Origin: Malacoraja senta
Lineage: Eukaryota
Length of the DNA stretch: 64,000 nt
Reading direction: 5' to 3'
Assembly: GCA_038087875.1 (NCBI GenBank)
Contig: CM075996.1
Coordinates: 1,366,001 to 1,430,000, forward strand
The stretch's first letter is position 1, and each line of letters starts with the position of its first letter. The position numbers and the translations under genes were made by a program. The notes beneath the pieces were generated by a model. That model saw only the letters and a list, made by a program, of their open reading frames with translations, had not been told where the DNA came from and made no database searches. Below are positions 1 through 64,000 of this stretch, piece by piece.

Positions 1-569
1 GCACGTCTTGGGGATTTGGGAGGAAACCCATGCAGCCACAGGGAGAACGTACAAACTCCACAAAGACAGCACCCACGGTCAGGAACAAAGTTGATTGCCA
101 GGGATTACAATATCAATTAAGAGTTCAGACGTTTTGGATGAAGATGAGTAATTTGTGCATTTGGAGATGATTATACCTGTATTCCTACCCAAGAGGATTG
201 TGGATACTGATTTGTTGAGGAAATATGATTTGAAGGGCATTAAGGAATATGAGGTAGTTTGGAATAAGGTGGGTGGTTGAAATGACATTAAATTATTCTT
301 TATGTAACAAGATTATATGATCTGGTCTGTATCGCTGCTGTTTGTGTGGGCAAACTGTGCAAATTGGCTACAGTTTGCTCCAACACTACCTACACTTTGA
401 AACCATCAAAGTGCTCCGTGGCCTAGAAAAGTGGGTTATAAATGCAAGCTTTTGTTCTTGGAAGGTTAAATTTGATTATTTCTCACAACCACTCCCATAC
501 GCACCACTCCTTTGCAATTAGTCCGCTGAGCTTATCAGAGGGAGAAAAATGTGCATTCATTTGAAGTAT

Positions 570-1007
570 CACGCAGTGGGTAAAGCCGCTGCCTCTCAGC
601 ACTAGGGTGGGAGATTGCAACCTTCACGTGGTCCAACCTGTTACAACGAATGCAATCAACCTGGCGTGCACAATTAAGTAAGATCAAATAGAACAAGTTG
701 TCCTACAACTTTAGGCTGTGCACGCCATACGCAAGAAGAAGAAGAAGGACTAGAGAGCCTGGTTCAATCCTGACCTCGGGTGCTGGCTGTGTGGAGTTTG
801 CAAGATCTCCTGGTGATCACGTGGGTTCCCGCAGGGTGCTCCGGTTCCCTCCCATATCCCAAAGGCGTGAGGGCCCTCAGTGAGTTGTCCCCGGTGCCTA
901 CATGAGTGGCGGAATCTGGGGCAGAGAGAGCGTAGGATTGGTGTAAATGGGTGGTGATGGTCCGTATGGACTCGGTGGGCCGAGGGGTCTGTTTCCGTGC
1001 TGTAACT
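570..1007 (+). mobile_element. HE1-type V-SINE interrupted by a short retroposon
   Basis: tRNA-like head, V-domain (gtggagtttgca...gggtgctccggttccctccca) and CR1-like tail (ctcggtgggccgagggg...tttccgtgctgta). Confidence 0.8.
606..748 (+). mobile_element. ~140-bp (AAG)n-tailed short retroposon, unclassified (possibly RTE-dependent)
   Basis: Flanked by the direct repeat ACTAG (601-605, 749-753); homologous copies at 61462-61589 (-) and 61721-61860 (+). Confidence 0.75.
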
Positions 1008-1158
1008 ATATTTGGGGAAACATCCAAATCTCGGTCACAATTGAAATCTTCATATGAGAGGCAAAAGCAAAATGTAGAACATTCTGGAAATGTGAAAGAA
1101 AATAAATATCAGTCCAAATAGATTGATGCTTCAACTTGACTATCTTCTCACAACTTCT

Positions 1159-1289
1159 GTCTGAAGAAGGGTTTCGCCCCGAAACGTTGCCTATTTCCTT
1201 CGCTCCATAGATGCTGCCGTACCCGCTGAGTTTCTCCAGCAATTTTGTCTACCTTCGATTTTCCAGCATCTGCAGTTCGTTCTTGAACA
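1159..1289 (+). mobile_element. Short Penelope-like terminal unit with hammerhead-like core
   Basis: 14-bp TSD TTCTCACAACTTCT (1145-1158, 1290-1303); begins gtCTGAAGAagggtttcgccccGAAAc. Confidence 0.8.
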
Positions 1290-2189
1290 TTCTCACAACT
1301 TCTCTTGTCACAGACCAGAGTCTTTTCATTTTTTTTGTTTTGCTTTCACACGATAACAGAAAGTTGGAATCTATCCCAGCCTTGGGTTTTCCACCATTTT
1401 CTCCTGCTGATCTTCTGTTCATTGTTCAGTTGCGTGCCCCCAATTAATCTATTAAAATATGAGAAGTTTTGCATGTTAACGGCGGTTGTTAAAACCACAG
1501 TGATCTCAACATGCATTAGTGTTTACTTGTACCAATGACATTCCTGGTCTCAGAACCCGACCAAAAAAAGAAGCCTTTGTCTCTAAACCCACATGATGCA
1601 GACTGCTCATTTTGGGAAGTGCTTTTGTCTTTTATGACATTGAACAACTGGTTAAAAAAGGCGTATTTCTATTTTCATTCCATAAATATATTGGTGTCTG
1701 CAGCATCTAAATGACCTGGCCATACCATTCCCTATAATCGAAAACTGCAATGCTTGGAGCACTCTGTTTTTTACACCAGTAAGCCCTCACATCTTTCATC
1801 TCATTTTTCTTCTCCAGTCTTCCCTGCTCTTTATGTCCCTCTCTCCTGCAGGAAAAACAACTGTTACTACGTCTGAAACTCTAGCTTCTAACCCCCCCCT
1901 TTATCCTCTTTGACACAATTCTCTTTATAATGTGATTTTCTCTAACATGGGGTTTCTGGGGGGGGGGGGGGCACAACTATCACAGATTGGAAAATATCAT
2001 AAAACAACTATTGTGAAAGCAAAATATTAAAATTAATATTAAAAAAATATTTTTTTAAAAAAAGTTTTAGTTTTCGAGTTACAGCGCAGAAACAGGCCCC
2101 TTAGTCAGGATTGAACCCGGGTCTCTGGTGCTGTAAGGCAGCAACTCTAATGATGTGCCACCCTAGATAAGGGGATTGATAATGCACAG

Positions 2190-4030
2190 TACTCCAGGTG
2201 TGACCTCACAATTTCACGGTATAATTACTTCTAAACTCCAATCCTTTTTGAAACAAAGGGCAATTTGCTTTCCTCACCACTTTATGCACCTGCCTGCTAA
2301 CTTCCTGCAATTTGTGCTCATGAACACCTCACTCATGTGCAATCTTTCTCTATCTGGATAATAGTCTCTTTAGATTCCACTTCACAAAGGGCATGACTTC
2401 ACATTTTCCTCACATTAAACTCCATTGACGCGAGTATTTTTCCATTCACTCAACCTATCTGTATCTCGTTGCAGAATCTAAATAGCCTGTTGCATCTTGC
2501 CCTCTCGCCTATTTCACTATCCTTGGCACACCTGGACACTTTACACTTGCCCGCCTACTCCAGGTCATGAATATGAATGGCAAACTGAAGCCAAGAAATG
2601 ATCCTTGCAGCCTGAAAACGACATGGTTATTCCCACTGTCTACTGCTTGATAACCAATTGTCATCCCCTGCATTTATTTCCCCCTGTGCTCCCTCTTATC
2701 TGATGAATTGAATACATTTTTATTTTATGCACCAGCCTTTTATGCAGCATCTTGTCAAATGCCTTTTGAAATCCAAATACATTAAAACTCTAGGTTCCTC
2801 CTTATCGACTTTGTTTGATACATCTCAAAGAATTCAAGAAAATATGTCAAACATGATTTGCGTTTCACGAGACAAAATTGACCAGATTTGACACTATTGA
2901 GCTGTGAAGGACTAGCTACATTTTCCTTAATTATGGACTCCAGAATCTTGCCGATACATACATCACAAGGTTATAGTTATCTGTGCCTTGTCTTCTTTCT
3001 TTAGGGTGTCACATTTGCAGTTTTATATCTGCCGGTAAAATCCCTGACTTAAACTTAAGAAAAGTTCAAGCACTGACTCCATTCTCTCTGCAGCCACTTC
3101 TGTTAACACTAGTGTGCAGGTCATTGGGACCTGGCAATGTCTGCCTTTGGTCTGGAGACACAAGGAAATGCAGATGCTAAGATCTTGAGCAAAATTAAAG
3201 TGCTGGAGAACCAGGCAGCATCAGTTGAGGCAATAGACACATGTCATTTCAGACTCGAGAAGGGTCCCGACCACAAATGTGCTGAGTTCCCCCAGCGCTT
3301 TGTCTTTAATCACTAAAGTTTTTAGTTTTTCCTATAGAGGTCTACCACCGATTGGTTCCTTATCCGTGTTGCCGGACCAACAAAGGTCACGGCCTCCAAG
3401 AGAAGTCAAACGGTGCTGGAACGTTTCGCCTATGCCGGTGGGGGGGGGGGGGGGAGATACCGCCCGCAAAGTCGGCCTCGGAAGTCGGCTATGGGAACGG
3501 ATCTGCCGGCTCTGGCTGGGTGGAGTTCCAGAGCCCTGGCCGTAGGGGGTCAAAAACCCGGCCTAGGACCTCAAATGTACTCTCGTAACTTTGTCCAGAA
3601 TAAAGGTGGCACCGGACTATCAGTTGCCGAAAAATCAATGGTGGACCTGTACACGATAGTCCTTCCCATGTGTTTGAAACTTGCCCGTTAGATAGCTTGA
3701 AATATTTGGAGTACCCTTCACCATGAAGTCTAATGCAAAATATTGCTTTAACTCATCTGCTGTCTCCTTGTATCCATTATTCATTCCTCTTCCTTGCCCT
3801 CTAGAAGTTCCACACTTGGCTAATCTCTCCTTTTGTATATATTCACAGAAACCTTTGCTGTTGATATTACTTGGCAGCTTTCTCTGATAATCAATTTTCT
3901 TTCCCCTCATTAACTTTTTATTAACACTACTGGTTCTTATAAAATTCCTACTCCTGCTCTACCACTAATACGTATGCTTTAGTCCTTGATTTAAAATTTT
4001 CCTTGACCTCCTTGGTTAACCACAATCCTT
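2190..4030 (-). mobile_element. Old degenerate CR1 LINE fragments, interrupted by later insertions at about 3150-3690
   Basis: Minus-strand translation at 3635-3910 (NINSKGFCEYIQKER...ETADELKQYFAL) resembles the CR1 ORF2 at 56111-58027; decayed RT-like DNA upstream; boundaries approximate. Confidence 0.55.
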
Positions 4031-4642
4031 GCTAATATATCATCAGCGTGTCTGTTCAGGGATTGGTAATGGCTACTTGATTAATGAAGGTATGAGAATT
4101 GAGCTACTTTCTGTTCTTGCTAAAGTGACTTGCTGAATGAGTGTACACTCCCAGACTGACTATTTTATTTTATGTATCACCCCTGCCTTTTTCCATTGTG
4201 TCATCTTTTCTCTTAAGACCTTCCTGCGTGGTGCCTTGGGACCTTCAGATATGTTCTCATCCACGATTGCCTCTGTGCAAATGAAAATCCAACAGTGGTG
4301 TGTGGCGGCTGCACAGAATTAGCAGCAGCGTGTCAAGGTTTCTTGCACAACTCTGCAGAAACCTGCTGCTTCTTCTGCCTGCAAGGTCATGACAGCAGGT
4401 GCACGGATGTGCCACCCTCCCATTCACACTCTGTCCTGCCTGTTCCTGCATTGTCACAGTCATGTCAACACTCCCTCCTCTCCCAGCACATTCACTGTTC
4501 AGACACAAGGAACTGCACATGCTGGAATCGCAAGAAGCACAAAGTGCGGGAGTAACTCAACAGGTCGTGCAGCATCAGTGGAGAATATGGATAAGCGCCG
4601 TCGTTTCGGCATCTTCTTCAGACTGAAGAAGGGTCTCGACCC

Positions 4643-4970
4643 AAATCATTGCCTATCCATGTTCTCCACAGATGCTGCCTGACCCGCTGAGTTACTCCAG
4701 CACTCGGTGAATCGTCACCTATCCATGTTCTCCACATATGCTGCTTTACCCGCTGAGTTACTCCAGCACTCTGTGAAACTTCACCTATCCATGTTCTCCA
4801 CAGATGCTGCCTGACCCGCTGAGTTACTCCAGCACTCTGTGAAACGTCACCTATCCATGTTCTCCACAGATGCTGCCTGACCTGCTGAGTTACTCCAGCA
4901 CTATGAAACGTCACCTATCCACGTTCTCCACAGATGCTGCCTGACCCGCTGAGTTACTCCAGCACAGTGT
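4643..4970 (+). repeat. Tandem array of about 5 x 66-bp Penelope-end-derived units
   Basis: Unit aaacgtcacctatccatgttctccacagatgctgcctgacccgctgagttactccagcactctgtg; preceded by a hammerhead-like core at 4623 and an inverted copy at about 4500-4622. Confidence 0.9.
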
Positions 4971-5196
4971 GCTTAACATTCAGCATCCATCCTGGACTGT
5001 AGCTGTCCAAGCAAGAGACCTATCTCAAAGAAAATGGACAGTCGACAGCAGAGGCTGCCTTCCTTAGTGTGGTTACATCTGTGAATAAATTTAAAAAGAA
5101 ATCTGGTTGCGCTTTTGCTGATGAATGAATAAGCAAAGTGCTGCAGTAATTCAGAGGGTCAGGCAACATCAGTGGAGGGAATGGATAGATGATCTT

Positions 5197-5574
5197 AGAT
5201 GGACACAAAAAGCTGGAGTAACTCAGCGGGGACAGGCAGCATCTCTGGAAAGAAGGAATGGGTGACACTTCGAAGGCCGAGACCCTTCTTCAGACTGATG
5301 TCAGGAGAGTGGGCGGTACAGAGATAAAATGTGGTTGAGACAGTAAGACTGGTAGGAAAACTGGGAACGGGGAGGGGATGGAGAGCGAGGCATAGCAAGG
5401 GCTACTTGAAGTCAATGTTCATACCGCTGGGGTGTAAGCTACCCAAGCAAAATATGAGGTGCTTATCCTCCACTTTGCGTTGGGCCTCTCTCTGACAATG
5501 GAGGAGGCCCAGGACAGAAAGGTCAGTGTGGGAATGGGAGGGGGAGTTAAAGTGTTGGGCAACCGGGAGATCAG
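5197..5574 (-). mobile_element. Penelope-like element 3' fragment (GIY-YIG C-terminus plus terminal repeat)
   Basis: Reverse complement of 6935-7285; frameshifted endonuclease C-terminal coding sequence. Confidence 0.8.
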
Positions 5575-5634
5575 TGGATCGGTGATCCTTCTACACGTTG
5601 CTAATGAGTGGTTTATTTCCAATGTTGGCTGCAG

Positions 5635-5764
5635 GTGACACTGGCACAGATCGAGGTAGACGTGGCCTGGACAGACTTCGTCAGCCATGCCGCTGAGGGC
5701 GAGTGGCAGAAAATCGCTCCGCTCCGTGTGCTCAGCTTCGACATTGAATGTGCCGGCAGGAAGG
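5635..5764 (+). CDS. POLD1: POLD1 coding exon (equivalent to human exon 8), Exo I motif
   Basis: cag|GTGACA...AAGG|gtgagt; 130 bp; [44 protein letters not shown]. Confidence 0.97.
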
Positions 5765-5829
5765 GTGAGTTATTAAAAAACTACAACACTGCCTGTTACG
5801 TGGACAGCTGCAGTCCAGGGTGGACGCTG

Positions 5830-6312
5830 CAGACAGTGTAGAGAAGATTCATGAGGATGTTGCCAGGACTCGTGGGCACGAGCTGTAGGGAGACTATAGT
5901 TGAGCAGGTTATTACATTATTCCTTGGCGTGCAGGAGAATGAGGGCTGATCTTACAGGGGTGTATAAGATCATGAGGGCAATAGACAGGGTGAATGCACA
6001 GAGTCCTTTGTCAAGAGTGGGGGAAGTAATGGACCAGACAACATAGGTTTAAGGTGAGGGGGGAAAGGTTTAATAGGAACCTGATGGCAAATCCATTACA
6101 CAAAGGGTGGTATGTTTCTAGAAAGAGCCACCGGAGGAGGTAGATGAGGCAGGTACTATCACAACATATAAAAAACATTTGAAAAGGTTCATGAAGAGGA
6201 AAGGTTGTGAGGGATACGGGTCAAACGCAGGCAGGTGGGACCAGTGCAGATGGGGCATGTTGGTTGGCATGGGCAAGTTGGGCTGAATATGTTTCCATAC
6301 TCTATGACTCTA
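5830..6312 (+). mobile_element. CR1 LINE 3' fragment
   Basis: Homologous to the C-terminal coding part of the CR1 at 56111-56600; tail tctatgactcta. Confidence 0.75.
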
Positions 6313-6934
6313 AATGTTTGTTTTCGAAGCCTCCTTTCACATAGTGTGTATCATGCGGATTCAGTGCTTCCACACCTCAACAAAAAATGTCCTGAAATAG
6401 AATCCCAAATTACCTGTAATTTGATGGTATTTCCTGTAATTTTCAAAACTGCTTCCTGCGTGCTATTTGTTGTTATATATATTTTTTTGCGGGCACACGT
6501 TAACAACACAAAGAAGAACAAGGCAAAACAGATCTCTGTAACTACACCGTATCTGCCTACATCTGTTACTTACTTGTACAGTGTTATCAAGGCAGCTTTC
6601 ATTTTCATTTCATTTTCATTTTCAACCTGCTCTCATGTGTCATGTCTCATACTCTGCCTCTCCAACTCTCTCCTTCCCATTTCCCTAAAATTACCTGAAA
6701 ACAATCAGAATTTCGGGTAATTTCCTTCAAAGTGGAAACACTGTTCGGATTAGCAGCCAAACCATGTACACGTCACGTTAGAAAAGCTCCCTTCATTTTT
6801 GTCTGAAGATGACTAGTATTGGTTAAAGAAATTGCAGTAATAAATGCCTACTCCCGTAGAACTCACTTCTTGTCCTGTCCACCCTTCCTGGTATTGCCTG
6901 GGGGCATTATTATGGTCAAAATGTCTTAAACAAG

Positions 6935-7285
6935 CTGATCTCCCGGTGGCCCAGCACTTCAACTCCCCCTCCCATTCCCATTCTGACCTGGGCCTCCTCC
7001 ATTGTCAGAGTGAGGTCCAGTGCAAATTGAGGAACAGCACCTCATATTTCGCTTGGGTAGTTTACACCCCAGCGGTATGAACGTTGACTTCTCTAACTTC
7101 AAGTAACCGTCCCTCTCTCTCTTCATTCCTCCCTCCCTCCGTCCAGTTCTACCACTAGTCCCACTGTCTCCGCCTACATTCTTTCTTTGTCCCGTCCCCT
7201 CCCCTGACATCAGTCTGAAGAAGGGTCTCGACCCGAAACGTCGCCAATTCCTCTTCTCCATAGATGCTGCCTGACCCGCTGAGTT
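6935..7285 (+). mobile_element. Penelope-like element 3' fragment
   Basis: DLPVAQHFNSPSHSHSDLGLLHCQSE...EEQHLIFRLGSLHPSGMNVDFSNFK* (GIY-YIG C-terminus-like), then CTGAAGA-stem-GAAACGTC at 7215-7242. Confidence 0.8.
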
Positions 7286-9590
7286 TCTCCAGCATTTGAT
7301 GTCTGCATTAGTGTGGTCGTTCCTCAGCCCGACAGGGAGAGCAAACAGAGAGAGCAGCTCCTGTCACCATCCAGCGTGAGTGTTGCTCGGATTCAGGCGG
7401 CCTGCCAACACATAAACCCCTCACTGCCAGACCCCAGCCATGGCCCACGTTCACTGTGCCAACCAGCAGATTGCAATGGCTGATGCCTGCCTAACACCAG
7501 CACTCGCAGGTTGCCTCTCCATTCCGGGCCATGAATGATTCTTTGCACTGATTGCACAAAGATTATTTAGCAGAAGGCTATGACTTGCATTAGGCTCCCA
7601 ACATGGTGGCATACAGCAGTAGGGGAGGCAGGGGTTTGTTCTGCGTTCATGGCACAAGAGTATGTAGTCTGAACAGATATATCTTGCAGTATGAGGTGCA
7701 CTTGCCCTGAACATTTGAGCTGGAGGACTAAGAATAATCACTGCCCTGGAGGCTAGTGCTAACTGCAGTATCGGTGTACATCCAAGAGTCAAGAGAGTTT
7801 AATTGTCAGATGTACCGGTAATGGAAATTCATACTTGCTGCAGCTTTACAGGTCTATTAACACAATAACACACAATAAATTTACAATAATCAATGATACA
7901 ATAAATTAATAATCAGTAATACTCAGTAACCAGCCCATAATAGTGCTGAAACTGAAGTCTGTAGAGCAACCAAAACAGTGTCTGTGTCTGCCAGTGTAGC
8001 TGTTGTCCCCTCCCTCATCGCCCGCCCCCCCCCCCCCCCCCGCACCCAGCCAAAACTCTAATCATTGCTGTGTTTGAGATCAGCACAGAATTGGACAGGA
8101 AGAATATGATAAGGCACTCTTGAATAAATATTCGAGAGCAAGATGTGCCCAGGGGATGGAATTAATCCTTTTGCCCAAATAATTGGATTTCTCTAACAAA
8201 TTACTGGCAGAGGCTTAATCATTTCTATCTGTGCTTATAGATCTCTTTGTTCATACATTGGTTGATGCTTTCCCAAGTAATGTTCACTCAAGTGGAGCAT
8301 AAACCTTTATACTGAGTTGTTGTGGAGTTGCAAGAAAGGAAAGATGCCTGTTATGCAAAGGACTTTGTTCCTTTTTGAGTGGATGTCTCTCATCTCATAA
8401 GGTCAGAAGTGATAGTAGAATTAGGCCATTCGGTCCACCAAGTCCACTCTGCCATTCAGTCATGGCTGATCTATCTCTCCCTCCTAACCCCATTCTCCTG
8501 CCTTCTCCCCATATCCTCTGACGCCCGTATTAATCAAGAAATCTCAGGGCCATCTATCTCTGTAAAATATGTAAACATGGGTGTGATAATGTAACCTATC
8601 AAATGATGAAAGAGCTGCTGATTTGCAGAAAAAATATTTTTTTCACCCACTGACCCCTATTCCATTACTGCTTTAGTTTGTGTAGGAAGGAACTGCAGAT
8701 GCTGGTTTAAACCGGTTTAATGCTGGAGTAACTCAGCGGGTCAGACAGCATCTCTGGAGAGAAGGAATAAGTGACATTTCGGGTCAAGACCCTTAGTTTT
8801 GTTGGCTTGAGACTTGTGGTGTATTGAGAAGCCATTGGTTTGTTCTCCATTATCTGGAGATGCTGCTCCATCAGTAACTGTTCAGCCTTGGGCACCACAA
8901 TAGCAGGAAGCTGAGGCCAGCACTCTCCAGCTCTGGAAATCTGGGATCAGCGATCCTGAAGTCACTCGCTAGCTTTAAAGCGTGACAGAAACTAATAGAC
9001 TGCTATAAACTGCTCCCTCCCAGCTCCAGTGACCTGGGATCCAACCCGATCACCCAGTGCTGTCTGTGTGGAGTTTGCACGTACTCTTTGTAACTGGGTG
9101 GGTTTTCTCCAGGTGCTCTGGTTTCCTTCTGCACCCAAAGACGTACAGCGTTAGTTGGTTTTAAGATGTAGATGGATGGTCAAACCTGGAGGGAAATCAT
9201 TGTAATTTTGGAGATTAAAATGAAGGGATTAGTGTAGGTCCAACATAAGTGGGTACTTGATGGCTGTGGTGGGTCCAAGGGCTTGGTTCTATGTTTTATT
9301 GCACTTATGAATCTAAGAATGAGGGATGGTTTTATTGAAGGGCAAGGTTCTGAAGGAGCTTAACAGGGATTGCTGTGAGATTGCTTCCCCCTCATGAAAT
9401 AAGGGGAGCACAATTTCAGATGAAGAACTTCAGTGGTTTCAATGATCTCTTTGTTTTCATGTGTACCAAGGTACAATGACATTCTTTATTTGCATACAGA
9501 TCAGTGAGATTATTGCCATATATAAGTACAATCCCCATCTACTTTCTGCTTCTTGTGCAACTGCATCTGACTCCATGGTGTTTTGTCCAG

Positions 9591-9757
9591 GTATTTTCCC
9601 GGAGGCTGACAAGGACCCTGTGATACAGATTGCCAACATGGTGCTGCGGCAGGGGGAGAAAGATCCCTTCATCCGTAACGTCTTCACCCTCCGGTCTTGT
9701 GCCAGCATTGTCGGGTCGCAGGTCTTCTGCTTCGAGAATGAGAACGAGCTTCTGAAG
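9591..9757 (+). CDS. POLD1: POLD1 coding exon (equiv. exon 9)
   Basis: cag|GTATTTTCC...CTGAAG|gtatga; 167 bp; IFPEADKDPVIQIANMVLRQGEKDPFIRNVFTLRSCASIVGSQVFCFENENELLK; phase matches the previous exon. Confidence 0.97.
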
Positions 9758-11309
9758 GTATGAGATCTGACGGTGGAAGTGTTTGGAGGCCAAATAGGAT
9801 TAGCCCAAAATGCCAGTTTAGTCAGCATGGACTAGGTGGGCTGAAGGGTCTTTTGGGTTGTCAGCACTGGTTGGAAACCTCATCCTGAACTTGAGATAAA
9901 CACAAAATGCTGGAGTAACTCAGCGGTACAGGGAGCATCTCTGGAGAGAAGGAATGGGTGACATTTCGACCCTCAATCTGAACTTTGTTTGCGACTCAAG
10001 TAGGCAGCTGGAGAGAGCTAGAATTTGCATATGTCTGCTCTATGCAGCATTGGTGGTGCATTGCAGACTAGGCTTTGCTCGTGTTTTCTCAGCAACTATA
10101 TATACCCCCGCCCCTCTTTGTTTAATATACGTGCTCAATAACATACACTTTGTGCAAACACTGCTGATGGAGAACTGATCAGTTTCCCCAAGAGGCAGAT
10201 TTTAATGGTCCACATTTTGGAATGCAGAGACATTCATGCCAAAAAAAAATCTCTTGCGGTTTTGTATCTGAAATCTGTCCACTTTTAGATCTCATCAGCT
10301 AGTGTGTTAATCAGACAAATTTACATAGAAGGTGGTTGCTGCACACATGACTAAGCATGCACTTCTCTTCCATTCAGTGGAGGTGGAGGGGAAAATTGGT
10401 TTGATTCTGGGTGATCACGTTTTTTGTCTTACCAAGTGCCTCATAGTGAAGTGGTTATTGTTCTAGACCAGTGACTGAGGTTCAAATCTCACCACAACGA
10501 GCATTGAAATTGAATTCAATAAATCAAGTAATTTGGTCTGCTACTCATGGAAGAAATTGACCATGAAAGTTACAGGTCTCTTCACTAGAACGAAAAATTA
10601 CCATCGTTGCTCCGTCTTGCCTATCCAGGACTCCCTAGTTGACACTAAATGACTCTTGAAATGGTTCAGCAAACCACACTGTTATGGATGGACAATAACG
10701 TTACCTTGGACACACAAGGAACCGCAGGTACTGGAATCTTGCTAAATCAGCGGATCAGGCAGCATCTCTGCAGGACATGGATAGGTGACGTTTTGGGTCG
10801 GGAACCTTCATCAAACTGATGAAGGGTACTGACCTGAAATGTCATCTATGCAGAGTGTTTCATGCTGGAGATAGACACAAAATTCTGGAGTGGCTCAGTG
10901 GGTCAGGCAACATCTCTGGGGAAAAGGAATAGGTGATGTTTTGGGTCGAGACCCTTCTTCAGACACTTTAGCAGTTTTCTTGCTGGGCTGGCCAACATTC
11001 TGCCAGCCTATATTACCAAAATTAAAATGAAGACAACATATATTATATCAACACTGCACGACTTTCTGAACAGGATGTGCATATCACGGTGGGGATCTGG
11101 AACAGAAGGTTATAAGCGGTGGTTCTCCGGGTACTTTCAAGAGAGAGCTAGATAGGGCTCATAAAGATAGCGGAGTCAGGGGATATGGGGAGAAGGCAGG
11201 AACGGGGTACTGATTGGGGATGATCAGCCATGATCACATGGAATGGCGGTGCTAGCTCGGGGCCGAATGGCCTGCCCCTGCACCCATTGTCTATTGTCTA
11301 TTATTGTCT

Positions 11310-12600
11310 ATTGGTGGTCTGGAGAAAGACATGAGTTCCTACGTCACTGCTGTGAGTCGGAGGATTGGTCCACCTTCAAGGACTCAGCGGCCATTCTAAA
11401 TGAGTACACCACTGACGCTAAAGAACTCCTTAGTAAATGTGTAGAGGATATGTGCTGAAGAAGTCGGTCCGAATGACTGTGCGATTCACTCCAGAGTGAA
11501 AACCAAGTGCGAGGTAGATAAAAATGCTGGAGAAACTCACCCGCTGTGTTTCTCCAGCTTTTTTATCTACCTTCGATTTTTCCAGCATCTGAAGTTCCTT
11601 CTTAAACAAACCAAGTGTGAGGTGTTCAGATCAGTTGATCCTGACCTGTGTAGGGAATTAGGTGTGACCTTTGCAAAGGCCTCAGGTGCCAAGAGACATT
11701 CCAAACCAAGTTAGAATCACAGACTAACTATGCAGACACTCCATCCGAACATAATAACGTGAAATCGGGCAGATTTGCTGACAACAACATCCCTCCATGA
11801 TAATTGTCGACACCGGTGTGGTGCGAGGCTGTGTTCTCAGCCCCTTGCTGTACTCCTGCACACTTAACACCGTCCGGCCAAATTCTGCTCTAACTCCTAT
11901 TCACAACTTTGCAGATGACACACTATTACGGGTCAGATCTCGAACAATGTTGAGACAGAGTACAGGAAGGAGGTAGTGCTTCACAGCATGCTACCAAGAC
12001 AACCAGCTCTCCCTCAATGTGTGCAAAACCAAGGAGCTGGTCATCGCTGCATGAAATGGTGTGATATTCACGCCCAATCTACATCAATGCTGCTCAAGTG
12101 AAAATGGTCAAGAACTTCAAGTTCCTAGGAGTCAATATCACCAGGGCCACCCACACTAGCACTACAGCCAAGAAAGCCTCCACTTACCAATGCCTCCACT
12201 TACTTGGAAGGCCAAGGAAATTTGGCATGTCTCCACTTAAACTTCCAAATTTCTAAAAACACACCATAAAGAGCATCCTAGCAGAATGCATCAGTGCTGG
12301 GCCCAGGGCACTTTCCCATCACACAGCAGAAACAAAAGCATGAAAGCATCCTTTAGCCTCCTTTTGCTCTGGTATTTTATTTCATTCACATGTTTAAACT
12401 ATAATGTTTTATTCTTAATGTATTAATGTTTTATGTTTTATTCTTAATGGTTTACTGTATGTCATGTTGTAACTTACGAGCGGAGCACCAAGGCAAATTC
12501 CTTGTATGTGTACACACTTGGCCAATAAATGTACTCATTCTTCTTCTTCATTCATTTACCACCAGATTCAAGAACATTCTGCTGTGATTAGATTCTTAAT
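11310..12600 (+). mobile_element. Degenerate Rex1/Babar-like LINE
   Basis: Decayed RT DNA (ggctgtgttctcagccccttgctgtactcc; tttgcagatgacaccact = FADDTT), similar to 41240-42003; boundaries approximate. Confidence 0.65.
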
Positions 12601-12825
12601 GGACTTCTTATAAGCTAAGGAAGAATTCATGGTCTTCCAATCATTGTCATTGCTTCCTTTGCCATTTGGCCCATATCCCTGTAAGCCTTTCTAATATTTC
12701 TTCCTGTTTCCAATTGATGTTTTTTTGTTTCAGGTTTCCAGCAGCTGCAGTTTCTCTTCATTTTAAAGTGTCGGTGTACAATTTTAATACCATAAACCTT
12801 TGAATATTTTTCCCTTTCTCCCAAG

Positions 12826-12930
12826 GCTTGGTCAGAGTTTTTCCGAGTGGCCGACCCTGATATAATTACCGGATACAATATTCAGAACTTTGATATGCCG
12901 TACTTGATCAACAGAGCACAAGTACTCAAG
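12826..12930 (+). CDS. POLD1: POLD1 coding exon (equiv. exon 10), Exo II motif
   Basis: aag|GCTTGG...CTCAAG|gtaaga; 105 bp; [35 protein letters not shown]. Confidence 0.97.
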
Positions 12931-13159
12931 GTAAGAATGTCGGCCCATTTTTATGCCATCCATAAACTACTTTAGTTTTTGTTATGCTTCGAGTTTCCTT
13001 ACCTTGACAATAGATTATGTTTAATAAGCTGCTGAATGGCTCTGAGCACATGAACTTTGCACAGCCTGGCTCAAATATCTCCAGTGCAGGTGAAGTAGAT
13101 CAGCTCTTTGTTCCTCTGCCACCACTTCAGGCAGTTAAAATACTTGATTGAAGGACACA

Positions 13160-13430
13160 GCAAGGCAACAGGCACTCTGAGTCCACGCCCACTATCGATC
13201 ACCCATTCACACCAGTTCTATGTTAACACACTCTCACATCCACTCCCTACACACTAGGGGCAATTTACAAATGCCAATTAACCTACAAACCCGCACGTCG
13301 CTGAGATGTGGGAGGAAGCCCATGTGGTGGGAGACATGCAAACTCCACACAGACAGCACTGAAGGTCAGAATTGAACCCAGGTCTTTGGAGCTATGAGGC
13401 AGCAGCTCTACCCCGCTGCACCACTGTGCT
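13160..13430 (-). mobile_element. HE1-type V-SINE
   Basis: Reverse complement of the consensus seen at 28808-29127. Confidence 0.75.
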
Positions 13431-14933
13431 ACACTTGACAATTGAAGACCATTTATGATGCAAAAGGAAGATATTAGCCATCCAATCCATCATCAGTACC
13501 CAAATTGCACGTTCTGCCTCTGCCCCAAGCCTTGTGGGTCACATCTCCAAGTACATATCCAGACTCCCTTCAAATGTCTGGAATGTTTCTCCGTTTACTT
13601 CCCTTTCAGGTGGCAAGTCTCAAACCTCTACCACCCTCTACATGAACAAGTTTGTCCTCATCCCGCCCTCTAATCCTGCAAATAATTGTGTGTCCTCACG
13701 TTGTCGACTTCTTTGCTAAGAGAAATAAGCCCTTTCTGTTTATTTTGGCCACTTCCGATTTTACACATCTTAAGCTCCATTTGGTCTTCTCTGTTCCAAA
13801 GAAAACAGCCCCAACCTAGCCAATCTTTTCTTGTAGCTATAATGTTCCAATCCTGGCAATATCCTTGTAAATCTCCACTGTAAACTCTCCATTACAGTCA
13901 GTGTTGCGATCCGAGAGTGCACAAGATTCGAGTGTCGTAAGTGTATATAATTTTAGAAACTTCCCTGCTTTTATATACTGTGTGAGACCCCTTCTTTACT
14001 CTGGACCCGAAACATCACCCATTCCTACTCTCCAGAGATGCTGCCCGTCCCGCTGAGTTACTCCAGCTTTTTGCGTCTATCTCCGGTGTAAACCAGCATC
14101 TGCAGTTCCTTCCGACACATTTATATTCTGTCCCTCAGCTAAGTAAGGAAACCATCCTCTCTTAACTATCTTAATGACCTGTCGGGATTTGTGGACACGA
14201 TGTTCAAGGTTGTCTGTTCTAACGCATTTCCCACTATGCTCCCATTTGTTGCACATACCCTGCTTGTAGCTCCTCAAGTGCGTGAGCCCGCTTCCCCTTT
14301 TGATTAATTCCAGCTTCATTCACAAGAGTGCATTGGAAGGTTATTCTTCACTCTTAACCACATGGGCAATTTTTATATCCTATGTAATCTTCTTTATTAT
14401 CCCCGCCCTTAAATCATTCAGACTTTCAACAAAAGGGACCCTGGACCCATTCACGCCACATTATCCTTTCTGCTGAAGCAAATTGGCACAGCCACGGGGA
14501 TAGTTTGTGGACCAAGCTTCAGTCTAATCCCCCTGCAGAGATACGGCGCTGCAGTGTAGTAGATGTTCTGTGCATTAGAAAACAGCATGGAGGTCTCCCA
14601 GCTTTCACTAATCTGGTTATCTAAACAAATGATCATGATGCACTGATATCCTTCGTGGGCACAGCGGGTTGTTTTCTCAGCGCCAGGGATCCATGTTCGA
14701 TCCTGACCACGGGTGCTGTCTGTATGGATGTTTGGACATTCTCCCTGTGACCTGCGTGGGTTTTCTCCGGGTGGTTCAACTAAACTAAAACCAAGTCCGA
14801 ACCTTGTTGCACTCTGCTGGTAAGCCTTAAGGGCCTGTCCCACTTAGGCGATATTTCAGCGGACTGTCGATGAGTGTCAAGCTCGCGGCACTCGCTGAAA
14901 AACCGAGAAGTGGAACGGCGAGTGTCAAGAGTG

Positions 14934-15134
14934 GCACACACACACACATACACACACACACACGCACACACACACTCACGCACGCACACACGCACACACA
15001 CACACACACAGACACACACACGCACACACACACTCACGCACGCACACAGACACACATACATACACACACACGCACACACACTCACGCATGCACGCACGCA
15101 TGCACGCACACACACACGCACACACACACACACA
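14934..15134. repeat. Compound (CA)n/(CACG)n microsatellite
   Basis: Direct reading. Confidence 0.95.
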
Positions 15135-15560
15135 TCGCAAAGGCGGGGGCCAGGGAAAGTGGGGGAGCGCTGTCTGAAATTCACACGTGCAAAGCCAAGG
15201 TGATACAGACACACACAGATCAGGAAGGTTAAGATGGCTAGCACAGTGTACGGTAGGTCCTTTAAAAGAGCGGGGAGGGGAGAAGGGGGGGGGGGGGGGG
15301 GGGCGAGAAGGAGTGGAGACACTTTTAAGAAGCCAGACAACTTTTAAGAAGCCAGAAATACACAGCTGTGAAGTTTGGCGGGCATTTAACATTATCGGTC
15401 GGTTTTTCCTTGGTTCTGAAAACTCGTGCTTACTATTTTTTTCCCCCAATGAGCCAATGAAAATGCCCGGTCAGCAAAGGAGATTAACTAAAACTACCTA
15501 CGACTACCTCGACTACCTACAACGACATGGCGACCCCACTACCACTGTACCTACGACTAC

Positions 15561-16121
15561 AAAGTCACAAGTCAAGTCAAGTCACATTTATTTATATAGC
15601 ACATTTAAAAAACAACTCTCGTTGGCCAAAGTGCTTTACATTAGTTATAAGAATAGCACAACAAAACAAACTACATACATATATACATGTAGCCCTCACT
15701 CAGAGGGACGTCAGGAAAGGCTTAGGAGTATAGATAAGTTTTTAGTCTTGACTTAAAAGAGTCGATGGAGGGGTCAGTTCTGATGGGAAGGGGATGCTGT
15801 TCCACAGTCTAGGGGCTGCAACCGCAAAGGCGCGGTCGCCCCCTGAGCTTATGCCTAGACCGCGGGATATTCAGCAACCCCAAGTTGGCCGATCTGAGGG
15901 GCCTGGAGGTGGAGTGGTGGGTGAGAAGACTTTTTATGTAGGTGGGGGCAAGCCCATTGAGGGCTTTGTAGACATGGAGGAGGATCTTGAAGTTTATACG
16001 GAAACCGCACAGGGAGCCAGTGGAGAGAGGCCAGGATCGGGGTGATGTGGTCCCTTTTTCGGGTGCCCGTCAGGAGTCTCGCTTGCGGCGTTTGGGACCA
16101 GTTGCAGGCGGGACAGGGAAA
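15561..16121 (-). mobile_element. 5'-truncated L2 LINE
   Basis: Minus-strand, frameshifted RLQLV.NAA...HITPILASLHWLPV...RAFAVAAPRLWNS; 3' end gtaaagcactttgg...tgctatataaataaa followed by (tgact)n. Confidence 0.85.
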
Positions 16122-17140
16122 GATCGATTTTCACCATGGTTTTCACCGTGATTTTCACCATTTCACAAAAGTATCGATTTTCACCATGGCGACCAATTTT
16201 TGGTCGCAGAACATTTTTCAACATGTTGAAAAATTTGCTGCGACCATTCTGAGGCCGCGACTAGTTACCAGAATGCGGGAACTCCTCGCAACCATGAAGG
16301 AGACTCACCAGAGACCACCAGCGAACATGTGGCGACCATGAGGCGAGAACAGAGTCTCCTGCACTCGTCTAAAAAGTCGCCAACGTAGGACAGGCCCTTT
16401 ACTGCCACAAAATTTGTCTATCATTAATACTTCCTGCACTTTTCGATCCATTTTGCCATCTCTCCCTCACTGCACATATACTCAAATACCCCCTTTGGGG
16501 ATCGAAATTCTATCAATTGTAATTTTAAATGAACAAATGAACTAGCCTTGGTTGCTATATCTAGAAGTGAGTTTGAGTTCTATCTCCTGTTTCCCATTCC
16601 TGAAAGGACAGGACTCAACCTTTTGAGGTTATGTCCCCAAATCTTAGATTTGCTGATCGGCTGAGGTGCTTTTTATCTTGCTTGTCAGTCTCTTTAATAT
16701 CTACAAACCTTAGTCAGATCTCCCTGGTGGCTTTCAATTTATGTTCAACGTCAGCATTTGAAATTGATTACAAGAGAACTGAGTCAATAATATCAGCGTT
16801 TTGAGCCTCTTCATTCCACAAGTCCTTCTGTTTTATCCAGGTTGCTAATGTGCACGACAAGTCAGATAATTACGGGTGAGTTGCATTGGCGTGTTTACTG
16901 GTCGGACTGATGGCACTGCTCATGGATAAAAATGAGAAGAAAATCTTCAACTGTTTTCAATTCCAATGCTTTGCAAATGGCAGGTAGGAGGTGGTTTGAA
17001 GACCTGAAGTAGATTGGTCATTATTTGTCACCCTATGGTGTGTGGAACATTTGAAAGGCACTAAAAATGTAAATGGTCATGAGGTAAATCGTCGAGAGAG
17101 AGAGAAGGTTCGGTTAAAGAAGGGTTATAGCGATGGACTC

Positions 17141-17336
17141 AGAGTGCTGGAGTAACTCAGCGGGTCAGGCAGCATCTGTGGAGAACATGGATAGGTGACG
17201 TTTCACAGAGTGCTGGAGTAACTCAGCGGGTCAGGCAGCATCTGTGGAGAACATGGATAGGTGACGTTTCACAGAGTGCTGGAGTAACTCAGCGGGTCAG
17301 GCAGCATCTGTGGAGAACATGGATAGGTGACGTTTT
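17141..17336 (-). repeat. 3 x 66-bp tandem array (same unit, opposite orientation)
   Basis: cagagtgctggagtaactcagcgggtcaggcagcatctgtggagaacatggataggtgacgtttca x3. Confidence 0.9.
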
Positions 17337-18523
17337 GAGTTAGGACCCTTTTTCAGTTTGACCATTCCATGTTATCCTGAGATGCTGCCTGACCTGCTGA
17401 GTTTCTCCAGGACTGTTTTTATTTGTAAACCAGCATCTGCAGTTTTCTATGTCTCCATTTTAAAGGTGGGGAAGGGTGGTGAAGTTATTGTGGTATCGGC
17501 TTGTGGTATTTTTACCAAATGGCTTGTATCTGTGCTATAAATTAGGCATAAAGAAGACATTTGTCTATTCCCTTTGTTCCAGCCACTGAGAGGGAGGGCA
17601 ACAATCTAAGATTCTTATTGCCCAGTGGCCATTTAAGAACAGCAAAAATGGCTGGCTAGGAGATGATGCAAGGAAGATTCACCTATAGTACCAATGCAGA
17701 GAGTTTAGTTATGTGGGGCAAATGTGGTATTGTTCAGAAAATATTGATACAGATGCCCAGCATCGTGAATGATAGACACAAAATGCTGGAGTAACTCCAG
17801 CGGGACAGGCAGCGTCTCTGGAGAGAAGGAATGGTGATAGCATTTTTATGCTTTTTATGCCTTCTGACTTCAAATGCATTTCCTTTGTTCTCTGATCAGC
17901 CCCCACCTCATCTTACAAAGCCACTCCAGCATCTCTGGAGAGAAGGTATGTATGATAAACCGTTTCCATGGACAGAGGTATTGGTGACTAGCATAGCTGA
18001 TGCGAGTGAATGGTCTCTATAGCAAGATTAAATGTGATTAGACCGCATTGTATGGAGGAGGATCAATTCCAAACTCCCATAAATATCTGAAAGGGGCAAA
18101 AGTACTGGGCTGTGGGGAAGGAGGGAATGTTTTCACTCATCCAAGAACCAATACTCATCTAATGGCAGCCTCCTGTGAAATATTCATTGTATATAGGCTC
18201 AATCTGTCCAGCAGTTTCCTTTCATGCATTGATTGATGCCTCTTGTGGTCTTGTGGGCGAGACTAGAAATTTAGTGGATGAGGCTTGTGATCGAATCTCA
18301 ATACAACCATTTTTCTGAATTTTTTTTTTGTGCTAAACATTCTTCCTGTCTCTTGGCGTCTGTGAGACTGGGGAAACATGACCGGTGCCAAAATAAGATT
18401 TTGTCGGTTGGGAGTTGGCGAACATAAAAAGATCAGATTCGCCAATGCTTCTGTCTGGTTTGTCCATTCAAAACTAAACTTGACACTGGCATCAAGTAAG
18501 AATCGGAGTCTACTGTTTTTCAG

Positions 18524-18664
18524 GTGTCAACTTTCCCATTCCTGGGTCGTATTCCCTCCTTAAAGTCAGTAATCCGGGATACCGCATTCCAGTCACGTCA
18601 GATGGGTCGCAGGGAGAACAAAGTCATCAACACAGAGGGAAGAGTGCAGTTTGATCTCCTTCAG
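18524..18664 (+). CDS. POLD1: POLD1 coding exon (equiv. exon 11)
   Basis: cag|GTGTCA...CTTCAG|gtgcgt; 141 bp; VSTFPFLGRIPSLKSVIRDTAFQSRQMGRRENKVINTEGRVQFDLLQ. Confidence 0.97.
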
Positions 18665-18714
18665 GTGCGTGAAGCTGTTCAAACCAACGGATTCCACAGT
18701 ATTGACAATTGACA

Positions 18715-19043
18715 GTTTTTTAGTTGTAGTTTTAGTAATACAACGCAGGCCCACCGAGTCCACAACCGACTAGCGATCCCCGCACACTAACACAAACCTC
18801 TACACACACTAGGGGACAATTTACATTTGTACCAAGTATACAAAGCCAAGCCAATTAAGCCACAACCCTGTACGTCTTTGGAGTGTGGGAGGAAACTGAA
18901 GATCTCGGGGAAAACCCACGGGGGACACGGGGAGAATGTACAAACTCCGTACAGACAGCACCCGTGGTCAGGATCGAACCCGAGTCCCTGGCGCTGCAAG
19001 TGCTGCAAGGCAGCAACTCTACCGCTGTGCCACCGTGCCGCCC
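18715..19043 (-). mobile_element. HE1-type V-SINE
   Basis: Reverse complement of consensus; full head, V-domain and tail. Confidence 0.85.
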
Positions 19044-19847
19044 TAATTGTGGTGACATGCCTTTGCCCCACTATGAGCAAGCCTCAGAATGGTCCTATTA
19101 GTGTAACCGCACCCTCTGCTGTTTATTAATTCTCAACATCTAGATTCAGTCCTAGATTGTTCCAAGACATCATTTATCAGGAGCAATGCAGCACACCTCC
19201 AGATTCAGGGGCAGTTTTTTCCCAGCTGTTATCAGGCAACTGTTCAGGGCAGCTCCACCAAAACGAGAGAGCAGCCCTAAACTACTATCTACCTCTTTGA
19301 TGACCCTCGGACTATCCTTGATTGAACTTTGCTGGTTCACCTTGCACTTAACATTATTCCCTTAACATGTATCTATACACTGTAAATGGCTCGGTTGTAA
19401 TCATGTATTGTCTTTCCGCTGACTGGATAGCACGCAACAAAAGCTTTTCACTGTACCTCGGTACACGTGACCAGAAGCTAAACAAACAAATTAACTAATC
19501 TATATTGACACTCCCCTTTCTTTCCTTCATCTCTCGTGTAGGCCGTTTAAGAGGGTTTTTGATAGGCATATGGAGGTGCAGGGCAAAGAGGGATATGGAT
19601 TACGTGCAGGCAGATGAGACCAGTTTAACTTGGTTTCATGTTCAGCATAAACATTGTGGGCCGAAGGGCCTGTTCCTGTGCGGTTCTGTTCTATGATCAA
19701 TCCGTGAACATTTGGACTCCATACCTGCCCATTTTTTTTGTAATCAGGTGCCTGCTATTGCCATTACATCGTGGGTTTTGAAGCAGCTTGGTAAAGAAGC
19801 AAACTTTTCCTGTTTGCTGACTTATTTGTGGTAATATGTTCCTTTAG

Positions 19848-20018
<171 letters not shown>

Positions 20019-21754
20019 TGAACTAAACACGATTTAGAATGTTTGTTGGGGGCAAGAAATCTCCCAGAATGGTTCCTCTAACTTGGTTTCAATGGGGTGG
20101 CTTGGCACCCATCGAGTCTGCTCCGCCATTTGATGATGGCTGATCTATGTTTCCTTCTCAATCCCATTCTCCAGCCTTCTCCCCGGAACTTTTGACACCC
20201 GTACTGATCAAGTTATTACTTATTAATCAAGTTAGATCAAGTTGTCAATGTCAACAATCAGCAGTATTCCAATGATAGACACCTAAAGCTGGAAGAACTC
20301 AGCGGGTCAGACAGCATCTCTGGAAAAAAAGGAATGGGTGATGTTTCGGGTCAAGACCCTTCTTCAGATCCTTCTCTCCAGAGATGCTGTCTGTCCCACT
20401 GAGTTACTCCAGCTTTTTGTGTCTATCTTTGGTTTATACCAGCATCTGCAGTTCCTTCCCGCACAGTAGTATTCCAATGTTGGTCAAAAAGGATTATACT
20501 CTTGAGAGTAACTATCTTGTCTGCGGGATCCACTTGTGGGACAAATTAGAAAGATGATGAAGAGGTGGGTGATCTTTGAGATGGTTGCTGCAAGTCTATG
20601 TACTGCTCTACTTCAGTCATGTGCTTACTTGGACTCAATATTTTACCTTAAAAATCACCGTTGAACTGTGGAGAAGCTATTGCAATAAATAAATAAAACC
20701 TATACAAATGTATTGAGGACATTTTTAATATTCAATCTGTAACTAATTGAGTTATTTGTAAAATAGAATTTACAATTAGTAGAAATTATTGCTATTGATA
20801 TATTTACTGAGTTTAAACAACAATTTTGAGAATTGTCAGAAGTTTTCTGATCTGTGCACTACAAGCAACAGCTGTTTTTTCTTCCCTTTGTTGTCTCTTC
20901 GAATCCCGTATGTCCAGAGTTAAGAACAGCTTCTCCCCACTGCTATTAGACTCTTGAACCAATCACCTCTTTTACACCTCTTCCTAGAGGTGCTGCCATG
21001 TAGTCAACTCTTAACATTGCCTCATTAGATTAATCTGTTAGTGTATTGTAATACTCTGTATACTAAAGCCAACTTGCACTTTACGCGTGTTTGATCAATG
21101 TTTTTGAAATAACACGCTTGTTCCTTTAACACCAAAGCTTTACTTGCTAGTGTTTTAAAAGTGCAGTCGCGTATATGTGTAAATGACATGTTCCCCGCAT
21201 GTAACTCGTATGTAAAACGGTGCCTGGACATCAGATTACACCACAATCCTGCACTATCCTGCTGTTTGCATTCATTGTTGTATTTATCATTACGGTATGT
21301 AACAGGACCAGAGGTCACAGCCTCAGAATAAAAGGACATACCTTTAGAAAGGAAATGAGGAGGAATTTCTTTAGTCAGAGAGTGGTGAATCTATGGAATT
21401 CATTGCCACGGACGTCTATGGAGGCCAAGTCATTAGGTATTTTTAAGGCGGATATTGACAGATTCTTGATTAGTACGGGTGTTAAGGGGAAAAGGCAGGA
21501 GAATGGGGTTGAGTGAGAAAGAAAGATCATCCATGATTAAATGGTGGAGTAGACTCGATGGGCCAGGTAGTCTAATTCTACTCCTATGACTGATGAACAT
21601 GTATACTGTGTACTCTGCAGGCTTCATGTTAACAAGGAATTACATGGTAGCCTGGTGTACATGACAGTAATCTGAAACTTCTGTTGCCTGCACCTTTTCT
21701 TCACTGCGAGACCACTCCTTGTTCACCTCCTCACAACTATTCTGTTTGGTTTAG

Positions 21755-21946
21755 AATGGTAATGAACAGACTCGAAGGCGGCTTGCTGTTTACTGCCTGA
21801 AGGATGCCTACCTGCCCCTCCGGCTGTTGGAGAAGTTGATGTGCGTCATTAACTACATGGAGATGGCGAGAGTTACAGGGGTACCTCTCTCCTACCTCCT
21901 CTCACGTGGCCAGCAAATCAAAGTCGTTTCTCAGTTGCTCCGACAG
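21755..21946 (+). CDS. POLD1: POLD1 coding exon (equiv. exon 13), Exo III motif
   Basis: tag|AATGGT...CGACAG|gtaaga; 192 bp; [64 protein letters not shown]. Confidence 0.97.
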
Positions 21947-22007
21947 GTAAGAAACTATGGTAGTAACAAGAAACTGCAGATGCTGAAAAAGGCACAAAAA
22001 AACACAA

Positions 22008-22205
22008 AGTGCTGGAGCAACTCAGCGGGTCAGGCAGCATCTGTGGAGAACATGGATAGGTGACGTTTCACAGAGTGCTGGAGTAACTCAGCAGGTCAGG
22101 CAGCATCTCTGGAGAACATGGATAGTTGATGTTTCACAGAGTGCTGGAGTAACTCAGCGGGTCAGGCAGTATCTGTGGAGAACATGGATAGGTGACGTTT
22201 TGGGT
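22008..22205 (-). repeat. 3 x 66-bp tandem array just downstream of exon 13
   Basis: Same unit as 17141-17336. Confidence 0.9.
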
Positions 22206-22447
22206 CGGGACTGAAGAAGGGTCGTGAACCACTGAGTTACTCCAGCACTTTGTGTCTTTTTTTAAGAATCCATCCTGGCGCTCTTGAATTAAGCATCAGT
22301 TATCTGTGCTCATTCAAACAATATGGAACCCTCCATACAATGAGAATCTCTCCAAACTTACCAGATGCAGATAAGGTAGAAATTCAGAACCTTTTCAAAG
22401 ACTAGAGCACGTAGCTTTACGGTGAGAGTGGCAACGTTTAAAGGAGA

Positions 22448-22797
22448 CTAGACCAAGTGCAGACCCGTTGGGTCTGGACACCGAACGTGCTTAAGACCCC
22501 TGGACACTGAACGTGCTTCAGAACCCGGGGGTTTTAGAGTCCGAACGTGATTCATACACCGGGGTGAAAATCGCTAGCGAAAAAAAGATGGCGTCGTTTT
22601 CGGAGCATAGGTGGTCGACAGCAGCCATTATGGTGGCTGACCAGCAGGAGGAGACAAAATGAGTGAGTGGGGGGTGTGGGGGGTGATGGATTTTGTTAAA
22701 AAATGTGTACATAAATACGACGAAATGTAATCAGGAGTGGCTAATCGTAAAGAAAAATGAAATCTCTACCGAAATGGAAAAAATCTCGGCGTTGCTG
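22448..22797 (-). mobile_element. Helitron-like 3' end fragment
   Basis: Minus strand ends CAGACCC-aac-GGGTCTG hairpin, 8-nt spacer, CTAG followed by T. Confidence 0.65.
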
Positions 22798-22961
22798 TCA
22801 TTTCTACAAAACCAAAATGTATAAAAATGGCCTTTATTAAAATCTGACAATGTGCACTTCAGCCACATGTGATTTTTTTCTATTACAAATCTCAAATTTT
22901 GGAGTACAGGGGCAAATAAATAGACGATGGGTCTTCGTCCCAAACATTATGGAGGGCACTG
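22798..22961. mobile_element. Tc1/mariner terminal fragment
   Basis: Ends ...gtcccaaacattatggagggCACTG, i.e. a CAGTG-starting TIR on the minus strand. Confidence 0.6.
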
Positions 22962-22964
22962 CAT

Positions 22965-23180
22965 ACTCATACCACTGGGCTGTAAGCTGCCCAAGCGAAA
23001 TATGAGATGCTGTTCCTCCAATTTGCGTTTAGCCTCGCTCTGAGAATGGAGGAGTCCCAGGACAGAAAGGTGTGTGTGGGAATGGGAAGGAGAATTAAAG
23101 TGTTTAGCAAGTGGGAGATCAGGTAGGTTCAGGCGGACTGAACGAAGGCGAAACGATCTCCCAGTTACCGTTTGGTCTCG
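22965..23180 (-). mobile_element. Penelope-like GIY-YIG fragment
   Basis: Homologous to 5415-5574. Confidence 0.75.
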
Positions 23181-23457
23181 TCCATCTCTAAACCTTTCCT
23201 ATCCCGAGTAAATGTCTTTTAAATGCAGTCGTAGTACCTGCTCAACTACCTCCTCCGACAGCTCATTCCATATGTCCACCACCCCCTGTATGGGGAAAAG
23301 TGCAAAGGTCGTGCGTTCTCCTGTAAGCTCTCCTCGTATTTATTTATTATATTGCTATATCAGGTAAAGTAGTTGTTTGAAAATAAGATTTGCAAAGCAG
23401 TTGTAGTGTGGTTACGGTACTGGAATAAGCCACTGCATGAGTTGTCTGTGTTGCTAG

Positions 23458-23546
23458 GCAATGAAGCATGACCTGGTGATGCCTGTGGTGAAGACAGAGA
23501 CCGGAGAGGACTATACTGGGGCCACTGTCATTGAACCCGCTAAAGG
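23458..23546 (+). CDS. POLD1: POLD1 coding exon (equiv. exon 14)
   Basis: tag|GCAATG...AAAGG|gtaagt; 89 bp; [30 protein letters not shown]. Confidence 0.96.
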
Positions 23547-25073
23547 GTAAGTCTCACCTACACGACACCGCTTTGCTGTAAACCGTACCTGGGCTGAGTT
23601 TACCATGTTATGCAGCTTGTACTCGTTTTTCTTCTCCTCACGATTTCAATACTGTTCTTCAATCTTTCCCACTCAAAATCTTCAGCCTCGCAAATCTACA
23701 CTTGGCATCAACTCATTGATCTAATTATATTACTGTTGTCTCCATTAATAATGCGGCAACTTTTTTTTAATGACTCTTTATCGTTCTGCCTGCACAGAAT
23801 ACTCACGCGCTCTTTAATCTTTTGTCAATGTTGATAGAATGATTTTCCCCTAGGGCTAAGAATTCAGAGTAAAGATGTAACTAGGAAATGTGCTTCTGTG
23901 TAAATGCCACCCAATGATCTTTTTATTGCTCCATACATTATGAATAAAGAGAACACAATGTTATGATAATTGTTGTGTAATTTGACACCTTCCCAGTCAT
24001 TAATTAGTATTGACAGATTATCTGTGCCTCTATTCATAATTAAAGATTACCATATAAATTGTTTAAATTTTATTATTTGGAACACATTATTCGAGGAAGG
24101 TCTTTAATTCTAATCCAAAACGGTTACTGGAAATGATGATCAAAGTCATTTCTTTTTTCTGTCCAATTTAGCGAACGTACTCTCTGGTACCATTCCACAA
24201 CTTCCAGCTTTGTTGGACTGAACTTTGAAGCTGTGAGTCTGAGGAAGGGTCTCGACCCGAATCATCACCTATTCCTTTTCTCCAGAGATGCTACCTGCCC
24301 CTCTGAGTTTCTCCAGTTTTGCATGTCTATCTTTGGTGTAAAGCAGCATCTGCAGTTCCTTCACACACACCTTGCTTGACAGACATAGCTTTTTCAAATG
24401 ATGTTGATCCTTTGCAAGGGTTGGTCATCGGGGACTGCAATGTCTTCAATTGTCAGAATCAGCTACTCCAGAGAGCTGTGGCTGCTCAGCCATTCAGTAT
24501 ATTCAATGCTGGGGACAACAGAATAAGGTTGTCACGCGCGGTGGACTGGAGCAACAAAGTAGAAGTAGGCGAGACACAAGAAACTGCTGATGCTGGAATA
24601 GAAACATAGACAATAGGTGCAGGAGTAGGGCGTTCGGCCCTTCGAGCCAGCACCGCCATTCAATATGAACATGGCTGATCATCCAAAATCAGTACCCCAT
24701 TCCTGCTTTCTCCCCATATCCCTTGATTCCATTAGCCCTAAGAGCTGAACCTAATCTTGAGGAAAAAAAACTGTTGGAGGAACTCAGCAGGACAGGCAGC
24801 ATCTGTGGAGGGAATAGACAGACAGACAAATGATCCAGACTTGGATCAAACTAGGAACCTTGCTGTTTCTATGTCTAAACTTTGCTTAAATCTTGGCCAC
24901 CTGAGTTATTGTAGAATGTTATTGAGGCAGCAAAGAAACCTCCAGGGAAGTCAATGCTTTTCATGTTTATTCTCTGCCTATCTGTCCTTTGTAAGATCGC
25001 ATCAAAGGATACAAAACAACGTGTCTCCTGCCATCCTTCACATTTTTAATTTAATTGTGCTTTTCTTCTGCAG

Positions 25074-25190
25074 TTATTATGATGTTCCAATTACCACCCT
25101 GGATTTTTCTTCCCTGTACCCATCCATAATGATGGCACATAACCTGTGTTACACCACTCTGCTGAGGCCAGGGGCTGTGGATAAGTACAG
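25074..25190 (+). CDS. POLD1: POLD1 coding exon (equiv. exon 15), polymerase motif A
   Basis: cag|TTATTAT...TACAG|gtgcgt; 117 bp; [38 protein letters not shown]. Confidence 0.97.
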
Positions 25191-25547
25191 GTGCGTTGTG
25201 CAGCTGTTTCAAAGATGGCTGTGTGCATGTTATGTGGTGTGATCATCCTGTTGATTTGCAGAGGTGGCTGGGCCGGGTATAAACCTCTGAGGAATTGTCG
25301 ACCCGGTTTGCCTGACCCCACCTCTTGCTGTGCCACCCATCATTACTGAGAGTGTTGTCTCCAGAGCCCCCTTGAAACAACCATTCTTCTTTCTCGATCC
25401 CCCTGTGCAATTTTACTAATACAGTCTTCAAACTCTCAGTCTGAAGAAGAGTCTCGGCCACAAAAACCTCACCCATTCCTTCTCTCCAGAGACGCTGCCT
25501 GTCCCGCTGAGTTACTCCAGCGGTTTGTGCCTACCTTCCTATACATA

Positions 25548-25843
25548 CGGCACGGGTGGTAGAGTTGCTGCCTCACAGCGCCAGGGACCCGGGTTCGATC
25601 CTGACTACGGATGCTGTCTGTACGGAGTTTGTACGTTCTCCCAGTGACCTGCGTGGGTTTTCTCCGGGTGCTCCGGTTTCCTCCCACACTCCAAAGACGT
25701 GCAGGTTTGTAGGTTAATTGGCTTGGTGTAAAAGTAAATTGTCCCTAGTGTGTGTTAATATGTGGGGGGTCGCTGGCCAGCACAGACTCGGTGGGCTGAA
25801 GGGCCTGTCGAGCACTGTATCTCTAAACTAAACTAATCTAAAC
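25548..25843 (+). mobile_element. HE1-type V-SINE
   Basis: B box gggttcgatcc, V-domain, (taaac)n tail. Confidence 0.85.
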
Positions 25844-26049
25844 TCCACGTGAGTGCCTGTTCGATTATAAGGGCCTTGATAGACTTTGTCCGGTCATGGC
25901 ACAGAGAGAAAGAAGCCATCGATCAATGATTTACCTGGTAGTTGATCCTTACTTTCTGTAATCCAGAGTTGCTGCAATCAGTTTTTGGGACCCTTCGCTT
26001 TTCCTGAAATGGCTGACTTGTGAAAGAGATCTGAAGGGACCTGTTTTTC

Positions 26050-26715
26050 TGTGGCGGCACAGTGGTAAAGCTGCTGTCTCACAGTGCCGGGGAATCGGGT
26101 TGAATCCTGAGCTCGGGGTGCTGTCTGTGTTGTCAGGACGACAGATGGCGCAATGGGCTAAGTGTTCGGCTGGCAACCGGAAGGTAGCCGGTTCGAATCC
26201 CGCTTGGAGTGCATACTGTCGTTGTGTCCTTGGGCAAGACACTTCACCCACCTTTGCCTGCGTGTGAATGTGTGTGTGAATGTGTGTGATTGGTGGTGGT
26301 CGGAGGGGCCGTAGGCGCAGATTAGCAGCCACGCTTCCGTCAGTCTGCCCCAGGGCAGCTGTGGCTACAGAAGTAGCTTACCACCACCGAGTGTGACTGA
26401 GGAGTGAATGAATAATGCGATGTAAAGCGCCTTGAGTATTAGAAAGGCGCTATATAAATCCAATCCATTATTATTATTATTATAGTTTGCACATTTTCCC
26501 TATGACCTTGTGGGTTTCCTCCAGGTTCTCTGGTTTCCTCATGCATTCCACAGACGTGCGCGTTTGTAGGTTAATTGTCTTCTGTAAAATTGCCCCCCTA
26601 GGTGTGGGTGAGTGGATGAGAAAGTGGGATAATATAGATTTCATGTGAATGGCAGATCAGTAGTCGGTGTGGACTCAGTGGGCCGATGGGCTTGTTTCCA
26701 TGCTGTATCTTCAAT
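26050..26715 (+). mobile_element. HE1-type V-SINE split by a nested SINE
   Basis: Head 26050-26130; body resumes at 26484 (agtttgcac...). Confidence 0.8.
26132..26483 (+). mobile_element. tRNA-derived AFC/CORE-like SINE with L2-type tail
   Basis: A box tggcgcaatgg (26146), B box ggttcgaatcc (26190-26200), CORE-like tgtgtccttgggcaagacacttcacc, tail tgtaaagcgccttgag...aggcgctatataaat plus (tta)n. Confidence 0.85.
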
Positions 26716-26956
26716 TCAATAAAGAGATTTTTTAGCTGTAATTTTGAATTGTACAGAACACTGGGCCATTGGGGAACTACAAAATAAATTTACTTTGCCA
26801 AATCTCCTGTTCGAAAAGACAAAGTGCTGCGAGGCTTGGAATCCCATGTCGTGGTAAGACTGGAATAGTGGAATAATAATTAAATGATACATCTTTAATG
26901 GAAGACCTCTAAAGAATGTGTTCTGATTTCCTTTCTTCTCCCCTTTCCTCTCCAAG

Positions 26957-27070
26957 TATTTCTTCAGACAAATTCATTAAGACTCCAACAGGCGATCTGT
27001 TCGTCAAGGCATCAGTGAGAAAGGGTCTTCTTCCAGAAATTCTGGAAAATCTTCTGACGGCCAGGAAAAA
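26957..27070 (+). CDS. POLD1: POLD1 coding exon (equiv. exon 16)
   Basis: aag|TATTTCT...AGGAAAAA|gtgagt; 114 bp; [37 protein letters not shown]. Confidence 0.95.
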
Positions 27071-27472
27071 GTGAGTACAGCTGACCTTGCACCGATCTTT
27101 CACCTCCCATCCCCTTCCACCTACATTCCTAAACATTTTGCACCTCTTCAATCCTCTAGCTTCACACTTTCCTATCTCTAATCCATTTGTCTCACACCTT
27201 GTGTGTGTTGATCCCTGGTCTTTGTTCAACCATCTACCCATCAAACCCCCTCTTGCCTGTGTTCACCTATGACCTAAAATGGACACAAAATGCTGTAGTA
27301 ACTCAGCAGGGCTGGCAGCGTCTCTGGAGAGAAGGAATGGGTGACGTTTCAGGTCGAGACCCTTCTTCAGACCAGTTCACCTATGACCTGCCATGTGTTG
27401 TCCTGCTCCTCCTTTCTTCTAGCTTTCATTCCCCCCCATCAAGGCAGTCAGTCAGAAGATGGGTCCCGACCT

Positions 27473-27998
27473 GAAACATCATTGATCCATGTTCCCCAAG
27501 GATACTGCCTGACCCCCTGAGTTACTCCAGCACTCTGTGAAACGTCACCTATCCATGTTCTCCACACATGCTGCCTGACCCCCTGAGTTACTCCAGCACT
27601 CTGTGAAACGTCACCTATCCATGTTCTCCTCAGATGCTGCCTGACCCGCTGAGTTACTCCAGCACTCTGAAACGCCACCTATCCATGTTCTCCAGAGATG
27701 CTGCCTGACCCGCTGAGTTATTCCAGCACTCTGTGAAACGTCACCTATCCATGTTCTCCACAGATGCTGCCTGACCCGCTGAGTTATTCCAGCACTCTGT
27801 GAAACGTCACCTATCCATGTTCTCCACAGATGCTGCCCGACCCGCTGAGTTACTCCAGCACTCTGTGAAACGTCACCTATCCATGTTCTCCACAGATGCT
27901 GCCTGACCCGCTGAGTTACTCCAGCACTCTGTGAAACGTCACCTATCCATGTTCTCCACAGATGCTGCCTGATCCGCTGAGTTACTCCAGCATTCTGT
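27473..27998 (+). repeat. About 8 x 66-bp tandem array
   Basis: Same unit as 4643-4970; preceded by a degenerate hammerhead-like core and a Penelope 3' region. Confidence 0.92.
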
Positions 27999-28807
27999 GT
28001 CTTTCCTGTTTGGAATGGTTGATGAAACAACTAAGATTCTTAGAGTTGTACAGCATGGAAACAGGCCCTTTGGCCCAACATGCCCATGCCGTCCAAGAAG
28101 CCCCATCTACACTAGTGCCACCTGCCCACGTTTGGCCCATATCCCCCTAAACCTTTCCTATCCATGTATCTGTCCAAATGCGTGGTAAATGTTGTTATAG
28201 TACCTACCTCAACTACCTGCTCTGGCAGATCACTGCATGGAAAAAGTTGCCTCTCAGGTTCCTATTAAATCTTTCCCATCTCAACAGTGTCCCCTTGTTC
28301 TTGGTTCCCCCTATTCTGGGTCAAATACTTCATTGTGGTTAGAACCATGCTTATTGAACCTGGCATGGAAAGGTAACCTGATAGGGGTGGCTACCCATCT
28401 TGAGTCAAGACTGAATATCATTTGGGTTTTATTGGTGTTTGAAGAAGAAGGAAATGAAACAAGTTGTGATTCTTGGTAGTGTTGGGGTGATTGTTTTGAC
28501 AAAAATAAAAGCTCTTTTCACTAATTATAAGCCACAAATGTTCTTGTCAGTGTTGGAAACATCTTCCTGTAAAGTCTCTCATTGTGAAATAATGACTCTC
28601 CCACACTCGGTTTGATCCTTTGATTTGTAGCTGGATCTTTGGCTGAAGTTACCAGTTTATGCTGAATATGTTGGAGACTTGTTGCGGGCGCACTTTACCT
28701 AATTCTCCTACTGAAGTGACATTTTCAATTTTCCGATCTGGGACCTGTTCAAGCAAGCCCATTGCAATAAGAAGAGCGCGTAGTACGCTTTTTGTAACGT
28801 AGTTCGA

Positions 28808-29127
28808 GGGCGTCACGGTGGTGCAGCGATAGAGTTGCTGCCTTACAGCACTTACAGCGCCGGAGACCCGGGTTCGATCCCGACTGCGGGCGCTGTCTGT
28901 GTGGAGTTTGTATGTTCTCCCCGTGACCTGGGTGGGTTTTCTCCCACACTCTTCGGTTTCCTCCCACACTCCAAAGATGTACAGGTTTGTAGGTTAATTG
29001 GCTTGGTATAAATGTAAAATTGTCCCTAGTGTGTGTAGGGTGGTGTCATGTGCGGGGATCGCTGGTCGGTGCGGACTCGGTGGGCCGAAGGGCCTGTTTC
29101 CACGCCATGTCTCTAAACTAAACTAAA
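28808..29127 (+). mobile_element. HE1-type V-SINE ending about 60 nt before the exon 17 acceptor
   Basis: Full head, V-domain and tail. Confidence 0.88.
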
Positions 29128-29186
29128 AAAAAACGGAAACTAAAGTTGTGTGCTTCTGTTTATCTTTTCACCTTCTCCTTTCCCAG

Positions 29187-29334
29187 GGCAAAGACAGAAC
29201 TAAAGAAAGAGACAGACCCATTCAAACAAAAGGTGCTGGATGGTCGACAACTAGCACTGAAAGTGAGTGCCAATTCAGTGTATGGTTTCACTGGAGCACA
29301 GGTTGGCAAGTTGCCTTGCCTGGAAATATCACAG
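29187..29334 (+). CDS. POLD1: POLD1 coding exon (equiv. exon 17), polymerase motif B
   Basis: cag|GGCAAAG...TCACAG|gtgagt; 148 bp; [49 protein letters not shown]. Confidence 0.97.
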
Positions 29335-29814
29335 GTGAGTTTTGGCATTCTCTTTCTCCTCCCCAACCCTGTCTCCATGACTTTGCAAAATAAGCTTTAT
29401 GGATGAATAGTTTTAACCTATAAATCATGTACAATGTTATTTATGAGTTTAGTTTATTGTCACGTGTACCGAGGTACAGTGAAAAGCTTGTGTTGCTTGC
29501 TAACCAGTCAGCAGAAAGACAATACATGATTACAATCCACCCATCCACAGTGTACAGATACATGATAAGGGGAATAATGTGAATTACGTTTAGTGCAAGG
29601 TAAAGTCTGATTAAAGATAGTCCACGGATCTCCAATGAGCTAGCTCGGGACTCCTCTCTAGTTGTTGGTAGGATGATTTTGTTGCCTGATTCAGCCGGGC
29701 AGATAAGCGGTTATATAGGTTGTGCGATTCAGAGAGGACTTGATCTTACTGTTTTAGTTGGAAAGTTGCAAGTTAATTGAGCTGCAAGAATTCGTAGGGC
29801 TTACTGAACACTTA

Positions 29815-30122
29815 TGGGCCTGTCCCACTATACGAGTTTACCCAAGAGCTCTCCCGAGTTTAAACAAAAATCAAACTCGTGGTAAGCATGTCAAATGTAC
29901 GTTGCGGGTACGTCGGAGCTCGAGGACGTCTCTTAGCGGCTCGTATCGCTAACGGCAGGTTCTCGGGAAACGCGGTAAGCTCGTGAAGATTTTTCAACAT
30001 GTTGAAAAATGTCCACGAGAGCCCCGAGTACCCACGAGCGGCCATTACCGTAAATCTCCGAGTTCGAATCAGGGGAAACTCGGGAGAACTCTTGAATTAG
30101 CTCGTACAGTGGGACAGTCCCA
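29815..30122. mobile_element. 308-bp PIF/Harbinger-type MITE
   Basis: 22-bp TIRs with 2 mismatches (tgggcctgtcccactatacgag / ctcgtacagtgggacagtccca); TTA TSD at 29812-29814 and 30123-30125. Confidence 0.88.
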
Positions 30123-30782
30123 TTAGTTCAATGTTAAACATTTTTGTAACTGACGTTAACACAAGTCTAGAGCAGGGCCAGTAAGCCAGGAGTGGATTTC
30201 TCTGGCAAGTTATGTCATTGAATTGACTTAATTTTGGCAAGTCACAGTCAACACAGGGAAGACTCATGGGTAGATGTCAAAGTGAAGATGGTTCCAAAAA
30301 TGCATTCTATAAAAGAGATTTTGTATCCATAACTCATCTTGCCAACAGTCTGGTTCCAGTGAAGAGCTGGCAGGCACACACCTCTAATTTATTATTTGGG
30401 TTGCCACCTCATAGAAAGGATGGGAGAAAGTTACAAATTAGACCTTTTTTTATGGCATTAGTACAGAATAACAGGTGCTCCCGCCCCAATGTCAATGCCG
30501 ACCACAGTGTCCCCGACTAATCTCTGCCTACATGTGATCCGTATTCTTCTCCATCCACGCCTCCTCCTCCTCCCCCATTTCAGAATGGTGAATGAAAAGA
30601 AGCTGATGATGCTTGATCACAATAGCCATGAAATGGAATGCATACTTCTCACACACACACACACTCCAGAGTGGCTTGTGATTCAGCTAGCATTTCATGT
30701 GACAAGTATTTCTTAATCAAAGGACTAGCCTCATAGAATAGGCTATAGAATAAATAGCATTAACTGGAATTTTAGATCAATT

Positions 30783-31046
30783 TTAGTTTTGGAGATACAG
30801 CGTGGAAACAGGCCCTTCGACGCACCGAGTCTGTGCCGACCGACAGAGACCCACCCGTACACTAGGTCTATCCAAGACCAGGGGCAATATGCAGAAGCCA
30901 GTTGACATACAAACCTGCACGCCTTTGGAGTGTGGGAGGAAACCAGAGCGCCCGGAGAAAACCCACACAGTGGCAGAGGGAATATGTAAACCTGGTTCTC
31001 TGGCTCTGTAATGCAGCAACTCTACCGTTGCGCTACCATGCCACCC
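30783..31046 (-). mobile_element. HE1-type V-SINE
   Basis: Reverse complement of consensus. Confidence 0.8.
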
Positions 31047-34000
31047 AATTATGGAAACATTTTCTCTAGTCTATCTTTTGACATGAATGATGTGCAACGT
31101 CAGGGAGCAACAGAAGAAAGAGAAATAAGCCTGGGAATGTAATATTTCGGTATTGTACATAATTGTGAAACAGAACTAAAATAATACAATGGTATTTCTC
31201 TTCCAGGAATGAGTAAAAACTAAAAGCACAAAAAGGGAAGCATTGACTTGTTGATATTTAATCGCGATGGGAACCATATTACACCATTGAAAGAACTACT
31301 TCTCACAAGAGAGAGATCATAGAATGCCAAGATTTTTTAAATGGCCATGACATATTAGTGTGTAGGAAGGAACTGCAGTTGCTGGTTTACACCGAAGATA
31401 GACACAAATGCTGAAGTAACTCAGCGGGACAGGCAGCATCTCTGGCTAGAAGGATTGGGTGACGTTTTGGGTCAAGACCGAGTTTGAAGAAGGGTCTCGA
31501 CCTGAAACATCACCCATTCCTTCTATCCAGATATGTTGCCCGTCCCACTGAGTTACTCCAGCATTTTGTGTCTATCAACGCCATAACATGCTATCTGTGT
31601 AATGGAAAGGATTGTTGTAGATGGTGCATGGGAAGAAAATCTCCAAGATAGATACAAAGTGCTGAGTAATTCAGCGGGATAGTCTGAAGAAGGGTCTTGA
31701 CCTGAAACGCCACTCATTCCTTCGATGCAGAGTTGCTGCCTGTCCCGCTGTGTTGATTTACTCCAGCATTTTGTGTCTATCTTCGGTGTAAACCAGCATC
31801 CGCAGTTCCTTCCTACACAAGAAAATCTCCAAGTTCTTGTGATGTGATTTAGAATGGAAATCACTTTCAAAATAGAATTGGATAATGACAGCAATAGACA
31901 ATAGGTGCAGGAGTAGGCCATTCGGCCCTTCAAGCCAGCACCGCCATTCAATGTGATCATGCAGCTAAATAGATCACTCTTACTATGCTGTGCAACATCT
32001 CGAGGGGCATGAATAAAGTGAATGTTCACAGTCTTTTCCCCCAGGGTAGAGGATTCTAAAACTAGAAGGCACACCTTCAAGGGGAGTGATATAAGAGGGA
32101 GCTTGTGGGCAACCTTTTTCTATCTATCTCTGGAATGAGCTGCCAGAGGAAGCTATAGATGTGGATTTAATTTTGAGTTTTAAAATAAACCTGGACGGAT
32201 GTGGAAGAGAGATACAGTCCAAATGCAGGCAAATGGGACTAGTCCAGTATGGACAAGATGGACCGGATGGTATATTTCCATGCTGTACAGCTGCACTGGT
32301 AGCCTTATTAACTACTATAAATCCAACCTTGTTGTGGGAAAGTGGTAAAATAATTAAGGGGGAGTTGAGAGAGACTTAAGTTGTAGTTCTCCGAGGAGTT
32401 AGGGGATGATTGGTATTGTTCTGTTTAGGAACTGACACTAAATTAATGGGCAAAATGGCTTCCTGCATTGTAATATGTAAGTGAAGTTTGCAGACAAACT
32501 ATCTTGGATCCCCTCTGGCCAAGTGCCTGTCTAACGCTCCTGTCTCCTGCAGCTACTAAGTCAAATGGGAGCCAACCCTAATGTTTCAGTGGGACATCCA
32601 TTTTTAAATGTAGCCAGGTCTTATTGAGCTTGTGTTAGTAACTAGAACGGAGCAGGAGGAAGCTCAGTATTATATACAGAAGCAAAAATAGTGGCACAAT
32701 TCTTTCCTCCAAGATTTAGCACCATTCTTGGCTCCTGAGGGTGGGCATATTTTATCCTGGTTATACCCCATGTCACAGCGCTCCAGGTATCAGCCTGGGT
32801 TTAGATTGCTATGTAGGGCAGAGTCCTGCAAATGGACAATAGGCAGTGTCATCAGAACATTGTAATTGTGCAAGACATCTTTTTTTTATAAGTATCTTAC
32901 TGCAAGATCCTGATAAATGGCAATCTGGTTCTGAGCTGCAAAATAAATTGATTTTCATCTTTGTGCAGATAACCATGACTGAAGCATAAATTATATTGTT
33001 TTCATTATATCCTTCATAATACCTGGAAATCTGGTGATTTTTTAACATACAAGCAGGTAAATAATGTACAGGAAGGCACCATGCCGTATATCTAAACTAA
33101 CGACCCAAGGTGAGAGCAGTAGGTAGGAAACACAAGCATGTTTACAGGGTATCCTCTTCAATGTGAGGTTAGCATAACTTAGCAAAATAAACCACAGGCA
33201 TGTGATAGGAGATTTTTGTCAATCTGTGGGCAAAGAACTGTTGAAACAGCGCAACGCTTAAACGTTACAACACAGAAATTTAACTCTTGAACGATGAGTC
33301 ATTGCCACGTTGATTGAAATGTAACACTTTGCTGCCATTTGTTCAGTCAACAACTTAACCTGATTGTACATTAAATTCTTGTGACAATTCTTTAAATTAT
33401 CGGGTTTTTTTCCCCCATCCCAAATTCCTTCTGGATGCCTGATCATAGGGAGGTTTTGTTCCAAATGTACAGGGTGTGTTGAACCCGCACCAGGAATACT
33501 GTCCCCTCACCTAAAAAAAAGATACGGTGGCATGGAAGCTTCACTAGGCTATCTCCTGGGATATCTCCTGGGATGAGAAGGCTGTCTTACCGAAATAAAA
33601 ATCCGATATTTTGGCCTGTATTCCTTGGAGTTTAGAAGAATGAAGGTGACCTAATTCAAACGTATCCTAAGGAGGCTTGATAGATAGATCAATATAGCTT
33701 GATAGCATAGATGTTGGGGTGTTTTCATGAGTGGGAGAGTCTCGGACAGGAGAACATAACGACATGGTAAAGGGCAGGACAGTTAAAACTGAGGTACGTG
33801 GAAATCTACAACAAGAAGTTGTTGAATCTCTGGAAGATCTCTTGGCTGGTGGAAGCAGGATCATTCGCAGTGTTTAAAATGTTTAGTTCAAAGAATAGTG
33901 AGAGAGGAATGAGAGAATAGATAAGGTGAATGAAGTATTTTACCCAGGATAGGGGAATGAAGATTAGGGTTAAGGTTTTAATAGGAAGCTGAGGGGCAAT

Positions 34001-35064
34001 ATTTTCACTCACAGGGTGGAGGGTGTACGGAACAAGCTATCAGGTGAGCTATTGAGCCAGCTATTTAGCAGCATTTAAAAGATACTTACATGGATAGGAC
34101 AGGTTTAGAGGGTCCGAAAGTGGACCAATTGGACTAGCTTAGATGGGGCATCTTGGACGGCATGGACCAGTTGGGCCAAAGGACCTGTTTCCATGCTGCT
34201 AGATTTTGAATGGCACAGCAGAGGAAATGAGACCAGCATAGATCAGCCTGCATCATATTGGATGGTGGGGCAGGCTCAAAGGCTTATTCCAGCTCCTATT
34301 TTCCTGTACTTTGTGATGGGTAGTTTGCTGCCTGGCCTTGCTAAATGTTACTATGGAACTGGCTATCAGATACTGTAAAGGAGCAGCATTGGAGGACATC
34401 CCTACATGTCAGGGGATATGGGGAGAAGGCAGGAACGGGGTACTGATTGGGGATGATCAGCCATGATCACATTGAATGGCGGTGCTGGCTCGAAGGGCCG
34501 AATGGCCTACTCCTGCACCTATTGTCTATTGTCTAAGCAACTTTGAGTAATGTTGCTCAGTTGTTCTTGTCAACATGTGTCTCCCAGATGATCGCAGTTC
34601 CTTGAATGATTCCAACGTTCACTCCTCGAGATGAGTTTTGTGCATCTTTGACTCAATCATTGTAAATGTTGAAGCTGCTTATTTTCAAGACTTCACCAAA
34701 TGTATTAAAGTATAAATTTGAATGATCAAGGGTCCGGTTCTAGTAGAGACAGAGAGATTATTTGTGATCAACAGGACAGAGGAGTTTATCAGAATTGCTG
34801 AATGTAATTTTGCGGAAAAGTTGTGTCTAAATTTTCGAGATAATGCTCGGTTGGTACAAAGTTCTACCTCAAATTTCAAAATGTTTTTGATAAGGTATCG
34901 TACAAACTACCATGGCAGATAAAATCTGTGGTATTGGTGGAATTGCTACAGCAGCTGCACAACTGGCTGCATTCTGATTGTGAAAAAAAACCAGAACATA
35001 TTGTTGAGGCTGCCCAACATGTCCGGCTACATCTGTGGAGGGTGAAGCAGAGCTCATGGTAGTC

Positions 35065-35500
35065 AAGTCATGTCAAGTCAAGAGAGTTTATTGTCATGTG
35101 TCCCAGATAGGACAATGATATTCTTGCTTGCTGCAGCATGACAGTATATAGTAAGCATAAATACAGAACAGTTCAGTGTGTCTATATATCATAAACAATA
35201 TATATACACATAAATAAACAGATAAAGTGCAATAGGCTGTTATAGTTCAGAGTTTGTTTGATGGTGAGTTTAATAGCCTGATGGCTGTGGGGAAGCAGCT
35301 GTTCCTGAACCTGGATGTACCAGATTTCAGGCTCCTGTACCTTCTACCTGATGGCAGCGGAGAGATGAGTGTGTGGCCAGGATGGTGTGGGTCCTTGATG
35401 ATGCTGCCAGCCTTTTTGAGGCAGCGACTGCGATAGATCCCTTCGATGGTAGGGAGGTCAGAGCCGATGATGGACTGGGCAGTGGTCACAACTTTCTGCA
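35065..35500 (-). mobile_element. Rex1/Babar-like LINE 3' fragment
   Basis: QKVVTTAQSIIGSDLPTIEGIYRSRCLKKAGSIIKDPHHPGH...PSGRRYRS; near-identical to 41575-41815. Confidence 0.85.
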
Positions 35501-36051
35501 TTCTGCAACAACGACCCTTCATCAGAACTGTAACAGTGAGAGAACACGTGTTTAATGTTGCGGAGAAGGGGGTGGCCGACAAGAATGTCTGTTATCTACT
35601 GCAACAAAGTCTGAAGAAGGGCCCTGACCCAAAATGTCCTCTGTCCATTCCACTACACAATGTTCCACCAGTTGCTCATGATTCTAGCATCTACAGTCTC
35701 AGTACGGGTGTCAGAGGCTGTGGGGAGAAGGCAGGGGAATGGGGTTAGGGGGGGAGAGATAGATCAGCCATGATTGAATGGCGGAGTAGACTTGATGGGC
35801 CAAATGACATCATTCTACTCCTATCCCTTATGACCTTATGAGGAGTCTCCAGTCTGAAGAAGGGTCCCATCCCAAAATGTCTCTGTCCATTTCCCTGCAC
35901 AGATGTTGCCTGACCCGCTGAGTTTCTCCAATACTTTTGGGGTTTTTTCCTCAAGATTCTAGCATCTGCAGCTTGTTGTGTTCAGCCAGGGTATCTTAGC
36001 TGACGGAACTGAGAGATACTGAACTGAACAGTAGCTGGATACCTGAAGTAA

Positions 36052-36364
36052 ACGGTGGCGCAGCGGTAGAGTTGCTGCCTTACAGCGAATGCAGCGCCGG
36101 AGACCCGGCTTCCATCCCGACTACGGGTGCTGTCTGTAGGGAGTTTGTACTTTCTTCCCGTGACCTGCGTGGGTTTTCTCTGAGATCTTCGGTTTCCTCC
36201 CACATTCCAAAGACGTGCCAGGTTTGTAGGTTAATTGGCTTGGTAAATGTAAAAATTGTCCCTAGTTGGTGAAGGATAGTGTTAATGTGCGGGGATCGCT
36301 GGTCGACGTGGGCCCGGTGGGCCGAAGGGCCTGTTTCCGCGCTGTATCTCTAAACTAAACTAAT
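36052..36364 (+). mobile_element. HE1-type V-SINE
   Basis: Full-length consensus match. Confidence 0.88.
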
Positions 36365-38780
36365 ACTTAAAATATTCAGCAGGCAGAGGACAAACATGGA
36401 GGGAGGACAACCTCTACATATGGGCGAATCATTGTGGCTCAACTTATATTGAGCCTCCTGCAGAGTCAGGGTGTTTTTTCAAGACATATTTCACAATCAT
36501 GGTGCCACACATTCACACAACACTTTCATTTCTTATTTTTCGGCTTTTTTTTCTAGGAAAGAACACACAACGGTACAGCACGGGAAGAGGCCCTTTGTCC
36601 CGCAGAGTGTCTGTACCGAGCAATGATGCCAAGTTAAACTAACCTCTGTCTGCATGTGATCCATTTCCCTCCATGTCCACGTGCCTATCTAAACGCCTCT
36701 TAAACACCTCTCTTCTACCTGCCTCCATCGCCATGTTTAAAAAAAAAAAAGCATTTGGACAGATACATAGATAGGATAAGTTTGGATGGATACGGGCCAA
36801 ATGCGGGCAGGTGGGACTAGTGTGGAGGGGGCAAGTTGGGCTGAAGGGCCTGTTTACATGCTGTATGACTCTATGACCACCCCTGGCAACAGGTTCCAGG
36901 CACTCGCCATTCTCCATGGAGAACAAGCTTGCTCTGCACATCTCCTTAAGCTGTTTCCTCTAGACTTTGACATTTCCACCCTGGGAAAGATATAAAAAAT
37001 TACTGACATTTAATTCTTGCCTCTCTGGATCACTTTTTAGTTTGGTAATAGTTCAGATGGTGTCATGTCACTGATTGTCTTTTCGAGGTGAATGGAGCCT
37101 AATTTATTTTTATCTGCCTCCAAATTTGCAGCAAGTCTTCCCAAGAGATGACAAGATCCTTCCCAAGGATTACTCTGCCACCCCCACCCTCATTCCCCCC
37201 TCCCTGTCTCACACTGATGTGTGCTAGGTTGTGATTTCCCACCGTGACTCAAATTCGTTGAAATATCAGACAAATCGGTCCGGACTTTCCTTTTTAGGAC
37301 TCAGCTGTTCACAGCCTTAATCAGCTGAGCTGTCAAAAGAGCTAGGTTTGTTTTGAGCAATGCTGTCATTCATTTCTCATTGCACTTTGCAGAAGTTATT
37401 CCCTATTTTGGGGTAGTTTAGTCTTTGACTATTATCTCAAATTTAAACAGAAAAAGCCTCATGAAAAGAACCTTCCTGTTGTGAGAAGGAACATTGTAAA
37501 AGTAATTTCTTATTGTTCCTGAATGTGGAGAGTGGAAAATCACAGCTAATTGTTACAAAAAATGACAAATTTGATGTTCGTGCGATTTAGAATTTTCTTA
37601 CGTAAGTCTTTGATTAGTACGTGTGTCAAGGGTTATGGGGAGAAGGCAGGAGAATGGGGTTAGGAGGGAGAGATAGATCAGCCATGATTGAATGGCGGAG
37701 TAGACTTGATGGGCCGAATGGCCTAATTCTACTCCTATCACTTATGACCTTATGAGCTTAAGTGTATAACACTAGTTAGCATCAAGGAGTTTTACGTGAA
37801 GCAGCTGGTTGTAATTCTGTTTGAAAGTGCCATTAGTTCCATTCTCTTGACTCTGCTTTCTGAACAAGCAGTTGGGTTTAAGAAGGAACTGCAGATGCTG
37901 GAAAATCGAAGGTACACAAAAATGCTGGAGAAACTCAGCGGGTGCAGCAGCATCTATGGAGCGAAGGAAATAGGTAACGTTTCGGGCCGAAACCCTTCTT
38001 CAGACTGGGTTTTATGGGTGGCAAGGAGTATTGGTGGCAATAAATTCTGCAGGTCCTCCCCAGAAGGACTTGAGTGAAACCTCTTCCCTTCCTGCCGTTG
38101 TGCTTGAGCGGAGAGGGAAGGGCAGTGACACAAGGAACTGCAGGTGTTGGAATCTTGAGTAAGACACAAGTGCTGGAGTAACTCAGTGGGTCAGGCAGAT
38201 TCTGTGAGGCAGCAGCTCTACCAACGATGGAAATATTTTCTCTAGTCTATCACTTGCCACTCCTTTATTAAGTTGTATTTATTTCAATGTGTGGTCTGCT
38301 GACACTAACGTAGGAGCTTTGCGTTGTAGGAACTGAACTATGACTGTTTGATGTTTTACCCTCAACAATCTTTATTGAGAAGCTTTATTCTCCCTGAAGT
38401 GAAAATTGCAAGGGTTTTCAAAAAGAGTTGAAAAAAAAAAGAAAAAAAAGCTTTTAACATGCGTCTGCATGAAAGGAAGTTTGATAGCAAAGATGTCAAG
38501 TTGGCGGAGGGTGGGCCAGGGCCTTATGAAACCAGTGGTATGAAAGTGCTGACACTAATTACATGCCTCTCCCCATCCATAGTGTCAACTGAAACACTGT
38601 ATAACCAACAAAGTATTATGGACCGAACGAATGGTAACGTTTCAGTGTGTATAAAGGAACTGCAGATGCTGGTTTAAACCAAAGATAGACATAAAATGCT
38701 GGAGTAACTCAGCGGGACAGGCAGCATCTCTGGCGGGAAGGAATGGGTGACATAGAAGATAGATATATAAGGTTGTGTGA

Positions 38781-38980
38781 AGGTGTGAACACATTTCATT
38801 GTTGAAGAATAAGTATCATGATCTTTCTAACTTTTTGTGGTACCTTCGTGTACAGAGATTTGCCACCACATCTGGGTTTATGTTGCCAGATGTGGTGGGA
38901 AATCTTTGTTGATGAAGGTACCGCAAAGAGTTAGAAAGGCTGTGATACTTAATCTTCACCAGTGCACTGAAATGTCACCT
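38781..38980 (+). other. ~200-nt imperfect inverted repeat / RNA hairpin in intron 17
   Basis: Arms 38781-38875 and 38886-38980; 10-nt loop gtttatgttg; core ccaccacatctgg / ccagatgtggtgg. Confidence 0.85.
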
Positions 38981-39084
38981 CCCATTAGGTGCTGAAGTGG
39001 AGTGACTACTCACTTCAGGTGAGGACACTTCTGTGCTTCATTGAGACTTCCGTTCAACTTCCAACCATTCACTGGGTGCAAAAA

Positions 39085-39249
39085 GCTGGAGTAACTCAGC
39101 AGGACAAGCAGCATCTGTGGAGGGAAGGAATGGGTGACATTTCACAGAGTGCTGGAGTAACTCAGCAGGACAGGCAGCATCTGTGGAGGGAAGGAATGGG
39201 TGACATTTCACAGAGTGCTGGAGTAACTCAGCAGGACAGGCAGCATCTG
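39085..39249 (-). repeat. About 2.5 x 66-bp tandem array, variant unit
   Basis: Units share private variants (cagcaggaca, gagggaaggaatgggtgacattt) but have the same tttcacagagtgctgg junction. Confidence 0.88.
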
Positions 39250-41159
39250 AAGCAAAATGGAGGCACAAGGAACTGCAGATGCTGGAATCTTGAGCAAAAC
39301 GCAAAGTGCTGGAGGAATTTGGGTGGTTCAGGTGGCATCAGTGGACAACATTGCCTGTCCATTCTCTCCACAGATGTTGCCTGATGTACTGAGTTCCTCC
39401 AGCACTATGTTTTGCTCTATCTCGTGCAAGGTTGCTGCCAGCTCCACCAGAACAAACACTGCTGGTCTGCTTTGTTTGTACACCTCTGGATGATGGTATG
39501 GTATGATGGAATGTTATATTTCATCTACTGTAATTCAATATTCCGGTTCCTATTTTATGAATATTTTTAAACACTGCCCCTGTGGGATGCAGTGATGCTT
39601 TATTTACCCCTTACAAAAACCCCCAAGTTTCCTTCAGCATATGTTTGTCTTGTTGCTTCTCTGCGTGCCTCTAAACTGCCAGGTGTAGGCAGCCGGGATA
39701 CTGCACTGGTCGCTTGGCGAATAGATCATCGATGATTTAACAAGAGCTTTGACCGCAAATCTTGCAGCTTGATCGTTGGGAAAGAGATGGTTGATGTAAG
39801 CCAAGTTACAAAAAATAAAATGATGCAATTTGTGAGCTGTGTTGTAAGCCCCTCACTGTTGGGGTGGGTGGGGTGGGGAGGGCTGCACTGTGGAGGGGTG
39901 CTATGGCAATGGTTGGCTGGTGTCTGTCTGTGTGTTATTTAGTTTGAATGCAAACAGTCCTCAGGAAACGGACAGTTTCCAGCTTTCCTGTGGTAAAGCC
40001 TTGCTTCCTGCCTGATACACACCCCGCCACTGCCGTGCAGCACAGTTGGACTCAAGGCCTGTTGCTCCATTGCAAAATGGATTGCAAAATTGATTTGAAT
40101 TTCAGTTGAAGGCACTTGTCCTTCCATTGTCCTCTCCTGGGTTCACCCGAGCTGACTTCTTGCAGAGTTGTTTCCATATCCATCAGCTGCCCCCTTGCGC
40201 TGCACCCACATGGACAATCCTTGCATCAATGTCCAAATTGTGTCTTATAATTCTGTTAGATCATGGCGACCATCACTGGCCAGGAAAAGCTTTTAGTCAC
40301 CTGGCGTTAGATATGCATCCTCTCCAGGAAGTGGTCAGTACAATGATTGGGAGCAGGAAACCTCGCTGATATTCCTCTCTTGTTTTTCCTCTATCCCCTC
40401 CGTTCCAACTCTTTTGGTGAACTTTCAAGAGCAAGTATCTATGGTGAGCATCATCTCAGTCATTTTGTGCTTGGCACGCTCTCAGCAGAGGTGACCGAAC
40501 AGCAACAAGCAAACTGCAAATGTAATTGTATTCCAATAGTTGCCTGAAGGGTTTTGGATTGCCAGCCTCCCAATGTTGCACAGTGCCATTGACTGTATCC
40601 ATGCTAACTCAATGCCTTACGTTGGGCAGGCAAGTCAGGGCCACAGGGATTTACCTCCCTCGGTGTTAAGCACGTCTGAAACTCTTCAGTAATAATCACA
40701 TTAGTTAATACATGATATCCAGCGAGCAGTCATAGCTTGATCAACATGTGACAATCTATTTTGCTCAATATTGTTCAGCTTCTGCATGGGAAATGAGTCA
40801 AGAGCTGTTTTCAGAATGCCTGGTTCATCGCACTGTTTCAGTATAGGTGTCCTGGAAGGAAGTATGAGCATAACAAAAGGCAATGCTGCCACCCAGGATG
40901 TTGGAGGGCAAACTCTCAGTGACAGAAGGCATCTTCCAGTGTACTGGAGAATAGAAGAAGGGGCAGTGTTTGTAGAAGGGTCTCGCCCCGAAACGTCACC
41001 CATTCCTTCTCTCCAGAGATGCTCCTGTCCCGCTGAGTTACTCCAGCACCTTGTGTCTAGGATGGATCTCATAACTTGCTTTCGATAGCACGATTGTAAC
41101 CAATTCTCCCACAATAACCTCATAGGTGTTTGACCTCATTACACCTCATTAACCTCATT

Positions 41160-42350
41160 AGGGGGCAGCATGGTGGCGCAGTGGTAGAGTTGCTGCACCA
41201 GAGACCCGGATTTGATCCTGACTACAGATGCTATCTGTAGCATCTGTAAACACCAGCAAAACCAAGGAACTGATTGTGGACTTTGGAAGGAGTAGGATGG
41301 GGACCCACAGTCCTGTTTATATCAACGGGTCGGGTTGAAAGGGTCAAGAGCTTCAAATTCCTGGGCGTGCACATCTCTGAAGATCTTTCCTGGTCCGAGA
41401 ACACTGATGCCATTATTAAGAAAGCACATCAGCGCCTCTACTTCCTGAGAAGATTACGGAGAGTTGGTTTGTCAAGGAGGACTCTCTCTAACTTCTATAG
41501 GTGCACAGTAGAGAGCATGCTGACCGGTTGCATCGTGGCTTGGTTCGGCAACTTGAGCGCCCTGGAGAGGAAAAGACTACAAAAAGTAGTAAACACTGCA
41601 CAGTCCATCATTGGCTCTGACCTCCCTTCCATCGAGGGGATCTATGACAGTCGCTGCCTCAAAAAGGCTGGCAGTATCATCAAGGACCCACACCATCCTG
41701 GCCACACACTCATCTCCCTGCTACCTTCAGGTAGAAGGTACAGGAGCCTGAAGACTGCAACGACCAGGTTCAGGAACAGCTACTTCCCCACAGCCATCAG
41801 GCTATTAAACCTGGCTCGGACATAACACTGAACTTTATTAGCCAATACTGTTATTTGCACTTTATCAGTATATTGATTCATGTGTGTATATATTTATAGA
41901 ATGCCTTGTAGTCAATGCCTTCTATGTTCTGTTGTGCTGAAGCAAAGCAAGAATTTCATTGTCCTATCAGGGACACATGACAATAAACTCACTTGAACTT
42001 GAACTATCTGTACAGAGTTTGTACATTTTCCTCGTGACCTGCCTGCGTTTTCTCTGGGTGCTACGGTTCCCTCCCACACTCCAAAGATGGGCAGGTCTAG
42101 TCTGAAGAAGGGTCTCTACCCGTAACTTCATCTATTCCCTTTCTCCAGAGATGCTGTCTGTCTGAGTTACTCCAGCTTCATGTGTTTACCTTCGGTTTAA
42201 ACCAGCATCTGCAGTTCCTTCCTAAAGGCTTGTAGGTTAATTGGCATCTGTAAATTGTCCCGAGTGTGTGTAGGATAGTGTAAGTGATCGCTGGTCAGCA
42301 TGGACTCGGTGGGCTGATGGGCTTGTTTCCACGCTGTATCTCCAAAGTCT
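41160..42350 (+). mobile_element. HE1-type V-SINE split by Rex1/Babar and Penelope-end insertions
   Basis: Head 41160-41239; body resumes at 42004; Penelope end at about 42100-42222. Confidence 0.75.
41240..42003 (+). mobile_element. 5'-truncated Rex1/Babar-like LINE
   Basis: VERVKSFKFLGVHISEDLSWS...KKAHQRLYFLRRL...PSGRRYRS...FPTAIRLLN; (cttgaa)n tail; 9-bp TSD CTATCTGTA (41231-41239, 42004-42012). Confidence 0.88.
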
Positions 42351-42374
42351 AAAATGTCTCCAATGACAGGACCA

Positions 42375-42389
42375 GACACACACACACAA

Positions 42390-42430
<41 letters not shown>

Positions 42431-42438
42431 TGCGCGCG

Positions 42439-42474
<36 letters not shown>

Positions 42475-42526
42475 GATGCACACACGCACACACCCACACG
42501 CACGCACGCACGCACACATGCACACA
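42375..42526. repeat. Compound (CA)n microsatellite
   Basis: Direct reading. Confidence 0.95.
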
Positions 42527-42784
42527 AACAAGAGGTCTAGATGGTCTGGAACAAATGACTCACTTCCTGACTTGAAATACTTCCATTTGCAAAATACAAA
42601 TCCAGGAATATGATAGAAATCTCTTCCCTACATTAACAAATTTCTGTTAATACCCATAGGGTTTTCAAAATGTATGATAGTCCAAATTAGGTTATTGCTG
42701 TTAAAATGAACAACATGCAGCCATTTTGAGTGCAGCAAACCTCTCGGTACAGTAAAGTGATAACAACTTTGGTGGATCTACAAG

Positions 42785-43085
42785 CAGCAGCGGGTAGAGC
42801 CACTGCCTCTCAGCGTCAGAGACCTGTGTTTGATCCTGATCTTGGCTGCTGTCTGTGTGGAGTTTGCACTTTCTCCACGTGACCACGTGGGTTTCTCCTG
42901 GTGCTCCAGTTGCCTCCCACATCCTAAAGAGATACGGGTTTGTAGGTTACCTGCCCTCTGTAAATTTCCCCTAGTGTGCAGGGAGTGCATGAGAAGTTGG
43001 GATAACGTAGAACTGGTGTGAACGGGTGATCAATGGTCAACTTGGTCTCGGTGGGCCGAAGGCGGTTTCCATGCTCTCTCACTGA
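42785..43085 (+). mobile_element. HE1-type V-SINE (older copy)
   Basis: Consensus similarity. Confidence 0.75.
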
Positions 43086-43225
43086 ACCGAGCTGCACTGG
43101 TTTATTTGTGTGCTCAGTGCGTCTTGTGTGAAGAGTGGATGGAGCACCTCATCTTGAATTCAGTCCATAAACTCCCATCCCAGGGATCAGTAGATGATTT
43201 GTTGAGAACATTACCAGACCACAGT

Positions 43226-43526
43226 CATGGTGGCGCAGCGGTAGAGTTGCTGCCTTACAGCGAATGCAGCGCCGGAGACCCGGTTCAATCCCGACTACGG
43301 GTGCTGTCTGTACGGAGTTTGTACCTTCTCCCCGTGACCGCGTGGGTTTTCTCCGAGATCTTCGGTTTCCTCCCACACTCCAAAGACATGCAGGTCTGTA
43401 GGTTAATTGGCTTGGTAAATGTTAAAATTGTTCCTAGTGTGTGTAGGATAGTGTTAGTGTGCGGGGATCGCTGGTCGGCGCGGACCCGGTGTTTCCGCGC
43501 TGTATCTCTGAACTAAACTAAACTAA
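43226..43526 (+). mobile_element. HE1-type V-SINE
   Basis: 8-bp TSD ACCACAGT (43218-43225, 43527-43534). Confidence 0.9.
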
Positions 43527-44509
43527 ACCACAGTGCTATGGGGAATGAAGTTGCTTCTCTAAGCCAGTGGTTCCTTTTGCAAAGCAGATTATAAATGTCA
43601 AGCCCACCATTGACAAATGTCAGGGTCCTTGATGGTAGCACATATTGTGCAAATTACGGGTACAGTGCCTGCAACTCTGGATAACCTGGTGTCTGTATTC
43701 TCTAAAGTTATTGCTACTCTCTCGTCCAGCTTGTTCAGTAGATGCGCCTACATTTTAGCTCCGTTCACAGGCACGACGGTGCCGTGGTTCTCTACCATGG
43801 GGTTTTCTAGCCTCAGTCAAGATTTGTACATTTGTGGTTTAATTCTCTATTTGTGTTTTATTTCTGAAAGTTGTGCTCAGTACAAGGGCTTTCACAAAAC
43901 ACGACACCTTTGAAGGCTACAACCGCACTCAGCACCTGTTTGATGTGGTATAGATCAAAAACTGAGTGGAGCTTTGTCAGCCCCAGGCTCTCTGCTAATT
44001 GTGCTTGCTGCCCTGTAGTTGCAGTCTGAAGCTATAGTGGGATACTGTAGAACACACATTCCCCAACTAGACTTGACCGATCATCTGAATTTTAACGTTT
44101 TGGCAAAATTGGGTGGTGAATCTGTGGAATTCTTTGTCACAGACGGATGTGGAGGCCTAGTCAGTGGATATTTTTATGGCAGAGATAGATAAATTCTTGA
44201 TTAGTATGGGTGTCGGGGGGGTTATGGGAGAAGGCAGGAGAAATGGGGTTAGGAGGGATATATAGATCAGCCATGATTGAATGACGGAGTAAACGATGGG
44301 CCGAATGGCCTAATACTGCTCCTATTCCATATGACCTTATAAGCCTAGGTTGTTTGGACCATCAAGACGTAGTCTATTATTTCCATCGGAACCATCCAGT
44401 CTAATGGAGACGCAAGGAACTGCAGATGGATACAAGAGCTGGAGTAACTCAATGGGTCTGGCAACAACTGTGAAGGAAATGAATAGGTGATGTTTCAGGT
44501 CGTGGCAAT

Positions 44510-44806
44510 CACGGCACAGTGCACATCGGTAGAGTTGCAGCCTCACAGCGCCAGAGACCTGGGTTTGATCCTGACTACGGGTGCTGTCTGTACGAAGTTT
44601 GCACGTTTTCCCTGTGACCGCGTGGGTTTTCTCAGGGGGCTCCGGTTTCCTTCCACATTCCAAAGACGTGCAGGTTTGTAGGTTAATTGACTTCTGTAAA
44701 TTGTCCCTAGTGTCTAAGGCAGGGCTAGTGTACAGGTGATTGCTGGTCAGCGCAGACTCGGTAGGCTGAAGGGCCTGTTTCCACAATGTATCTCTTAACT
44801 AAACTA
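44510..44806 (+). mobile_element. HE1-type V-SINE
   Basis: Consensus similarity. Confidence 0.85.
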
Positions 44807-45318
44807 ATGGCTTGTGGCCACTGTAGCATTTCCCCTCCCCTACCCTGTGCCCCACCTGGACTCACATCCATTTATTCCGTTGCCCGTTTGAAGTTGTTTT
44901 AAATCTCGTTCCTGGGAGCAGATGTAAGTTCATTCCAGCATGCTAGACAAAAGGCAAACCGTTTCCTCTGATTATTGACTTTTCTGACACCAGTAACAGT
45001 TTATATATATTTTTTAAAACAGTGTATTCATCTTCATGCTTTTAAATGCCTCTGTAAAATCTCCCATTAAGCTTCTGGAAAATGATCTTAAATTCTTTGT
45101 TCACTTTGTGTTACATCTGACCTGGGAATACTTGTGGTCAATGGTACCAATTAAAATATCGTTTGTTTCATTCTTCCACTCATCCTCTCCTTCCCATGGT
45201 TTCATTTTAAACGTCCACCGTTCTCGTCTGTTTTTCCTTTTGCAGCTCTTTATTGCTCTTTTTTACTGTTAACATCGAGAATATATTTTAATCGGGGTTT
45301 TTTCACTTTCTCCCCCAG

Positions 45319-45414
45319 AGTGTCACTGGATTCGGGCGACAAATGATTGAGAAAACGAAACAGCTGGTTGAATCGAAGTACACCATTGCAAATGGCTACA
45401 AAGCAGATGCCAAG
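45319..45414 (+). CDS. POLD1: POLD1 coding exon (equiv. exon 18)
   Basis: cag|AGTGTC...GCCAAG|gtaagt; 96 bp; [32 protein letters not shown]. Confidence 0.97.
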
Positions 45415-45532
45415 GTAAGTCTGGCCCATCTGAAGAAGGGTCTCGACCCAAAACGTCACCCGTTCCTTCTCTCCAGAGATGCTGCCTGTCCCGCTGAGTT
45501 ACTCCAGCTTTTTGTGTCTATCTTCGGTTTTA

Positions 45533-46064
45533 AATCTCCAAATCTGTGGAAGGACATTCTTGCTATTGAGGGAGTGCAGCGTAAGTTCACGAGATTAATT
45601 CCTGGGATGGCGGGACTGTCATATGTTGAAAGAATGGAGCGGCTGGGGCTTGTATACACTGGAATTTAGAAGGATGGAGAGGGAATCTTATTGAAACATA
45701 TAAGATTATTAAGGGATTGGAAACGCTAGAGGCAGGAAACATGTCCCCGTTGTTAGGGGAGTCCAGAACCATGGGCACAGTTTAAGAATAAGGGGTAGGC
45801 CATTTAGAACGGAGATGAGGAAAAACCTTTTCACCCAGAGAGTTGTAGTCTGTGGAATTCTCTGCCTTAGAAGACAGTGGAGGCCAATTCTCTGGATCCT
45901 TTCAAGAGAGAGTTAGATATAGCTCTTAAAGATAGCGGAGTCAAAGAATATGGGGAGAAGACAGGAACGGGGTACTGATTGTGGATGATCAGCCATGATC
46001 AATGAATGGTGGTGCTGGCTTGAAGCGCTGAATGGCCTACTCCTGCACCTATGGTCTATTGTCT
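45533..46064 (+). mobile_element. CR1 LINE 3' fragment nested in a Penelope-end unit
   Basis: [39 protein letters not shown]; host unit runs 45430-45530 and resumes at aaaccagcatctgcag. Confidence 0.85.
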
Positions 46065-46319
46065 AAACCAGCATCTGCAGTTCCTGCTAACCCATTTCAC
46101 TGAAGGCAGGCGGAATGGCAGCAAACACCCAGCGTGTGTGCCAAACACTTCCTTCATTCTCTTCACTGTAGTTTTTCACTGTACCTCGGTACACGTGACA
46201 ATAAACCAAACTGTGACTGTAACTCATTCTGTGGAAAGTAGAAGCACCAAGCCCACTCCTCAATATATTATCCTCCTTAACAATATCTCACCCCTGCCTT
46301 CTTGTTCCCCTCTTGTTAG

Positions 46320-46457
46320 ATTATTTATGGTGACACGGATTCTGTGATGTGTAAGCTGGGGACACAGACGGTGGAAGAAAGCATGGCACTTGGTCGCGAG
46401 GCAGCTGAATGGGTCTCGAGTCACTTCATCCCCCCTATTAAACTCGAGTTTGAAAAG
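46320..46457 (+). CDS. POLD1: POLD1 coding exon (equiv. exon 19), motif C YGDTDS
   Basis: tag|ATTATT...GAAAAG|gtgagt; 138 bp; [46 protein letters not shown]. Confidence 0.97.
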
Positions 46458-46552
46458 GTGAGTGGAAAAGTTTGTGTGTAATTTAGTTATGAGTTCTGGG
46501 AACCTTCTCCGGTAATCAGACAGCTAATACTTTTGGAAAATCTTTCTCTTAG

Positions 46553-46728
46553 GTGTATTTCCCTTACCTGCTCATCAACAAGAAGCGCTATGCTGGTCTA
46601 TATTTCTCTTCAAGCCCGAACACCCATGATAAGATGGATTGCAAGGGGATAGAGACGGTGAGAAGAGATAACTGCCCATTGGTGGCCAACCTGATCAACA
46701 CCTGCCTTCAGAAAATCTTAATTGACAG
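46553..46728 (+). CDS. POLD1: POLD1 coding exon (equiv. exon 20)
   Basis: tag|GTGTAT...GACAG|gtatcc; 176 bp; [59 protein letters not shown]. Confidence 0.97.
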
Positions 46729-48477
46729 GTATCCATTAATAGGCATCATTTCTTATGTATCTCAATTTGGAGGATTTACAATTCACCAAATGCTTACATT
46801 ACCACTGAGATGAGAGCCTGTGGGTAGAGAGAGGGTAACATATGGACACACCGATCTGTTCTGTAGTCATGCCTACTATGTTCTGTTGTGCTGAAGCAAA
46901 GCAAGAATTTCATTGTCCTATCTGGGACACATGACAATAAACTCTCTTGATCTTGAATCCAACATTTAATTTGCTCTTGATTGCTTCATACACACTTGCT
47001 TTATTGCCAACATGGATGAGGCACTCAGGTCTTGTGTTTATAGAACATTGAACCAACCCCATTAGTTTTAATTGTGATAATTCTTTAATGAATTGAAGGT
47101 GGCTCTGGCCCATTTAATTCTAATATTCAGCCCCTGTATGATGTGTGGTCACCCTCAGAGCTGTAGTTGTCCTCAGTGAGATCCTACACCATGTGAAGGC
47201 AAGATCTTCAGCAATGGACCACCACAAATCACCATGCAAGATCTGATCCAAGTAGCTGGTTCAACTTAAATGGTTTGGTTACGAATTGTTTCATTATCCA
47301 CATGCACTTCATTTTTACCGCTACTAATTGAAACATAAAATCGTTGACAATACTCAATGGACCAGGTTCCATCTGTGGAGGAGACATAGTCAATGTTTCA
47401 GATTGATCCTGGAACCATCCCAGGCTAGGACCTTATTCCTTGGAATGTGGGATGTTAAGGGGGTGATCTTGCAGAAGTGTATAAAATGATGAGGAATAGA
47501 TACAGTGAATATACAGTCTATTACCTAGGATAGGAGAGTCAAGAACCAGAAGACACAGGTTTGAGGTGAGGGGTAAATATTTAATAGGAACCTGAGCGGC
47601 AACTATTTCACACAGAGGGTGGTGGGTGTAAGGAATGATTTGCCAGAGGAGGTGGTTGAGGCAGGTACAATAACAACATTTAAAAGCCATTTGGACAGAT
47701 ACTTGGATTGGAAAGGTTTAGAGGGATATGGGCCAAAGGCGGCCAATGGGACTAGCGTAGATGGGGCATGGTGGTGGGCAAGGATGAGTGGGGTGAAAGG
47801 CAAGTTTCCGTGCTGTAACTGTTTAAAGGCCACAGCCTGCTGTTTGCCATGCGACCTTGCACTCATTGCAAGTTGTACTAAAATTTCACCCTGCAATAAG
47901 ATACAAAATCAGAGCATTCAGATTAATAATGACCGCATTATTGGTAACTTAATTCTCATAGTCCTGCAAAGTTATGTTTTCTTTCCATGAAAGCACATTT
48001 CCTATGTGTTCCAAGGGACTACCTCTTCCATGTACTGCACTTTACTTCCTCTATCCACGTGATGGGCAGGAGATATTAGCGTGCCTTCATGTTCCTATGG
48101 AGTGTCCCTGGTCTGAGAGACTATCCAGGTTCACCAAATCTGAGAGCAGTGCTAGTGTTATTGCTTTGTATTCAAGAGAGAGTTGGATGTAGCCTTGTGG
48201 CGAATGGAATCAAGGGATATGGGGAGAAAGCAGGAACGGGGGTACTGATTCTGGATGATCATATTGAATGGTGGTGCTGGCTGGAAGGGTGGAATGGCCT
48301 ACTCCTGCACCTATTTTCTATGTATGTCCTAACCTTGCCATCGTTGCCAAAAACATTAGCCATGGCTAATGATGGGAACTTTCTATAGCTCGTTGAATGT
48401 CAGGTGAAGGCTGGGCAAGTGGTGATAATCAACCTGCCTACCAAGACCTCAGTGATTGCACCTGTATTATCCACCAG

Positions 48478-48630
48478 GGATCCCCAAGGAGCAGTGGAAC
48501 ACGCCAAGGACGTTATTTCTGATTTGCTGTGTAATCGGATCGACACCTCGCAGCTGGTGATTACCAAGGCGCTGACGCGGACGGCCGAAGAGTACGCGGC
48601 GAAGCAGGCCCACGTGGAGCTGGCAGAAAG
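48478..48630 (+). CDS. POLD1: POLD1 coding exon (equiv. exon 21)
   Basis: cag|GGATCC...GAAAG|gtagga; 153 bp; [51 protein letters not shown]. Confidence 0.96.
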
Positions 48631-48724
48631 GTAGGAACGCATTCATCTCCATCTGCCTTTCTCTGCACCTCAAGGGAGGCTGATCAGTGTTGCTAGGATC
48701 TGGTTTCATGCACGTTGGCAGCTT

Positions 48725-49113
48725 TTTAGTTTAGTTTAGAGATACAGCGTGGAAACAGGCCCACCGAGTCCACGGCAACCAGCAATCCCCGTACACGAAC
48801 ACTATCCTACACACACAAGGGTCAATTTACAATTTTAACCAAGCCAATTAACCTACAAACCTGTACGTCTTTGGAGTGTGGGAGGAAACCGGAGATCCCG
48901 GAGAAAACCACGTAGGCCAGAAGGAGAACGAACAAACTCCATAAAGACAGCACCCATGGTCTGGATCAAACCCGGGTCTCTGGCGCTGTAGGGTAGCAAC
49001 CCTACTGGATGATCATATTGAATGGCGGTGCTGGCTGGAAGGGTCAAATGGCCTACTCCTGCACCTATTTTCTATGTTTGTCCTAACCTTGCCATCATTG
49101 CCACCATGCAGCC
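48725..49113 (-). mobile_element. HE1-type V-SINE with a 99-bp insertion in its head
   Basis: Reverse complement of consensus; interrupted at 49005-49103. Confidence 0.8.
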
Positions 49114-50023
49114 CATTCTCCAGAACATTGCTCGAACGTCGTTATTCATGCATGAGGTTATGTGGTAAGTGTGCGCAGGTTATTGGGAATGCAGGCCAAT
49201 CCAGTTCTGTTCACTCCCGATGCCCTTCCTGGAGTATTTCCCACGCGGATCACTGACTAACAGTTATGGTGCAGATCTGGCTTCTGTTATCTGCTCTGTC
49301 TAGCAGTGGTGAAGGTTTTAGATTGTGCCCTAAGAGATGAGATCAGCAAAATTAGCAAATCACAAAGTACTGGAAGAACTGCAGGTCAGGCAGCATCTTT
49401 GGAGGGAACGGGCAGATGTTATTTCAGGACAGGACTCTTCTTCAGAATAATTGCCGAGTCAGCCTAAAGAAGGGTCCCAACCTGAAACATCTGTCCATTC
49501 CCCCCACAGATGCTGTCTGATCCACTGAGTTCTTGCAGCACTTTGGATTTTGCTCAAGATTCCAGCATCTGCAATTCCTTGTGTCTCCTTCTCCTTATTT
49601 CTTGTACCACTGCAACCCACAATGAGGCCACTTGCAAACTGGAGGAACAGCTCCCCAGATTCCGCTTGGGTAGCTCATAACCCAACGGTATGAACATTGA
49701 ATTCTCCAATTCTAGATAACTTACCAAATCCACCCTTCCCCTCCTATTTCCCCCCTCTCTCTTTCCTGTGCCACACCTGGACGCACCCATTTCTCCCCTC
49801 CTCCTTCACTTCCACCTACATTCTTTCCTCTAGCTTCACAATTCAGCTCTGGCCTTTGTGCATCCATCTGCCTTTCACAGCCCCCCCCCCCCCCCCCTTC
49901 GCCTGTATCTATCTACTACCCGCCAGGCTTATTCCTGCCCCTCTTCCCGCTTTATCTCTGCTCCCTCCCCCCACGCCACCACAATCAGTCTGAAGAAAGG
50001 TCCCAACCTGAAACATGCTCCAA

Positions 50024-50332
50024 GGGTGGCACGGTGGCGCAGCGGTAGAGTTGCTGCCTTACAGCGAATGCAGCGCCGGAGACCCGGGTTCGATCCCGAC
50101 TACGGGTGCTGTCTGCAGGGAGTTTGTACTTTCTTCGGCTTGCTCCCACACTCCAAAGATGTTCAGGTTTGTAGGTTCATTGTTTTGGGTTTGTATATAC
50201 TTAGTATAAGTGTAACCTGTCCCTGGTGTGTGTAGGCTTGTGTGAATGTGCGGGGATTGCTGGTCGGTGAGGACTCGGTGGGCCGAAGGAACTGTTTCTG
50301 CGCTGTATCTATAAACTAAACTAAACTAAATA
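50024..50332 (+). mobile_element. HE1-type V-SINE
   Basis: Consensus similarity, (taaac)n tail. Confidence 0.85.
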
Positions 50333-51714
50333 AAACAGCCTGATCCCCTGAGTTACTTCAGCACTTGGTGTCTTTTTTTTCAGTTATAAATCCAAGTTGT
50401 TTTGTGTAGTTTTAAGATGGAATGTCACTTCCCAACTACCCCCTCCCTAAAACACCCATTGCCCAGGATAAATGACAAAACCACATTTAAAATAAAGTGG
50501 TTTGAAGAAGGGTCTCGACCCAAAACGTCACCTATTTCCTTCGCTCCATAGATACTGCCTCACCCGCTGAGTTTCTCCAGCATTTTTGTCTACCTTTAAA
50601 ATAAAGTTATCATTTGTGGCGTACCTGTACAAATAAGAGCTGAATTGTCAAATACTCAAGTCATTACGATGATGGGAACTGTTATCTTCTTTGAAGAGTG
50701 TCCATTATGAGGAACTGTGATGAAATAATTACAAGTGTTTCACATCGAGTCACTGTCAACTTCAGATATCACGTCAAATTATTGAAGTATTATTTTTTAA
50801 TCAGGAACGAGCAGACTTTGTCAGCGGCACGTTACAAGGGCAGGAATATTTGCGTTTGGAAACTCATTTTATTTAGTTTCCAGCGAGTTGCCAGAATCGT
50901 TGACCTGTATCTTTCAGGAAATGCAGAAATAGCAGCTTGAGGCTTGGTCACAGCAGCTGCAAGACCAGAAGCCGTTGCGCAAAAATAAAAAAAGTTGCTT
51001 TGAGATCAAATTGCTCAGATTTCCTGTGACTTAGTTTTTTTAAATATTAACAGCAGAGTGGGAGAAGAGTCAGTAACCCCTCAAGTCTGTAACAAGAAAG
51101 ATTTATATTGTGTCGTGCTGGGCTAGTTTTCTTTGGAACGCCAGAGGTTGAGGAGAGACCTGATAGAAGTGTATACAATGATGGTTGGGGAGACAGGTCA
51201 GAACCTCTTTCCCCAGAGGGGAAATGCCAAAGATTAGAGGGCATAGCTTTAAGGATGGAGGGGCAAGAACTTGGAAGGACATGTGCTGGGTGAGTATTTT
51301 TGCACAGAGTGGTGGTAGAGGCTTTAGGATAGGTGCATGGATATGGAGGGATATGGATCACGTGCAGGCAGAGAGGATTAGTTTAACTTGCCATCATGTG
51401 TGGCGCGGACATTGTGGGCCGAAGGGCCTGTTCCAGTGTTGCATCTCTAAACCATCGCAAGTTGTACCACACACAATCTCCAATAATATTCCTGACTTTA
51501 ATATGTCTTCAGTCTGTCGTTGTTGTGCCAAAATTCGGGAATGCTGCTGGGATCCGGCGGATAAGCCGGAGGGTATGAATGTTGTCTTGCACTGGTGTGG
51601 GGCTTGCAGGATGGAGCAGAGACACGTAATCTGTACACCATCACCTGCCTATATGGAAGGAAGGCAAAGAAAGAACAGGCAAGTTGGGATTAACAAAATA
51701 GGCAGTGCTGACTT

Positions 51715-52008
51715 TAGAATCTAGAGATCCAGCGTGGAACCAGGCCCTTCGGCCCAACGAATCCATGCTGACCAGCAATGTCCATGTACACTAACACTAT
51801 CCGAAACACTAGGGAAAAGTTACAGAAGCTAATTAACCTACAAACCTGCCTGTCTTTGGAGTGTGGGAGGAAACCGGAGCACCTGGAGAAAACCCACGTG
51901 GTCACGGGGAGAATGCACAAATTCTGTACAGACAGCACCCGTGGTCAGGATCGAACCTGGATCTCTGGCGCTGTGAGGCAGCAACTCTACCGCTGAGCCA
52001 CCGCCGCC
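51715..52008 (-). mobile_element. HE1-type V-SINE
   Basis: Reverse complement of consensus. Confidence 0.85.
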
Positions 52009-55000
52009 AAATATTGATGACCCAATGTGATTTACATGTTGGGTGAATGGGCAAATGTATGGCAGATATTATTGGAATAATATTAATGTGGGTAAATGCA
52101 AGGCTATTCATTTATTTTCTAAAATCACAGCCAAATTATTCATGTAGGAAGGAACTGCAGAAGCTGATTTATATTGAAGATAGACATAAAATGCTGGAGT
52201 AACTCGGTGGGTCAGGCAGCATCTCTGGAGAAAAGGAAGAGGTGACGGGGTTGGGTCTGAATGAAGAAGAGTCTTGACCCAAAGCGTCACCAATCCTTCT
52301 CTCCAGAGATGCTGCCTGTCCCGCTGAGTTACTCCAGCATTTATGTCTACCGTCTGAATGGTGAAAGTTTGTAGTGGTGAATGGTGAGATTCCCACCGGC
52401 TTTAAGAAGACTACTGTTATCTGGATTGATTAGATCTGCATTCACTGGAGTTGAGTAGAATGAGCGGGAGATCTCATGGAAACTGGATAAAGGTAGGCTG
52501 ATCCCGATAGATGGGGAGTGCAGAACCAGGGGTTACAGCCATGTAGAACCAAGATCGGGAGAACGTTGTTCATCTCTGGAGTGATGAACCTGTAAAACTT
52601 TCTACCACAGAAGATATTGAAAGCCAAATGTATAGGAAGGAACTGCAGATGTTGGTTTACACCGAAGATTATGCTTAAGAAATGAGTTGACACGTTTCTT
52701 AGTGCCAAAGAGATGGAAGGATAGGGGGTAGAAGTAGAGTAGGTTATTAAAGCCAATGATAAACTGAAATAGGTGTGAATAGGAGGCCAGGGACACATGG
52801 CAAACACCTATTTTTTATCTTTCTAAATGTTCTGCATCGTGTGCTGGGTATATTTTAAGAACAGCACCATTTCCGAAGCAAAAGTACAAATAGAAGAGTG
52901 TTGCACCTTTGGTGTTGCTGGTGTTGCTGTGCCACAGTTGCAGCAGAGGTACATGTGCCCACACCAGGGGCAGGGTGTGCTCTTGTAAGCGCTTGACTGA
53001 ACATAGAAGCCGAAAGTCATTTAAGAAGGGGTGGGTGCCGAGGTTACACTCCGTTAGCAGACTGGCCCTGCTCTCACCGCCTTCACTGCACAGCATATGT
53101 CCGATGCAGGTGGCACATCTTATTTTAGAATTCATCAGACCCACGTAGAGGATTGTGGGACTTTCCTTTGCACAGTTGTGGCTTCTTTGTGGGTAGTGGG
53201 TAATCTTTGTAATCAAGACTTGTTTATTTTTAGTCGGTCGGCGACGTTTAGATTTCTTCTTTTCTATCGTACCGGCATAATCCCAAGACATAAGCAAGAA
53301 TCCTTTCAACATGTTTTCTTGTGTAATCGTGTGTGGAAGGAGGAATCGTGATCTTGTTAGAATATTGGTTTAGCTCTTTGTTTCAATATAATGCCGCCTT
53401 CCCTGAAAATTCTGCGGCTGCCGGCTTTGTAGAATGACATTTGAGTGACTGTTGTTCATGTACACACCGCGTGTACACTTGCCTGTGTGTGTGTGTGTGT
53501 AAATGAATAGGCTCGGGGATATTAATCAGTGGTCAGATTCTTAAATTAATTCTATTCCTCTTGTATACCCTTCCATGTGTAAATTGTCATTCATTAGAAA
53601 AGTGAAGAGAAAATTAACCTTCCAAATTACTATCATAAAGTGATGCCCATTGTGTCAAATCTTCCTGCTCACACTCCATTGGCTTGCAGGCTGTTAATAA
53701 GAAATTGGAACAGAATTTGGCCCATCAGGACTACTCTGCCATTCAATCATGGCTGATCTATCTTTCCCTCTTAACCCCATTCTCCTGCCTTCAACCTATA
53801 ACCCCTGACACTCGTACTAATCAAGAAACTATGTATCTTTGTCCTAAAATTATTTATTGGCTTGGCCTCCGCAGCCTTCTGTGGCAATGAATTCTACAGA
53901 TTCACCACCCTTTGACTAAAGAAATTCCTCCTCATCTTAATAAAGGAACGACCTTTAATTCTATGGCTGTGCCCTCTGGTCCTAGACTTTCCCGCTAGTG
54001 GAAAAATCCTCTCCACATCCACTCTATCCAGGTCTTTCACTATGCGATTCACTGAGGCTGATGATCTGTGGACTGCTAAAGCATTTGTACCACCGTGAAT
54101 CACCACAGTAAAGTGGGTAGGGCTATGCTTTAGGAAGAGGGGAAACATTTATTACTTTCGACAGTGGTGCATCAAATGAATCCCAGTGTTCCACTTGGTA
54201 GGCCAGTTTGTATTTGAGTCCTGCATAACACAGAGCCCCTGGTTTTGATTCCTGTTGAAAAAAATTACAACGGTTTCAAGCACCAGGAGCCAAGGAGAGC
54301 AAAGCACTGGTTGAGGTGAGAGTTGAGGCTCCCAGCTAAGTGTAGTTGGTGGATGTCACTTCATTGGCTGCATTTACAGGAACCATTGAATGTGTTGCGT
54401 TCGTTCAACCCTGAGCCAGCGATGTGTTAAGTGAGATGCTTCGCTTTGGGTGCAGCAATCAGCTGCGGTCCAAGATCCCTCTATAGTAGTCAGTTCTGAG
54501 GTTACCTACTCGACCATCAGTGTTTCTCACATCTTGCTGCTGTCGAATTGCTCGTTGACATTTTGGGAAACGGTGTCATTATATTGAAACAAAGAGCAAA
54601 ACAAAAATATTCCAGCAAGACCCCTTCCAAATACCTGCCACCGTACTTAGTTACACAAGCAATCACACTGAACACAATCTTGCTGAAAATAGATTTGGAA
54701 AAAGTTGCACCTTGCAAGGTTACTGTTGTGAGCGATGTAAAGAACTTTTGTCAGCTGACAAGGTGCCATAGAAATGTAAACATTGAATACAAGAAAGCAA
54801 GATTTACTTAACATGTGTCTTGGGACTCGTCTTTTCATGGGATTTTGTATTGCATTTATAAACTCCAACTGAGTGTAAGTTTCATCGGGAGCTTTGTTGC
54901 AAATTATTATATCTGATTTCAATTCTGTGCCCTTAAACTAATAAACTGCTGCTACTCACGATCAAAAAGCTAGTGTTGCCTTGGGAGATGCTGACCTGCT

Positions 55001-55779
55001 GTGTGCCCCCAGATATAAGTGGTTAAGGGTGTGACATGGCTTCATTGAAATGGTTGAGGGTGGAGTGATTTCAGCAGTAGAAGAATATATATTTGGTTTC
55101 CACACCACCTCAATAACAACTGAAGTGCTAACCCTGACTGGTAAAGTTTAAAGGAGATGCATGGACAGGTTTCTTCACACAGAATGATGGGTGTCAGGAA
55201 CGCGCTGGTGTGTGTGGTGGTGGAGGCAGATACGAATGTAGCATTTAGGAGACTTTTAGATAGGCACGTGGATATACAGGGAGTGGGGGGATATGGATCA
55301 TGTGCAGACATGGTTTATTTTGGCATTGATCAGCCATGATCACATTGAATGGCAGTGCTGGCTCAAAGGGCCGAATGGCCTACCCCTGCACCTATGGTCT
55401 ATTATGTTTGGGCACAGACATTGTGGGCCAAGCCACTTGTTGCTGTGATGCTCTCTTATATGTTCTCAATTAAAATACAGAGCTATCATTGTATTCCAGA
55501 GCTGTTAGAATCATGGAGCTGTATCGCACATTAACAGGCCCTTCGGCCCATCTTGTCCATGCAAGTCACCAAGGATTTTTTTCCTCCACTTCCCATGATC
55601 ATAACAGGCACCTAAATGGAAAAGTCTTCACATGAGATGGCCACAATCTGTCAGCTATTCTCTGGAAATCCCCACCTAACCGCTCTGTTGAAGGGCCTTC
55701 ACCATAAGGACTGAGGAACCCAGCATTAACAAGATTTGTGTTATCAGTGCCAACCTTGTCAGTGAAGGCCACATACTAA

Positions 55780-55986
55780 TGGGCCTGTCCCACTTAAGCA
55801 ATTATTTGGGCGACTACAGGCGACTGCCATAAAATTTTCAACATGTTGATAATCTTTCGGCGACAGTGGCGACAATTTTTGCAGTCGTAGATTGACGTAG
55901 GTTGTCGCCAGGTGCCGTAGGTGAATTCCATTACAACTAGTCCCTGGCAGTCGCCTAAAGAGTTGCCTAAAAGGCCTGTCCCACTT
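55780..55986. mobile_element. PIF/Harbinger-type MITE with an anomalous right end
   Basis: taa|TGGGCCTGTCCCACTT left TIR; shared internal palindrome; second TIR-like copy at 55972-55986 in direct orientation. Confidence 0.7.
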
Positions 55987-55987
55987 G

Positions 55988-56062
55988 GTCATATAACCAT
56001 ATAACCATATAACCATTACAGCACGGAAACAGGCCATCTCGGCCCTTCAAGTCCGTGCCGAA

Positions 56063-56099
<37 letters not shown>

Positions 56100-58596
56100 A
56101 ATACTTCCCCCTAGTCCCATCTACCTGCACTCAGACCATAACCCTCCATTCCTTTCCCGTCCATATACCCATCCAATCTATTTTTAAAGGATAAAATCGA
56201 ACCAGCCTCCACCATTTCCACTGGAAGCTCATTCCACACAGCTACCACTCTCTGAGTAAAGAAGTTCCCCCTAATGTTACCCCTAAACTTCTGTCCCTTA
56301 ATTCTCAAGTCATGTCCCCTTGTTTGAATCTTCCCTACTCTCAATGGAAAAAGCTTATCCACGTCAACTCTGTCTAACCCGCTCATAATTTTAAAGACCT
56401 CTATCAAGTCCCCTCTTAACCTTCTGCGCTCCAAAGAATAAAGACCTAACTTGTTCAACCTTTCTCTGTAACTTAGTTGCTGAAACCCAGGCAACATTCT
56501 AGTAAATCTCCTCTGTACTCTCTCTATTTTGTTGACATCCTTCCTATAATTAGGCGACCAAAATTGTACTCCATACTCCAGAATTGGCCTCACCAATGCC
56601 TTGTACAATTTTAACATTACATCCCAACTTCTATATTCAATGCTCTGATTTATAAAGGCCAGCACCCCAAAAGCTTTCTTTACCACCCTATCTACATGAG
56701 ATTCCACCTTCAGGGAACTATGCACAGTTATTCCTAGATCCCTCTGTTCAACTGCATTCCTCAATTCTCTACCATTTACCATGTACGTCCTATTTTGATT
56801 TGTCCTGCCGAGATGCAGTACCTCACATTTATCAGCATTAAACTCCATCTGCAATCTTTCAGCCCACTCTTCCAAATGGCCTAAATCTCTCTGTAGACTT
56901 TGAAAATCTACTTCATCATCCACCACACCACCTATCTTAGTATCATCTGCATACTTACTAATCCAATTTTCCACACCATCATCCAGATCATTGATGTACA
57001 TGACAAACAACAGTGGACCCAACACAGACCCCTGAGGCACCCCACTAGTCACCGGCCTCCAACCTGACAAACAGCCATCCACCATTACTCTCTGGCATCT
57101 CCCATTCAGCCACTGTTGAATCCATCTTGCTACTCCACCATTAATACCCAACAATTGAATCTTCTTAACCAACCTTCCATGAGGAACCTTGTCAAAGGCC
57201 TTAGTGAAGTCCATATAGACAACATCCACTGCTTTACCCTCATCAATTTCCCTAGTAACCTCTTCGAAAAATTCTAGAAGATTAGTCAAACATGACCTTC
57301 CAGGCACAAATCCATGTTGACTGTTCCTAATCAGACCCTGCTTATCCAGATGCTTATATATATTATCTTTAAGTATCCTTTCCATTAATTTGCCCACCAC
57401 TGACGTCAAACTAACAGGTCTATAATTGCTAGGTTTACTCTTAGAACCCTTTTTAAACAACGGAACAACATGCGCAGTACGCCAATCCTCCGGCAATATT
57501 CCCGTTTCTAATGACATTTGAAATATTTCTGTCATAGCCCCTGCTATTTCTACACTAAATTCCCTCAATGTCCTCGTGAATATCCTGTCAGGACCTGGAG
57601 ACTTATCCGTTTTCATATTTTTCAAAAGTGTCCGCACCTCCTCTTCTTTGAATCTCATAGTTTCCATTGCTACTCTGCTTGTTTCCCTTACCTCACATAA
57701 TTCCATATCCTTCTCCTTGGTGAATACCGAAGAAAAGAAATTGTTCAGTATCTCCCCCATCTCTTTTGGCTCTGCAGATAGCTGTCCACTCTGACTCTCT
57801 AATGGACCAATTTTATTCCTTGTTATCCTTTTGCTATTAATATAGCTGTAGAAACCCTTTGGATTTACTTTCACCTTACTTGCCAAAGCAACCTCATATC
57901 TTCTTCTAGCTTTTCTAATTTCTTTCTTAATATTCTTTTTACATTCTTTATACTCCTCAAGCACCTCATTTACTCCATGCTGCCTATAATTATTGTAGAT
58001 CTCTCTCTTTTTCCGAACCGTGTCCAATTTCCTTTGAATACCATGGCTCTTTCCAATTTTTACTATTTCCTTTCAACCGAACAGGTACATAAAGATTCTG
58101 TACTCTTAAAATTTCACCTTTAAATTTCACCTCCATTTCTCTTCTACATCCTTCCCATAAAACAACATGTCCCAATTCACTCCTTTTAAATCCTTTCGCA
58201 TCTCCTCAAAGTTAGCCTTTCTCCAATCAAAAATCTCAACCCTAGGTCCAGTTCTGACCCTCTCCATAATTATATTGAAACTAATGGTATTGTGATCACT
58301 GGACCCGAAGTGCTCCCCAACGCTTACCTCCGCCACCTGCCCGGTCTCATTTCCTAACAGGAGGTCCAGCACTGCCCCTTCTCTAGTAGGCACCTCTATG
58401 TATTGCTGCAAAAAACTATCCTGCACACATTTTACAAACTCCAAACCATCCAGCCCTTTTACAGAATGTGTTTCCCAGTCTATGTGTGGAAAATTGAAAT
58501 CTCCCACAATCACTACCTTGTGCTTACTACTAATATCTGCTATCTCCTTACATATTTGCTCTTCCAATTCTCGCTCCCCATTTGGCGGTCTATAAT
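55988..58596 (-). mobile_element. Young 5'-truncated CR1 (HER1-like) LINE
   Basis: APE endonuclease C-terminal part (VIVGDFNFP, SDHNTI) at 58127-58567, RT ORF at 56111-58027, (ggttatat)n tail; truncated at YRPP. Confidence 0.93.
56111..58027 (-). pseudogene. CR1 ORF2 reverse transcriptase remnant (638 aa open; separated from the endonuclease by frameshifts)
   Basis: KSPGPD, NYRPVSLTS, QHGF, DFTKAFDKVPH, GVPQGSVLGPLLF, KYADD motifs. Confidence 0.9.
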
Positions 58597-58702
58597 GTCA
58601 TCACTGGAGTTATTACAGTGTGTAAATCAGAAATGTGAATGGTTTAATTGGAATTATTGTTAATCTGACTGTTTTGTTCCATTTCTTGTTGCTGACATGC
58701 AG

Positions 58703-58805
58703 GATGCGAAAGCGAGATGCCGGGAGTGCTCCTAACCTTGGAGACAGAGTTCCCTACGTAATTATCAGTGCTGCAAAAGGTGCGGCAGCCTACATGAAGT
58801 CAGAG
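58703..58805 (+). CDS. POLD1: POLD1 coding exon (equiv. exon 22); the gene continues beyond the window
   Basis: cag|GATGCGA...TCAGAG|gtagcc; 103 bp; [34 protein letters not shown]. Confidence 0.96.
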
Positions 58806-59155
58806 GTAGCCATGTTTTCAGTTTGCTTGCAAATTTGGTCTTGTGTTGTTCTTGTACTTGTTCTGGGACATGCTGGCGTAAGGTGTGTGCGGACTCGGTG
58901 CGCCAAAGGCTCTTTCCACACTGTATCTCTAAACTAAACTAAACTGCCAGGCGACACCAAATGCACATTCTAGATTTTTTTTTAAACAACACAAATTGCT
59001 GGAGTAACTCAGCAGGTCAGGCATCACCTCTAGACCACGTGGAGAGACGACTTTTGTGTCGGGACCCTTCTTCAGACTGTAGCGGTGAGAAGAGGCTGGA
59101 AGAGAACAGCTTTCTTCCCCATCTCTGCAATCAGTCTGAAGAAGGGTCCTGACCC

Positions 59156-59460
59156 AAAACGCCATCTATCCATGTTCTCCACAGATGCTGCCTGACCCGC
59201 TGAGTTACTCCAGCACTCTGTGAAATGTCACCTATCCATGTTCTCCACAGATGCTGCCTGACCCGCTGAGTTACTCCAGCACTCTGTGAAACGTCACCTA
59301 TCCATGTTCTCCACAGATGCTGCCTGACCCGCTGAGTTACTCCAGCACTCTGTGAAACGTCACCTATCCATGTTCCCCACAGATGCTGCCTGACCCGCTG
59401 AGTTACTCCAGCACTCTGTGAAACGTCACCTATCCATGTTCTCCACTGATGCTGCCGGCT
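59156..59460 (+). repeat. About 4.5 x 66-bp tandem array
   Basis: Same unit; follows the core at 59136. Confidence 0.9.
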
Positions 59461-61461
59461 CTGCTGTGTTAACCCAGCATTTGTGCCAATGTTTGCAAAC
59501 AAGCATCTGCAGTTCCTAGTTTCTGCCTATACCAGTTCCTCTGTAACCTGATTTTGATGAGCCTGCCTATTGTAACATCACAGCATGCATTATAACAGGA
59601 GAGAATCCAGGATTTTAATCTGTGATAGAAACAAATTATCTATTCATTTATAGTTTTCATAACTTCCGCACATTCTGTAGCACCTTAAATTAAAAAAAAT
59701 GTTAAGTTGCAAATGCTGAAAATCCAAAATAAGAACAGAAAATGTTGGCAGGGTGCAGCATTTCTCCACGGAAGAGATGGTGAATGTTTCAAGTCAAGGC
59801 CACCGAGTGGCAGCTTTGAAAGTGGTGGAGGAAGTGTGAAGTTTGCAGAGGGGGTGAGAGGGATGGATTGGACAAAGAGGATATTTGTGAAAGAAAGAGG
59901 CAGACAAAACATTTGTGCATCTTAGAACTTGGTCTTGTGTGAAATGTGCAACGTGAATGGCAAGCAACAAGCCCCCGCAGATAGTGATGAACTGCTGACC
60001 AGATCCTGGTTTTCAGCAGCTATAGAAGAGGGATGTGTTCGCCAGTCAGTGTGCAGGTGAAAGATTTGTATCTTACTGCTCTTCCCCCTCGGTGGCAGCA
60101 GGACCCTCAACAGTAAGGTTTAAGGTTCTTGAGGATGCTCAGAGGTTGTGAAAAGCGATAGGTAAAATACATTATTTTTCTACTGTTATCAAATCATGGA
60201 TTTGCTAACATGATAACGCAATGAGGGTGGAAGGGCTTACACGATGCTGATGAAGTAACTTAGAATTATTGCTGCAACCGGTGCACATTACAACAGTGCA
60301 CGAGCTGGTAGAGTAGACGCAGGGTCCTATATCCAGCCTGTCCTATGACAATACACTTATATCCTAGAGAAACACATAGGTTTAAGGTGAAGGGGGAAAG
60401 ATTTAATAGGAATCTGAGGGGTAACTTTTTCATGCAAAGGGAGGTGGGTGTGTGGAACAAGCTGACAATAGACAATAGGTGCAGGAGTAGGCCATTCGGC
60501 CCTTCGAGCCAGCACCGCCATTCAATGTAATCATGGCTGATCATCCACAATCAGTACCCCGTTCCTGCCTTCTCCCCATATCCCCTGACCTCTGTATCTT
60601 TAAGAGCCCTATCTAGCTCTCTCTTGAAAGTATCCAGAAAACCTGCCTCCACCGCCCTCTGAGGCAGAGAATTCCACAACTACCTGCCAGAGGAGGTAGA
60701 TGAGGCTGGGGCTATCCCAACATTGAAGGAACAGTTAGACAGGTACATGGATAGGACAGGTCTGAAGGGATATGGGCCAAACACGGGCAGGTGAGACTAG
60801 TGTAGCTGGGACATGTTGGCCGGTGTGGGCAAGTTGGGCTGAAGGGCCTGTTTCGACGTTATATCTCTCTATGACTCTAGAGACACAAAATGCTGGAGTA
60901 ACTCGGCGGGTCAGGCAGCATCTCTGGAGAAAAGGATATAGAAAAGATATAAGAAAAGGAAAAGTGTAACCCAGCATCTGCAGTTCCTAGTTGACTTTCG
61001 TCCACCCGGATCCATCCAGATGAGGGGTTACAGGGCAATGCGGTGCTGACTTGAACTTTGTAGATGGTGAAGTGGCTTTGCGTTTGGGAAATATAGAGCT
61101 TCATCCAGTAGACACTGCTTTTGCACTTTCCTCGTGTCCTTAATATATGCTATGGAGTCATCGTGCTGTGCAGCATGGAAACAGGCCTTCTTGGCATATT
61201 GGGCTAGTCCCGTTTGCCTGCGTTTGGCCCATATCCCTCACCCCTTCCTATCGAAATATCTGTCCAAGCGCCTTTTGAAATTGCTAATTGTATCCACTTT
61301 TATAGCTTCCTCTAGCACCTCATTCCTGATACAGACTGCCTTCTGAATGAAAAGGTTACCCTTGAAGTCCCTCTTAAATCTCACTCCTTTCACCTTAAAC
61401 CTATGCCCTCTAGTTTTAGAATCCTCTGGCGTGGGGAAAAAAGGAGTGAGCTTTATGGGAC

Positions 61462-61589
61462 TTTCTTCTTGCGTATAGCGTGCACAGCCTAAAGTTGTAG
61501 AACAACTTGTTCTATTTGATTGTGCACGCCGGGTTGATTGCATTCGTCGAAACAGAGCGGACCATGTGAAGGTTGCAATCTCCCACCCC
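61462..61589 (-). mobile_element. (AAG)n-tailed short retroposon inside a CR1 fragment
   Basis: Reverse complement of 606-748 with a small internal deletion. Confidence 0.75.
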
Positions 61590-61720
61590 TTCCATGCCCC
61601 TTATGATTTTATACATCTTAATAAGTTCAATTGTATTTTTGCTTTCTGCAGTTTAATACATTTATGCAGTTAGCATAAATTCATTCCTGTTTCTGATTCT
61701 GCATTTTGTAAGTGAAAATA

Positions 61721-61860
61721 GGGGTGGGAGATTGCAACCATCACGTGGTCCACCCTGTTTCAACGAATGCAATCAACCTGTCGTGCAGAATCAAATAAGA
61801 TCAAACAGAACCAGTTGTCTTACAACTTTAGGCTGTCCACGCCATATGCAAGAAGAAGAA
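61721..61860 (+). mobile_element. (AAG)n-tailed short retroposon
   Basis: TGAAAAT direct repeat at 61713-61719 and 61861-61867. Confidence 0.78.
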
Positions 61861-63510
61861 TGAAAATCATTGTTTCTTTTTTTTCGTGGTTGTGGGAAGG
61901 CGTGAGGGAGGCATTAGTGATAGATGGAAAATCATATTAAATTTTTGTTTTATTTTCCTTTCCCATATAACACGTTCTCCTAAGGTTGCTAAGTTATGTC
62001 AAGATTCCATAGGGTACATAGGTCTGAAGAAGGGTCTCGACCCAAAACATCAAGCATTCCATCTCTCCAGAGATGCTGCCTGTCCCGTTGAGTTACTCCA
62101 GCATTTTGTGTCTAATCTTTGGTGTAAACCAGCATCTGCAGTTCCCTCCTACACATTCCATAGGTACCAGCTGTTGTCATTGAGTTAACTCGTGTCTGAA
62201 TATTAGCTGTGAGGATTTAACTATAGAGGGCATCAGAGAATCCTCGACTCTTCAAGATGAGCAGAAATTGATGGATGTTAGTACCTTGGATCAGTTTCTA
62301 CTTCCTACCACATGATGCTTCATTGGGTAAAGAGTAGATCCTTTCCCATGGGGAGAAGCCTGGTTAGATTTGCTGCTTACTGCTGTCTGTAGATTCGACA
62401 ATAGTTATAAAATTAGGAATGCAGAAAGTCAACGGCATCCCTAACTTTTTTTTTTCCTGCCTATCCTGACACAGCCGCATTCTGCAAAAGTCCTAGTGGC
62501 ATTCAGGGTGAGAGCGGGAGGGTTTGAAGTGAATGGCCGGTTCTTGTGAGTGATTTCGGGAATCCTCCACTTGTGGTAACAGCCCATGTCGTGCTTGGGG
62601 AAGTGAGCCTTTCAGCACTTGTTCTCCTTTTTCAGTTTTGTGAAAGTGTTTCCTTATTTTGCTAACATTTTCAATTGATCGCTTAACTTCCCCAGCTCAG
62701 AGAGAAAGTTCAGTGGTTTTCATGCCCTGTGTGGTATCAGGTGTTATGTTCCCTACCTTACAATAGTGTGCATTGAGGCCTACCTGCATTGCAAAACCTA
62801 GTCAGGTGCAGGTTCTGCAACTACTGAGCAAGGCCATAGCGGAACTGTCTTTCATTATCTACAGCCATTCACCCTAATACCTGTTTTTTTTAAATCCCTA
62901 TTTTTGATTTAGTTCCCTATATTTGAGGTGTTTTGATGGGAATAAATAAAGAGAAATTGGTTTCTGAGGCAGTGTGGGAGGCTGGTGATTAATAACCACA
63001 TCATATAGATTTAATGTAATATTTCCTCTGGTATTTTAGCTAATTGTATTTTTTTTTTAAATGTAATAAATGATCTGCAATGCATTTTAAGTAGCTTGGG
63101 TTATAACTCTGAAAAGGGAATTGGATAACAAACTTGAACTTGTTAAATTTGAGGAAAGAATGCGACAGAGAGCCACATTGACTAGTTCTTTCGAAGGGCT
63201 GTCACAGCACGATGGGATGAATGGCATCTTCTGTTCCGTCTGGTTGTAGGACTTTTCATGTATTCTGGTGATAAGTGATAGGAGCCAGAATTAGGCCATT
63301 CGGCCCATCAAGTTTACGCCGCCAATCAATCACGGCTGATCTATCTCTCCCTGCTAACCCCACCCTCCTGCCTCCTACCCATAACCCCTGACACTCTCAA
63401 GAGTTACACAGAGTGATTCACCACTCCTCACTATCGTGTCACCATGTACCACTCTCACTTCCTAAAACAGTTACTCTGTAGCACCTTTGAGAGCCTGCCA
63501 GGCAGAAGTT

Positions 63511-63857
63511 GTGTAGGAAAGAACTGCAGATGCTGGTTTAAATCGAAAGTAGACACAAAATGCTGGAGTAACTCAGCGGGACAGGCCACATCTCTGGAGA
63601 GAAGGAACGGGTGGCGTTTCGGGTCGAGACCCTTCTTCAGACTGACGTCGGGAGTGGGCGGGACAGAGATAGAATGTAGTCGGAGACAGTAAGACTGGAG
63701 GGAGAACTGGGAAGGGGACGGGATGGAGAGAGAGAGGGAAAGCAAGGGCTATTTGAAGTTAGAGAAGTCAATGTTCATACAGCTGGGGTGGAAGCTGCCC
63801 AAGCGAAATATGAGGTGTTGTTCCTGCAATTAGCGCTGGGCCTCACTCTGACAATAG
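63511..63857 (-). mobile_element. Penelope-like element 3' fragment
   Basis: Homologous to 5197-5500. Confidence 0.8.
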
Positions 63858-64000
63858 AGTGCTGGCTATATTGACGACTGCAAGATCGAGACAACACAAA
63901 TCTCTGTCATGTAGAGCTTTAACAGCCTGAATATGGGCATGTTCCTAAAAACGCCTGATGAAGAATGTGCAGAACTTGCTGTCGCCCCATAACCATGTAG

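What the first reader, a model, noticed from the sequence alone, without database searches (positions are those of the whole stretch)
38781..38980. Long intronic hairpin with G-U-biased mismatches on the transcribed strand
Seen: about 90-bp arms around a 10-nt loop, in sequence unlike any other repeat in the window. My manual alignment of the central ~75 bp gives about 8 differences that are G-U wobbles on the + strand, 1 A-C, and about 5 other mismatches. Inference: neutral decay of a DNA palindrome should give G-U and A-C roughly equally. The skew suggests selection on the + strand RNA fold, as for a pre-miRNA/endo-siRNA hairpin, an ADAR substrate or a splicing element in the 16-kb POLD1 intron. 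A second small hairpin (ctgaagt-gagt/actc-acttcag) follows at about 38992-39018. The counts are small.
Basis: partly seen in the sequence, partly recalled or inferred. Interest (0 to 1): 0.72.

Follow-up and report, generated by a model that had tools for sequence, protein, structure and literature searches.

The report
Decaying single-copy palindrome in POLD1 intron
This is a real, single-copy 168-base fold-back deep in a POLD1 intron, shared by related species but changing about as fast as nearby intron DNA, so it is most likely an old inverted duplication that is decaying, not a conserved functional RNA.

Summary
The hairpin is real. Arms 38797-38875 and 38886-38964 (79 bp, no gaps) enclose a 10-nt loop: 65 Watson-Crick pairs, 8 G-U, 1 A-C, 5 other mismatches; fold z is about -14. 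It lies mid-way in a 15,984-nt POLD1 intron on the + strand. Contigs of four other organisms each cover the stem as one copy (three fully, one partly), so it is orthologous and not a member of a detectable MITE family. It is not visibly constrained: in organism H 6/168 stem sites differ against 18/394 flank sites (P 0.66; rate ratio 0.78, CI 0.31-1.97). Five of six variable stem sites toggle pair/mismatch, none is compensatory, two indels hit the stem, and the second small hairpin is deleted in one species. The G-U skew is borderline (P 0.02-0.05; about 0.05 across the window's 12 fold-backs), and 4 of the 14 mismatches look like one event. No Rfam family or complete Microprocessor signature. 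Best reading: an old local inverted duplication (template switch or fold-back) drifting nearly neutrally. Past or weak selection on the RNA fold stays possible; no RNA data could be examined.

The parts
38797..38875 (+). left arm of the fold-back (79 nt)
38876..38885 (+). 10-nt loop
38886..38964 (+). right arm (79 nt), 65 WC + 8 G-U pairs with the left arm
38781..38980 (+). widest extent including the poorly paired outer 15 bp on each side
38815..38822 (.). 8-nt perfect mini-palindrome in the left arm; its right half is the cluster of 4 adjacent mismatches (3 G-U, 1 A-C), likely one event; organism B has a 3-nt deletion in it
   Evidence: table 4
38992..39018 (+). second small hairpin: weak on +, 11-nt deletion of its right arm in organism D
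   Evidence: table 4
29335..45318 (+). host intron of POLD1 (15,984 nt, GT-AG)
29187..29334 (+). upstream POLD1 exon (human residues 669-717, E 6e-22)
45319..45414 (+). downstream POLD1 exon (32 aa; with the 46-aa exon at 46320 it fills the gap to residue 797)
38644..38755 (.). fragment of a very high-copy repeat flanking the hairpin on the left
39085..39417 (.). tandem 66-nt units of the same repeat family flanking the hairpin on the right

Best explanation
This is a single-copy inverted duplication of about 80 bases in a POLD1 intron that likely arose once, by a replication template switch or fold-back synthesis before these related species split, and is likely decaying close to neutrally. 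SHOWN: gap-free 79-bp arms that are 18% apart (JC 0.20); one copy per genome in four other organisms; stem divergence not distinguishable from flank; placed stem changes mostly make or break pairs; indels in the stem. INFERRED: the perfect palindrome is roughly four times older than the split between the window's organism and organism H (0.20 against 0.047); the origin is a template switch (no pre-duplication outgroup was seen); the nascent intron will fold here and may be edited by ADAR as a by-product, like the other fold-backs of this pre-mRNA; the G-U excess is a chance draw helped by a mild strand bias and by having been picked out.
For:: depth over 38840-38959 is one contig in B, D and H (one extra short piece in one bin of B) and in the part covered in I, while the same call laid pieces only about 80% alike (21 of 108) on the neighbouring repeat. 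H differs at 6/168 stem sites and 18/394 flank sites (P 0.66); whole-contig counts 17/389 v 23/457 (B), 17/361 v 23/459 (D), 15/361 v 26/461 (H), P 0.42-0.87 (these include repeat-derived ends). Of 6 placed stem differences, 5 toggle pair/mismatch, 1 gives C-G to U-G at a CpG, 0 are compensatory. Indel events 2/168 in stem v 6/394 in flank (P 1.0). Apical 62 nt: 3/62 v 18/394 (P 1.0). No TSD of 3 nt or more at symmetric ends 38775-38799. No Rfam match at gathering score. The window has 11 other local fold-backs, two more stable per base. Template switches made over 6,000 such hairpins in primates and at least 18 became miRNAs (PMC10710096, abstract and first two of six parts read).
Against: G-U:A-C 8:1 against an even background (P 0.02; 5:0, P 0.03, if the cluster is one event; 0.046 across 12 fold-backs). 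No indel between the arms in the window's copy (P about 0.055) and no gap in H's 361-nt contig. Rate ratio CI 0.31-1.97 allows threefold constraint. Stem transitions are fewer (1 v 6.0 expected, P 0.018) and transversions more (5 v 1.7, P 0.03) than plain neutrality predicts (post hoc). Differences shared by the window and H are 8 G-U to 4 pair-breaking, recent ones 1 to 5 (P 0.13). 24 of 64 difference rows were not shown, so some B and D changes are unplaced.
Confidence: 0.6

Rival explanations
1. A long intronic dsRNA hairpin under weak or former selection on the + strand fold (ADAR substrate, Dicer-type hpRNA/endo-siRNA source or co-transcriptional structure), now possibly relaxed.
For: 8 G-U to 1 A-C on the transcribed strand against 273:269; + strand folds 26 kcal/mol better than -; older differences mostly G-U, recent ones mostly pair-breaking (P 0.13); none of the 6 placed changes makes an A-C; arms gap-free in the window and in H.
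Against: Stem rate not below flank; 5 of 6 placed changes toggle pair/mismatch; no compensatory change; 2 indels in the stem. Another fold-back of the window (10778-10852, a repeat) shows 5:0 G-U and a larger strand gap per base. Two of the G-U sit at decayed CpG sites.
Confidence: 0.18
2. Relic of an old palindromic MITE or fold-back transposon whose other copies are lost or have diverged below 80% identity.
For: The window is rich in palindromic repeat elements; arm divergence of 18% puts sister copies near the 80% limit used.
Against: Single-contig depth over the stem in four genomes although 80%-alike pieces were laid elsewhere in the same call; no second copy in the window; no TSD of 3 nt or more at symmetric ends; no Pfam hit in 19 of 19 nearby frames.
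Confidence: 0.14
3. A lineage-restricted intronic miRNA cut from the apical 55-60 nt.
For: Apical part folds well (38850-38911, -39 kcal/mol, z -8.3), loop 10 nt, intronic and sense; a UG lies 14 nt before two of 12 registers tested; template-switch hairpins in introns do give miRNAs (PMC10710096).
Against: The stem is 79 bp, not about 35 bp with single-stranded flanks. No GHG in 12 of 12 registers; CNNC in 1 of 12, at a 48-nt register. Positions 38866 and 38899, mid 5p and mid 3p arm, differ between species; apical divergence equals flank. Best Rfam miRNA score 31 bits against a cut-off of 88.
Confidence: 0.06
4. A splicing-regulatory structure for the flanking POLD1 exons.
For: It lies on the sense strand of the intron.
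Against: 9,462 nt from the donor and 6,354 nt from the acceptor; self-contained fold; not conserved above flank.
Confidence: 0.02

Closest known systems
Template-switch-generated intronic hairpins (Monttinen, Frilander, Loytynoja 2023, PMC10710096)
   Same: Single-copy inverted repeat with short loop, intronic, sense to a host gene, lineage-limited as far as seen; a possible second small switch inside the stem.
   Different: Arms of 79 bp are at the long end (that paper's examples are 28 and up to 83 nt); the pre-event ancestor was not seen here; no small-RNA evidence.
Long inverted repeats as hpRNA/siRNA sources (LIRBase, PMC8728187; search listing and start of abstract only)
   Same: Long imperfect inverted repeat that would fold when transcribed; that catalogue lists 6.6 million in 424 eukaryotic genomes.
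   Different: No siRNA output shown here.
Canonical vertebrate pri-miRNA (MirGeneDB, PMC11701709 section 9 part 1; PMC6943042 passages)
   Same: 10-nt apical loop, well-paired apical 22-bp duplex, intronic.
   Different: Stem more than twice the canonical 35 bp, no GHG or usable CNNC, would-be mature arms vary among close species.
Palindromic MITEs and ancient fold-back repeats such as Eulor/MER (recalled, no call)
   Same: Near-complete palindrome of about 170-200 nt.
   Different: No second copy detected at 80% or more in four genomes; no TSD.

Membership tests
canonical miRNA | stem of about 35 bp with single-stranded basal flanks | tested here: not met
   79-bp continuous stem; criterion from PMC10710096
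canonical miRNA | apical loop of about 10 nt or more and a paired 22-nt duplex | tested here: met
canonical miRNA | Microprocessor motifs (UG, GHG/CmR, CNNC) | tested here: inconclusive
   12 registers on +: UG in 2, GHG in 0, CNNC in 1 (48-nt register). Many real miRNAs lack some motifs (recalled).
canonical miRNA | 20-26 nt reads from both arms with 2-nt offset | not testable with these tools
   no RNA holder listed
conserved miRNA family | match to a known family; arms conserved above flanks | tested here: not met
   3/62 v 18/394
MITE / fold-back transposon | many dispersed copies | tested here: not met
   single-contig depth in 4 of 4 runs at 80% likeness; older copies below 80% not testable
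MITE / fold-back transposon | target-site duplication | tested here: inconclusive
   none of 3 nt or more at symmetric ends 38775-38799; 2-nt TSDs not scored and true ends are eroded
conserved structured RNA | compensatory or pair-keeping substitutions | tested here: not met
   0 compensatory, 1 pair-keeping, 5 pair/mismatch of 6 placed; small sample
ADAR substrate / hpRNA | long dsRNA on the transcribed strand | tested here: met
   predicted fold
ADAR substrate / hpRNA | A-to-G edits or phased siRNAs in RNA reads | not testable with these tools
   no RNA holder listed
template-switch inverted duplication | single locus, inverted arms, short spacer | tested here: met
template-switch inverted duplication | outgroup with the pre-event, one-arm sequence | not testable with these tools
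   no eukaryote genome search; all four laid organisms carry the palindrome where covered

The most novel reading that the evidence does not exclude
An undescribed, lineage-restricted 79-bp intronic hairpin RNA in cartilaginous-fish POLD1 that was shaped by selection on its sense-strand fold (ancestral state about 75 of 79 pairs, older differences 8 G-U to 4 pair-breaking) and yields endogenous siRNAs or a recruited ADAR site, with constraint now relaxed or favouring scattered mismatches that keep it from being a perfect duplex.
Probability: 0.15. Interest if true: 0.55.

Novelty: new member of a known kind. Interest (0 to 1): 0.2.

Why it matters
As a decaying inverted duplication it matters little: such hairpins are common raw material in introns. 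If the G-U skew did reflect selection, it would be a datable case of a long vertebrate hairpin RNA gaining and losing function inside an essential replication gene, testable with existing skate and shark genomes and small-RNA data.

Tried and rejected
No whole genome is held for this window, so copy number was judged from contigs of relatives, not from its own assembly. Rfam: 0 matches at gathering score in 64 kb; 12 weak matches at E up to 10 around the hairpin, all far below cut-off, best mir-5681 at 31 of 88 bits, on both strands, rejected as generic hairpin scoring. No RNA holder listed among 24 runs; this says nothing about expression. Organism I covered only 38858-39013 of the stem region and none of the flank, at depth 2.8. 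Pattern scans: stem pattern 0 matches in viral and 0 in metagenome contigs; a 20-nt loop pattern gave 3 metagenome matches with only 20-28 nt alike, rejected as chance. Pfam: 0 families in 19 of 19 nearby frames. Earlier findings of the scan: nothing by place, sequence or words. Paper searches for this element found nothing relevant: POLD1+intron+hairpin+shark 0 papers; cartilaginous fish+microRNA+hairpin+skate 4 unrelated; elasmobranch+small RNA+novel miRNA 4 unrelated; these cover only the held open library. Strand mutation bias alone does not explain 8:1: composition ratio 1.14-1.26 moves P only to about 0.027. An origin from an ADAR-edited, retro-copied RNA was considered and dropped: the G of the G-U pairs shows no common neighbour and two are CpG decay.

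Full report
Observation. The hairpin is present as described. The core arms are 38797-38875 and 38886-38964, with no gap, around a 10-nt loop. On the + strand there are 65 Watson-Crick pairs, 8 G-U, 1 A-C and 5 other mismatches. A looser alignment reaches 38781/38980 with 8 G-U, 2 A-C and 11 other mismatches. The fold of 38760-39030 is -137.3 kcal/mol on + (z -14.1) and -111.7 on - (z -13.1), better than all 200 shuffles on each strand. The second small hairpin is unremarkable on + (17 of 200 shuffles as good) and stronger on - (1 of 200).

Setting. Exons at 29187-29334 and 46553-46729 match human POLD1 residues 669-717 and 797-855. The 32-aa and 46-aa exons between them fill the gap, so the intron is 29335-45318, 15,984 nt, GT-AG. 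The hairpin is 9,462 nt from the donor and 6,354 nt from the acceptor. It sits between two pieces of a very high-copy repeat and has no copy in the window. The window is at least 34% repeats and has 11 other local fold-backs, all in repeat-like sequence; two fold more stably per base. That the organism is a skate is my recall of these repeats, not a tool result.

The G-U skew. The neutral expectation is about even: 273 G-U to 269 A-C in 37 disjoint inverted repeat pairs of the window (this set includes the hairpin itself), and 56 to 59 in 10 pairs inside the gene. One-sided P is 0.020 for 8 of 9 and 0.055 for 8 of 10. Intron strand composition (ratio 1.14-1.26) raises the first to about 0.027. 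The chance that any of 12 fold-backs is as skewed is 0.046. Four adjacent mismatches (38819-38822) form the right half of a perfect 8-nt mini-palindrome and are likely one event; without them the count is 5:0, P 0.031. Two G-U lie at decayed CpGs. A repeat-derived fold-back at 10778-10852 shows 5:0 too. The skew is thus real, modest and was selected for notice.

Other organisms. Words of 38760-39085 are held by 22 of 24 listed runs from 10 coded organisms in 12 studies; one may be the window's source; no holder is on record as RNA. The list may be cut at 24, so it does not show absence in distant species. I laid 4 of the 22 (organisms B, D, H, I) on 38210-39084 at 80% likeness. Over 38840-38959 depth is one contig in each, with one extra short piece in one bin of B and partial cover in I; pieces only about 80% alike were laid on the neighbouring repeat. 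B, D and H also cover the left flank, on a separate contig. So the palindrome is single-copy and orthologous as far as contigs show.

Constraint. 40 of 64 difference rows were shown. By the per-run totals 5 rows of H are unshown; their letter kinds fit the repeat edge at 38752-38756 (4) and one unplaced change, so H's stem list is probably complete (inference). Some changes of B and D, and one of I, are unplaced. H differs at 6/168 stem sites and 18/394 flank sites (poly-A run 38425-38450 left out): P 0.66, ratio 0.78, CI 0.31-1.97. The six placed stem differences are 38810, 38866, 38925 (pair to mismatch), 38899, 38910 (mismatch to pair) and 38847 (C-G to U-G at a CpG); none is compensatory. 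B has a 3-nt deletion and B and D share a 1-nt deletion in the left arm; D lacks 11 nt of the second hairpin's right arm. Indel rates match the flank. Against plain neutrality: the stem shows 1 transition where 6.0 are expected and 5 transversions where 1.7 are expected (P 0.018 and 0.03, post hoc); older differences are 8 G-U to 4 pair-breaking and recent ones 1 to 5 (P 0.13); H's 361-nt contig has no gap; the window's arms have no indel between them (P about 0.055). These hints keep past or weak selection open but rest on six changes whose direction is not rooted.

Mechanism. Arm divergence (JC 0.20) is about four times the window-H divergence (0.047), so a perfect palindrome likely formed well before these species split. 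A template switch makes such a structure in one step; PMC10710096 (abstract and parts 1-2 of 6 read) reports over 6,000 such hairpins in primates, at least 18 of which became miRNAs. I take this as the likeliest origin, untested for want of an outgroup. The pre-mRNA would fold here and may be edited, but that needs no selection.

Known families. No Rfam family. As a miRNA it has the loop and duplex but a 79-bp stem, no GHG in 12 of 12 registers, CNNC only in a 48-nt register (motif definitions from PMC11701709 section 9 part 1 and passages of PMC6943042), and variable mid-arm positions. As a MITE it lacks copies and a TSD. Searches found no paper on it; papers and 30 other than those named were seen as listings only. 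No supplements were read.

Verdict. Real, single-copy, orthologous, not shown to be constrained. Neutral relic of a local inverted duplication 0.60; weak or former RNA-level selection 0.18; old transposon relic 0.14; young miRNA 0.06; splicing element 0.02. Interest 0.2.

Noticed in passing
window 1161, 7215, 10816, 31684, 49990 (+); 20367, 27370, 38003, 63640 (-): The abundant repeat family, often arranged as fold-backs, carries a hammerhead-like core with a short palindromic helix III region: 9 matches against 0-1 in 20 base shuffles. This resembles the minimal hammerheads of Penelope-like elements (PMC4209133, passages; no skate or shark mention found in its main text). Rfam gave no hammerhead match at one copy; helix I was not checked.
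   Followed up: partly
window 61463-61857: A 395-nt element with about 128-bp terminal inverted repeats (114 WC of 128), MITE-like.
   Followed up: no
window 29810-30127: MITE-like element with about 52-bp terminal inverted repeats and an internal 40-nt palindrome (29980-30019); a related palindrome lies at 16201-16246.
   Followed up: no
window 56111-58072 (-): 653-aa open frame that reads like a CR1-type LINE reverse transcriptase, with an endonuclease-like frame at 58127-58597 (family recalled, not scanned).
   Followed up: no
window 27611-28030, 39085-39249, 59131-59526, 4618-4906: Tandem arrays of a 66-nt unit derived from the high-copy repeat, in both orientations, 90-99% alike across the window.
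   Followed up: no
window 38862/38899 and 38866/38895: Both lineages have one G-G mismatch in the apical helix, but at different places: 38862/38899 in the window, B and D; 38866/38895 in H and I.
   Followed up: partly
window 38780-38802: A few high-depth contigs from elsewhere match this short stretch just left of the core arm in all four runs; chance or an old repeat edge, unresolved.
   Followed up: no
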